Below, one piece after another: positions 1 to 64,000 of a stretch of 64,000 nucleotides of DNA; the first letter of the stretch is position 1, and each line of letters begins with the position of its first letter. A program made the translations under genes and the position numbers. The notes below the pieces were generated by a model. That model saw only the letters and a list, made by a program, of their open reading frames with translations, had not been told where the DNA came from and made no database searches. Location of the stretch: positions 22,727,844 through 22,791,843 of the forward strand of contig OZ316893.1 of assembly GCA_973895155.1 (NCBI GenBank), given 5' to 3'. The stretch is from Marsupella aquatica. Lineage: Eukaryota > Plantae > Marchantiophyta.

Positions 1-510
1 AAAGTTACCATGGCTGCTTACTTGGCTTTGGCCACCCCAATGCCGAGCGGGATGCCAAGACCCCTTGGGATAATGACACGGCTTGGCTGACTTTTCAACA
101 ACTCTTCACTACCCCTTGCATCTTAGAACCCCATTGGGCCCAAAGTTTTGGCTACCTTAGAGTTCTTACTTAAAGTCGCCGCAATAGCTTAATTGGCATT
201 GGCCGCCCCAATGTCAAGACCCCCTCGAGTAACGGAGCAGCTTGGCTGACTTTTCAACGGCCCTTTCCCTACCCTTGCATATATCTTGGAACACCATCAG
301 TAACCCCAATTTTTTTGGTTACTTTAAGCTTAGTTTGCTTAAAGTTGACCGTGGCCGCTTACTTGGCTGTGGCCGCCCCAATGCCAATTCCCCTTGGGGC
401 AACGGCACGACTCAGCCCACTTTTCAACAAAACAATTTGCCTACCCCTTGCATGGGAACCCCTTTGGTAACCTCATCCAAGTTTACTCGGCTCCTTACTC
501 GCCAATATCA
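1..510. repeat. Degenerate tandem repeat, about 3 x 170 bp
   Basis: Unit AAAGTT..TTGGC..TGGCCRCCCCAATGYC..CTTTTCAAC..CTACCC recurs from about 1, 172 and 341. Confidence 0.6.
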
Positions 511-924
511 TGCCCCCCTGGGGTGGTGGTGTGGTTTGTAACACTTTCCAACATTAGAGGACCTGCCACCCCCGGACCAACTTTAGTCCAGATATTTTGG
601 CCCCCACCCCATGCCTCTTCCTGTGCTAAACAAAGTGGCAAGACATAATTAACAACAACTGAGGGGTTGTTGGGGAGTTGGAACCCGGGGCAAGATTGAG
701 TTAGGTTGGGGATGGGACCTTGGGGTCTCGGGTTTCATTCCACCCCGGGATGTTGGGTCTAGCATTTTTTACAACATTATTTTTTTGTTTTTGGCCAGTG
801 TGACAAATGTCAGCCTCTCAAAGGAAGGAAATGCTAGGAGTATTCTTCAACAATTTTTCTTGAATTATATCTTTTTCATCAGATATCCCTAGATTGACGT
901 ACAACGGTTAGATTTTGGCAAATG

Positions 925-1052
925 GGGTCCATGATTTGGTGGGAGAGTGGCCAATGGTATGAATCTAGCAATTTTTTGGCAAAAGTGACGGAACAAGTGG
1001 TGAACATATTTTGGGGAGGTGGAATTTGGCAAAAGTTTGCACCTAAAAACTA
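925..1052. repeat. Dispersed repeat, probably a DNA transposon end; second copy at about 18030-18150
   Basis: CCATGATTTGGTGG...GCAAAAGTG...TTTTGGGGAG.TGGAATTTGGC.AAA.TT.GCAC.TAAAAA occurs at both places. Confidence 0.45.
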
Positions 1053-1319
1053 CGTTGTTTGGATGAGGCCAGGGCCAGGGTAGTCTCAGGAGTCATCATC
1101 CCTTCCTCTTCACTCTCCCTCATCGCTCTCCCTCTTCTAGCTATTGGGTAATGGGTATTGCTCCTCTTCACACTCCCTCTTCTTGCCATTGGGTAGTTGT
1201 TGTTGCTTAAAAGTACTCATTAAATGCTTGGAGCCCTTATAAGCTCACAAGGCTTGGAATAGAGAGCTCCAAACTCCAAAAGGAAAGAAGCTACGCTCTT
1301 CCCTCTCTCTTAAAAGTTG

Positions 1320-1630
1320 TACTATGATGGTACAATTGTACCTCCTTTTACATGACCTCTATCCCCTTTGTACCTTGTACCTGGGGCTCCTAAGAGTAAT
1401 GAGCTCATATGTTGTACCTGAAGGTACAATAGTACCTGTCTTGTGCATCTTTGTGTACTTATTTTGTGCACACCAAACCCTGTACCAGGTTTTCTCATGT
1501 TCCTTTTTTTTTCCCCTCCCCTTATTGGTTCCATATTTACAGGTTTCAATTATTCTCACCCAAAAGGACACTCCAAATTTGAATGACGACCACGCCATTT
1601 ATTGGCGCAACTGTGTATTATAGTTTAGGA
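1320..1630 (-). mobile_element. Helitron-family 5' end fragment (copy C); left limit uncertain
   Basis: The minus strand reads A|TCCTAAACTATAATACACAGTTGCGCC...GTGGTCGTCATTCAAATTT, the same 5' motif that starts the Helitron at 4295. Confidence 0.55.
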
Positions 1631-1709
1631 TACTCAGAGTCAGATATCTCTAGATTTATGGACTAACCCATATCTCTAGATTTATGGATTAACCCTGGCT
1701 TTCATTATG

Positions 1710-3094
1710 GCACAAAAGATGTCGTGTCGGCCAAGATTTGGTTGAGAAAAAAGATGTTGTGTCGGCCAAGAGGTCATTAAAAAAAAAGATGTTGTGTCAG
1801 CCAAGAGGTCATTGAGAAAAAATATGTTGTGTCGGCCAAGATGTCGCTGAGAAAAAAGATGTCGTGTCTGCCAGGAAGTTGTTGAGAAAAGGATGTCGTG
1901 TCGGCCAAGATGTCCTTGAGGAAAAAGATATTGTGTCGGCCAATATGTTGTTGAAAAAAATATATCGTGTTGCCCAAGACATCATTGAGAAAAAAAATAT
2001 TGTGTCGCCCAAGGTGTTCTTATGAAAAAATGTCGTGTTGCTCAAGATGTTGTGAAGAAAACCCGTTCGTTGCACAAAAGATGTTGTTAAAACAAACCGA
2101 GTTGCCAAAGATGTCGTGAAGTAAAAAGATTTTGTGTCGCCAAAGATGATGCAAAGTAAAAAGATGGCGTTAAAAAAAACACGTGGAGTAAAAAGATGTT
2201 GTTCAGAAAAAAAGGAGTCGTGTCTCCAAAGATGTCATGGAGTAAAAACATATTGTCAAGTAAAAAGATGTCATTATGTGAAAGATATTATTGCCAAGTA
2301 AAAAGATGTCGAGAGCCAAAGATGTTGTTATGTCAAAGATATCATCAAGTAAAAAGAAATTGTGTTGCCAAAGTTGTTGTGAAGTAAAACATATGTCATC
2401 AAGTAAAAGATGTAGTCAAGTAAAAAAATGTTGTGACTCCAAAGATGTTGTCAAGTAAAAAAATGTCATCAGTCATAGATGTTGTGAAGTAAAACATGTC
2501 ATTGCATGACATATTGTTAAGGAAAAGATGTGCAAAAAATGCCAATAAATTTGTTGCTCAAAAGATGTCATTAAGTAAAAAATATCATTGCCCAAAATAT
2601 GTCTAAGTAATAAAAGATATAATTACCCAAAAATTGTTATCTAGTAAAAGATATCATGGGGTAAAAAATGAGTGACAACAACCACAAAGTATTATCAGCT
2701 AAAATTTATTTTTGTTTTAACCCCACCCCTCCCCCCCCCCCCCCCTCTTTTACCGCTTTTGTACTATTTGTTGGTTTTGATATTTTTTATTATAGTATGT
2801 AATATTTGTAATCAATCTTATGACATAGATTATCATGGGGTATAGAACTATACTTAAATGGTACATAAAGTACTATACATAGATGGTCCATAAAGTACTC
2901 ATTATTGTGCATTGTCATTCCTGGCATTCCCCTCTATTTATTGCTTGGAAAACGTGCCACTCTTTACTTTACACCAAATATAATATAATTTTAGTTTATT
3001 CCTTCTCTTGGTCAGCTTCTTTAATTTTTGTGCCCTTCAAATTCAAATGACGACCACGCTATAAAAAGGCGCAACTGTTTATTATAGAAGTTAA
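1710..3094 (-). mobile_element. Non-autonomous Helitron (copy A) with internal minisatellite; 3' end degraded
   Basis: 5' motif TTAACTTCTATAATAAACAGTTGCGCC at 3094 forms an A|T junction with the 1.6-kb element. The AAGATGTYGTG minisatellite at 1716-2670 is inverted relative to 6110-6596. A degenerate 3'-end motif (GTGCAACGAACGGGT) lies at about 2061-2075. Confidence 0.65.
1716..2670. repeat. Minisatellite of 16/32-bp units (AAAAAAGATGTYGTGTCGGCCAAGATGT), decaying rightwards
   Basis: Directly visible array. Confidence 0.9.
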
Positions 3095-6000
3095 TTACAC
3101 TACATATTGGTGAAGGGTTTGCCATTGAGTCAACAATACACGTACCCACCTGTGTAGGTGCATTGCTTCGCGTTTTGTGTAAGGTACATACGTTGCTGGG
3201 GTTCCTACGCTTTGTGTAGGGTAAGCTTTGGTTTCATTGGCCTCTCTCGTCTGCTCAATAGCTCGTAGGGTGTGCTCCCACTTAGGTAACATACATCGGG
3301 CTCCCAGCTTCAGTTAATTAAAGGGAAAACTTTGTAAGATGGGCTTAATTACGGATCTTGCAGCCACTTTCAATCCAGAAGACCTGGCATTTTACTTTTC
3401 GGATCTACCACATAGATGTCTACTTCACGCGCTAGAGGTTGCATGCTGCTATTCCTCTTGTCGTCGATCGAATCACTTTGTCGGATGTTTTGCACTTTGA
3501 ATATCTTCGAGCAATCACCTTGGCCTCAGCCTAGCACATGCATGGGCCCGCTAGGGTGCTCTTGCTTTCTACCTCGCCGCGGTGCATGGGAGACTCGCCT
3601 TACCCATGGGCGGCGAGCTTTTTGATGCGTTGACAGACCAATTTGGCTACTTGGTACGTCCACCGGACCTCCGCTTAGGCTCCGGCCATGTTTGTAAGAA
3701 GAAGTGGGCTCGATCTCTTTCTTTTGCCGTTGCGACACTATCCTAAGTTCTTGGTCTTTTCGACGGCTCCTCGATATAGTTGTGGCCTGAAAATTTTCCT
3801 ACTTCCTACAGCTGAGGAACTCGTTGATAGACTCATAGCTGTGGCGCGATGACCAACCTTTTCATCAACAATCCCGAATTGGGGACCTACCTCTCCTACT
3901 GGTGGTTATTTCTCTAGTAGAGCGCGCTAGTGAAGCAAGCATCATTGAATTGGCAATCGTTTTGCTACATGAATCCGCTTCAAAAGTTAATGTACTTGTA
4001 ATTATAAATCTTTTGACGGGTAAGGAAATTGGAGACTGAAACTTAGCGAGCTTCTACATTTTCGCTTGAGATGCCGACGAAAACTCGCCCTTTCCTCCGG
4101 ACGCGCTTTGGGGATGAATTGACGGAGGCTTCTCCCAGGCAATCAGGTTCGAGTATGTGATCACACACAAGCTGGTCGTATGAAATGAAGAACCCAATTC
4201 TTCTGCCTCTGCTGGGTCTATCCCCGATGATGGGTCTGTCCCTGATGATGGAAGTACGACGAACTACTAGGAAATGTATTCAATAGTAAATCCATCCCAA
4301 ACTATAATACACTGTTGCGCTCTTTTTTGCAGTGGTCGTCATTCAAATTTGCAGGGTCAAAAAAAATTAAAAAAACTTAATCCTAACAAACCAAGGAATC
4401 AGAGCTACAATTAAATTTAGTGTACACCAAAAGTAAATCAAGTGCATTCCAAACAAATGGAGAATCAAATGGGACAATAAAAAAGAGGGAGCCAATGCAC
4501 ATGCACGAGTATCAAGGAAATCACTTATCCATACACAAGAAATACAAAGGTACATTTAATGTATATAATACTTTCTATTATTGCAGGTACTGCAATATTA
4601 TTGTATAATATAATAATGATAATAATTTAATTAAAATATCAAAAGCTATTAAAGACTATAATACAAAGTTGTGCATTGTCTTCTATGGTCATCACTCAAA
4701 ATGGCGGGGCGTTTTGGGTGGAAAAAATTGACACTAAAAAAGTGGAAACTATAAACAGCAAAAAAAACACTGAGTGCACAAAACGTCCCGCGGTGACCCC
4801 GCTTTCTCTCCAGCACCTTGACTCTGTGGCACCCCGACGAGCCCTGACAAGCCCAACCGTGTCGTGGTCTCGCTCCCTCCCCAACAGCCCCGACTACCTT
4901 GCTCCCTCCCCCCATGACCTCGCTCCCTCCCTTGACAAGCCCTGACAAGCCCACCGTCGGCGACCCTCCATCCTTGCCCCAACTCCCGCTCCCTCTCTTG
5001 CCTGCTCCTCGCCTCCGTCTTGCCCCTCCCTCCCTCGCCGCGGCCTTGCCTTGCCTCACCCAAGTCCCTCCTCCTCCAGCCCCGCCCTGCCTTAATGGCG
5101 CTGGAGTGCACACTCAGTAAGGAAGACCATTGGATTTTAAGGTCAGCGGGTACTAAATTTCAGTAGTGGTCAAAGAGTTCTTTACAAGGGGAAGGGTACA
5201 AAAATTGTGAATTGTTGTGATTGAGGTAAGCCCGGAGGTAAGTTGTACAAAACACGGTGTAGAAAAAAATTCAGTCAAACCACAGAACATTTAGACTCTG
5301 TGAACATACATTTTAGAGAGCATTGTTAGCCATAATGCCCCCAAAACAAGGGTTTTAGCGCAAGTTTTGAGAGTTAATATTTCTCATAATCAGGTAATAG
5401 GAAGTTAACACACCTGAAGAGCAAAATATTTTCATTTTCCTCACTTTAGTAAAAGCAGAGGAGAAATAAAAATGTGGCAATCCATATTTTGAATGTGCAT
5501 TTTTTTTATAAATGCCCTGAAATTAATTGTAAAAAGTAAATTCATGAAGGGCTTAAGCTAGGAAAGTGATAAGAGATAGATTATCTTATTTGAAGGCCAT
5601 TGTAAAGGCCTATTTTTCCGCATTTTATGTCTAAGAAAACTATCTATGTGTGCATTGGAGGATATGAACATAGCTCAAAATTTTCACTTTCCATTATGAG
5701 AGCCTTTGTAAATGTTTGCAATTAGAAGAAATTAAGGTCTCATGTTAAAGTTCTGCTTTTGCTTTTTGTTATCTCTATCAAAACATATAATACACTATTG
5801 CACCAGAAAATGGCGTGACCATCATTTGAATTTAACATGATGTTTTGGGTGGGAAGTACCAAAACTGTAAAAAGAAAGGAATAAATCTGGAAAAACTGTC
5901 CTCCACTTCTCTCCCCGCAACCCTCTCCTCTCAGCCCTCAATGCACAGTGGTGCAACCACGTGTCACTCTCCTCCCCCTCCCCGTCGTGCTGCCCTCTTC

Positions 6001-6727
6001 GGTGTGCTCCTCTCTCCCTCCAAACTCCAAGTACTCTAAGGAGGCAAAAATAACAAAACCTCCAACCTTTAACATCTTAGCTCGCATCTTAGGCACCTCA
6101 ACCGAGACCTCAACATCTTTTTACTTTGCGCCACCTTTGACATAACACCATTGTTTTACTTGACAACATCTTTGGCATCATGACATCTTTCTACTTCACG
6201 ACATTTTACATGATACAACATCTTTTGCGTCATGGTATTTTTAAAAATTTCTTGACATCTTTTTACTTCACTACATCTTTGGCACCACGACATCTTTTTA
6301 CTTCACAAACATCTTTGACATAACAACATCTTTGGCGCCATGACATCTTTTTACTCGATGACATTTCTTTACTTGATGATATCTTTCACATAACGACATC
6401 TTTGGTGACAAAACTTCTTTATTCTCAAAAAAAATAATTCTTGGCGACATCTTTTACATAACGACATCTTGGGTTACACAACATCTTTTTTCTTATCAAC
6501 ATCTTCACATAACAACATCTTGGGCAGAACGACTTCTTTTTTCTTATCAACATCTTGACCGACACGACATCTTGGCCGACACGACATCTTTTGTGCAACG
6601 CACGGGTATTGAGCTCGTTAGTGAATAAGAGTGTCTGGTGACTGCCATGTTCAGTTTAAGAGTAAAGTATCTTCGATCTTGTATGTGACAGCCGTGATTT
6701 TCTGCCGACGCACGCACGGAGATCGCC
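3095..6727 (-). mobile_element. Copy 1 of a 1.6-kb non-coding element, truncated on the left and split by the Helitron at 4295-6617
   Basis: 3095-4294 and 6618-6727 are near-identical to 20079-21283 and 21284-21393. Similarity ends at ...GGAGATCGCC in both copies. Confidence 0.85.
4295..6617 (+). mobile_element. Non-autonomous Helitron (copy B), 2.3 kb, composite
   Basis: Starts with TC after A. Ends GTGCAACGCACGGGTATTGAGCTCG|T, resembling a plant Helitron 3' end with CTAG degraded to CTCG. No TSD. The paralogous empty site CCA|TTAGTG is at 21283/21284. Additional 5'-type motifs at about 4650-4702 and 5778-5833; minisatellite at 6110-6596. Confidence 0.85.
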
Positions 6728-7174
6728 AAACTACTTGGGAGAGGGCTACTTGAGTTTGCCCCCAAACTAGCCCTCTCTTGCCATAACTCAAGTTGGAATG
6801 GGGCCAAAAGTATGAAATTTGGGAGGTAGAATCATGCAGCTGCACCTATTTTGCCCCCACCCCAAATTTAACGATGGAAAAAGAAAAATACACCCCACCT
6901 CCAAGCAAATGGTGGGATGGCAGCCATGAAAGTTGCCATTGTGTGTGAGACGGGCAATGGCAGCCCCGACGGTGGCTGGGGAGTCCAAGCAGGGAGAGAA
7001 TCAGGTGGGGATCTTTTACTCTGGTGTCTAATTCTTTTGGCGGACAGCATCCAGGGAAGAGAGTAACCTTACTGCTACTTGAACTGCTGAAGGACCTTGG
7101 ATATGGGACGGGGTCTGTAGCTCTACAGTAGATGCCCGGTCTAGATGACTCTACCACTGCGTCTACCTCCAGCA

Positions 7175-7460
7175 GTACCGGTTACAAGATGGGGATGATA
7201 TTGCTCTGCTTGGAAATCAAATAAAACTAGATACCTGTTACAAGATGGGGATGACATTGCTCTGCTTGGAAATCAAATAAAACTAGGTACCTGTTACAAG
7301 ATGGGGATTACATTGCTCTGCTTGGAAATAAATCAAAACTGAGGTACCGGTTACAAGATGGGGATTACATTGCTCTGCTTGGAACTAAATCAAAACTGAG
7401 GTACCGGTTACAGGATGGGGATTACAGTGCTATGCTTGGAAATCAAATAAAACTGAGGTC
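7175..7460. repeat. Tandem repeat, 5 x about 57 bp (GTACCGGTTACAAGATGGGGATTACATTGCTCTGCTTGGAAATCAAATAAAACTGAG)
   Basis: Directly visible, near-identical units with no unique spacers. Confidence 0.9.
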
Positions 7461-9754
7461 CCGTTTGGCTGAGCAGAAATACCACGTTCGTTCATGTTCG
7501 GCCTTCAGCTTGTCGCTTGTTCATATCAGTGGCTTCCTTCTCGAAAGCCGCTGGATGCAAAGGGATGGTGGATGATTTTTGGGAGGCAAAGTTATAATTG
7601 CTGAGCTCTTAGTTCCTGCAAAGGGGGTAAAAATATTCCGTGACATCCCAAACGAGAGAGACTTGCAGTACTGCTGAAAAGATCCAGATAACAAAGCCTA
7701 CTGTCAGAGAATGTATTTAGATAATGGCTCATTATACACATGGACTCCCACAAAGGGTGAATTTCCTCACCATAGTAAGGTTAGCGTCGGTGTAACTATC
7801 TTTGTCTGATTAGCACTTGATCTTCACTGGATAACGGCTTAGCCATTGTCGAGGCTCAATCTCAAGTATTTAGACTCTTAAGAAAGGAAAGCATTCGGCA
7901 TATATTAGGATCATGAGTCCAATTGTTGTTTACTAAGCAATCCCTATGATATTTGCATCGAGCAATGGTTTTTCTGACCTTTGACATGATTACTTGTCGG
8001 CAGAGGGTGACCGAGGATATTTTTCGAATGTTACAATACCACCCGCTCTCTGTGGCCAACATCGGCATCAGCATTAACAGGAGTAGGGCAATCGATATAA
8101 AACAGTGGGATGTGCACCTGGATGACAATGAGTCTCATAGCCCACCTGCCCACAGACTATAAAGTCTCCCTGGCAGTGAATCGAGTCCCTACCTCCAGGG
8201 GCCTTCGTGATGGCTTTGTTAGAGTGTCAAGACTTGCCTGAATTTCTAGTGAAGTATTTCTAGAGCTTGCGTGAATTGTTAGTGAAGTATTTCTAGAGCT
8301 TTGTTCAGAAGGATAATTCTCTGTTGTAAGTTCATGATCTTCATGAGAAGTGTTTGGAAGACAAGTCCCTGGTCGAATTAATTGGTAATACGAGGAGATA
8401 GTTCAATTCTTCACATTCACAAGTTGAGGTCGTACTACATTCTCGACTACATTAGAGGGAAATAGCAGACGATCACTGCTGATGCGCCACAGATGAAATC
8501 AAGGTGCATGCAAGTGATGCGTTTCCATAGTTACTAGAAATTAATTGCCCAGCCCGCAGATACGCACGTGACGCCCTTCCAGTAGCGCCGGCTTGCCCTC
8601 CTTACACCCTAAACCCTGCCAGTCGCAGGCCACCCTTCATTTCCCAGGCCACCTCTCGCTGTCCTTGAATTGTCCCTCCCGACAGCAAGTGTGCTCGCAA
8701 GTGTGCAGGAATGGGAATGCCGGGATCGATGGACTGGGTGGCGGGAATGGGATTGCATCAGGAGGGGAGCAGGAATCGCGAAGGAAAGGAGGGAAGGGAT
8801 TGCTTGGGCAGAGGATTTCTCGCGCGTAAAAAGAGGAGGGAAGGAAAGGAAAGAGAAAATGGGGCGGGAAAACAGGAAAACAATCGTCCTACACGGTAAT
8901 CGACCAACTCCACATATTTACAGGTGCCTCTCATGTGCAAATGCTCTTGCCGTCTAGATCAACGACTCCTCTTCCCGCGAGCCTTGAAGTGAACCACCAG
9001 AGGGCATCGGTAACAGCTTGAACAGAGATTTCTTAATGTGGCACCAAATATACTTATTTATTAAGTTCAAAGTGTCCTAGTAGGAAATATTATCCTCCGG
9101 GGAAAAAGATCCGCTTATTAGTTTTCTCCAATGCATATCTGGAACTCAATGGAGTAAGAATGAGCACTGTCAACTAAACTTCAGCCGCCAGGGTACATCT
9201 GAGAATAAATGATCGATCACAAGTGCTAACAAACCTTGCGAACCGCACTTCGTGAGGTTGGTTCCACATCCACAATTCCACAGCGACATCTACCTGCCAA
9301 GGAAATAAAGGTGGATCTAGGACCAAGCTCCTGAAACACAATAATTATTCTAATGAATTCTAACCAATAGCCTAACCTTTCATATTAGAGTACTAAGATC
9401 AGGTCTGGAGCTTTATCGACTCTAACGACCAGTATCATTAATCTATTTTATGATACAAAAGCCGAGAGTCATCTACGAAATTAATGGAAGCTGGATGTGA
9501 TAAGGTGAAGTTGTTGAGATACCCCACCATGCTTGGCCATTTTCACTTTATTTAATTTCTGCTGCCACTGACGATGCCAAAGAAACTACTAGTGTCACCG
9601 ATTTCGTCTGCACTGCTCGTGTACAAAGATTGTACTCGAGTGCTTGAACTCCTCTCACATCGAGAGTAAGAATTTATTGATTATCCTATAGAAACTCGTG
9701 CCTAGCCTGGAGTATAACCGGTGTAGAGAGAAATTGTAGACTACGAAGAATCAA

Positions 9755-12268
9755 TCAGGCGATTGATCGACAGTTCGACCTGATGTTTCCTTGTCCCTTG
9801 GTCTTCACTCCAATTTTCCCCATCTTGACGAGGGCCGCTCCAAACTTTCGAAGGAAGTCGGCATTATTTCCGGCATATTCGTTGACAACCGCCTTTGTGG
9901 CCGCGCTGTTCAGCAGCGCGGCATCGGATTGGAAGAGCCCTTTGTTGGCTATCACATCTTTATAGTACCCATTGTCAAACGAAGTAGACGTCAAGGGATC
10001 CATGTTTATAGTCTTCGAGCTGGCGACATTGACTGGGCACTGCTTTTGCAAAGTTTTGGCGTACTGGGAGTTCAGGCTTGGGTCTACTGGGGAGGTGGGG
10101 TTGAAGTTCCGCAGACGACCCGAAAAAGATGAGCAATGGGACTGTCCAATGGTGTGGGCTCCTGCAAATCATACACGCAAACGTTCAACCAAGTCTCAGA
10201 GAAAGCCTCATACCCCAATTATGTCCATCGTCAAAATTGAAGCTTAGCCATACTTTTTCAAAAGCTCGAGTCCTGTAATAATTATGCTCTACATTGGGCC
10301 TGGCGTTGCAACCAAGGATGCAAGAAATAGAGAGCTTATACTATTGACGTATGGCTGCTTGAGTATTTTGTGGATTGTTGAACTGGAAAGAAAAACGTGA
10401 TGAGCGGTACTGGGGACCAATATTGGGATAATGACCTAGAAACGACACTAATGACGTCACTTGTACTTTCCGGTAGTTAGATTCAGAACTTCACCATTCT
10501 CTACTGTTGTAGAGATTGGACCAAGAGTGCTCTGAGCATGACTTCCCTCCGGTAGCGGGACAACCGTGGTCCATAAGTACCATCAAGATCGCTCGCTCAC
10601 GAGACTGGGAAGAAAAGACTATTCGAATTGAACTTTCGAAAACATAACAACGCGTGCAGCACAAAATTGAGATCAACTGGTGGGCAGCAAGTTATTACGT
10701 ACCAGAGAGTGTGACCATATCGTTCACTGAGAGTCCTTTGCTCGCGAAGTTGCTTATGAGTGTGGACACAGGGGAGAATGGGGAGGGAAGGCCGTTAGCT
10801 TCATTCATATTTGAAACCAGCCCATCGAATCGGCCACCTTGCATATCTACAGTCGGTCCTCCTAGCTGCATTCAGAAGCACGATTCCATGAATAGATTAG
10901 TACTGGCCAGAAAATAATGTGGAGAACTTGTTGAATGACAGCCCTTCACGGATCGAAGGTGCACTCCAGGTCAAGTTTTCTTTGAAACAGCGTGCATAGA
11001 TGTCAAGATTCACGGATAGAACTCGCCAACGATCTTTACACTCGACACGCAGGATCGCCGCAGTGATCGACGAGGAGTGCTTAAATATGTGATGTACTTG
11101 CTTGCTATATCTATGGATAGTCAGAACAGCTATTTCCTCTCGTCATACGTACAGACAACCAGACAATTCTCAGAAATTTAGCTGACAGAAATTCACAGAA
11201 CTCCCTAGCTACGATGGAAACGCTGATTCCACGCAGCTAGAGTCTTGGGATCCTTTGCAATTATGGAAGTCCAAGCATTAGACAGAACGACCTCCGAGGA
11301 CAGAACATGTATCTTAATCATATGTAGCCGGGTGATCAAGAGAACCCACCGTGGACAAGCTTGTGGCTGCAGTGAATGCAACGATGTCAGCGCACGAAAC
11401 TGTTTTCGGGCAGAGCTTCTCAATTACTGCCTTAATTTGATCGATGATGTTCAGATCATGAAGACTCTGATTGGGCACGGCATCTTTCTCTGCATTCTTA
11501 GAGGACTTGTCGATCAAAATAGACGCGTCACAGCCCTGCATTCAGGAAATCGCCATTGTCAAACTTAGAAATCGCTCGGTTACAGACACGGACGGCAATG
11601 CCGTATATGATAAGAGTCGGCTGAAATGTGTCAACCCCGTGCATGCACACCATGACCATTCCTGTTGGGGTACATTACCCAGATAAGAACGAGCATCCGA
11701 TGACAGCTAGTCCTTTTCCCCAGTAATTTCTTTGGGCAATTTTGATTCTAAATTTTAGAGACGTACAAGCAAGGTTTGCACATCTCTGGATATCAACCTC
11801 AGATTCGAGCACTACTGACGCCGCCGAAAACAGTACGAAGCAAACTAATGATTGCATTGAAGTGGCACAAATTTCTCGAGAATTCCCTGTGGATTTCCGT
11901 CGCAGTATTATCTCTCGCATATGACATGAACTTTCAAATGAACGACGGCCCTCCTTAATTCGAAAATTTACAAGCTTTGACCTTAGACATGATGGATTAC
12001 TGTGCATAAAAATTCTCATGTAAGGTGCAGCAAACTGTCTGGATGTTCTGGTACTGACCCGAACGAAGCAGTCGTGGAAGAGAAGTCGAATGAACACTGC
12101 GCCTGCACGTGGGTTATTTTTGACGGCGTTCCGCACTATGCTTGCAATCGTCGATTCTGCGTTCGGGCAACTCTTGGCGTAGAAATTTGACTGAAGGGAT
12201 TCCACATGACTTCCGCTCCAAATCACGAGAAGAAGAGTCAGTAAGAAAACTGCACTCGAGCTCGTCAT
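9755..12268 (-). CDS. Class III secretory peroxidase, 321 aa, 4 exons
   Basis: Exons 12268-12059, 11535-11350, 10865-10703 and 10161-9755, all with GT-AG introns, total 966 nt in frame. Signal peptide, FYAKSCP, RLLFHDCFV, GCDASIL, VSCADI, GRFDG, LSGAHTIG, FDNGYY, LFQSDAAL, IRSNC. Confidence 0.96.
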
Positions 12269-12569
12269 CGGTCTGTGAGCAAGGCCACCAACTTTGTGTA
12301 AACTGTGAAGATGTTCCTCAGACAGATCCTTCCCAGCTGCAGCGGAATCGAAGTAACGTCAGCGAGACGCTGAAGTTATTGATTGAAAAGCCTGTACGTA
12401 AAGCTGCAGAATGTAGAGACTGCAGACGTACACGTCCACTTTTCAATTGAATTGAGAAATCTGAATTTGAACTCGATCACCTTGCTCAGTTGTGAAAGGG
12501 CAAGAGTCGAGTGATGTCTCGCGAAAAGTCTGTTGAATCCGCTCCAATCATATGCAGTACGAATGAACA

Positions 12570-12580
12570 AGTTATATAGA
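12570..12580 (-). promoter_or_regulatory. Candidate TATA box for peroxidase 1
   Basis: CTATATAA on the minus strand about 300 bp upstream of the ATG; position is the only support. Confidence 0.3.
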
Positions 12581-13107
12581 ACGCAGTCCAAGTACCGTGA
12601 AGGGACGCTTTACAGTACTATAGTCGTTATGGCATTGTTGGGCTTGTCCACCGCCTGTCACCGACTTTAAATCTTTGAAGCTGTTGCAGAAGGGTGCCGC
12701 GGACCGGCACTGACGGGCCCGAAAGCGCTTTTTTTTTACTACTGCTTGACGGATTCAGGGGCATGGAATGCTGGCATGGAAAACCGGGAGTACTGCCGAC
12801 GACTCTACTACTGCTGAAGTGTCCCAGTGAGGGAGGTCCACTCGGATTATATATCCTGCGAATGCTTAGGCAGGGAGCGAGCAATTCAACACGGGAGACA
12901 AATGTCTTAATGTCAGCGCCCGCCAATTAGTTTAGACTGCTGGCTGGCTGGCGGCGTCGATGGATATCTCACTGCACTGCCTTGTAGAAGCAAATTTGTC
13001 AGCACTGCTAAAAGGTTCGGACATAAATTTGAGGCGCCAGAGCTGGCATTATATACGAGTATCCGGTCTCGAAGTCAGGAGTCCCGACTGAAAAAATGCC
13101 TGAAGAC

Positions 13108-13136
13108 CGGGCAGGGCAGGGCAGGGCAGGGCAGGG
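13108..13136. repeat. (GGGCA)n microsatellite
   Basis: Directly visible. Confidence 0.85.
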
Positions 13137-13989
13137 TAAGGAAAGGCGGGCGATTCGACTGTAGCAAACGTGTGAAATGGTGACAGCCTGTAAGCTGGGG
13201 AGCACCACCAAGAGTATCTGGAGTTGCTCTAGACTCAGGTATCGGCTTTGAGCGAGTCTCATCCCCTCGATCCGTCCCATCCCTTCCGAGTTCCGATCCC
13301 GTCTTGTGTAGGCCTTCCACTTTTCCGATCTTTTCGCATTGCTTTTGTGCGGTGGGCTTTACTTTTGAGAGTGGGCCCCCGTATTTAGACAGTCCAGGAA
13401 AATCATTCCATACTCTACGATCATCACATGCACAATTCCCAGCTCCTTTCGTCCACCAATGTTTTACTATTGTCGATGATTCACAAAAAACTTATTACTC
13501 TCTTAACCCGAAGAAACTGAGCATTGACAAATGACAATAGCTATCACTAATGATGAAGTTGATTGAATCAACAGAGAATCTCAGAGATGTTCTTCACTTT
13601 TTCTGCACTTCGCCAGACCTCTCGTGCGTCCAAGATGGGTACTATCTGTACTATCTGTACTTCCTGCATATCCGGTTGTAACCCCTCGCATGGGTTCGTG
13701 CAAAGGCTCTGCAAAAGTTAGTCCACGGTCTACAGTGGTATCAATTCTAGGAGTCGATTTAAAACCGCAAACAAAACTCCGCTTGTGGCAAACTTCAAGA
13801 TGGATACTGTTGTTCAAAGATTGGGAACGTCAGATTTGGCATAGATTTGGAAAATCCGCTGGCTTCCAATAGCTAATCAGTGACCTTTTCATTATTTTCG
13901 AGGCCCTACGTTCTACCCTGTTTCGAGCACGAGGTTAAGCGTTGAGTACGAATACCATGCATGCGCGTGTTTTGAACAGGGAAGAACCA

Positions 13990-14480
13990 ATCTACTTTGA
14001 CTATAATAAACACCAAAAATCTCTTAAGCCTGTTAGTGTACTACTAAGCTCCTGTTGGAAATCTCTTAAGCCTGTTACTCCCGCTGTTAGTGTACAAGGT
14101 ACTCTTACCGGACAAGAATAGCCCTTCAATTAAAACTCGACCTGAAGCTCTCGTTTTCCAGCGCATGTATAATATTAATATCACACAATGCCTGGAAAGT
14201 TTTACATGCCTTGGGCTTTGCTCAAAATAACTGTTGGCATGAATAATAACCAGCAAGGCAGGACAGGATGATTGGGGCTCATGGAAAACTTTTGATTTGC
14301 TTGGTCGGAGGGAGGGATGGATTCAAGGTCCGATTAGTGCATGAGAAGCGGAATCAAATGCATTTTGCTGTGCAACTACGTAATGCAAACCTTGTTCTCA
14401 AATATATAAGATTTCTAACAGGACCTTAGTACACTAACAGGCTTAATAGATTTTTGGTTTTTATTATAATCAAAGTAGAT
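13990..14480. mobile_element. MITE-like element with about 80-bp inverted ends
   Basis: ATCTACTTTGACTATAATAAACACCAAAAATCTCTTAAGCCTGTTAGTGTACT (from 13990) pairs with AGTACACTAACAGGCTTAATAGATTTTTGGTTTTTATTATAATCAAAGTAGAT (to 14480). No clear TSD. Confidence 0.75.
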
Positions 14481-17400
14481 GAGAATCTTCTTGATTGATG
14501 AGTCGCCAAAAATTTTCGGACTGATGCCCTGGAAACATGGCAGCGTACTTCAGCTCACGGGGCGTCTAATGGCTCAACGAAAGTTTATCCCAAACCGTAT
14601 GCCTGAGACTTCAACGACCAAGATCTGTTCCGACTATCAGGAACTTGAAACCCGGGTAGATTGACTCGGCATATTCCGACGATCAGGGAGACGAAATGTG
14701 ATACCTACGTACCCATGCCATTGACTCGGCATTCAGCCGTTTCTCGAGCTTTTAGAAAGGCATTCATAGTCGGACCCCTAGCTAAAGTGGATTCCTGGAA
14801 AGGTCTTTTTCGACCAACCACGGAGAACAGACTCATCAGATGTCAATGAGACTTGACACGTACCCAGGAACCCATTGACTCGGCTGTGAGCCATTGACTC
14901 GGCTGTCCGCGCATGAAACAATCCAGACTCCGATCCCTTACTTGACAGAATGACCAACCATTGGCAAATCCGGTCAGTACTAGCGACGTGCAAATAAGGT
15001 GACGGCCCAACACCCAAACATGACCAATATGTCTCAGGAAGAGATTATGTTCTCTCTTTAGCAATCGTCTGTCATGCATGTATCCCCTGCAGAGCTGGAA
15101 CTGTGTGGATGGCAGACAGGTCAATCTACATGTGGGCTTGCACCATTTAGAGCGATGCCCATTGACCTCCGTGAATCCTGCGTATCTGCCTACCTTTGCT
15201 TCGAGCTTTTCTGCTGAGCAATCTTTGAGTAAACGACAATATGAGGACCTCAATGCTCGTGAATCTCGTTCTCTCAGCGTGGACATAGCTGTAGAAACCT
15301 AGTAATCAGACATGTGAAGTGTGACCGTGCTCCTGGAGAGGCTGAGCATCAGCAATTGCGCCGCTCCCTTCATTCTCTCTTTGTGGAATTGTGGCCCAAA
15401 GATTGTCCCATCACATTATTATTGTTGTAACGTGACAGAAAGCCACCAGGAAGCCGAAAGATTCCACTCTTAGGCTCGCAGTCGTCGGCGGCCATAAATG
15501 ACCACGTTCTTTTCTCTTCTGCTTCTCAGTCATTCCTTTTCCGGTTATGATTGATGACAATCATATGATTGAATTGTTTGGCAACTTCGTACCAAAGATC
15601 CGGACAGAATTCGACGACTGATTAATATCCGGAGTGGTTGCTCTCTAAAGGAATGGAATTTGATGCTCAAACGAACCAAAACAAGTTATGACACAACTCG
15701 ACACCTTCCAACCTTTGTTGAGACTCAAAATTGTGACCTGGCTTGGTTGATTTTGCAAACAGTTCAAGCTCATTCCGTGAATTGACGATTGACCTCTGAA
15801 GTTTTGGGTAAACGCCATGAATCTCTTTCGTTTTCCAGAACGTTTAGAAAACCATAAAAGCGTGTTGTCAGTATAAGTCAGTGTTTGCGTCTGGAACATG
15901 CACTTCAAATATGGTATGGGACCTTTGTGAAGTCCATTCACAAAGACAGCAGGATGTTTTTGGACAACATAACAAAGACAAAGAATACGTTCAAGCCAAG
16001 AGAGCCTTAGTTAGCAAACCATGGCATTCACGTCATCACTCATACATAAGACTTTACAATATGTCACTCGTTTTTAGTGTGACATTAGGATGTTCTATAT
16101 TTAGTTTAATCCATTTCAAGAGTATTTATGCTCCAGGCATGCGTTACTATTACCGACATTATTTATAGTGTTATGCTCTTATCATAGTAAGAGAAATTAG
16201 AGTGAACAGTATAGCTTTTATATGAAGGTCCCATATCAAAACGGTTTTAGTACATTCCTTTTAATCCTGCATTAGTTTCCAATCCACAAAATACGTTGTT
16301 GATAATAAATAAATGATGTTGCCATGTGTAGAGCCAAGGATAGCAGGCACGAGTAACTCAAGCAGGACCAGCATTGCCACATAGGGAAGCACCCAGGGAA
16401 CCAGGCCCTGGGTAAGTGATTTTTGTAAGACAAATATTTAGTTCCTTTAATGACTTTGTATTCAATTAATCATGTGAAGTTTCATTTTAGTGTACTAATC
16501 TTTATTTTTATTTTAATATTTTTAAGGAAAAATCTGTGAACCCCACAGAAAGGAAATAGTCAATCACAACACTGAACCCAATACCTATCAGTCTTCACTC
16601 AGATGAGCCAAGAATCCCTATTAACTCAGTGGCAGAGAATATTCCTAGAATTTACTCCCTTAGAGAAGCAAACATTCGCCACACTGGCTAAAAATTAAAA
16701 ACCTTAAAAAATAAATACACTGGTACCGTTAGCACCTGAGGTGAAGTCAGGGACGTGGGGTTGGTATGATTGGGGCGATGGGTACCACTTGGCATCACTG
16801 TTTATATCGTTGTCCACTTTTTGGCAGACAAAGGCCCTCGTGCTATTTGGGCCTGGCGACTGGGCCATTGGGCTTCAACAAGATTTTTACTGGAAATCAA
16901 AGATCGTTTGTAGGTTTGGAAGACTCATTCTAATTTAGTATTAAAAGAGATTCAAAGTACTGATTTATGGGGCAAACATGTTCATGACCCACGCCATTTG
17001 AAGTCTTCTAATGATATACTGCTGGACTGCACTGTAGCATAATCCTATCTTAATGAGCTGAATTGAAACATAATTTCTTTTCAAGTATGGGGCTTCAGTT
17101 TCCACTCTCCTGCAAGCATTTATTTCTAGTATTTGCCTCTGAACAGAAGCTGAAATTGGGAGACACCAATGCACCAATAGGGGGTCTCAAAACTCAAAAT
17201 CTGCCCACCAACCCACCATAAGGGGATCTCAAACTTCAAAATATTAGTAACTTAGTAGTTAAGGATATGCACACACAAAACAAAAATTGAACTACCAAAT
17301 TCATAATTCATAAATTTTTGCCATAAAGATTGGTCATATGCCATCACTATTTAATTCACCTTTGATGTGACTAGTGAAACTTTAAAAAAATTAATTGCAT

Positions 17401-19755
17401 AACCTTGTGAAAACAACTATGACCATTTAATGCCAAAAGCCATCATGCATCACTATAGGTCACCTCCAAGGTCAGCGCCAAAACTAAAACTTTTGCATAT
17501 CGGGTTGCATATAACCTTGTGAAAAAGTTATGACTAGTTATGCCTCTCAGGATAAGTCTCACTACAAGTCACCTTCCAGGTCCATGCAGAAAAGAAAAAC
17601 TTTTGCACAATCTTGTGAAAAACTATGATTAATTATGGTCTAAAGCAGTTGTCCTTCACTATGAGTCCTTGAGTTCAATATACGTTGTACTTAGACTTGT
17701 ACTGGGATTTGGAGTTCGGGGGTATCACTATATGGATATCTCCCCATCATCTGCGACATTTTTAGGCCTTGGACCCCCTAAATTGTAAGAATTTTTATTT
17801 TATTTTTTAACTCCTATAAAGTTGGAATATTCTAAAAATTTGGCTATAAGGACCCTAATGTTCCTACAAGTCTCAAATTTTGATTTAAAAGAACTTATAG
17901 TTTTTCTCAGAAAATTATTAAGTCTTCCCTTTGAACCAAGAAAATGATCATATACATGTGTCATTTTTTGTAGAAATCAAACCCTAGATTTGGAGGTTTT
18001 TCTGGCTCGGAGGATAAATAGGGATCCTTGGCCCATGATTTGGTGGAAGAACTGCTAATGGTGTCACAAAAAATATAACGAATATTAGCCAAAAGTGGCG
18101 AAAGTGTTTTGGGGAGATGGAATTTGGCTAAAATTCGCACTTAAAAAATAAGCTGAACGGTACCCCTTTACATCAAAAAGTGCAGAGTCGGAGTCACCAC
18201 TCGAGTAAACAATTTGGTGTCCTGCAAAATCCCCACACTTCTATGTCGTGATTCTAATACTCGTCCCAAGCTTCAAGTAGGAACATTCAAATTCTTAACT
18301 AAGCCAGAGCTGGCATGACTAGAGCGGCGGGTAGACTAGAGAGGCAACATGCAGTTCGGGAGAAGTAGCAAGCTGGCAGATTTGTCAAACGAGGCAAAGA
18401 CAAGTTTGGGAATCGGGGAAGGAATTAAGACAGTCAAGCTCCTGTTCGAGATAGAGAGGAATCATGTGCTGGAAAGCGAGTTCACGAATTCAGATGAGCA
18501 CGGGAAAGCAATCCTCCTCCTCAGAAGGAAGGAAGGGTGAGGACAAAAGGTCCACACAAGCCCAAAGTCCACACAAGCGAGAAGAAATGTCCACACACAG
18601 CGAGAACAAATGACATGCAGCTCTTTCTGCCCTCCCACAGACACACATCCTCTCCTCTCCTCCCCTCTGGTCTCTTCGCTTCTCTTCTCGTCTCTGCTTG
18701 CTTGCCGTGGTAGTCAAACCGTATCCGAGTGGATCGATCGATCAACCCCGATTAGCTGGTCACACACGTCGGTACGTGCTGCTTTCAAGGAACAGTAGAG
18801 ATTTCAACCGTTCACGTAAGATTTCATCCAGGGGTTCAGGTATTGGTGGTCCCAGGTGACCGATCCCAGCCAGCACAACCTATCCGCAACAGAAAGTTTC
18901 GTTCTTCCACGAAACTGATTGGGTCCGAGTTGGATTACCGTACTATCGTTGAACTCCGCCACACAAAGCGGCAGTCCAGTTGATTGACCTATTACCCATG
19001 TTCCCCTCTTGATTGCTGGCTCACTACTAAGATTTTCAGTTTACTAGTCTATTTCATTCCATCTGAATATGGATAGAGTAGCCAGGAGAGGAAAGAGAAT
19101 TTGCCTTTGGAGATGTCAAGAAGGGCTGCAGTGGTAAAACGGCTTCAACTGAGATAGTTCAACTGAATCAATCATTCAGTTCTCATTCAGTTCGATTGAG
19201 TCAGTTAACTACCCTGTTGCATTCCATCTGAATAAAGATAAAGTAGCATAGGAAGTAAATTTGCATTTGTACAAGAGATGCAAAGAAGGGGCACAGTTGT
19301 AATTTAGCGAGAATCTGTTTACCGACGTCATCCGAACGTACGCTCTCGCATCAGCGGTTTAGTAACGTTTTCCGAACGCTCTCTTATTCGTAAAGAGAGC
19401 GATTCTCCTAAGCAATTCTCCTAAGCGAATCGTTTCATTCCAGGGGTGAATCACTGGACGAGCTGGTCATTTTGCTCTATATTAAGTTCTGCTGATTGGC
19501 ACACAGGAGATACTCCACCTACTGCAGAATTCAACTAGGGTTGACTTCTACAGTCTCCTACCCGTGTCCATGCCAAATCGAGCCAAAGAATGTTTCACAA
19601 TCATGATCACAAGCTCCCAATAATGCCAGCCACTTGGTGACGGATGCGGAACATGTCAATGCTCTGTTGAGCGGAAAGGAACCATGGTGTCAGAATCGCT
19701 ACGTACTCCACTGTAGGACGTACGTAGCCAGCCAGACACAAGCTATAGCTTCCTA

Positions 19756-21393
19756 CATAATCTAAACTAAGACTAATTTAAGCAGCCTCCATTTAAAGAG
19801 GATTGGTCGCGACGGTGTCGGTTGATGAAGAGTGCTATAGACAATTTCAGGGTAGAGTCCGTGGTGCTCCAAAATGTTGCCTGCCTTCGTTGGCAACAAC
19901 ACAGCCAGGATCCAGAATACCTTATTGGCCAGCTGGGTACAACTCATTAGGCTTTGGCAGCCAGGCGTATTGTACAGGCAACACAACGCGATTTCCAGGT
20001 AATTGCGTCTGGACATTCCTTGCCCATAAATCCATGTCTCCATGACATTCTCAGGTGTCATCATCATACTATACACTATTACACTACATATTGGTGAAGG
20101 GTTTGCCATTGAGTCAACAATACACGTACCCACCTATGTAGGTGCATTGCTTCGCGTTTTGTGTAAGGTACATACGTTGCTGGGGTTCCTACGCTTTGTG
20201 TAGGGTAAGCTTTGGTTTCATTGGCCTCTCTCGTCTGCTCAATAGCTCGTAGGGTGTGCTCCCACTTAGGTAACATACATCGGGTTCCCAGCTTCAGTTA
20301 ATTAAAGGGAAAACTTTGTAAGATGGGCTTAATTACGGATCTTGCAGCCACTTTCAATCCAGAAGACCTGGCATTTTACTTTTCGGATCTACCACATAGA
20401 TGTCTACATCACGCGCTAGAGGTTGCATGCTGCTATTCCTCTTGTGGTCGATCGAATCACTTTGTCGAATGTTTTGCACTTTGAATATCTTCGAGCAATC
20501 ACCTTGGCCTCAGCCTAGCATATGCATGGGCCCGCTAGCGCGTTCTTGCTTAATTTCTACCTCGCCGCGGTGCATGGGAGACTCGCCTTACCCATGGGCG
20601 GCGAGCTTTTTCATGCGTTGACAGACCAATTTGGCTACTTGGTACGTCCACCGGACCTCCGCTTAGGCTCCGGCCATGTTTGTAAGAAGAAGTGGGCTCG
20701 ATCTCTTTCTTTTGCCGTTGCGACACTATCCTAAGTTCTTGGTCTTTTCGACAGCTCCTCGATATAGTCGTGGCCTGAAAATTTTCCTACTTCCTACAGC
20801 TGAGGAACTCGTTGATAGACTCATAGCTGTGTCGCGATGACCAACCTTTTCATCAACAATCCCGAATTGGGGACCTACCTCTCCTACTGGTGGTTATTTC
20901 TCTAGTAGAGCGCGCTAGTGAAGCAAGCATCATTGAATTGGCAATCGTTTTGCTACATGAATTCGCTTCAAAAGTTAATGTACTTGTAATTATAAATCTT
21001 TTGACGGGTAAGGAAATTGGAGACTGAAACTTAGCGAGCTTCTACATTTTCGCTTGAGATGCCGACGAAAACTCGCCCTTTCCTCCGGACGCGCTTTGGG
21101 GATGAATTGACGGAGGCTTCTCCCGAGGCAATCAGGTTCGAGTACGTGATCACACACAAGCTGGTCGTATGAAATGAAGAACCCAATTCTTCTGCCTCTG
21201 CTGGGTCTATCCCCGATGATGGGTCTGTCCCCGATGATGGAAGTACGACGAACTACTAGGAAATGTATTCAATATCAAAGCCATTAGTGAATAAGAGTGT
21301 CTGGTGACTGCCATGTTCAGTTCAAGAGTAAAGTATCTTCGATCTTGCACGTGACAGCCGTGATTTTCTGCCGACGCACGCACGGAGATCGCC
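19756..21393 (-). mobile_element. Complete 1.64-kb non-coding insertion with 13-bp TSD (retroposon-like); orientation inferred
   Basis: CTATAGCTTCCTA flanks it at 19743-19755 and 21394-21406. No TIR or LTR and no credible ORF. A second copy lies at 3095-6727. Confidence 0.8.
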
Positions 21394-21898
21394 CTATAGC
21401 TTCCTAGCATGGCTCCTACTGTATGACACGTAGTACTTATGACAGTCGATGCTGAATTGATCTGGTCAGAATCTCTTACTAGGACCACTTCACGGCAAAT
21501 CCACTTTGAGTTGCGATCTTGAAGCGATATAATTTCGAATGTGTCGGAGCCAAGAGGGAAGAAATTAAAAGGAAAGCAGCGGAATGTTCCCTTCATGCGG
21601 ATCATGTACGTATAGTGAAAATCACAAGCAGAACAGGCCCAGGCCCAAGGTGAACTAGAGCTTGGAATTGCCTGCTCTAATTCGCTGAGAGGGCAAATAC
21701 AGTTCACTCAGAAGCCATAGAACGACTGCATGCAGCTAGCTAGCTAGACAGTGACTGTTCCTTCTATGCATGTGATCTACGAATCGAGGTCCCCACTAGA
21801 GCTTCATTTGAGCTTTTGTGTCTTGCTTTTTCTTCAAAATGGAAAATGTAAATAATATGAATGAACACATTAATTTTTCACTCAGAGAGTAGTATACA

Positions 21899-22781
21899 CT
21901 AGTGAAATAAAATCGCAAATGAGATTTCCACGTGCTGCCCCCGACGACCAACACCTGACAAACAAATTTTCCATCTGATGAAGAGAAATTCGTCCATGCG
22001 AAATTGTGAATTATGTCCGGCGATGTAGTCTTCGCAATATCGCATGGACGAATTTGTCGTACACCAAGTCCGTGAGTACTTCGTCTGGCGAACGCATCTA
22101 AACACGAGTAAAATGAGGTGACATCTCGGATTTTTTCCCGACTTAAAAGTCTCCGCTATAGAAGCAATTAATAGAAGCACTAACCTATATAATCTTGCTT
22201 CTACCACATAATTCACATTAAGATCGAAACTAAGCTAATGAAATAGATCATTGTTAGCAAAAATTTCGATTCTATGAGGGTTGCTTGATTCCAATTGTTT
22301 GTAATCATAATCTGTCAACTTACAACTTAACAGAAACAACAGAATTCTTTTGTTGATCTGAAGTTGAGGATGCACTGTTGCTAGGATTGAGGATGCGCTG
22401 TTGCTAGGATTGATAGTTGTATAGTTGTAGACTCTATCGCGGACCCACTGTTCAGTACCATGCCGGGTCACTGTCCACTGGCCGGTCTTATGGATTTTTG
22501 TCCCTCCCGCTGCAGTAGTTGAACTTCTTATTTGGCTTCCATCTTTGGTCTTTCCTCTCTTCTGGTGCCGGTTTCCCGGTCTTTTGGACTTTCGACCTTT
22601 GGTCCACCTGGGTGCCGACCCCCTTTGTGGGCCACCCCGTTTGTGGGCCACTCCGTTTGTATGTTGGCTTTTTGGATGAATCTCAAATGGTTTTTTCGAG
22701 TCAAAAAACCTTACCAGAAACAAAGCATTACGTTACAAGTGCAGCCAAATATTTTCTGCGGAAATATAAGTAGGGTTGTGA
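21899..22781 (-). mobile_element. Possible second-family non-autonomous Helitron
   Basis: The minus strand starts A|TCACAACCCTACTTATATTT and ends in an imperfect hairpin (AAATCTCATTTGCGATTT) followed by ATTTCACTAG|T. No empty site is available. Confidence 0.35.
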
Positions 22782-24197
22782 TTGGATTGGGCCTTTAATG
22801 AAGCTGTATTCGTCAAATGCAGTGGCACATCAGACTGATTCAGGATTTGATTTCGTCATCAACTGCAGTGATCGTCTGCTGCTAAGTACGTAGTCTCATA
22901 AGCATATACGATCCCTCATTTTCTGTAAATAGTCCAAACCCTTTATTCTGTTCTTTAATTCATGACGTGACGAACTGACCTTATGAAGTCCTGGCTGAGA
23001 ACATAGGAAACTCTTCACAAAAATCACTCTCCTCCTTTAAGCCGTTCCGTCCTTAGGTCGACAAGAATATCACTTCTAATCATGATAGCCAGTACGATGG
23101 ATAAACACGATGTCGCATTGGAAACATTTCCTTGATTCCCCAACCTTAATTGCCCAAACTTTTGATCACTCCTCTTACACCTCTAGCATGTACCATGAGA
23201 AGTATATGTGACTCAGATCATTCAGCAGAGTGTCAAATAATTATGTCCTTTTGTCAAATATGTCCTTTGTTGTACATTGAAGCTCTTCGAGGTCCGGAGA
23301 CGAATGGACACCACAGACAATTGGCCGATCATCCTTTCTAAATCACATTAAGTATTATCTGCAAAGTTGACATTTTCAAACACTTGTGCACTTCTTAGCT
23401 AGGTGATAATGAGTATCTGAGAAATTCAAGGAAACTAACCTTATGAGCTCCAACGATTACATTGTTGAATAACCCTGAAATCTAGTCAGAACTCTTTACA
23501 AGCACTACCTTTCTGGCAACTGACAATTGATTCAACACCTATTCCACACCTCAAACTTCCAGCATTGGACTTTGCAGAAAAACCAATTTTATTAACAATA
23601 TGCTGAGACAAGTTTCAATCCAGGCAGCTGGTTCTTTTCAATCTGAAATGTAGAAATCGTTCTCAAGCTGGCTCCGTGTCTCCACCAGCCTTTGAATCAC
23701 AAAGCAAGGATGTTCAGGACGAATAATTCTGTCAAGACAAACAGGCAGGGTGCTTCTGAGCATGGCCAGGGCATGGCAGCTAGGTCAGTGCCTCTGCTAC
23801 TCTCACACTTACCTCGAGAAATAGATTTGCTAGCTAATTCTAATTGAAGCTAGCGTGGATTGTGACATCATGTCCAGCAATTTCTCGTCCAAGATATAAT
23901 ACGTGGTACACCGTCTTGCACATATGTATCTCCTATGTAATCAAAATGTTCATTAATCCCTGTCTAGGACACTTTGTATGAATTGAGTTGTGAGTGGTTT
24001 TCCATATCTCACGCTAAACTACGGTACATTAAAATCTGCAAAACCGCAAATGGGATATATGCGAAGTGGGAAAATTAGCTTAGTTAGAAGCCACTCAATA
24101 GGCACTTCATTTGAAGAAGCTTGGAGGCCTCCTCTTTATTTGACTGATTTCAAAAGTGGTGTGGTTGATCCAAAGTCGGAAGTCTTTCGTCCGAAGT

Positions 24198-26450
<2,253 letters not shown>

Positions 26451-29400
26451 ATTGTTTCGTTCTTTCCTCTTTTCCTTGCCAATACTTCGTCAATTGATTC
26501 AATTCTCCACCCAGGACGTGCACCAGTGCTCCCAGCTCGATCAAGTTAACGCAGAGCTCGATGTATATTAACCTAGAGTGTCCCAACATCAGCGATATCT
26601 TAGCCACAATCGTTCCCAGCTAATCCATGAGCGATCGAGCGCTTCTGAGTATGCAAATATCGATCTTAATGAAGAAAATGGCACAATGTTAGATCGATCT
26701 ACGTTTGGCCCAGGGAATTCTGAACTAAAGAATGTAGGAATTAACTAACGAGAATGAGCGATGAATGTAGGAAAGACTTCTAGACGATGTCTGGGTCCAA
26801 GACGATTTTGAGATTAAGCGTCTGCTGCTTCTTCTGGCATCATCTGGAAGGGCCCTTATAAATGCACACGATGCTCTGACGACGACAAGCTGAGGAAATA
26901 TATCTGTACAAGGAACGCGTACGGTAGGTCCTGTCTACTCATGTGCTGTATTGCAATATATACGCCACGTTACATACACGCGCAGATTATCACAACCACA
27001 GTCCTTGTAGTACTTCAAATCGGCCGACTCGTAAGCGAATTGGCAGCTCGCACATTGCCTCGCTGCATTCTCATTACATTCGGTTTCAGCTAGCAAAGCG
27101 ATCGGGACCATTTGGTACATGATGTATGAGGGGAAGTCAGCGCGAAGCTGCAAAATCTATTCTAATATCTGGACGCGACTAGCATGTCCTCATCCATTCC
27201 AGCTGTAAGTGCCCTCCGCCACGCTAGGCCAGGTGCTGAGCACATAGTTGGATGGCGATTTCGAAGAATTCTGCTCTAGTCGATTGAGCTGCCTGTGTAA
27301 TTAAGTGCAACTTACTGTTCAATGCTTCTGTGAAAGGATACCATAGATACGAGCTTGACGTGATGATGGTGCATTCGGGGGTCCATTCCTTTCGCTTGTC
27401 ACCCGTAGATCCTGGCGAGGTGGTACGAATGCTCTAGACAGTAGGGCAGCTGGCCGGACCGGTCATGAACATGCAAGTAAATCCTGGTGACGAGACCAGC
27501 TGGAGTTTCACAAGAGATATTAGTCTCCTGCTCCTTTCACCGTCATTTAGAGATTCGGGTGGAGCAGTCCGTTCTTGCGTGTATGCATGTGAATTTCTGA
27601 GACATTTCGGCTGAACTGTTTCAATCTCGTGATCAGTTCGTACAATCAGATGCCTAAAGTCGAGCCTGAGCCATGGCAGCACGTTTTTTGTTTTTATCTC
27701 CGATTTCCGTGCTTTCATTTCAGGTGTTTCTGTTTCTCATTCCTTGGATTCGGTTTTCCAGCACTTCAAATTATTCAGGAGTTCACGTCTTGAAGGCCGG
27801 GTAAAAAAGCAAGGTGATCCTCATTAGTGTACGTGCCGATGCCTCGCTAGTATACAGTTCACCACAGCTTGCAGCTTGTATATCCATAATAAGCCAACGC
27901 TGTTTTTGGGATGTACGAGCTCCAGCGCGTCTCTCTCAAGAGGCTGAATGACGTTCGCTCCCGTCATTATTTGCGCTAAGCACCACTGATTATGATGCAT
28001 TGTTGCCTATCTCGTGCTACAACTTCAGCGCACTCGCTTCAGCAGAATTCGTTCAGACATGTCTGACTGTCGGTTTCCACATGCGCTGGCTGATTACGCC
28101 GGGCTCCCTCTTACCACATTGCTGCCTTCAACTTCTCAGTCAAAGCCAGCAACCCCCTCTAGAAAGAGGAAACATCCTTCTTTCTGGGACCACCACTTCA
28201 GAGCCAGTTCTTTCTTTCCTGGGTCCACACGTCTTTCGCTCCTCGAGGCGCCACTCACTGCACTCAGTATGAAAACGAAGAGGGCAGTTTATCATGAGAC
28301 TAAACTTCTCAGTCAGACATAGACGGATTGAGCATGATCTTTCGAGAGCAAGAATTTCGATAAAACTAGTAAGTAAGAACCGTACATCCCAAGGGAAGTA
28401 TTCTCTTTCATCATCCTGTTTCATATATCTTGTAAAGTATTAAAGTGCTCCATCCGTTCCAATGCTCATTCACGAACATCAAAACCTCCTTTCATTAATC
28501 CTTGGTTTTTTTTGTTTAACCGTGTCGAATCACAATTTCTGCAAGGGGGAGCTTGCCAGGGACACAAGATGTCTTCCCTCTGACTAGGCCCACCAACACA
28601 AGGTGGGCGCACGAGGACGATCTATTTCGAAATACCTCTGTCCATGCCACCCATGTGCCAGGTTGCGTTGCCCGGTTGATCCTATGCATCAGAATTTGAA
28701 GTTTCCCTGGCCTACTGTCATTGATCGATGGAAGCTAGAGTCTCGTGACTCTGATCAGGGACCAAGGATACAGAGCTTTCAACAAACAAACTTTGAATAT
28801 TCAGGGCCATTGTGTATTTAGGCTGAGTACTGATCTACAGCCGTTTCCGAACCGGTATAAATTTCAAGTTCTTTCTTCGGAAGTTTCCTCTGAAGTACAA
28901 TCTGGATTTTCAGTTTTGGGAAGGTAGGATTGCTCGTGTTCTAGAGTACCACAACTGTTCGACGTGAAGACCTTGGCTAGAGTGTTCTGTTTCAACAGAC
29001 TATTATTTTCTCTTTTGAATAGCTGCCCCAAGACGGCTGCTGTTGCGCTACTTTGCTTCAGTCACGATGAGCATCTGTTGACTGTTCCGAAAAATTCTCA
29101 ACTCGATCTGTAAAGCTTTTCTTGTACAAATAACTCTCTAAATGCACACTCTTGCGTGCACTGAACCAATTTCTGCATTCCTTGATAAATGCAAAGTAAC
29201 TCCCTCAAGTTTGCATTTATCAATAAGCAACACCCCCTGAACAGGAGAGAGAGCCGACTGTGTATGTAGCCCTATAATCGAATCTCCACTGCCTCTGAAA
29301 TTCTCTTCTGCCTCTGGATATTCTCATACATGCACCCATTCTTAATCGTATTGCATTCCATTGTCATTAAGCTCATTAATTTGTTCAGAAATTGTTATCA

Positions 29401-29793
29401 TTCCAGATGCTGGCCCTGATTGCTGGTTTTGACATGTTGGTGTTCAACTTCCTCAATCAACTGTTCTGGTGAGATTGCCTTGAGTTCAAGGTCACATCGT
29501 TCAAACGAGACACTTTAATTGTTTTCTTCTTAAGCTTCTATGCATCTGAATCGAGGTCAGTTAATGTTTCCAGTTCTGGAAAATAAAATTATGTTCTCCT
29601 GTTGTGACATAGAGGCAATTACATCCTAACGATTTGAACATTCACCTCTGGTTCAAAAACAGCACGAGGTGAAGACGATAATTGTTAAATCATCCGTGCT
29701 TTCATTCTACCATTCAATGCGTGATTAGAAGAGTCGTCACAGCTTCTCTCATAATTAAGCTTTGCACACTTTTCGACATTTGACATGGACAAC

Positions 29794-30287
29794 CCCGATT
29801 TAACCTTACGGGCAAGTTGAAGCCTTGCCGGGCAGTCAAATAACGGCCTGATTAGGCAATTTGACAGATATTTGAATCGATTCCACGGTCATTTCCGAGT
29901 TCTCCCCCGGATTCCCCGGGACTCCCCCCGTCTAGCAAGCCGGTCCCCGATTTGGGGTCGGGGCCAGGTCGGGGTTGGGGTCGACGACAAGGCCGGCTGC
30001 AAAAAGGTTGAGGCAGGGTCGGGGCCCAGGGGGGTCGGGGCCGGGCCGGGGTTGGGGTCGGGGGCGGGGATCCGTAGGCTGGGGTCGAGGGAGGCGGGGG
30101 TCTGGGTCTGGGTAGGCCGGGGCCGGGTGAGGGTGAGGGTGAGGGCCAGGGTGATGCCCGGGTCGGAGGACCAAGGGATAGGTGGGCCGGGGTCAGGATA
30201 GAGGAGACCAGGCTAGGCGTCCGGGATGACGGGATGACGATTTGACAGGGTCTAGACCCCCAATATGCCGGGCAAGGCCAAACCCAG
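29794..30287. mobile_element. Possible MITE with 8-bp TSD and G-rich core
   Basis: TGGACAAC at 29786-29793 and 30288-30295. Ends are weakly inverted (CCTTGCCGGGCA / TGCCGGGCAAGG). The interior has many GGGGTCGGGG-type runs. Confidence 0.4.
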
Positions 30288-31260
30288 TGGACAACTTGTG
30301 ATGTCTGATGCTGCTAAACCTTGAGTATGAATTGGGCAGGGTTTAGGGTTTAAACCTTGAGTAAGCCTTGGGCAGGGTTTCCTCCCTCTCTCCCCTCTTC
30401 TCTCCTCCAAATATTTGAAAGAAACTCATCCTGTCTCTGACTAGGTCAAGGTGGACACACCCCCCAACAAATGAAGTGATTAGAGGGGGGTATGAATATC
30501 CTATGGTACATTAAGGACAAGAGGTCAGTTTGTGGTCAGTTTGAGGTCAGTTAATGCTGTGCCCACTAACAGCAGACCCCCCCCCCCTCTCCCCGGGCCC
30601 AAAGCAAGTTTGATGATCAGAATTGTACAGTGGGAGGTGCTTTCTAAATGGGAAGACGCCGGTTGTGAGGTATAAGCCCACCAGATGCAATTTCCTTTTC
30701 ACATGTTCAAATCCCACCCAACTAGAAGCCTTTGGTTTCAACCTTAGAAAATTCAATCAACACTCAGGCAGCGGCGTGAGTCAGGCAGGGGAGCATGAAG
30801 CTCATTATAAGCCTGTTTTTCTTTACTTTTTTTTCTTTTGATCCTTGATTTTGGCTTTCATCCTGAATCCATTGTACCTAGTTCATCACCTCAAATATAT
30901 GTAAAATGGGTATGATACATCCCATGCCAGCCAGTTCTTCATCTCAGACTTGTTTAAGAAGCCCACCTTCCCCTGTCTCTAGGAGAAGGTGGGCAGACAT
31001 GAAGGCACTCTCTGGCCGTTGACAAACACAATCAAGTAATTGTTATTTTGAAACTTGATACTCTATTCCTACGGACCACACTCTTTGAAAGAAAAGGTAT
31101 TATCTGACTAAAAAAGCAGTCAATGCAGGTTTTGGCAAAGCATCTTGTCGAAGTTGTTGTCTAGTCTATAGAAGCTTACTTAGGTTTCATTATTTAAACT
31201 CCATTTCATAAAATGAGAAAATGACCAACCAGAAGTAGAAAAGGTGAAGTTGAGACGTTG

Positions 31261-31314
31261 GGTAGCAAAGGGATCATGGGACTCTTCCTTTGATATCATG
31301 ATCCCTTTGCTACC
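31261..31314. other. Perfect 18-bp stem hairpin with 18-nt loop
   Basis: GGTAGCAAAGGGATCATG ... CATGATCCCTTTGCTACC. Confidence 0.8.
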
Positions 31315-32695
31315 ATCAGTGGCTTCATTTAGGAGTTACTAAGTAGCTGGAAAGACGTCCAACTAAGATGAATCTTAAGGGTTCAGGTTCAGAAACTCCA
31401 TCCCATGGACTTTTTAAACAATTCTTTACCCCTATAATGCGTTGTTTTCCTCCAGTATAGCGTACTCTCTGAGTAAAACAGAACAGTTTTGGACCCGTCC
31501 AATTGGATCATATATCAAACGTAGTTATGCATTAATTTGCTCTTCATTTGATTGGAGAAAAGTATAATGTACTACTGTAGCTAATCGCTTATCCACTTTG
31601 ATGAGTGAGATCTCAACATACAGTAGGAAGGAAATGATGAGTTATTCACATCCCCAACATTCTTTGCTTGCTATTGACTGAAGTATGTGCTCTGCTTGAT
31701 TTTAGAATCGCACTATATTAGGCCTAGCCACCTCACACACACGACATATACAATGCAAACCATCAAGAATATGGTAGTAATATGTACAAAAATCAAATAG
31801 AACTAGTAGGAGAATTCTTGAGATGATTGTTTGTTTTCACAAGGATGCTGCGTAACATTTACATCTGTATGGCAGATTCATGCACATGTCTGAAGACAGC
31901 AAATTACATGTTGTCATTCAAATATCTTGTGTAGATTTTCATGACTTTTTTTCTTAATCCCCTTCTTCCCTGCAAACACCTATTACTTAATATGAAATCT
32001 AACTCACAGCCTTGATTTCAAGAATGGTTTATGGTATTAATGAACAATTAATAATTGCAAACAAATTTATTTCTGTCACTTAATTGAATAAATACTTGGC
32101 CAAGTTTTAATCCTAGTTAATCCAGCCAATCCCAAATCCTGGAATCAAACCTATCCTATTCAACTCCTCAGTCTCTTTCTATTTTGAATTCTTTTGCTTC
32201 AAAGGAAATTCCATTTTTATTGTTCATAAGGGAAAACTGCCATTGAGCAAGATGCAGAATTGAATGGAAATTTCAATTGGAAGAATAAAGGCCCAAGAGG
32301 GTAAGGGGCTAACTCACAAGAGGGACCAGGCTGAGATTCCTATCTCTTCAAAACTGGTTGGTAAGGTCGGTGGCTGCATGCTCAAGTGTTGATACTCCGG
32401 AGCACAAAAGATTGGTTGGTTTCTCACACTACACCAAACACAATATCCAATGAGGAAACAGAAGTGAGAAAATAATAGAAAACCAATTTTAGGAATTACA
32501 TAAAAGTAATATATATATATATATCAAGGATTTCTTGCAAACAAAGGCAAGGGGAGAAACCCCTCCACTTTATAACCAAAAAAGTAGTTGCTTTTCAATT
32601 TAAGATAAAATCTTCATGCTATACAATGTCAACGTTTGGGATCTGGTCCAAACTCCAAAGTGCTCTATCGTACATGTGCAGCCCAAAGAAAAAAT

Positions 32696-32727
<32 letters not shown>

Positions 32728-34861
32728 AATAAAAAAAATATATACACACTTCCAGAAGAAGTAAAGAGAGCAGTTCTCTTTACTTCTTCTGGTTTCCTCC
32801 TTCTGGTTTTAGGGGTCCACATTTTCCCATTTTCTCTCGTCTTTTGAGTTTGTCCTCTTAGAACGTCTGTTTGCTTTCACTCCATTAGTCCATTGTACTT
32901 TGTTTGGCCCTTTCTGATAGATTGGTCATTATTCTTCCAGCACTGTGTGGAAATATTCAACGAGAGCATCGAAGTAATCATGAGTAGGAGACAGAGGTGT
33001 GGGACGTGTCATGTGGGCCATGTCAATGAGAAGAAGTTGTGTTGTGGACGCAAAGCTTCAACGACTATGAAAGGCTTCCAAACAAACTACAAGACTATGA
33101 ACGGAAGCTGCATTGGGTTCTATGGTATCAATCTGGCATTTGCTGTCTTGTCTTGGATCTTCGCTCTTGAACAGCTATGTCCACGAATTTTGACCAAGTC
33201 TCACCTTGTCTTCTTTGTCCTTTTGGCATTACTCATTAGGCTGGTGAGTTGTTTGGAACTGGAAAATTTTGGAAGGAATCACGTGAGTAACTTGCTAAGT
33301 CAGTGCCAAATCGTTCTCCGAAATTGATGACCCCTTTTTCCCAGTATAGTTTAAGATTGTTTTTAAGATGCACAGCAGAGGAGGTTGTCTTGACTTGATG
33401 TTTCTAACGTGACCCAGGCAAATAATCTCAAGTTGGTGTGTTATTGCTGCAATACTTCGTGTTTTACATTTACACGATTATTAACCTTAATTATTGGGTT
33501 CTGTTGATGGGAATGTTTTATTAACCAATTAAACCCTTGGTCTAACAGCTGTGAAACAAAGTCATGCATTGAAAAAAGGCGGACACACCCCACTACAGTA
33601 GCTGAAGGGAAAAATACATGGCAGAGAAATTCACTGAGTAACACAAGGCTCAGGCAAGATCCAAAAACAAACTTGATTGGAAAAAATGCAGCCCCCTCCT
33701 TTCCCAGGACCGTTGGATCTTCCTAAAACCCTATGCATATCTCTCCACCCTTGGTACTAGATGTAGCCTGAAACTAAACATAACTATATCTAACAAACGT
33801 TAAGTTGCTTTTACACTTCACATCTTGTAGCCACCCTCTAAATAGTAGAAACCTCAGGAATAAAGTACACGTACAGCTTGGCTTGATATTTTCATGTGCT
33901 GGGATGTATTCAACTGCTAATAAAAGCACCCAACAAAATTAAATCCCAGCCGGGTTCAAGTGTCGGTAAGGCCAAAAACAAGCACTCACGATAAAATCCA
34001 AATCATTCAGGACAATCATGATCAATTTCACTGTGCATAGTAATGTGGTTGAGAACATTAGCACAGCTACACCTAAGCCAAGACATTTGCAACATTGAGC
34101 ATGGTCGCTGCAATATAGCCTTGTCTTTTTAGTGTGCAGGTTATATATGTTCAGGACACAGCCTTGTCACAATAATGTATGCCAGCCTGACCACCTGTTT
34201 TTTAACACAAGTAGAGGTGAGGCATATACTGCGCCAATTTTCTCCACAGCCCACCCTCAACTCTGGCTGTGCCCCAAAAGTCAAGATAGACGTAAATCCT
34301 AGCTTTGCATGACACTTTATTAGTTCATCATAGCACATGCTCATTTGATTTATCCATTTTATATTGCCTTAGTTGGCCCTTCACAGGATTAGTGATCATT
34401 ATATAAGGCACTAGCGTAACTTCTGGCCACTTGTATGAACAGAACTCTGCACTGCTCACAGCCATAGGACGGATTAGACTATCTTAAGTTGTGCAGAGAT
34501 TCCACTCAATTCTTAGATTCACCAGCACAGATTGCTCAGCCAGTGACCAGAGAAGAAATGAAAGTTTCAGGAACCATTTTACATTGGGCAAAAGCCCCTC
34601 TAGTTGTTTTATGTAAGAATTAAGAACCCATTATAATGAAGCAGGATGGGTGATTATTTGGGGAGGCGTATCTAACACGAGAAGAGTGGATTGAGAGGAG
34701 GATGTAGGGTCTGGATCACGTTAGGGTGAGCACCGCCATTAAAGGTGATACATAGGGGAGAAACGAAAAGAAGAATACTCATCTTTTAAGCATTTTTTAA
34801 ATAGATCATACCCAAGATGAAAAAAAGTTTTTGGGCATATTATAGAACACATTTTAAAAAC

Positions 34862-35108
34862 GGATGGAAAAATCGCTTCTGTCAATATTGAGCCCAAATG
34901 ATTTAGGCAGTAATGAGCTCAGTCCCCTGACCACGAAGAGGGATGGAAATTTTCTTCTGTCATTATCGAGCCCAAATGATTTCTGCAGTGGTGAGCTCTA
35001 CAATCCACTGACCACGAAGAGGTATAGTGAAGCACTTCTGTCAACGTTGAGTCCAAATGAATCCCGCATTAGTGAGCTCTACAATCCCCTGACCACGAAG
35101 AGGGATGA
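34862..35108. repeat. Tandem repeat, 3 x about 80 bp
   Basis: CTTCTGTCA..GAGYCCAAATGA..TGAGCTC..CTGACCACGAAGAGG occurs three times. Confidence 0.85.
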
Positions 35109-35787
35109 TTAGATTTCTCGATACAACCTTCTGTGTTAAAAGCATTCACTGGTCACTTAGAGCGATCACTGCACTTGGCAGCTCCAGCAGAGCTTTAAGG
35201 AATGCGCTGATTACTCAGAGGAAGCGCACTGCTGTAATCGAGGATTGAAGCTGGAAACGTATGACCCGGAACACGCAGCTTGGCAAAGAAGCTGTATGGA
35301 GCCTTGAATTGGAAGCATTGATACAAGTGAGGACATGGTTTAGAAAACGTATCAACCCGAACAAGCAGCTTTCCAATCAAAGAAGCTGTACAAAGACTAA
35401 ATTAGGAAGCCACCACCCAGTGGACATGAAACGAACGCAACCATACATACAACACAGTAATCTCAAAAGCTGGTCCCGGGCATCACAATAAGGGTATGAT
35501 TGCGAGCTGAGCTCGAGTGAGCAATTCGTTTCATGTTTTTGTTTAATACTCGTATATACAGAATGGGGATTTGGGATCCACAGGATTTCTTATCTGACAG
35601 CTGAACCTGCTCTATGGATCCCAGTGAGTAAGTCTGGTACAGTAATGTATGATTGAGACAAAGCTACCCGTGATTATGGTACAACCTCTCCAGGATGGTG
35701 ATTGAACAAAAATTCGTTAATCGTTTGACAACATTCACTCAGCATCCAATTCCTCGGCACGAGTGCCAATTGAAGAAAGAAGCTTGA

Positions 35788-36576
35788 TCAATTGTCAAAA
35801 TAGCAAGTAAGAAAGGGTCTGGCATTTGTATCTCCGGGTCTCACATTGAGCTTACAATCCAACCCAATGTCGAACTTTTTTACCTTCATTCCAAGAACCT
35901 TGAACTGCCCTTGCACCCTGCCTGTCAAATCCAACTGCACGGTATGAGTGTCCACCTCGCTCTGTAAGGCCTTTGCGTTCTCTGCTCCAATGGTGGTCGT
36001 TGTGCTGGGCATGTCTGCAGTGATTGGAGTCATCATTCTCCACTGCTGCTCAAATTGTGGACCCGGAGCTCCAATACTGAAGTTTCCCAAGGACTCAGTC
36101 TTGTAGAACAGGCTGAGGTTCATCTCTTTGTAAATAGCTTTCGCATGGGGATTCCGGTTGGTCACGTTGAGCCCACAGCTGAGACCGGCATGAACCTGCT
36201 CCAAATTACCAGTGTGATTGTACACGAATTGCGCGATTTTGACGTCCCCAATCACGATCGCTGGGTCCTTGGGAATGAGCTTAACGATCACAATCACCGC
36301 CGCCAGAAGAATGATGAACGTGAAGTAAAAGAGGGTACAGCAGCACAGCGAACACGTTTTCCTCCGCCTTGCTTTCTTGACTGACTTGCCTTCTGCCAGT
36401 ATCGCCTTCTCCTCATTCTTCTTCTGTGCCTCCAAGTCTTCTCCGTAGAACTCTTCATAATAGTTGTATCTGGGAGCCACGTTGTCGTAATACTCGCTCG
36501 GTCTGTACACCAGGGTGGATTTGTAGACCGGGTCGAGGAGAAGCTTCTTCTGAGGCTGGTCCTCCTGCGTATCCAT
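35788..36576 (-). CDS. NDR1/HIN1-like (LEA_2 domain) single-pass membrane protein, about 262 aa
   Basis: Long uninterrupted ORF; first ATG at 36576 (the frame is open to 36774). Basic stretch plus CCC, a transmembrane helix, PKDP, VTNRNP...IY, and a terminal C-x-L-x-V...C pattern typical of the family. An upstream exon cannot be excluded. Confidence 0.85.
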   Translation of the reverse strand: MDTQEDQPQKKLLLDPVYKSTLVYRPSEYYDNVAPRYNYYEEFYGEDLEAQKKNEEKAILAEGKSVKKARRRKTCSLCCCTLFYFTFIILLAAVIVIVKLIPKDPAIVIGDVKIAQFVYNHTGNLEQVHAGLSCGLNVTNRNPHAKAIYKEMNLSLFYKTESLGNFSIGAPGPQFEQQWRMMTPITADMPSTTTTIGAENAKALQSEVDTHTVQLDLTGRVQGQFKVLGMKVKKFDIGLDCKLNVRPGDTNARPFLTCYFDN

Positions 36577-39500
36577 GGCTGCTGGCTTTTGGGGCGACGG
36601 GGAAGTTGAATTTACTCCTTGTGGTGGTGGCAGTGGAGGAGCATTCGGTTGCACGCTCTCCGCTGGGAGAGCTGCAGCTTCCCCTGCTGGGAACGCTGTC
36701 TCTGCTCGGGGCGCCGTGATTGCTACCTTTCTTGCCCTATGTGCTAGTAAATGCCGAGAGTGGACAAAATCCACGACAACGATTTTCTGCTCTCAGTCAA
36801 ATTCACCGTGTCGGAAATGGAGTGGCCAAGCGGAAGAGATTCACTGAATCGAGCTTCAGTCCACTCTATCGAGCTCACTCTGTCAATTCACACTTTCTAC
36901 CAGTATCCAGTTATCGAATTCGGCTCGTTGCAATGAGCTACCGATGACCTGCCTTCCCGATTGACCTTCTTGTTAGAAACGCCGCGCTGGCTAGTAGCTG
37001 ATGTTACCCAATTCCACCTTCCGTCGAACGAGCACAATCACAAATAAAATATACAATTCCAATCTCGACAGGTCCGCCTATCTTCGAGAAGAATCGATTC
37101 ACGGGTGGTGATGAGCAATCCTGCCACATTAAGTCCCTATTCCGCTCGCTTTGCCTGAGAAGAATCGTCGACTAATTCAACCCTGTAACGACGAAGCACA
37201 CGCTCAAACTCAATTCCCGAAGAGATTCTCTCCTCAGCTCGCCTAGCTCAGCTCTGCTCTGCTTCTCTGCTTTGCTCCAGTAAATCACGAACACAGTCAA
37301 TCAATCGAGGTCCAAATCCCGAAAATTGGAGCGCATTTCAATTCTCCCGTTCTCCGCTTCGCCCCAATCTCTGTCAATCAACAAGCCGCGTCGCATTCAA
37401 TTCCCACTTCAACGACCGAAACACCCAAATCCGAACACTCGGCTCGGAACTCCAAAATGCTTGTTGGAGCGAAATCCGCCTCTAGAATGTCTCTCGAGAC
37501 AACGAAAGGAAAACGGCTGACAACTATCAGGAGCGGAGAGGATCTTGAATACTTTGTCAACCTCGATGAGATTTGACGGGTTCCAATCCCAATCACGAGG
37601 GAGAGGGAGCTGCGGCACTTCTTATAGGACTATGCTTCCCTGTAGTGGAAGCTACTCCAGACTCCATTCCTCGTGCTCGGTCGGCTTTGCATGGCGAGCT
37701 CGTTGCCTTTTGGCGATGGCGGAGGTCCCACGCAACGGGACCCAAACGCGTCGTTTATGCCTACGTAGCCTCGTCGGTCCCAACCCCGGAACTGCGGTCA
37801 GGGTTTATCCACTGTGGGCCACCAACGGGTTTGACATCGACGACAGTGGAGCTGCTTTTCCCTGAGATGGGTTTCCAATGGACGGTGCGATCTGGGCCAC
37901 GCTAACTGGAGCTGGTCAAAGACCTTGGCAGAAAGAATCAATCTGGATTCGGCTCAAACGCGTTGGCCGTCCACCCCTCCTGGCCATTGTTTTTCTTCTA
38001 ATTTTGGGATAGTACAGTAGTTGGAGTAGTGTGACCTGTTCTTTTTCTTTTTAGCGGCAAGGTTAGTATTTCCCTCGGAAATGTCTTTTACAAAACAAAT
38101 TCTTAAAATAATTATGGCATATCTAAGTGAGTCCTAAGATCTGGCTACTAACCCATTTAGTTAGACAAGGATTTGGTGCCTCTAAGTCTAAAATCAATTT
38201 GACCGCATGTGGTCAGACGTTTTACTCCTGTTTTTACTGGATTTTACTTTTCATACAAGTAAAGTGCTCCCTTCCAAAAAGAAAAACAACTTGGAGAAGG
38301 CTCCAATGCTTGTGTTGGGCAAGGTCCTTGAGGTATTCTACAATGTGAGCACACATGAATTTTGTTAGCGAGGGGAATGTTGTTAGCAAGACATTTGTGA
38401 TTTTAAATTTAATTTGCATTTTTCTGCCTTTTATATTTTTTGTGTGTTTTTTTTTACTCCAGATGGCTAGCAAGATTGCTAGCAAAAAGAGGAGTACCCA
38501 AAATGGATGTTATCAACCAGGTTATTGTTAGCAAGGCAATTGCATATAGGAAAATTAGGGGTCATGTGAGGAAGCTGCTACGGTTTAGGGTTTATGAAAT
38601 TATGAAGCTGCTATATGGTGAATCCATCTTTCAAATTTTGTCTCATTCATATTTGTGTCAAGTATTTTGATTCTAATGTTACCTAACAAAGTGAATCATT
38701 TGTATTAATTTGATTTTAAATTAACTTTTGGACCCCCTTTAATTTTAGTGAACTTAAAGATTTTCAAATGTATTTGGTTCCCCTCATAAATGTTTAATCT
38801 TTATTTTTCAATCATTCTTTAGTGAATTCTCTTTCTTCTCATGAAAATGAGAGAAATGAATTTGAACAATGCGCACATCTGGGGTACAAAGTTCCCCTAG
38901 TGGTTACTTTGCAAAATTTATGCACAACTCTTCAATACCTTTCAATTGTACTTTCTTGGTCATAATGTGATTTTCTTTGCATGTGTACTTATGGGTTGTG
39001 TGTTATGTCACTCACTCTTAATTAAGAGATATTAATTGTTTGGCACATACTTTAGATGTATCTATCTTTTTTATCATAAAATAAATTACATATCACTACA
39101 AGACAACAACAAAAAAAAGACATGTTCCAGGATGAACATGCTATATATGAGAAAAAGTTTTTCTCATGCGAGGAATTTTTTTACTATTTCCTGGTAGGCT
39201 ACAATGACCCGAGGTCCTGCCCCTCCCAGACTTTTTTATAATTTTTTGGTTTCTATTTAGTAGTGACTTTGCTACTTCCCTCAGAACTAGCTTAAACCGC
39301 CACTGTCCACTGTCAAAACCTGGTTATACCAGGTTGCTTAATATAGGAGTTATTTCAGGCCCGGGCATTCCCGATTGTTTCTAACAGGTCGCTTTTTGGC
39401 CCGGTCAGCTCTACACCTGCCCCACAGTGTCTCTACTCGTTTTACGGAGGGCCGCGTGAGTTTGAGAAGCCTTGGTGGGCAAGTCCTCTCGCCCATGATG

Positions 39501-39671
39501 CACCAGTGTCCAGATGCTTTTCCTCCTCCATGCTGCATGTGTAAACCATTGCAGAGTCGATTGCAGCAGAGCAGGGAGGTATTCAGCTTCGCAAGCTCGT
39601 TTCTGAGTTGATAGCAGCAGAGCAGCGAGGTATTCAGCTTCGCAAGCTCGTTTCCTGGACAGACGTGATAC

Positions 39672-41258
39672 CTGCAAAGCTTTATACCAAGCGCTTTACA
39701 CCAAGTGAAGCCCGGGAGATTGATAGGGATGGCGTAAAAGCCTTCGAAAGTGCTCGATAAGCATTGACGAGAATTTGGGCTTCAGCTCACCCACGAATAT
39801 CGGGGATCCCAAATATGAAATAGATAGCCACAGTAAGAGTGAACAGCAGACTCTAGGGTTGTCAGACAGCAACCAGTGCTACTATTGTAAAGCAATTTCG
39901 ACTCCATATTCAGCAGCAACGACATCGATTGATTTCAAATCACCGCGGAAATTCTTTCTAATGGTCACACTACAAATTGAATCATCTTTTTCTCCCTTTA
40001 CTAGTTCTGACATGTAGGACAAAGCCAATAGAAATGTTCGTCGCTTTGTAGCTGTTACGACAAGCATTCAAGGCAGACATTATGTCTTTTGATGGTCAGT
40101 CCCATTCCAGCTTTCACTTGCCAACAAAAGCAATGCAGAGATCTCAAGTGTGGAAAATTCAGGATTGCACTCACCTCCTTCCTCTCTACTGCTCTCTGAA
40201 CTATTCTTCCATTCCAAGACTTCAGAGTGTCTAGCACAACGCCCCACTTCACGCTTTAGAGTTTGTGGAAGAACAGCACTGTGTACTATTCTCTTCAGAA
40301 AGGGGTGCCGCGCAGGGTCGCAATTGGAAAGAGATTTTTTGCCGATAAGAGTTGCAATGTTTCGCGGATAGCTTGCTCGGAACAGACTCTTTTCAGGATG
40401 CACAAACTTTGGCATATCCGGAGATGTGACTACAATCGAGGGTTCTCTAGCTATATGGGATCTAAAGACAGCTGCATACCTGCAATCCATTTAATTGCAA
40501 AAACTTCCAGAATTTGTCACACCTTAGCCCAACTGACATTCGAATGACTATGTTAAACTGATGACTTCTAAAGTGAAGGCTCTTACGGCAACAGGCCATT
40601 GGGGGATTGGATCTCCAATCTCTCTCTTTGCTTCTAAATGAGAGTATCGGATTAGGCTCTTACGGCAATAGGCCATTGGGGGATTGGATCTCCAATCTCT
40701 CTTTACTTCTATTTGAGAGTATCGGATTTTCGTGTTAGAGCTGGAAGGCGCACTCTCTTTAGACCCACTATCACAAGGTGGGAGAAAAGGAGTAACACCC
40801 CCTGGCAAAGGGACGGGTATTGTTCGGCAGCCACAACCAAATTTCTGGAGAAATATTTGCCAACCTATTGACTTGAAATAGTGCAAAAAATGAATGAGCT
40901 ACTTCATAATCCCTTCAGTGAATTCATTGGCCTGTCGGAATGAAGAAGTAAAGAGTTAATGTGCAACGATGGTCTTACTTCTTCAGGCGAGGCGTGGCAA
41001 ACTCTATAGGATTGGCATTCGCAAAAGCCAGCGTTTCTCAGATCAGGGGCCACCCATTGGACCCTCTGGGAATTTTAGCCTTTGAGTTCAAGTAAATGCT
41101 TTGCCGCAGTGCCCAATTCAGGACCACCCATAAGAAAAGGAGAAGAGCAGCCCCCAACACGATTGCCACCGCCACAGGAAACGTGCTTACATTAGGCCAA
41201 TGAAGCTCAATGAAATCAGTGCTATTGTGGCCACAGACGCTCACAGTCCTTGCCCATG
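39672..41258 (-). pseudogene. Cytochrome P450 (CYP85 clan, CYP707/90/716-like) 5' fragment, exons 1-3
   Basis: Exon about 41258-40979: membrane anchor plus KIPRGSNGWPLI*ETL with an in-frame stop. Exon 40479-40175: YAAVFRSHIAREPSIVVTSP...LIGKKSL...VLDTLKSW with a frameshift. Exon about 39845-39672: FTLTVAIYFIFG...GFYAIPINLPGFT. No I-helix, ExxR or heme motif follows. Confidence 0.85.
40577..40728. repeat. Tandem duplication of about 76 bp in P450 intron 1
   Basis: AGGCTCTTACGGCAAYAGGCCATTGGGGGATTGGATCTCCAATCTCTCT occurs twice. Confidence 0.85.
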
Positions 41259-41744
41259 CCTATTGCCCATGCCTATTGTGCTCATTCACAGCTCACATAC
41301 TTCTATAATTGGTTCGATCGCTTTTTTGGTTTACGACCAAACTATGTGCTTGTGCTGCTTCTCACTTTTTGGGTTTACGACTCCCATAAGAAGGGCATGC
41401 TTCAAACTACATGAGCTCCTTTTCTCTGTTCCTTGGTTTGAATGAGCTGAAGGCCGAGTAACTAGAAAACTTCTCTGTTCCTTCGATCAACCGTTTTGTA
41501 GTTCGTTGTTCTTCGATCGGCCATTCTGTAGTTTAGCTCGGCATAACATTGCAGTTGGTTTCGTTCTTCCATCGGCCGAGTGGAGTTCAGTTGTTCTTGG
41601 AACATCATAATAGACTTACCCTAGGAGTTATTGACTGGTTTCTCGATCGCCCTGGAGTTATTGACTGGTTTCTCGATCACCCTTGCAATCGGCATGAATA
41701 ATTCCAGGTACATTCAATCATGCAGAGTCTACAATTTGAACTCT

Positions 41745-41995
41745 CTCTTGACCGAATACCTTCAATTAGGCATGAGTGAAACTTGGTACTTACCCTTCAT
41801 TTTCTTGTTGACCGAATACCTTCAATTATGCAAGATTGAAACTTGGTACTTACCCTTCATTTTCTTGTTAATTTACCGAATACCTTCAATTATGCATGAG
41901 TGAAACTTGCTTGGTACTTACCCTTCATTTTCTTGTTGACCGAATACCTTCAATTATGCATGAGTGATACTTGGTACTTACCCTTAATTTTCTTT
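41745..41995. repeat. Tandem repeat, 4 x about 60 bp
   Basis: CCGAATACCTTCAATTATGCATGAGTGAAACTTGGTACTTACCCTTCATTTTCTTGTT occurs four times. Confidence 0.9.
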
Positions 41996-42224
41996 TTGGT
42001 CATATGTGCACTTCTGTGTGGCAAGTTTGCATGCATATACTTAGTTTGCCTACCTTAGCAAAATATGTGAATTTTTTTTCAATTGACTTTCCTTCATGCA
42101 CGCATAATACTTGTTTGTTCTTCCTCAATTTGGTGTAAAATATAACCTCCATCAAACAACAATTGTTGGCTTAGTTTTGTAGGGATGCTAACTCCATTTG
42201 TTCAATATTTCCTATGTTTTGTAG

Positions 42225-42621
42225 GAGCGTTGAGCATCAAAACAGACCGGCGGAGCTGATCTCCTATGGAGATCACATATATCATTTATCATGGCCAATT
42301 CCTCCACCGGGATGTCGAAAATTTTGATTGTTGAGACATGCTGACATAGTTGCTAGGTTCCCAACTTTTTGCACAACGATAGACGACAACCTTCAGGACC
42401 TCAACTTTGCCCAGGTTCTTTCCCCTGCGACAGCTGAAGCTTTTCATATGTGTGCCGCATGGGCATACACTGAAACAGTTCCTCGCCGACAAAGGTATAT
42501 TGTGTATCGCAAGCTAGCATATGTTGCTAGCTTTGCGGATAGAACACCCTTCCCAGCAGTAGTCACAACTGCGGTGCAATCCACGTGGGAACTACCAGGC
42601 GAACAACATGTGGGTTTCTGA
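42225..42621 (+). pseudogene. KolX-like accessory protein (P2X7 C-terminal ballast-like), last exon
   Basis: Follows a TTTTGTAG acceptor. FCTT...F..VL...RQRYIVYRKLAY...RTPFPAVVTTAVQSTWELPGEQHVGF* resembles the remembered pattern RY.AYR...R..LP.CV...IR..FP.P...Y.GF. One in-frame TGA lies upstream. Convergent with the transposase. Confidence 0.6.
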
Positions 42622-42795
42622 TTCTAGGTGTAGTTTGCTATGAAGAACCAAAAACACATTTAAAGGTCTTCAAACTCGGTATTCGTTCCCGTAAAGAACA
42701 AGATTGGGTTGGTTTGATAGTTTTAAACAATAATAAAGAAATTAAGATGTTTTCCACACATAGTAATCAAATTTGATTACTTTACTAAGGTATTT

Positions 42796-44433
42796 TGAAG
42801 ATCGCTCCACAGCGGTGAGCAGTTTTTGATGATAACTCAACATCATATAACCATCAATTAAGCAAAAGGTTGCAATTAACGAAACACAAGGAAAAATCTC
42901 TTAGAGTATGCTAAGGGAGTCTGGAATAGACCAAGGTTACTCCTTAGACATAAGTAATAATGGAATAACTTTAAGGGAATCCAAATCCACACGGCTTTTC
43001 AGATCTAAACTGCATACTAGAGTATCCTTTTAAAATGCCGGCAACATGTCTTGACCTTTCTTCCTAAGTGATACTTAGTCAAGATCTAAAAGGATAAATA
43101 CTTCAGCATTTAGATGGTACTAAGCAACATGAAGGTGAAAACATCATTTCCAATGCAACTTAAACTCAATGAGTTAACTCTAAGAACTTGTGAGATTACA
43201 ATGTGTCACCAAAGCGGAATCTGACATTATAATTCACGAGATTCATAACTGAGGTTTTACTTCAAGTATTTGGGTTCCAAAATACAAGAAGGAGGTAAGT
43301 CTCTCCAAATGTTAAACCTGATCTCGAACTCATAGATTCATGATCAACTAGTTTAACACAAGGGAGAGGCAAAACTGCAAAACTTAACCATCCACTACAC
43401 TAGTGGTAGAAGGGTCTTATAGTAAAAATCTACTGAGTGAGAGGTCACAGGGTCGAAAAGACATGCCTCTTCATACCCCTCAAAATTAAAAAAATGGCGA
43501 TTCAGTAAGTGAAAAGCCGGAAAAATGGCTAAGTATGAACTCGTAACTAGTAACTATTAACTCGTAATTGTCTGTCTATCGTAACTCGTAATCGGAAACT
43601 TAGTAACTCTTAACTAGTAAAAATCTAACTAAGTCGTAACTCGTAATTTCAACATAAGTAAAAACTTGGTAAATTCAACTATTTTTAACTGCCTACTCGT
43701 AGCTCAGAAAAGCCTCAAATTTTGCCAGTAGGCTTTCCTAAGTGCAGACTATACACTGAAAAGGTTTCATGATTTTTAAAGCTCTAGAGCACATTTATAA
43801 AAATCAGATAAGATGCACTACTCTAAAAACTAACTAAGAACACTTAGAGACTTCTTCAAGCTTGCTGTCGGATGTCGTCGGGTTCCAGCAACTCCACAAG
43901 GGTAACAATTCGGTTCTGAGTAACCTCTATCAGTTCAGCTTGGCGTGGGGATCCTCTTGAGTAAGGTAGGCACCTCAGTTGTCTCTCAGGATACATCAAG
44001 GGCATCCTTTTCATTAAATAACATGAATCTATACGAAGAGCTTCTCTGTAGATCCCGAGCACATCATAGTTGTTGCAAGTAGCAGCGTACACTTGAGGAT
44101 AATGAAACAGGAACTCATCACTACTCATCATCCTGGAATAGAAGGGTCGAAGTCTCCATTTGACATCTCTGAAATACCGGTTGAAGCTGGGCAGAGTTTG
44201 AGAGGTAAGGTGGAAGAGAAGTCAGTAATGAGCGCCTATGTCTTGCATTCCTTCCCTTTCAAGGTGAGCTCTTCATCCGTTGTGGAGTCCCGTTGAACTA
44301 GTTGTAAGATGTCACGATCACAGAGTCGCCAAATCTTAAGGTGTAACTCGTAAAGCAGTGAACTAGTAAACTCGTAAACTGAGTTTACTCGTAACTTAGG
44401 AACTTAGTAACTTTGAATGCTATTTTAGTTACA
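42796..44433 (-). mobile_element. Possible solo LTR nested in the Kolobok-like element
   Basis: The minus strand runs TGTAAC...GATCTTCA, with internal GTAACTCGTAA repeats and no ORF. No matching TSD was found. Confidence 0.35.
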
Positions 44434-45286
44434 GTTAGCAATAATTGCAGTCTAAACACCGTAAAAAATTTAAAAATTTTCAGTTTCTTCATGCTTTTGG
44501 AATTACCCACTACTTACACTAGGTTTCTAAGTTGTGTTTTTTTCCTTTTTTTTCATCATTGTTGTGTCCTCCCTTGAGTTATGTTTTCATGGGTTCTTTG
44601 TTTTCACCGGTTTTGTCATGTTTGTTTCACATGTGCCTCCTTTCCTTTCCCAACCGCAAGTATAAATAACTTGGGAGTTTCTAAGCAAACACGATGTTGG
44701 TGTATGCCTCTAGTGCTCTTAGGCTGTGTAACTATGTTTTCATCTATGTTTACTTATTCTTCCAGGTTTCTTTGTTCAACTATATTATTTCATTTTCTTT
44801 GTTTGGCATGTGCCTCCTTCTTTCTCCCAATTGCATTGCAAAATCCTTGGGAAATGCGAAGCAAACACCATCCTGGTTATTTGGTTTCTGAAAGTTTTTG
44901 ATTTCAATGTATCTATATTTGTTTATTCCTAGTATTTTCATTGTCTGGGTTATTTGTGATAGTTGTTTTTTTGTGTTTGTTTGGCTTGTGCCTCCTTCCC
45001 GGGCCTCCTTTGGGTTGGAACTCCTACTGGATGGCAGCACGAGGGGTTCAATTCCCCTTTGGAGTATTGTGAAATTATGAAAAAAAATTTCAAAGTTGAT
45101 GTATTTCCAAAGTTGATATACAGCGACATACTCACAACTGTCATTGAGGGTGCTAAGCGCCCTAATATAACTTTCACATCCTACAAATATATATTCAATT
45201 ACAAAAACAAAAGTAAATGGCAAGGTGATATATGGGAGTGAAAACATGACAAATGAATATAGTAAAACCTACAACTTACATATATA

Positions 45287-48200
45287 CTAAATGTCAAATG
45301 CACGACAAGGGTGGAAGTTTCCTGCCAAAATAAATGTACTAACCAAGTATCGCATATCATAGTCTACACCTCTTCCAAATATGGTACAGCCCACGTCTTT
45401 CTTCCACCTGATGCTTCTAGGAACAAGGTCACGAACCCCCCGACGAACCCTTGATGTACGCTGACGGGTAGGCGACTCATACCACCTCTCGACCAATGTT
45501 TTCATTCCAGCACATTGCAGCACATGCCATGCGGGCCTCATGAGTCATGGAAAAATGAATCCTCTTCATAGCATATTTGTTGATGTTTCCATGAAATGTT
45601 TCACTGAAAAAGTTTGCTCGGGCTCTAGTATAGAAGCGAACATTGATTGCAGTGACGTTCTTCTGCAACCATTGCTTCAAAGCTCTATGAGTAGCACCCC
45701 CTGAAAAATCCACAAGATTCCATATACTTGCAAATATTAGAAATCCCAACAGATTAGGTAACAATCCAAACACCTTATTTATCTCATAAGTACATAACCA
45801 AATTTAATAATCAATACACTTTACCTGCCGCATAGTATGGCATATAAGTTGCACCTTCCTCACAACACTTGCGAGGAAGAAAGCTTTTGCAAGGTTCATG
45901 GTTGCCAGCCCAATGATCAGCTGCTGTGATGATCTCCCTAGCCAACATGGTAGCATCATCATTTCCCCTGCTAGTAAGTAGTCATTACAATATAATTTAA
46001 GAGTTAGCTTAGTTAAAATGATGAACAAATTCATTGCTCAAGCTAATTTCAATGAAATTAAATATCGTAGTTTCCATCATACCTTTCTTTCGCATTGCAG
46101 CAACAATAGTAGAACCAACTCTTCAACTTATCACCAAGTTGTTTCTCTGTCAGTTCTGGATACTTCAACTGCCTCCTGGTGCGCAATGTGATGTCCTCCT
46201 CTGGAAGCCCTCTATGTCTTCCTATGCGGTGCACCAACTCTGTCTTATTGCCTGTATGCCTCAAATTTTGGTTCTTGCACCAACTTGACAACACTTGAAC
46301 AGTGAATCTGCCCAATTCTTGCAAGGATATTGCAGCATCAATCCCACCAGCAGGTGCTGTTTCTTTCACATTTGCTAGCTCTTTGTTAAACTGCTTCAAA
46401 AGATTCTTACATTTGTGCCATAGATCCTTTTGGTTATCAACATTGAGCTCACGAAGAATAGCATCAACTGTGTTGTTATCATCGTGAACAACCTCACTAA
46501 TTGTAACACCAACATCCTGAAGATGTTGTAGAGCACGACGAACACCAATTGCTTCAATAGCGCCTGAATTCCCAGCCTCAACTCGGTCAATGGTTACAAG
46601 CTCCACTACCTTACTAGTTACCACGTCTATCATAGGAACAGTGCCATGATATCCAGAACGTGATGAGTCCCAACGACAATCCACATATAAAATCATTGGA
46701 GTGGAACCTACAATTATCATAAATCCACAAAATAATATTTAGAAACTAACATGTATGTGCATGCTCTAACAACCTAGTATGTAGTAAATTCATAAATTCA
46801 TGAAGCAATCTTGCTAACTAGCAAATGCTTCACTACAAAGAAGAGTGACATACCATCTCTTTCGGCTAGGCTTCGTTGCAACCTTTGTTTCTTATCATTC
46901 CAGACTTGCAGTACTGGTGCAATCCATCCAATGTCTCTTCGGGCTCCATTTTGAAATCGAAACCAATGGGTGTTTCTTGGAACATGGATTTGAATGTGAG
47001 AGAATAGTTCACATATAATGTTGTGTGTTAGACCAGCAGAGAGAGCAGAATGGTAAATTAGTCCAGTAATTGCGGGTACGCCTGTAAATCATCAAGAGAA
47101 AACAAGATCTTATAAAAATATTAAAAAATAACACACAATATTAAATCAATCCAATATTTGCAAAATTTTAAAAATAGTGTAAATGTTAGCAATTTACATA
47201 CCTCTATGAAGTTCATTCTCTCCAGTCATGAAAGATTGTGTATGCCCTGTTGGGCACTTCAACTTCAATATCCACAACTGATGATGGGTCACAATGTCCT
47301 CAACCGAATACTTACCAACGCAACCTTCAACACGACAATCCACACAAAATTCCTGGAAAAATTCGTGGACCTTGCTTTTTTGCCAAAAAGCATACTCCAC
47401 TACACTCTCAGGGTCTGACTCGTTTGTATTTTCTTGAGATGATGGCTCATACTCAAAATCCAAACGAGAGTCAACTTGTACTTGCTCGGAAGAAGTAGAT
47501 GCCTAGAAAAGCACACAATAATCAGTAAACTATGTAAAGATGCAATAAATAGAAAACATATAATTAAAACTATGAATTGATGCCAATATATGAAAGTGAA
47601 GGGCAACATTGTGAAAAAATACAATACCTGAGTGTGATTCTCTTCAAAACCAGAATCCATGAAAACCATATTGTCTAATCCAAATGTAGTTGGATCAGCC
47701 ACTTCCAACAAAGGAATGGCTCCATCCTCCCCGCCATCCTCATTTGACATCTGTTAAGAGTTTAGGTTGCATAATTATTGTTTCCTAGTTGAAGGTACTA
47801 AGGTTTACATAAAATGAATGCATTTTGTTTATGTAAAGTAAAGTTCATCATTTGCATGACTTGTAACACAAAGCAAAAGGATTAGAAACCCTAAACAAAG
47901 TTACCTGGGAGTTGGACATCATAGAACCATTTTCCACGTCTATGTTGGAATCTCTAATGTGGTCTGCATCCTCCTCTCCAGACTCCATGTGGTCAAATAC
48001 ACCAGTGTCCAAGTTTGAATCATCTTCCTCTTCGTCTGAAGGTGATGCCTCATTAGGAATGGACTCATCACCGTTTGAAACGGATAACAATGCACCAAAG
48101 GATGGCTGCAAGAAAAAAATAAAAACATGTGTCAACAACAATACTAAATCAGGATGTACCAAAGACAAGACCTCTACATTTCGGAAAACCCCAATTTTCT

Positions 48201-48982
48201 TTTTCTTTTTTAAAAGATGCTAGAAGAGGTTTACTTGAATGAAAACCTAGAAAAACAAGGATTAGTGAAAGAAAGCAATCTTGAAAGTATAATGGAAAAT
48301 GATATGGAAAGTACCTCGGCGATGATCCCAAATGTTCTCAAGTCCTCTTCATTAGCAAGGTGTTCATTATTTATCCATCCAAAATCATTAGGACCCTCAA
48401 GTGCTGTTACTTCCTCTTCATCCTGTCTATGATGAGCGCTAATAGCAGCAGAGATTTGCATGGACATACCATCCATCAGCCAAGCCACCACCTTCCCATG
48501 GGACATTTTGAGGGCACCTTGTAAGTCATGGTATGTACGTATATGACTTCCAGGAAGCCTAAGTGCAACATTGCCCCCAACTCGGTGATAATCAATCCTA
48601 TGTGGTTGACGGACCATTTCTCTTGCTACTCTGGCAAGCAAAACAAGACAACAACAACATTTTGCAAATTAGAAGTCCTTATATTATTTGTCTAGTACCA
48701 TGCTCACAAGAATGCACTTATGGAAAAAGGTGCAAGAGTTTAGTTAGTAGGTTCATACCTTCCCTTGCAACAAATGCAAATGCCTTGTATTTGACCCAAG
48801 TGAGTGCCTTGCTATATGGCAAGTCCCAAAACAATTGCCTTGCCAGACGGAAAGTCACCAACAAAAAGTGGTCGGTCTCCCTCACCACTGCATTTCACCC
48901 ACACTAGTGTTCTAAAGACACTTTTGTGAGACTATCACCTTCTAGGAAGAGTCGAGGCTACTTTCCTTTCCATGCCCATCAT
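45287..48982 (-). pseudogene. Spliced Kolobok-type DDE transposase with SAP-like insertion; slightly degenerate
   Basis: Phase-compatible GT-AG exons: about 48982-48759, 48630-48315, 48105-47905, 47750-47628, 47502-47202, 47081-46854, 46707-46083, 45967-45825 and 45700-45477 (C-terminus probably frameshifted to 45287). Motifs: FCVDC...C.TGH, VDCRWDSSRSGYHGT (D1), VVHDD (D2), KDLWH (DxxH), DHWAGNH..C, SETFH...KYAMKRIHF...AR...WNEN (E). Exon 1 has in-frame stops. Confidence 0.85.
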
Positions 48983-49444
48983 CGTTCTCAGTTGTGACAT
49001 CAATGACATATCTTGTCACTACCGTGTAAACCGTGCCATCTCGCCCCGACCCTGTACGTTATGTGTAAACCTAGAAATGCACGATAGACCTAGCCGACTC
49101 CCGTTTAGTGTAAACCATGTTGACCCTACTGAGTCATTATGTGTAAAACGATCATTGCACTTGTGACTTCCCTGCTCATCTACGACTAAGTTGAAGTGCA
49201 TGGCCAAGGAAGGAGAAGCATCTCCGACTTGCGATCTTCACAAACATTGTGGAAATGGTAACAAGATGGATAGAGAAGGTTACGAATGTTTGGTTCAGTG
49301 AAGCCGATTGTTTTCCCCTATCCCAGAGGTAGGATGTGCAGAGGTAGGATGTTGAGTATGAATCAAAGATTCAGCCGGCTATTGTGCTCACTAACATCAT
49401 GTGGTTTGAGATGAATGTTCAAAATTAATGAAGGACAATGTCGC

Positions 49445-49550
49445 AGCCCTCCTAAGCTGTCATATCTTCTGCTTAGCAGATATGTAAATCAAGCGCAAGC
49501 CTCCTAAACTGTCATATCTTCTGCTTAGCAGATACGTAAATCAAGCGCAA
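49445..49550. repeat. Tandem duplication of about 54 bp
   Basis: CCTCCTAARCTGTCATATCTTCTGCTTAGCAGATAYGTAAATCAAGCGCAA occurs twice. Confidence 0.85.
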
Positions 49551-50314
49551 TCTGGCAGTAGAGACTGGAGAGTGTGACAGCTCGCCTGTGCAATCGCAGC
49601 TTATATTAGACCAAGCCATAAAATCGCTGCAATTGTGCTTTGCTTGTCGCCTTTTGCCATTTATGTCTCGAAAGATACAGAAGCGCATGGAGCCCTGGAA
49701 GGAGGTCCAAGCATTGGGTTCTAGCATTCACATTCTCAGGTGGCGATTAGATGGATGTTCACTATCCAAGTGACTAGTAAGCTTTAGCGATGGCGGGCGG
49801 TAGCAATGGTGCATAGATTGATTGATTGTGCAAGTTCATGGCACTTGATTTTTACAACTGCGCGCTATCTGTACAAGAGAACGAACCAGTGAACACTGTC
49901 TCTCCCAACCTTCGTCTCTCTCTTTCTCCAAAGTAAAGCGAGAAATTATTGACTGCAACTTTTTTCCCCTCATGAAAGTGTTTTTTTCTTCTCATGTCAA
50001 TTTTGGGGAGAGATCTCCGGATCAAGGTGTGAGCATCTTGCGTTGGTGCCTCGTGATCTAGTGACGAGCGATGCGGGATGATGAATGTACTACGGAGCAG
50101 AGATCCCACAAATCCCATGTCGTGCACCTCCGGAGGTCATCTTTGTCGGAAGTAAGTTCTCTCCCATATATCATCCTACCTCAATCATTTTGATTGCCAA
50201 TACCGCCAACTCTTGTGGAGTAATTTAAGGTTTCACTCAATTGTGACAGAAACATTGGATCGACGACGGGGGCTGCAGTTGCATTGAGCCGTTTTTCTGT
50301 GCATTGTGGAGGAG

Positions 50315-51215
50315 ATGGAGGGTGGACAGTTTGTGAGACAGCTACCCGAGCATATCATAGAAATCATTATAGCGATGATGCCTTTCCCTTCAATTTTCAA
50401 GGCTAAGATGTTATCAAAAGCATGGTTGACCAGATTCTCTCCTACGGAATTTTGTGAAGGTGGGCGCAAGGAGACACCGGGCGACGGAGAGTTCCAGAAA
50501 CTGGTTTGCGAGAGGGCCAAGACTTGGGAGATCTTGGGCCCGGTTTGTTCTCGCGACGATCATGACGAGTGCCATGTTCTGGGTGCAAATCTTCGATTCC
50601 GTGTCGTGTTTTTGGAGACAAATGGGTCTTGTTCTTGGAGACACCTGGGTCTTAGTAACGCTGTTTATTTCAATGTCGCTCTGTAAATGATGGCCTGCAT
50701 GTCCCCTATGTTTTTGATTGCGTTCGACATGGAGGAAGAGAATTGGACAGAACTGAGTTTAGGAGAGCTCATTTTTGGTCGCTCGAGTTTGGATAATTGT
50801 GGAGAGCTTTAGGCAACACTCCACAGGCAGAGTTCATCCTTCATCTTCCGGTTATACTGCTATTGGCATAACATTTTGCTCTTGTTCATATATTTATTAC
50901 TGTGAATCAAAACGGGGAGACTTGAGTTCGCTTTTCCAGGTATCTGTACACATGCTCGATCGCAGCAGAGCAGGGAGACAAAAAAACAATGTAACCTTTT
51001 CGCCTTCGTGCTATTGAGAATGTAATTTGCTGGACAAATTTGTGGTCGATGTCATAACAAGTGTAAACCTGAACATAACAGTAACAATTGCTGGCTATAT
51101 GGCTATAAACACTTCTGCGATCGAGCTCTGTTCTGGGACAATTTGAACAAGCGATGGACAATGTCCCATCCCTCCCCCTCTCCTGGGCTAGGTAACTGCC
51201 CCCGCTCACAGTTAT
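50315..51215 (+). pseudogene. F-box protein fragment
   Basis: QLPEHIIEIIIAMMPFPSIFKAKMLSKAW is an F-box motif. Broken downstream frames give LIAFDMEEENWTEL and LFWDNLNKRW. Stops and frameshifts are present. Confidence 0.7.
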
Positions 51216-51380
51216 ATATACATTGCTGCAATATCGAGAGGACGAGGTAAGTATTCGATTGAGGGGACGCAGAAATGAAATCAGCCCAAGAGCAGAAGAT
51301 CTAATCAGGGGAGAACGAAAGTTACTTCGTTTCCGCTGCATACTGAGGCCATAAAGTTCTTTGAACATGAAGAGAGTATG

Positions 51381-51540
51381 CACACTCACGAGCCTCAATG
51401 TCGTTCTCCTATGTTATTTCAGGCCCAGCACACTCACGAGCCTCAATGTCGTTCTCCTGTGTTATTTCAAGCCCAGCACACTCACGAATCTCCATGGCTA
51501 TGGCAACATGTTTTCTAGCCCACCACACTCACGAACCATG
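51381..51540. repeat. Subterminal tandem repeat, about 48-bp units
   Basis: CACACTCACGA-led units occur four times; the first two are nearly identical. Confidence 0.85.
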
Positions 51541-53207
51541 GCTTCGGCATTCACGCGAACAGAAAGACTCGGAGAAGTCCCAAAGCACTATTTGGACCAC
51601 TGACCCAGCTACTATTGCGGAGCCTGGCTGGGACTAACGGGTTCTGGCAGGGACGTACAGTAGAGCCTTGGCTGGGCAGGTCTGGAAGAATGAGCTGACC
51701 GGCTCTTGGCAGTAGCGATATTTATACGGACAGTGGCGGTTTAAACAAAAACCATCTGACATAAATTTGTGAGTCGCTCCCTATATTAGGCAGGACCCTT
51801 CGATCTGGCAACTAACCCTCTTCTTTAGATTTGGTGAAGAGAAGGGAAGGAAAATCTCAGTTTGTTTTGTATTGTGTCCCAGTACAGATTCCAGGTAGAA
51901 TCTCTTTTTTCTTGTCTCTATCTATAGGCAAGGAGGTGGGTTTTGATTATGGCCCATGATGATTCCTTGGGATGGATAAAGGTGATGGCCCCCTCACATC
52001 AACTCAATTCTGGCAGGTTTTATGCTCAAGCGGTTACCTATGGGTTCTGTATCTAATTCTGGATCAAGCGCCACAGGAAGTTTGACAGCAGAAACACTCG
52101 TGGAACAAGAAAATCCATACAATAATAATTTTGTTCTTGCTGGGGGAAGGGGGGTTTGTTAAAATTTAATATATCTCACTGGCCATAATAAAATAATTTA
52201 CAGGAGAGCAAAGTAGGCAACGATGGGGTGATAGTACTAATATATCACACTGGGCTGCATAGAAAATAGAGCACACTGTCTAAGCAACGAGGGGATTGGT
52301 CAAATCACTGCTGGCATTAATAAAATACTGGAAAAACGTACTGTAAGTAAACAGGGATGGATAAGGTCAATGTATGAAATTAGCATTAATAAAATTAGTT
52401 TGGGGACCCCTACAGTAGACCCCCTTTTATGCTTGTGTGTAAACTAATAGATGTTCTCCTACAAAGATTGTTGTATTTCATTCTCATGCTGGCTCAAGCA
52501 CCACCCTTTGTCTCATCACGGATGTAAACCAAGTAGAACTCCTTCATACCTTATTAGACAGCCCTCGATGTCATCTGATGGCGATTCAAGCCAAACATTT
52601 CCATCAACCAGCAAGATGAGCTCACGATCAAGCTCATGAATTAGCTCGACGGGGAAGGTGCTTGGTCTAAACTGAATAGACTGTGTTATCATGTTTTTGT
52701 GTTGGTCCATTGTTGGCCGTTGAACAAGAGAATTATATTGATTTAAGATTAAGATGGCAAATGATCTATCATATATCTGAGTCAATCAACCAGATTGAAG
52801 GCTAGAGTTGGTCATCGTTGTCCCGGTTGTAAGTTGTCTATGAAGCAAATCAACTAAATGGAAATAAATTATTTGTTATAATTCAAAAAGTAAATAAAAC
52901 AGTTACAAACAGTTGCTTTTTTGCCTTCGTTCTTTGTCATTTGGTGAGTTAATTTTCAAAATTTTCAAGCTTTTGTTGTTCCCGTGTCTAGTGGTTTTCA
53001 CTGGCGTCGCAACAAACACAACTTGTCTTGTTTGTTTGTCACCAAAAACATATTCATTTGTGGCGGAAAGTGCTTATGTGGTGCAAGTAGGTGCCAAGCA
53101 TTTTGCAAGAAACTTCTCATGGGGACCCTAATAACTACAATATTCTAGACTGGAGCACTGGTCAATGCTTTGGTGCATTCGTCTGTCCTCAGCATATGTC
53201 TGGTCTT

Positions 53208-53481
53208 GTTTATGTTTATAAACTGAATTTCCAAGGGAAAAGAAAACTTGTATGCCCACAAAGGCCTGAAGATCACCTTCTTAGTATATAAAGCACACCA
53301 AAGAACAAAATGTTCCATACCAGGAGACCGAATCCCAAGGCTTATGTTTATAAACTGAATTTCCAAGGGAAATGAAAACTTTTATGCCCACAAAGGCCTG
53401 AAGATCACCTTCTTTGGCTTCTTAGTCATAAAACACACCAAAGAACAAAATGTTCCATACCTGGAGACCGAATTTCAAGGC
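53208..53481. repeat. Tandem duplication of about 135 bp
   Basis: TTATGTTTATAAACTGAATTTCCAAGGGAAA...GGAGACCGAAT..CAAGG occurs twice. Confidence 0.85.
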
Positions 53482-55874
53482 CAAAAACCCAATAATCTAG
53501 GAGAAACAGAAGAAAAGCAAAAGATACAAGCCCTGAGAATCCTGAACAATAAAAAAGAAATAAAGCCCTATGAGTAACAAACGGAAAGGCCTTACAAAGC
53601 TATGGGGTAAACCACATAATTAGGAAGGTCATGGTGAAGAATCTAACCACCTCATCCGTGGACCAACCAGGAGGCCATTTTTGTGCTGGGACCTCCTGGT
53701 TGGTTCGTTTTCCTTCACGAGAGAATAAGTAATAATAAAAGCACAATTAAAAGATATCAGGATAAAAATTCTGCCTCCAAGGTCAACATTGCATCTCTAT
53801 TAGAGTAATGGGATGCAGTTTCTACGGCGCATTCTACTCCTTTGTTCTGAATGGTCAGGTTTGGACTATCCATCTTCAAACCAGCTCATTTCTAACAGTT
53901 TCCCTGAGGGTTTCCGTGACCAAAATGTTGCAGCCCTGGTTGTGGACCAAAAATATGAGCTTCCCACAAAATGTGACCATCAGTAACTCGGGCGGTCAGC
54001 GCAACGCCATCAGCACCAAAATTTGCTTTGCACAATATGCTTCGGTGCGGAGGTCGGTGCCCTTCAAGAATTGTCAGCGCCCAGCTGACCCGCATGGGCA
54101 TGTTGAAACCTGTCTCAAACCTGAAACCCTGTGGAATACATCTCGGAATACATTGGCCCCAAACTTGGATTTTGGTCTAAGTAGATCGCAGACATATATT
54201 TCTTAGAATGGCTGACCGGGGAAACATGGGAGAGGGCAAGTTTGAGACGCCCTAATATTATGTCCTTCTTAAGAGCAGTTCTAGTTTGGAGATCTGGCCT
54301 GGCCATAGTGTCAAATTGGAGGAATTGTTAGTGGATGTGAAAAGTTCCCACATGATACTGAAGTGCAAACTCCGTGAAAGACTGTAGGTATCACATCTGT
54401 TTTAAAAACTAAATGTTTTCTATATTATTTTGATCAAAGTCTTAGACTGTGAAGTAAATAATACCAGAGAAATGTAGAAAACATTATTTTATTTATCTGA
54501 CTAGTAGTGATGGCTGAGACCTTAGAAGGATTCTTGTCCATATGAAAAAAATTACAACTTCTTCTGGTTTTGATTGGTTGAGGGAAGAGTCACGTAGAAT
54601 ATTTCACAGTTCATGGAGCAAAACTTAAGAGTCATGTATAAGTGAGGCACAAATTGTTCTTCCTCCTAACTTTGATGTGGCTTGACACTGCTCTGTGTAG
54701 TTCCTAGGGAGCTATTATTGGGACAGTTTTACTGGTGCCTAATGGTCCGCCCAAAAGCCGGCCCAAGATATCCTTGTTTACTATGAACAACTGAACGAAT
54801 AAAACGGTACATAGTTTTATATGAACAATAGAAAATAAATAACAATAATATGATGACTTACTGGAATTATGACTCTTGAGAACCAATGCATAGGAGAAAT
54901 ATTTAACGACAATTAATAATTACAGTAATTATGTCACTTATGACGCTTGAGAACCAATGCATACAAGCCTGACTTTGAACATAAATAAGATCAGGCAAAA
55001 AAAAGTTGCAATAGTATATATTCCTTCTTGTTAACCCTACAGGTTCCAATGTTTCCAATGACTTGTCACCAATCCCTTTCACTTGCACCCTCACTTTTAG
55101 TTATGCTCCAAGACTCAAGATCTAGACTTAGGCTTACCTCTAGACAACAGGCCTTGAGAGTAACTTGCACGCACTATTATATAGTTAGATATTTATGCCG
55201 GCAAGGCTTACTTTTGTCTCTGACCAAAGAAACATACACTTGAAGCTCCTTAACATGAGGACGATTGGTGGAGTATAGAGAAAATACTTAGCTGACTAGC
55301 CTTGACTACCCATTCTTTGAATGTGAATAGCGGAGAAGACAATAAAAATATCACCAAAGAGTATTCCCTATTCACAAACTTAAGGTTAATGAAATGATAA
55401 AAAATCATTATGCATGCCATCGTTTTAATAATCATACATAACATACCATACCCTTTCTATGCACATCCCTCTTTCTATGTACGTCTCTCTTTCTATGCAC
55501 ATATGTTATGGTGGGGCCATATTAGAGTTCATCTTTTGAATGTAATAAATAGAAATCATGACAAAAAGTTTGCATGATGATTATCATTTGATGTACATCA
55601 TAGCCATGAGTTTTCCTGTCCACATGGTGGGCCATGGAGTTAAGTGAGTTTTCACTCTATAAGCCTAAGTCCCAACTCTAGCTTGTAGTTGACACTTTAT
55701 AAATAAGATAGTAGTGTTGCTATCAGAATTTTAATCCCTAAAAGTTTTACTCATGAGTGAATTCTGACTTACACAAGACTCGATTTGGAAGTACAGTTTT
55801 ATATTGATTTATCATTTCAGCCTACTTTTAAGTGAATAGGCAAGAAAACATTCCACTAACCAGGTTTAAGACGG

Positions 55875-57787
55875 GTTAAACCCACCCTCAGTGTATCTTC
55901 CCCTCCCTTTCAGATGACACCCACATCATCTGTCCACCCGCCACAGTTACTTCTGCCCTCGCCACCCTTTCCACCCATTTGATGGGCCTCGGTTTACGGG
56001 TTCAGCCTGTGAAGAGTCGTGCATGGAGTCCAATTGGGTTACCCTCTGATCTCGCACTTCCTCCTGGGTTCCTACGTCCAGCCAACGGCCTTCGGGTCCT
56101 TGGCTCCCCAGTCGGTACCGTCTCCTTTTGCTCATCTTTCATTGTTGACGCTCTACAGGCTGCTCTCGCCCCTACTCCTATGCTCCCTAAGTTAGCAGAC
56201 TCGCAGGCAGCATTTGGGATGTTGTTGAGATGCATCCACCCTCGTGCGTCTTATTTGGCTAGGACACAATCATCCCCCTACTGAGGATCTTTGTCTCCAC
56301 CTTTGAGCGTTTGATGTCTCCATTCGTGAGACTTTGGCCTCTCTTTTAGGGTCGGGTACGTTGCTCTCATCTCCGTGGCTTCTTCGACAGCTCAGTCTTC
56401 CTATTTCACAGGGTGGGTTTGGGCTTACTTCCATTGAGCGCCTTGCACCTTTGGCCTTTTTGGGCGCGTGGGTGGCCGCATTCTCATTGTTGGCCGATTG
56501 TTTCCTTATTGAGGATCGACCTTTTTTACTTTCGTCTCTCATGGAGGTAGAGGAGGGTTCCCTCCCATTTCAGGTTCTTTTGCGCGCGGCGCGGTCATCA
56601 TTACCAGATCCGGTTTGTGCTGCGTTACCTTCATTTCATGAGTTTTTATCCTTAGACCCCGTTCGTCTCCAGACAGACCTTGCTAGGCGTATGCACGCTT
56701 TCACCCTCTCCAGCATCCTCATCGAGGCACCTGACAGGGACCAAGCTCGGATTCTTTCTTCCGGAGGGAAGGGCGCAGGAGGCTGGCTTCAGGCCAATCC
56801 AGTCATTCCTCATCTGTGGATGTCTTCTGTGGAGTTCTCGACAGCCATGCGTCTTCGTATGGGGCTGCCCCACCCACTTCTTGCTGGTTTACCTCCTTCT
56901 TGTACTTGTGGGAAGCCTTGTGATGCCACAGGTGTCCATCTTCTTTGATGCAGTTTGGGAGGTGAAACCATTTTTGTTCATGACGCCGTGAGAGATGCGA
57001 CTGGTCAGGTTCTCTCTGGCTCTTTGGTTGGCGTGCGTCGTGAGGTGGTGCTCGAGTTACCTGGTCCCCCATCACAATGGTTACGGGTGGATCTTACCAT
57101 GGTCCGTGAGGGTCAACGTACTTTGGCAGATGTCGTGCTGGAAAACCCATTGTGCCAAGACATCATTGGGACAGCAGCAACAATGGCAGGGGCACCAGCA
57201 TCACGAGCGGCAACAGCAAAGGAGGCCAAATATGTTGCACGAGATTTATCTGATAGCTTCCTCCCCCTTGCTGTTGAGATATTTGGGCATCTCCATCATC
57301 AGTTCGACGGGCTTCTTCGACAAGCTGCTCGGGATGTTCATGGCTGACTGGGTCCCACCGGACCCCCACTATCTGTTTTGACCACGCACTTTCGCCAACG
57401 CATTTCAGTTACCTTACAGCGTGCTCAAGCTCGGGCCATCTATCGTCGCTCTTTGACAGTGGGTGCTAGTGTGCCTCCACAATGGCTAGCCCCCCTAGAG
57501 GACATTCCAGTCCCACTTGCCGATTTAGTTTTGACATTGGATGTGGACCATTAGCTTTTCGCCACATTTGCTAGAATGATGAGGACCTCGGTCCATTTGC
57601 GGTATTTTGTTTTTAGTTCCTCTTTCTTGGTTTTAGAGGTTTCCTTTTGCTCACTTCGTTTACGTTTGGTTTAGAGGTTTCCTTTTGCTCACTTCGTTTG
57701 GGTTTGGTTTTATCCACTTGGGACCTCTTCTGATTATTCTTTTGTACTCTGTTTGACCCTTTTTCTGTAAAAAGTTTGTTTTCTCTC
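55875..57787 (+). mobile_element. 5'-truncated CRE-clade-like non-LTR retrotransposon (RT C-terminus, Zn knuckle, restriction-like endonuclease), pseudogenised
   Basis: HPQCIFPSLSDDTHI, GLRVLGSPVG, LSLPISQGGFGL, CTCG...HLL*C...HDAVRD, RVDL...ADV, KEAKY, FLPLAVEIFG, ISVTLQRAQARAI. TSD TTTAAGACGG at 55865-55874 and 57788-57797. Confidence 0.88.
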
Positions 57788-58922
57788 TTTAAGACGGCCA
57801 AAAGGACAAGGTGGCTAGCTAACATTATAATTACATCTAGCCCAATACTAGTGCACATGCATTGGAAGCGCTCCCTAAACCCAGACTCCCCAAGGTGGTC
57901 TCTCTGCACAAGCATGGACTAAATATCGGCAATTTTTGTTGTCTCTTGCTTATGGCTTCACTCGACAGAGTATGTCCTCGGCTACCCCTCTCTACTCACA
58001 AGCATTGTCTAAATGTATGGTCTAAATATTAAAAAAAAATCTGATTCTGGCCTAGGGTTTCACTCGGCAAAGTAGGTCCTCCCAATACCCGTCACTCAGC
58101 ATGGTTTGGTTATCAAATTTTCTGGCACCAGAAAAATTCTGGCCTATAGTTTCCCCATAGTTTCACTAGTTAGAGTAGGTCATGAGCCCCAAAGTTAGGT
58201 TAAGAATTAAATTATAAGTGGCCTCTTGGAGTGAACCCTGAATCCTTCTTCATGGATACTCTAAAGTCCTATTCAGAGGGCATTACGGGATACAGTGCCC
58301 CCTCCCCCAAGAAAAAACCAAAAAAATACTAAGTCCTTCTTCATGTAACTGTTAAGTCCTGAGGGCATCACGGGGAAGCCCAAAAAACAAGAGGTTCATT
58401 TCCAATTTTGAGTTGTTATTTTTGTCCATAATGCTCTAGATATAAGACTTTACTGCACTTAAAGGTCTAATAGGTTTTAGAGTCAGTTTTTAAATATATT
58501 GTCACTAAAAATATTTGAATTTACCATACTCACACTCTTTTAATGCCATGGTTTTAGTATATAGTTTCCCTGGTTATCTTGGTAAATTTGTCATCCAAAT
58601 ACAAAACCATGGTAGTTTTATAAATACAAAAAACCAAAACCATGGCAGTTTCATAAATATAAAAAAGAACAGTGAAGGTTAGAACATCTTTTGTGGCAAA
58701 CCACTTAAAAGCGAGATGTATGCTTGATGGGCCCCCCGGTGAACCTTTCTTACCTGATGGGCCCCTAGGTAACTTTTTTTACCAAGTAGGACCCCTCTTA
58801 ATGACCAGTACACCTGTTCTTGTGTGGTGCCTACTATGAAGGGTGACTCCAAGCAAACTGCACAGTTGAACCGTGCGGTCAACCTTGCATGGTCGACCGA
58901 GAAACCACGGAGATGATTTGGG

Positions 58923-59454
58923 AGAAACCGCAAAAAGCAACTGCCGCTGTCGAAACTATGATTTGAAGACAATATGCATTATGTCTTCGGATTCAATGGG
59001 TTAATGCCTGAAGACTCAATGGATTATGTCTTCCCGTGTTTCAAGGTTTAGGGTTTAGGGTGTACCCCGACACCTTTGGGTCTGTCTTCTTTTGAAATTG
59101 TTTGTATGCATTGCACAGGGAGTATTACCATTTTTTGAGCGCAATTGTCAATCATTTGCCAATTTTTGTTGTGGCGGCAGTAGGCAAATTCTGAACATTG
59201 AACTTGAATATTCTTTGTGGACATTTGGAGGTACCCCACACTGACGTTGACAGTCGTGCATGAAAACATCATGAAAAACTCATGCGCGCAACATGAAAAA
59301 CATACCTAATAACTACCCCACGATACAGTAAAAATTTGAACCCGAAGACATAATCCATTGTGTTTTCAGGCATTAACCCAGTGAATTCGAAAATATAATG
59401 CATATTGTCTTCAAATCGCAATTTCGACAGCACCAGTTATTTTTTGCAGTTTCT
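58923..59454. mobile_element. MITE (Mutator-like) with about 120-bp TIRs
   Basis: AGAAACCGCAAAAA...ATTTGAAGACAATATGCATTAT...GGGTTAATGCCTGAA...GGATTATGTCTTC is mirrored at 59336-59454. Confidence 0.75.
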
Positions 59455-61412
59455 TTAGGAAGAGATGAATCTGCACCGGGGCATTATGCTCCACGAAAAG
59501 AAAAATACCGTGCGATTACAACACCCTGCAAAATAACGCGAAACAATTGACAGTTGGTGAGAATTATCCTAGGCTGAGTTGTGCCGAATGTGGTCAACTG
59601 GTCGGTGAGCGGGGATCACGGACCGGAATGGCCAACACCACTTTATCCCAAAGTACAGTACGAATAAATATTCCGCGTGTTTGCATGCTTCAGTTCCAAC
59701 CAATTTCATCACTGCCAAGTTGAATGTACAATGCAGGCTGGAATTAAGAGGCGTGCACCTTCTGCGCAGGTGAGAGCATCATATTCTAAACCAATTCCTT
59801 CACTGTGAAGTTGAATCTACAAAGTTGAATCTACAGCAATGCAAGCTGGAGCTCGACAAGAGCTGCTTCACCTTTTGAGCTGGTGAGATCGTCCGATTCT
59901 AACCAGTACTGTACAGATCGAATCTGGATCATGAGAATTTGTGACTGATGGTTTGCATTTCTGAGAGAGCTTTTTGACAGGCTGTTTTCTGTTCTTTCGG
60001 AAATCTGTCGTCATTACGTCGTCCCTAACACCCAATTCACCATTTGATCTTGTCACACCTGCCTTCTGAGCCGTCCCTGGACAGTACGCGGTACATGACT
60101 TCTGGCTCCAGGTTCCACTTTCTCACATCAGTCTGATGCAGTTTCAAAGAAATTGTGACAACAGGATGAGGCAGCTCACATTCTTGCAATGCATTCATCT
60201 TCTCAGGCTTTGGATTAGAACTCCTGATGATCCGCGGGCTAACTATCAAAACAACTACGATGGTTCAAAGCTTTTGATTCCTAAACTCTGGTCACTTCCT
60301 CATATCTCATGCAATTTGACGGACACTAGGAAGAGCTAGCACACAGCATTGGAGTGAATGATGGGCAAGGAAACCGAGACAGATCTCAGCAGTGTAAATG
60401 TGGCTTGCGAATCCCTAGAGCCTGCTTGTAAAGTTTGCTTCTGAATCCAGTTTGGATGGTGAATGTAAGTCCTGCATGAATGCTGCCACGAAGGCCTGCG
60501 AAGGAGGAAGCAAGTTGGAAATAATGCATTTATCGATAGGTTGGACCGTATGAATCGACATGTCAGTATGCCCATTGATAGATTCAATCAATGTGTATAT
60601 AATGTTGTTTGGAAGTGGTTCAAATCGATCAACGTGTAGGTAATTGTTTAGGAAATGGTTTAAAAGACGCAGGTGAGTGTTGTACTCTGTTTCGACGCGG
60701 ATCGATTTAAGGCACATACCGTAATTCTTCGGGTTCGATTCAGGTGGATGATTTCGTCTGGCGACGCATTTCACTTGGAGCCTTTTCCTACACTGTAGAA
60801 GACTCTGTCCCAATCGGTATATTAACCTCATGGCATGCAGACACGAGCATTGAGTCGAATTTGGCTTGTGAATCTTGGAATTCTGGTTGTGCTCTTGTTT
60901 TGACGGAGATGCCATACACAGGGCACAAACCAGCCAAGAATGGATGGATCCATTTGATAGATGAGTATTCATCACAGTAGTCAATCGAATCACAGGAGGT
61001 GTTATCAGAAATTCGAATGTGTCTCTGAACAGAATTGGCCTGTTGATGAGTTGGGTTTTCCCCTCCCACATACCAAAGATGCGTAATGGAATTGGATTTT
61101 TGGGAAATTCCGAGATCAGCCACGACAAGAGACCACGCAAGGTACCATGAATGCATTCACTGTACAAGAAAGGCAAAACCTGATCTAAAATGTGATCGAG
61201 GGACAAGTTCGAATAAACAGAGCTGGTGAGATGTCTGAATAAGTGTTCCTACAATGCGAAATGACTCTGATGAGCTATCTGAGAAAGCCAGTGGATCTTT
61301 ATTCACGTTTATGAAGACGCGAACATGGTTTTGCACGAGCACTTGATCCAGTTAATTTTCCCTTGAAAGATCTTTTCATTGGCAAAAGGAGAGGTTTTCA
61401 TTTGCAAAATGA

Positions 61413-62369
61413 GAGGTGTATGTTTGATGGGACCTTTGCCAAAACAAATTTAAGTCATGGGCCTTTACAAATTTGTTCTTACAAACTAATCCCCCCACAA
61501 AAGTGTTGTTACAAACTAGGCCCCTACATAGTTTCCATACACATGGTTCTTATGTGGTGCTTAACTGTATGCTCAACCATACATTTGCAATCGGACTCCA
61601 CCACACTTCGTGTCATAGTCTAGTGCACATACATCTATGCTTGAAGACATAATGTATTATTTCTTCACATGATTATAGAATTTTAAGGGATCCCTGCTAC
61701 TTGGTAAGGGGATTGTACAACATTTAGTCTAGTTCTTGAAGGCTATCAAAATTTTAGTGTTACGATTTCTCCATGTTATCTTTGTTTCACACTTCCACAA
61801 TTTTTGAAGTTGCAACAGGGCAACCAGGCAAAAGTAAAACCTTGGATCCTTCCATACTTAGACAAATTTGGGGTCTAGATGTGAGAAGACAACATCCATT
61901 GATGTTGTCTTCATTCCACACTTGGACAATTTTTGAACTTTGCACTAGGGGCCAATAACCCAAACTAGAGGATTCATTCCATAGTTAGACAAAAGAACAA
62001 AAGAAAATGTCAAAACATCATGTAAACCTTGTGCATAGGTTGCATGAAGCAACTTAAAGATGGATGGTATGGTAGAAATTCCAACCTGAAAATATGAACT
62101 ATATTGTCTTCACTTAGGAGTTCGCACTTTGCAATGGTTGCCACTACTCCGCGGTTCCCCCTATGTGTACTTTGTCATTTAGCATGGCTTGACTCTAAAC
62201 TTTATGGTAGCTCTTATTGGTGTTAATATCAAGCTGAAACTCCTTATAGGCACCTATACAAGAACATCTGACACAAAACTGCCAGAGGGGTCCTAGTTTG
62301 TAACAAAAGTTTGGTAAGGGCCTACCAAGTAAATTTGTTTAGGCAGGGGTCCTGTCAAGCATATACCCC
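61413..62369. mobile_element. Non-autonomous MULE with about 80-bp TIRs and degenerate 9-bp TSD
   Basis: GGTGTATGTTTGATGGGACCTTTGCCAAAACAAATTT...TTACAAACTA is mirrored at about 62286-62369. Flanks GCAAAATGA and ACAAAAAGA match at 7 of 9 positions. Confidence 0.65.
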
Positions 62370-62829
62370 ACAAAAAGAGGATCTAACTAGTGGCGCAAAG
62401 GGCAACACCTTGGGGGGACTAAAGTTCAAAAGTGCCCAGCACAATCATAGGAGCCCTTTTTGAATTCCATTCACAAAGAGAGGATGGAACTAGAGGCCAA
62501 AAGCACAACACCAGGGGGGACTAAAGGTCAAAAGTGCCCAACACAACCAGGGGGGCCAGCAGCAGGACAAACATCAAGCTTTTCAAACAAAAGTCAGCCC
62601 AAACAAGCTATTTAACTACTGAAGCAGGAGAAGCACACTCTATAAGACTGGCCACTGCTCAGGATCCAGCATTATAATATTTCTCCTTCCTTACATATTT
62701 GTGTGGACAGTTTTACATCTCATTCCTCTTAAAAGGCAGAAAACACACCAATTTTACTAACAACAGCCAAACAAAGTAAACAGTGTTAACAAATTGGGTG
62801 AAATAAAAGGTCATAGCTGTTGTTAACCC

Positions 62830-64000
62830 AAAGTAGAAGTAAATTCCTGAACCCACACAAGGTTGATGCATGAAACTCTTTGGAGGTCCCCGTGGAGATC
62901 ATGACACAAGGTTGATTCATGAAACTCTGAGGAGGTCATCCGGTAGTGCTGTGAATTCAATGCTGTCTTACTCTGGTAGTACTCCAAGAGAACTGTGGAT
63001 GACTTAGTCGAGCAACACACATCCCCAACCCCTAGCCTTCTGGCAATTTCAGTCCCCGTATATATTACAATCCTGAATAGTTCAACTAAGAGATGATGCT
63101 CACGCACCTTGGATCCATGCCTAAATAAGACTTTACTCACCTTGATTTAGCATCATTGCAAGCAATCATTCTTTGGGCTCTCATCTGTATCTATTTGGAG
63201 GTGGGAAGTTAGTGTCAATGATTTTGTTCATATCACTGCAGCCCCCTAAAAGGTGAACTCTAGGGGGTTGTTATTACGGAGAAGGGAATCAAATCAAAAT
63301 TTTGCATGACTATCAATTCACTTGATGGTGATTGAACTGATAAGTATTAGCACCAAGAGTTGGAAAGGAAGGAATATCGGTTCATCCTTTGGGCTCTCAT
63401 CTTATATTGCTCTAGGGGTGAACTCAAGCAGCCTGTTTAATCTGGATTTTCAGCTTGTTGCTGATGGAAATGATGAGTATTTTAATGGAGGGTTTCAAAG
63501 GAAGGAGAAATGTGGTATTACTGGCTTTACTGGAAAGTAGGTGCAACTCTGAATGATGAAAAATCAACCAGGCTTTACTTCTTCTCTTGTGGTGGGAAGT
63601 ATGGTACTGATGCCAATTTTACCGGAAGAAGAGGATTTTTGGAAAAAGAAGCCTGGATAGACCATTTGGAGAGAGGAATTCCAGGCCAGATCTTGTGGGC
63701 TTTATAAGAGAGTGAGGCCACAGGCCTATCACTTGTGTTAGAGTACCTGATCCACAGGTCCATTGACATGCTTCCTCGCATGCTTCCTCGTATGCTTCCT
63801 GACCAAAAATAGTGGTCATGTAGTGCATTTAATACTTCTTTATGACACAGGGATGTGCGTTGCCTTGTGGTGACTGGCTGCCTGGATTGCCCACTTCCGG
63901 ACAGAATGAGAGGTCCTTTCAAAGTACCACCCCAAGAGGTGGTCCAAACTTTGACCCAAACTACACTGTCCCCATAAGCATTTTGGGGACCCACTCCATG
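62830..64000 (-). mobile_element. Highly degraded LINE (L1-like) ORF2 C-terminal remnant
   Basis: Scattered peptides across frames: HYFWSG, LWIRY, and a HLF.GC-like zf-RVT trace near 63240-63255. Weak. Confidence 0.3.

Follow-up and report, generated by a model that had tools for sequence, protein, structure and literature searches.

A decayed Kolobok-type transposon from a multi-copy family in a liverwort, likely spread together with part of a host P450 gene, intron included

Introduction

What kind of element lies between two TTAA-flanked inverted ends 12.4 kb apart in the genome of the liverwort Marsupella aquatica, and did the host-gene fragments inside it travel with it? The original prediction read this locus as a plant Kolobok transposon that captures host genes. 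The reference for such a reading is the Kol0 (Kolobok0) lineage with its type Kolobok-1_XT, of which full-length Xenopus copies measure 6.8–13.9 kb (PMC9587614, PMC6004289); an N-terminal THAP domain is usual in Kolobok transposases (PMC6004289), and KolX, the second gene of the Kol0 lineage, is P2X7 ballast-like. We analyzed the locus within a 64-kb window, meaning the whole stretch of DNA presented, and conclude that it is likely one member, now decayed, of a multi-copy Kolobok-type transposon family that carried an intron-bearing host P450 piece as it spread.

Results

Ends and extent of the element

The 17-bp inverted pair reported to bound the element, with the outer TTAA counted in, was confirmed as a perfect 17/17 match (39292–39308 and 51728–51744). 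Inside the TTAA, the terminal inverted repeats are short, 13 bp, and perfect at both ends, and in this one copy they read AC...GT, in agreement with the prediction and against the RR...YY rule. The second inverted pair, an 11-mer, was also recovered, within 120 bp of both ends (Table 1). TTAA was the only duplication-like sequence in the flanks, from which we infer, at this one locus, a TTAA target-site duplication; the joined flanks matched nothing else of note within the window. The alternative of a duplicated TA, with ends reading AAC...GTT, was set aside: for every TTAA element the two readings are formally equivalent, and only several insertions could separate them. The terminal 14-mer did not occur again in the window with up to 3 mismatches allowed. 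The window contained two TTAA inverted pairs, and the other one (14024–14446) was rejected as a related MITE, since its TTAA falls inside longer arms (54 nt) that belong to a distinct small element.

Perfect 17-mer inverted pairs appeared in 19 of 100 simulated 64-kb windows and are thus weak evidence on their own. This frequency, together with the irregular termini, could suit a shorter element in which the transposase and the small gene are real, the inverted pair is fortuitous or part of a different element, and the two host-gene remnants are local pseudogenes. The same simulations argue against that reading once the outer TTAA is required (0 of 100 windows), as does the 11-mer near both ends, and the depth data given below bear on it further.

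The predicted size of 12.4 kb holds as the span between the ends, but 1.9 kb of it is a nested insert. Because this solo-LTR-like sequence, foreign to the Kolobok element proper, has TG...CA ends and is bordered by a 5-bp duplication (CTAGG at 42624–42628 and 44519–44523), the element proper measures ~10.5 kb. Contigs of runs X2 and X3 joined across the site without the insert, whose own depth was ~90–470 times that of the flank.

Table 1. Features of the element (window positions; exons of minus-strand genes are listed in transcript order).
Feature	Position	Strand	Evidence
Left TTAA, presumed target-site duplication	39292..39295	.	sequence
Left terminal inverted repeat, 13 bp, starts AC	39296..39308	+	
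Subterminal inverted motif, 11 bp, left copy	39401..39411	+	
5' remnant of CYP85-clan-like P450 gene	40175..41259	-	exon 2 match, splice sites, motif scan
P450 exon 1: membrane anchor, proline-rich GWPL motif, stop at 41040-41038	~41259-40979	-	
P450 intron 1	40978-40480	-	
P450 exon 2, frameshifted	40479-40175	-	
Convergent two-exon small gene, 136 codons, KolX-like C-terminal motif	41694..42621 (41694-41707, 42225-42621)	+	
Nested solo-LTR-like insertion, TG...CA	42629..44518	.	
Transposase C-terminal tail, out of frame	45356..45436	-	tblastn with Calypogeia protein
Kolobok-type transposase, 8 coding exons, 716 aa to premature stop	45477..48617	-	
Transposase exons 1-4	48617-48315, 48105-47905, 47750-47628, 47502-47202	-	
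Transposase exons 5-8	47081-46854, 46707-46083, 45970-45825, 45700-45480	-	
DDE and DxxH residues	D395 (46681), D461 (46483), D480xxH483 (46426-46415), E676 (45602)		
SAP motif between DxxH and catalytic E	46223..46315	-	Pfam PF02037
F-box gene remnant: F-box, then short stretch with in-frame stop at 50684-50686	50315..50810	+	
Subterminal inverted motif, 11 bp, right copy	51692..51702	-	
Terminal inverted repeat, 13 bp, right, finishes GT	51728..51740	-	
Right TTAA, presumed target-site duplication	51741..51744	.	sequence

A decayed transposase gene

A spliced DDE transposase gene is indeed present on the minus strand, but homology supports eight coding exons and not the nine first proposed, the upstream ninth piece lacking a start codon. 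Translation was placed from the ATG at 48617, because the N-terminus of a Riccia relative aligns there (62 aa, 37% identical, E 3.8e-8). The tail beyond the premature stop, 46% identical over 28 aa to a Calypogeia protein, lies in a frame different from that of the last exon; with this stop and frameshift, the window copy is decayed. Among the 40 best-supported of 1379 rows, this copy differed from the contigs by 16 coding changes, 12 of them synonymous.

The DxxH motif, D480-L-W-H483, is placed between D461 and E676, and D, D, H and E aligned in 43 rows wherever these were covered, with few substitutions. Between DxxH and E, histidine and cysteine residues (HW.G.H..C and RKCC) align with the zinc-finger-like C/H region of Kolobok. 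The SAP motif fell just below the Pfam cut-off in the window (E 6e-5, 23.0 bits vs 23.9) and above it in several relatives. Pfam gave no THAP match on the N-terminal exon or in clade members, the N-terminus carrying instead a different conserved helical motif, and no transposase match on the window's transposase exons.

Kinship with Kolobok

A one-exon query of 1.84 billion proteins returned 212 at E≤0.001, including proteins with GDGR.DSPGH.AKY, TDRH and FDVWH, the motifs of Kolobok_1_XT and Kolobok_1_BF (Data S5, PMC9587614). When profiles were compared, the plant clade matched 10 Kol0-type proteins, called so by eye from the Data S5 motifs and not via alignment to Repbase entries, with probability 99.9 and E 6e-36 over 423 columns (reversed control, E 0.48), at about 15–18% profile identity. 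The spliced window protein scored 122 bits on the Kol0-type profile and −2.3 when reversed. The closest relatives came from the liverworts Calypogeia (66% identity over 303 aa) and Riccia, and the next from Klebsormidium, Chara and Closterium; identity to the full-length Riccia and Klebsormidium proteins was 36–45%. Clade members share the SAP insert, are devoid of THAP, and formed a branch separate from Kol0 in both trees, which were built solely from query matches, none of them from MULE, hAT or P. DNA around the relatives was recovered from none of the candidate stretches in metagenome scans (0/195 and 0/108) or viral scans (0/24 and 0/36).

We weighed whether the transposon might instead be related to MULE, hAT or P, or form a separate C/DxxH superfamily. 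Besides the absent THAP and the atypical termini, this reading can call on PF20700, "Mutator-like transposase", which matched several relatives (one above the cut-off), and on the structure prediction for one full-length relative (P0011, pLDDT 78), whose best folds were the P element, Hermes (hAT) and ISCth4 (IS256) transposases at 10–14% identity, with no Kolobok entry among the fold matches. These fold matches were counted toward the Kolobok reading as well, and no Kolobok transposase is known to have a solved structure. PF20700 does not separate the groups, however, because it matched the Kol0-type proteins as well (24–26 bits). The families PF10551 MULE, hAT and P were unmatched on the window exons and the scanned clade members, and the clade profile found none of the solved P, Hermes and ISCth4 sequences at E≤10, whereas the similarity to Kol0-type proteins spans 423 columns. 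MULE and hAT duplications are 8–11 bp long, as opposed to the TTAA here. A piggyBac identity, suggested by the TTAA site, was rejected: neither Pfam nor the fold search gave a piggyBac match, and the transposase has DxxH. We therefore regard a non-Kolobok origin as very improbable and are highly confident that the transposon is of Kolobok type; since its AC...GT termini depart from RR...YY, we class it as a variant within the superfamily and not as a typical member. The predicted assignment is thus upheld by the single-sequence search, the profiles and the motif order, and the relatives from liverworts and streptophyte algae bear out a plant lineage.

A small convergent gene

The convergent small ORF of the original prediction exists, in two exons, but is interrupted by an in-frame stop (42325–42327). 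Its C-terminus carries the only occurrence in the window of a KolX-like spacing motif, seen in 0 of 60 simulated windows, the motif having been picked after both sequences were viewed. The spacing agrees with that of a KolX of Data S6 (PMC9587614). Searches of Pfam, PDB, Atlas and a word-index database gave no match to the small gene, and its weak single-sequence model (pLDDT 66) yielded generic helical matches only (best Z 7.5). Its depth was ~10–12 times that of the flank, with variants in 4–9 contigs of runs X2 and X3. Going by the motif alone, this gene is a fairly good candidate for a KolX homologue.

Host-gene pieces inside the element

Remnants of a P450 and an F-box gene are both present, one toward each end as predicted; the P450 piece extends beyond a single exon and keeps an intron. 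Exon 2 matches CYP90B1 (E 4.5e-4), with an acceptor site immediately ahead of the matching region. The upstream part, without a PDB or Pfam match, we take to be exon 1 from its motif alone. The late P450 motifs (heme, I-helix) were absent from the element, and a search for the donor gene found none among 64 candidates. The F-box scored just under the Pfam cut-off (PF00646, E 5e-4, 20.3 bits vs 20.5), and its comparison with PDB gave chance matches only. Two further frames in the left arm, of 61 (39885–40067) and 71 codons (39545–39757), had no credible match.

Contig depth, summed and expressed relative to the flank, is not a copy number, and the comparison runs from the left arm through the transposase. 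The transposase reached 8–18 times the flank in X3 and 13–27 times in X2; the left arm reached 3.0–5.7 and 3.5–7.6 times, and the bins over the P450 piece 3.4–7.3 times. Single left-arm contigs, one of them inside the P450 exon, lay at ~1.6–2.2 times the flank depth. For the bins adjoining the left end, a different high-copy repeat (38.4–39.2 kb) is a confounder, and X3 may come from the same source as the window. In run X6 the transposase bins (10.6–25.5) exceeded the flank (1.7–4.5), with the left arm at 0–4.3, but the coverage of this run does not suffice to declare the cargo missing. Run X5, whose flank was uncovered, was left out.

The left arm thus has ~1/3 to 1/4 of the transposase depth, as a shorter element would predict, but all seven left-arm bins stood above the flank in two runs while 36.0–38.0 kb was flat. 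Together with the outer TTAA and the 11-mer pair, this makes the shorter element improbable, and 39292 and 51744 are with good confidence the true ends.

Given true ends, one or both gene pieces might still have arrived after the last jump or on other nested elements and never have been Kolobok cargo. The window copy has already taken one nested insertion and no donor was found for the P450 piece, and such a history would be likeliest for the F-box piece. Against this, depth is raised alike over the P450 exon and over the non-coding sequence to its left and right, where contigs reach about twice the flank, and we noticed no ends belonging to either piece itself. We consider late arrival unlikely though far from negligible. 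The raised left-arm depth suggests that the P450 piece was amplified with the element, which we consider probable; its claimed capture gains indirect support from the retained intron and from the depth over the whole left arm. For the F-box piece a second capture is probable, and its mobilization with the element is only slightly favored.

Discussion

We propose that the transposase of this family, if it acts as its relatives do, would bind the 13-bp ends, perhaps together with the 11-bp subterminal motif, excise the element and insert it at TTAA with duplication of the four bases, in a cut-and-paste manner. The SAP motif would likely add a DNA-binding surface, and the convergent small gene would likely encode a diverged KolX accessory protein. 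The cargo may have been copied into the left arm from genomic DNA and not from mRNA, either through break repair or through aberrant transposition of neighboring copies as proposed for Pack-CACTA; one subfamily would then have amplified the P450 cargo, with the F-box piece as a probable second capture. The window copy is likely unable to move by itself, but a transposase supplied by another copy could still act on its intact ends.

A wider reading is tentative, and we rate it at somewhat below an even chance: a SAP-bearing Kolobok lineage not described before would have passed by descent through the green plants, from streptophyte algae to liverworts, with non-canonical AC...GT ends and a KolX gene; its transposase-bearing members would capture and amplify intron-containing host genes ("Pack-Kolobok"), and Pfam-based plant surveys would miss it or label it Mutator-like. 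If true, land plants gain one more DNA-transposon superfamily, many liverwort "SAP domain-containing" gene models are transposases and not host genes, the structural criteria by which Kolobok elements are recognized broaden to admit AC...GT ends, and gene capture, reported for all main plant TIR superfamilies, is extended by this cargo to another one. No new chemistry is revealed.

The plant hosts given for Kolobok are chlorophytes and rhodophytes only, and no land-plant name code occurs in the whole of Data S5 (PMC9587614). A screen of 1007 plant genomes included Kolobok but reported seven other superfamilies (PMC12973397), and a literature search, with Repbase outside its scope, found no curated land-plant Kolobok. 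The lack of a Pfam transposase match on the exons would explain why surveys missed land-plant Kolobok. The clade includes unnamed "SAP domain-containing" proteins of Riccia sorocarpa, R. fluitans, Calypogeia fissa and Klebsormidium nitens and hypothetical proteins of Chara and Closterium; its annotations run from hypothetical or SAP-domain to at most "Transposase", and none is named Kolobok.

Like Kol0, the window element has TTAA outside short terminal inverted repeats, a DDD/E core with DxxH whose motifs follow in the shared order, a second, small gene whose C-terminus bears a KolX-like motif, and a size within the Xenopus range. Unlike Kol0, it has AC...GT termini, no THAP, a SAP insert between DxxH and E, and a clade first-D motif of D.R[WFY]DSSR.GYHG as opposed to GDGR.DSPGH.AKY, and it resides in a land plant with host-gene pieces inside. 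By eye, the D.R and H.D motifs of Kolobok_1_NaeGru, Kolobok_1_OwFu and Kolobok_16_CGi are similar to those of the clade (Data S5, PMC9587614). Three Koloboks are algal, with species read from name codes and background (Kolobok_1_KlNi, Kolobok_1_MicRcc299 and Kolobok_1_CCri; PMC9587614); the first two have a CCHC finger after the first D, which the window clade lacks.

The cargo resembles that of Pack-TYPE elements (Pack-MULE, -CACTA, -hAT, -PIF and -Mariner; PMC8903248, PMC13317346), with truncated, non-functional host-gene pieces between the terminal inverted repeats, probably more than one donor gene and a likely capture at the DNA level. The word Kolobok does not occur in the main texts of either of these papers. 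Pack-TYPE elements are non-autonomous by definition, whereas the window element bears a transposase gene of its own.

Transposase gene and its kinship

The element at 39292-51744 is a real Kolobok-type transposon. It belongs to a green-plant lineage whose transposases bear a SAP motif, its ends are atypical, and it probably carries host-gene cargo. Splicing of the minus strand at GT-AG sites gave an open frame, and the gene model was supported by the identity of its last three exons to a Calypogeia fissa protein (66%, 303 aa) and of the spliced protein to full-length relatives (36–45%, about 480–580 aa), the acidic middle exons being placed chiefly by their splice sites and open frame. The nine exons of the original prediction had to be revised: the N-terminus from ATG 48617 aligned with that of a relative in Riccia at 37% identity across 62 aa (E = 3.8e-8), and the gene therefore has 8 coding exons encoding 716 aa. 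The protein contains the catalytic triad D395, D461 and E676, D480xxH483 and, between DxxH and E, a SAP motif also carried by its relatives. Because a premature stop directly after the last conserved motif closes the frame, and the C-terminal tail kept by relatives runs on in a different frame, this copy is likely impaired.

The catalytic exon, searched against 1.84 billion proteins, matched 212 at a cut-off of E ≤ 0.001 (150 of them listed). Close relatives, named from 30 of these matches and one profile search with 13 hits, came from Calypogeia fissa, Riccia sorocarpa, R. fluitans, Klebsormidium nitens, Chara braunii and Closterium, with a further cluster labelled Pyramimonas and Prorocentrum; the relatives named, a minority of all matches, included neither mosses nor vascular plants. 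This range of relatives makes a liverwort the likely host. Weaker matches bear, as judged by eye, the GDGR.DSPGH.AKY, TDRH and FDVWH motifs that PMC9587614 (Data S5) gives for Kolobok_1_XT and Kolobok_1_BF. A profile of six members of the SAP-bearing clade matched ten proteins of the Kol0-type (the lineage typified by Kolobok-1_XT) with probability 99.9 and E = 6e-36 over 423 columns, compared with E = 0.48 for the reversed control, and the spliced window protein scored 122 bits on the Kol0-type profile (reversed sequence, −2.3). The predicted Kolobok assignment is supported by profile match, score and motifs.

In a 33-row tree of chosen longer hits, built without SAP columns, the window protein paired with that of Calypogeia (support 100/100) inside a liverwort group (94/93), the wider green-lineage group was weakly supported (83/80) and included 6 rows of unknown origin, and Kol0-type rows stood apart (100/99); a quick 43-row tree of such hits agreed, both trees being built without MULE, hAT or P sequences. 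The best folds for the model of a full-length relative were P, Hermes and ISCth4 transposases (10–14% identity), which a sequence search with the clade profile left unmatched. PF20700 (‘Mutator-like transposase’) matched some clade members and Kol0-type proteins alike; the label is no argument for MULE, because Kol0-type proteins match it too, and it may mislabel Kolobok elements. Related proteins matched by PF20700 were P0124, P0131, P0139, P0068 and P0158 (Kol0-type and green-clade Kolobok).

Element ends

The predicted perfect inverted pair with outermost TTAA, the second inverted motif and the AC...GT termini inside TTAA were all recovered at both ends. Within the 64-kb window the terminal 14-mer had no further match with up to 3 mismatches allowed. 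A 17-mer inverted pair by itself is not rare, occurring in 19 of 100 simulated 64-kb windows; with an outer TTAA it occurred in none of the 100. The insertion point may adjoin or interrupt a very-high-copy repeat that stops just outside the left TTAA.

Features of the window
Feature	Position	Strand	Remarks
Terminal inverted pair	39292-39308; 51728-51744		17/17 bases
Second inverted motif	39401-39411; 51692-51702		11 bp
22-nt direct repeat	39557-39578; 50956-50977		95%; common to both arms; left copy within 51-nt tandem duplication
Short tandem duplications	40577-40728; 49448-49550; 51380-51487		within element
High-copy repeat	38400-39200		summed depth up to 180–350x flank
P450 exon	40479-40175		begins at acceptor site
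F-box piece	ATG 50315		short; internal stop
Small gene	exons 41694-41707, 42225-42621		oriented toward transposase; one internal stop
Small-gene intron repeats	41748-41998		four tandem copies of 60–64 nt
Nested insert	42629-44518		TG...CA; CTAGG on either side
Two repeat arrays	1700-6600		about 35-nt repeats, inverted orientation, about 4 kb apart; resemble subterminal repeats of another DNA transposon
Repeated segments	3094-4295 / 20078-21284; 6618-6727 / 21284-21393		96–99% identity; 15–17 kb apart
MITE-like element	13990-14480		54-nt inverted arms (94%) with a TTAA inside them
Class III peroxidase-like genes	9758-12358; 24201-26489	minus	with LEA_2 gene, fit a land plant
LEA_2-domain gene	35791-36792	minus	
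Broken reading frames	55880-57344		no Pfam match; resemble the terminal part of an ORF from a non-LTR retrotransposon (zinc knuckle, endonuclease)
Long inverted repeats	58719-62372		several, 80–111 nt; possibly nested MITEs

Cargo and small convergent gene

Both host-gene fragments foreseen near the ends were confirmed, the P450 exon by a match to CYP90B1 (E = 4.5e-4) and the F-box piece by Pfam (E = 5e-4). Upstream of the P450 exon, on the same strand, lies a 499-bp intron and then an exon coding for a membrane anchor and for a proline-rich GWPL motif that a stop interrupts; by these motifs we take it to be a P450 exon, and it had no database match. Heme, I-helix and PERF-type motifs were absent from the element, save one loose ExLR match inside the transposase; the intron-bearing piece thus amounts to roughly the first third of a P450 gene, captured in the form of genomic DNA. 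Depth over it is the same as over the surrounding non-coding arm, which favours amplification along with the element. A search for the donor of the P450 piece found none among 64 candidates.

The small gene is probably a homologue of KolX, the second Kolobok gene. Its end shares the spacing R-x3-Y-x4-Y...R-x3-P-x10-W-x8-GF with a KolX of Data S6 (PMC9587614), and the R-x3-Y...GF pattern, picked post hoc, occurred once in the window and in none of 60 simulated windows; no database or fold search run gave a match.

Copies, nested insertion and proposed history

Contigs from four of six matching sequencing runs were aligned across 36000-48000, an interval that stops short of the right part of the element and its F-box piece. 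Run X3, which may be the window's own source, showed 0 differences in 2527 bases of flank, and X2, from another study, 18 in 994. Relative to flank depths of 20.8 (X3) and about 40 (X2), summed contig depth, which does not equal copy number, was 3.0–5.7 and 3.5–7.6 in the left arm, about 10 and about 12 in the small gene, and 8–18 and 13–27 in the transposase. Among the best 40 of 1379 rows, 12 of 16 coding differences were synonymous, as expected for family spread with a working transposase. The nested insert, of very high depth and skipped by contigs of both runs, is a later solo-LTR-like insertion; the element without it measures about 10.5 kb.

By analogy with its family, the element would move by cut-and-paste at TTAA. 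Its cargo was most likely captured by repair or aberrant transposition, as the available text of PMC13317346 proposes for Pack-CACTA, and after capture this copy acquired the LTR-type insertion and coding lesions, its ends staying perfect.

Comparison with known systems

Literature on Kolobok with liverworts or Marchantia, in a scope excluding Repbase, Dfam and most subscription papers, gave one review, with unrelated mentions. Automated repeat tables apply the Kolobok label in angiosperms, as in parts of PMC6337768 for spinach and, going by their listings, in four genome notes, which counts against novelty. According to its available text, PMC12973397 had Kolobok among the 17 superfamilies that it sought in 1007 plant genomes, and the seven that it reported were other ones; the survey was aimed at recently active elements only. 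In the accessible part of bioRxiv 2021.09.26.461848 Kolobok is named only in methods, and its supplements may give host ranges. Pack elements occur across all main plant TIR superfamilies in the portion available of PMC8903248; Kolobok is unmentioned in the main text of that paper and of PMC13317346. The plant hosts in the available text of PMC9587614 are chlorophytes and rhodophytes, no land-plant name code was recognisable in the whole of Data S5, and its Kolobok_1_KlNi is of a CCHC-finger type, unlike the window clade. The same text defines Kolobok by TTAA and RR...YY, whereas the window element has AC...GT ends; Xenopus Kolobok copies, in the part of PMC6004289 describing them, have AG termini and measure 6.8–13.9 kb.
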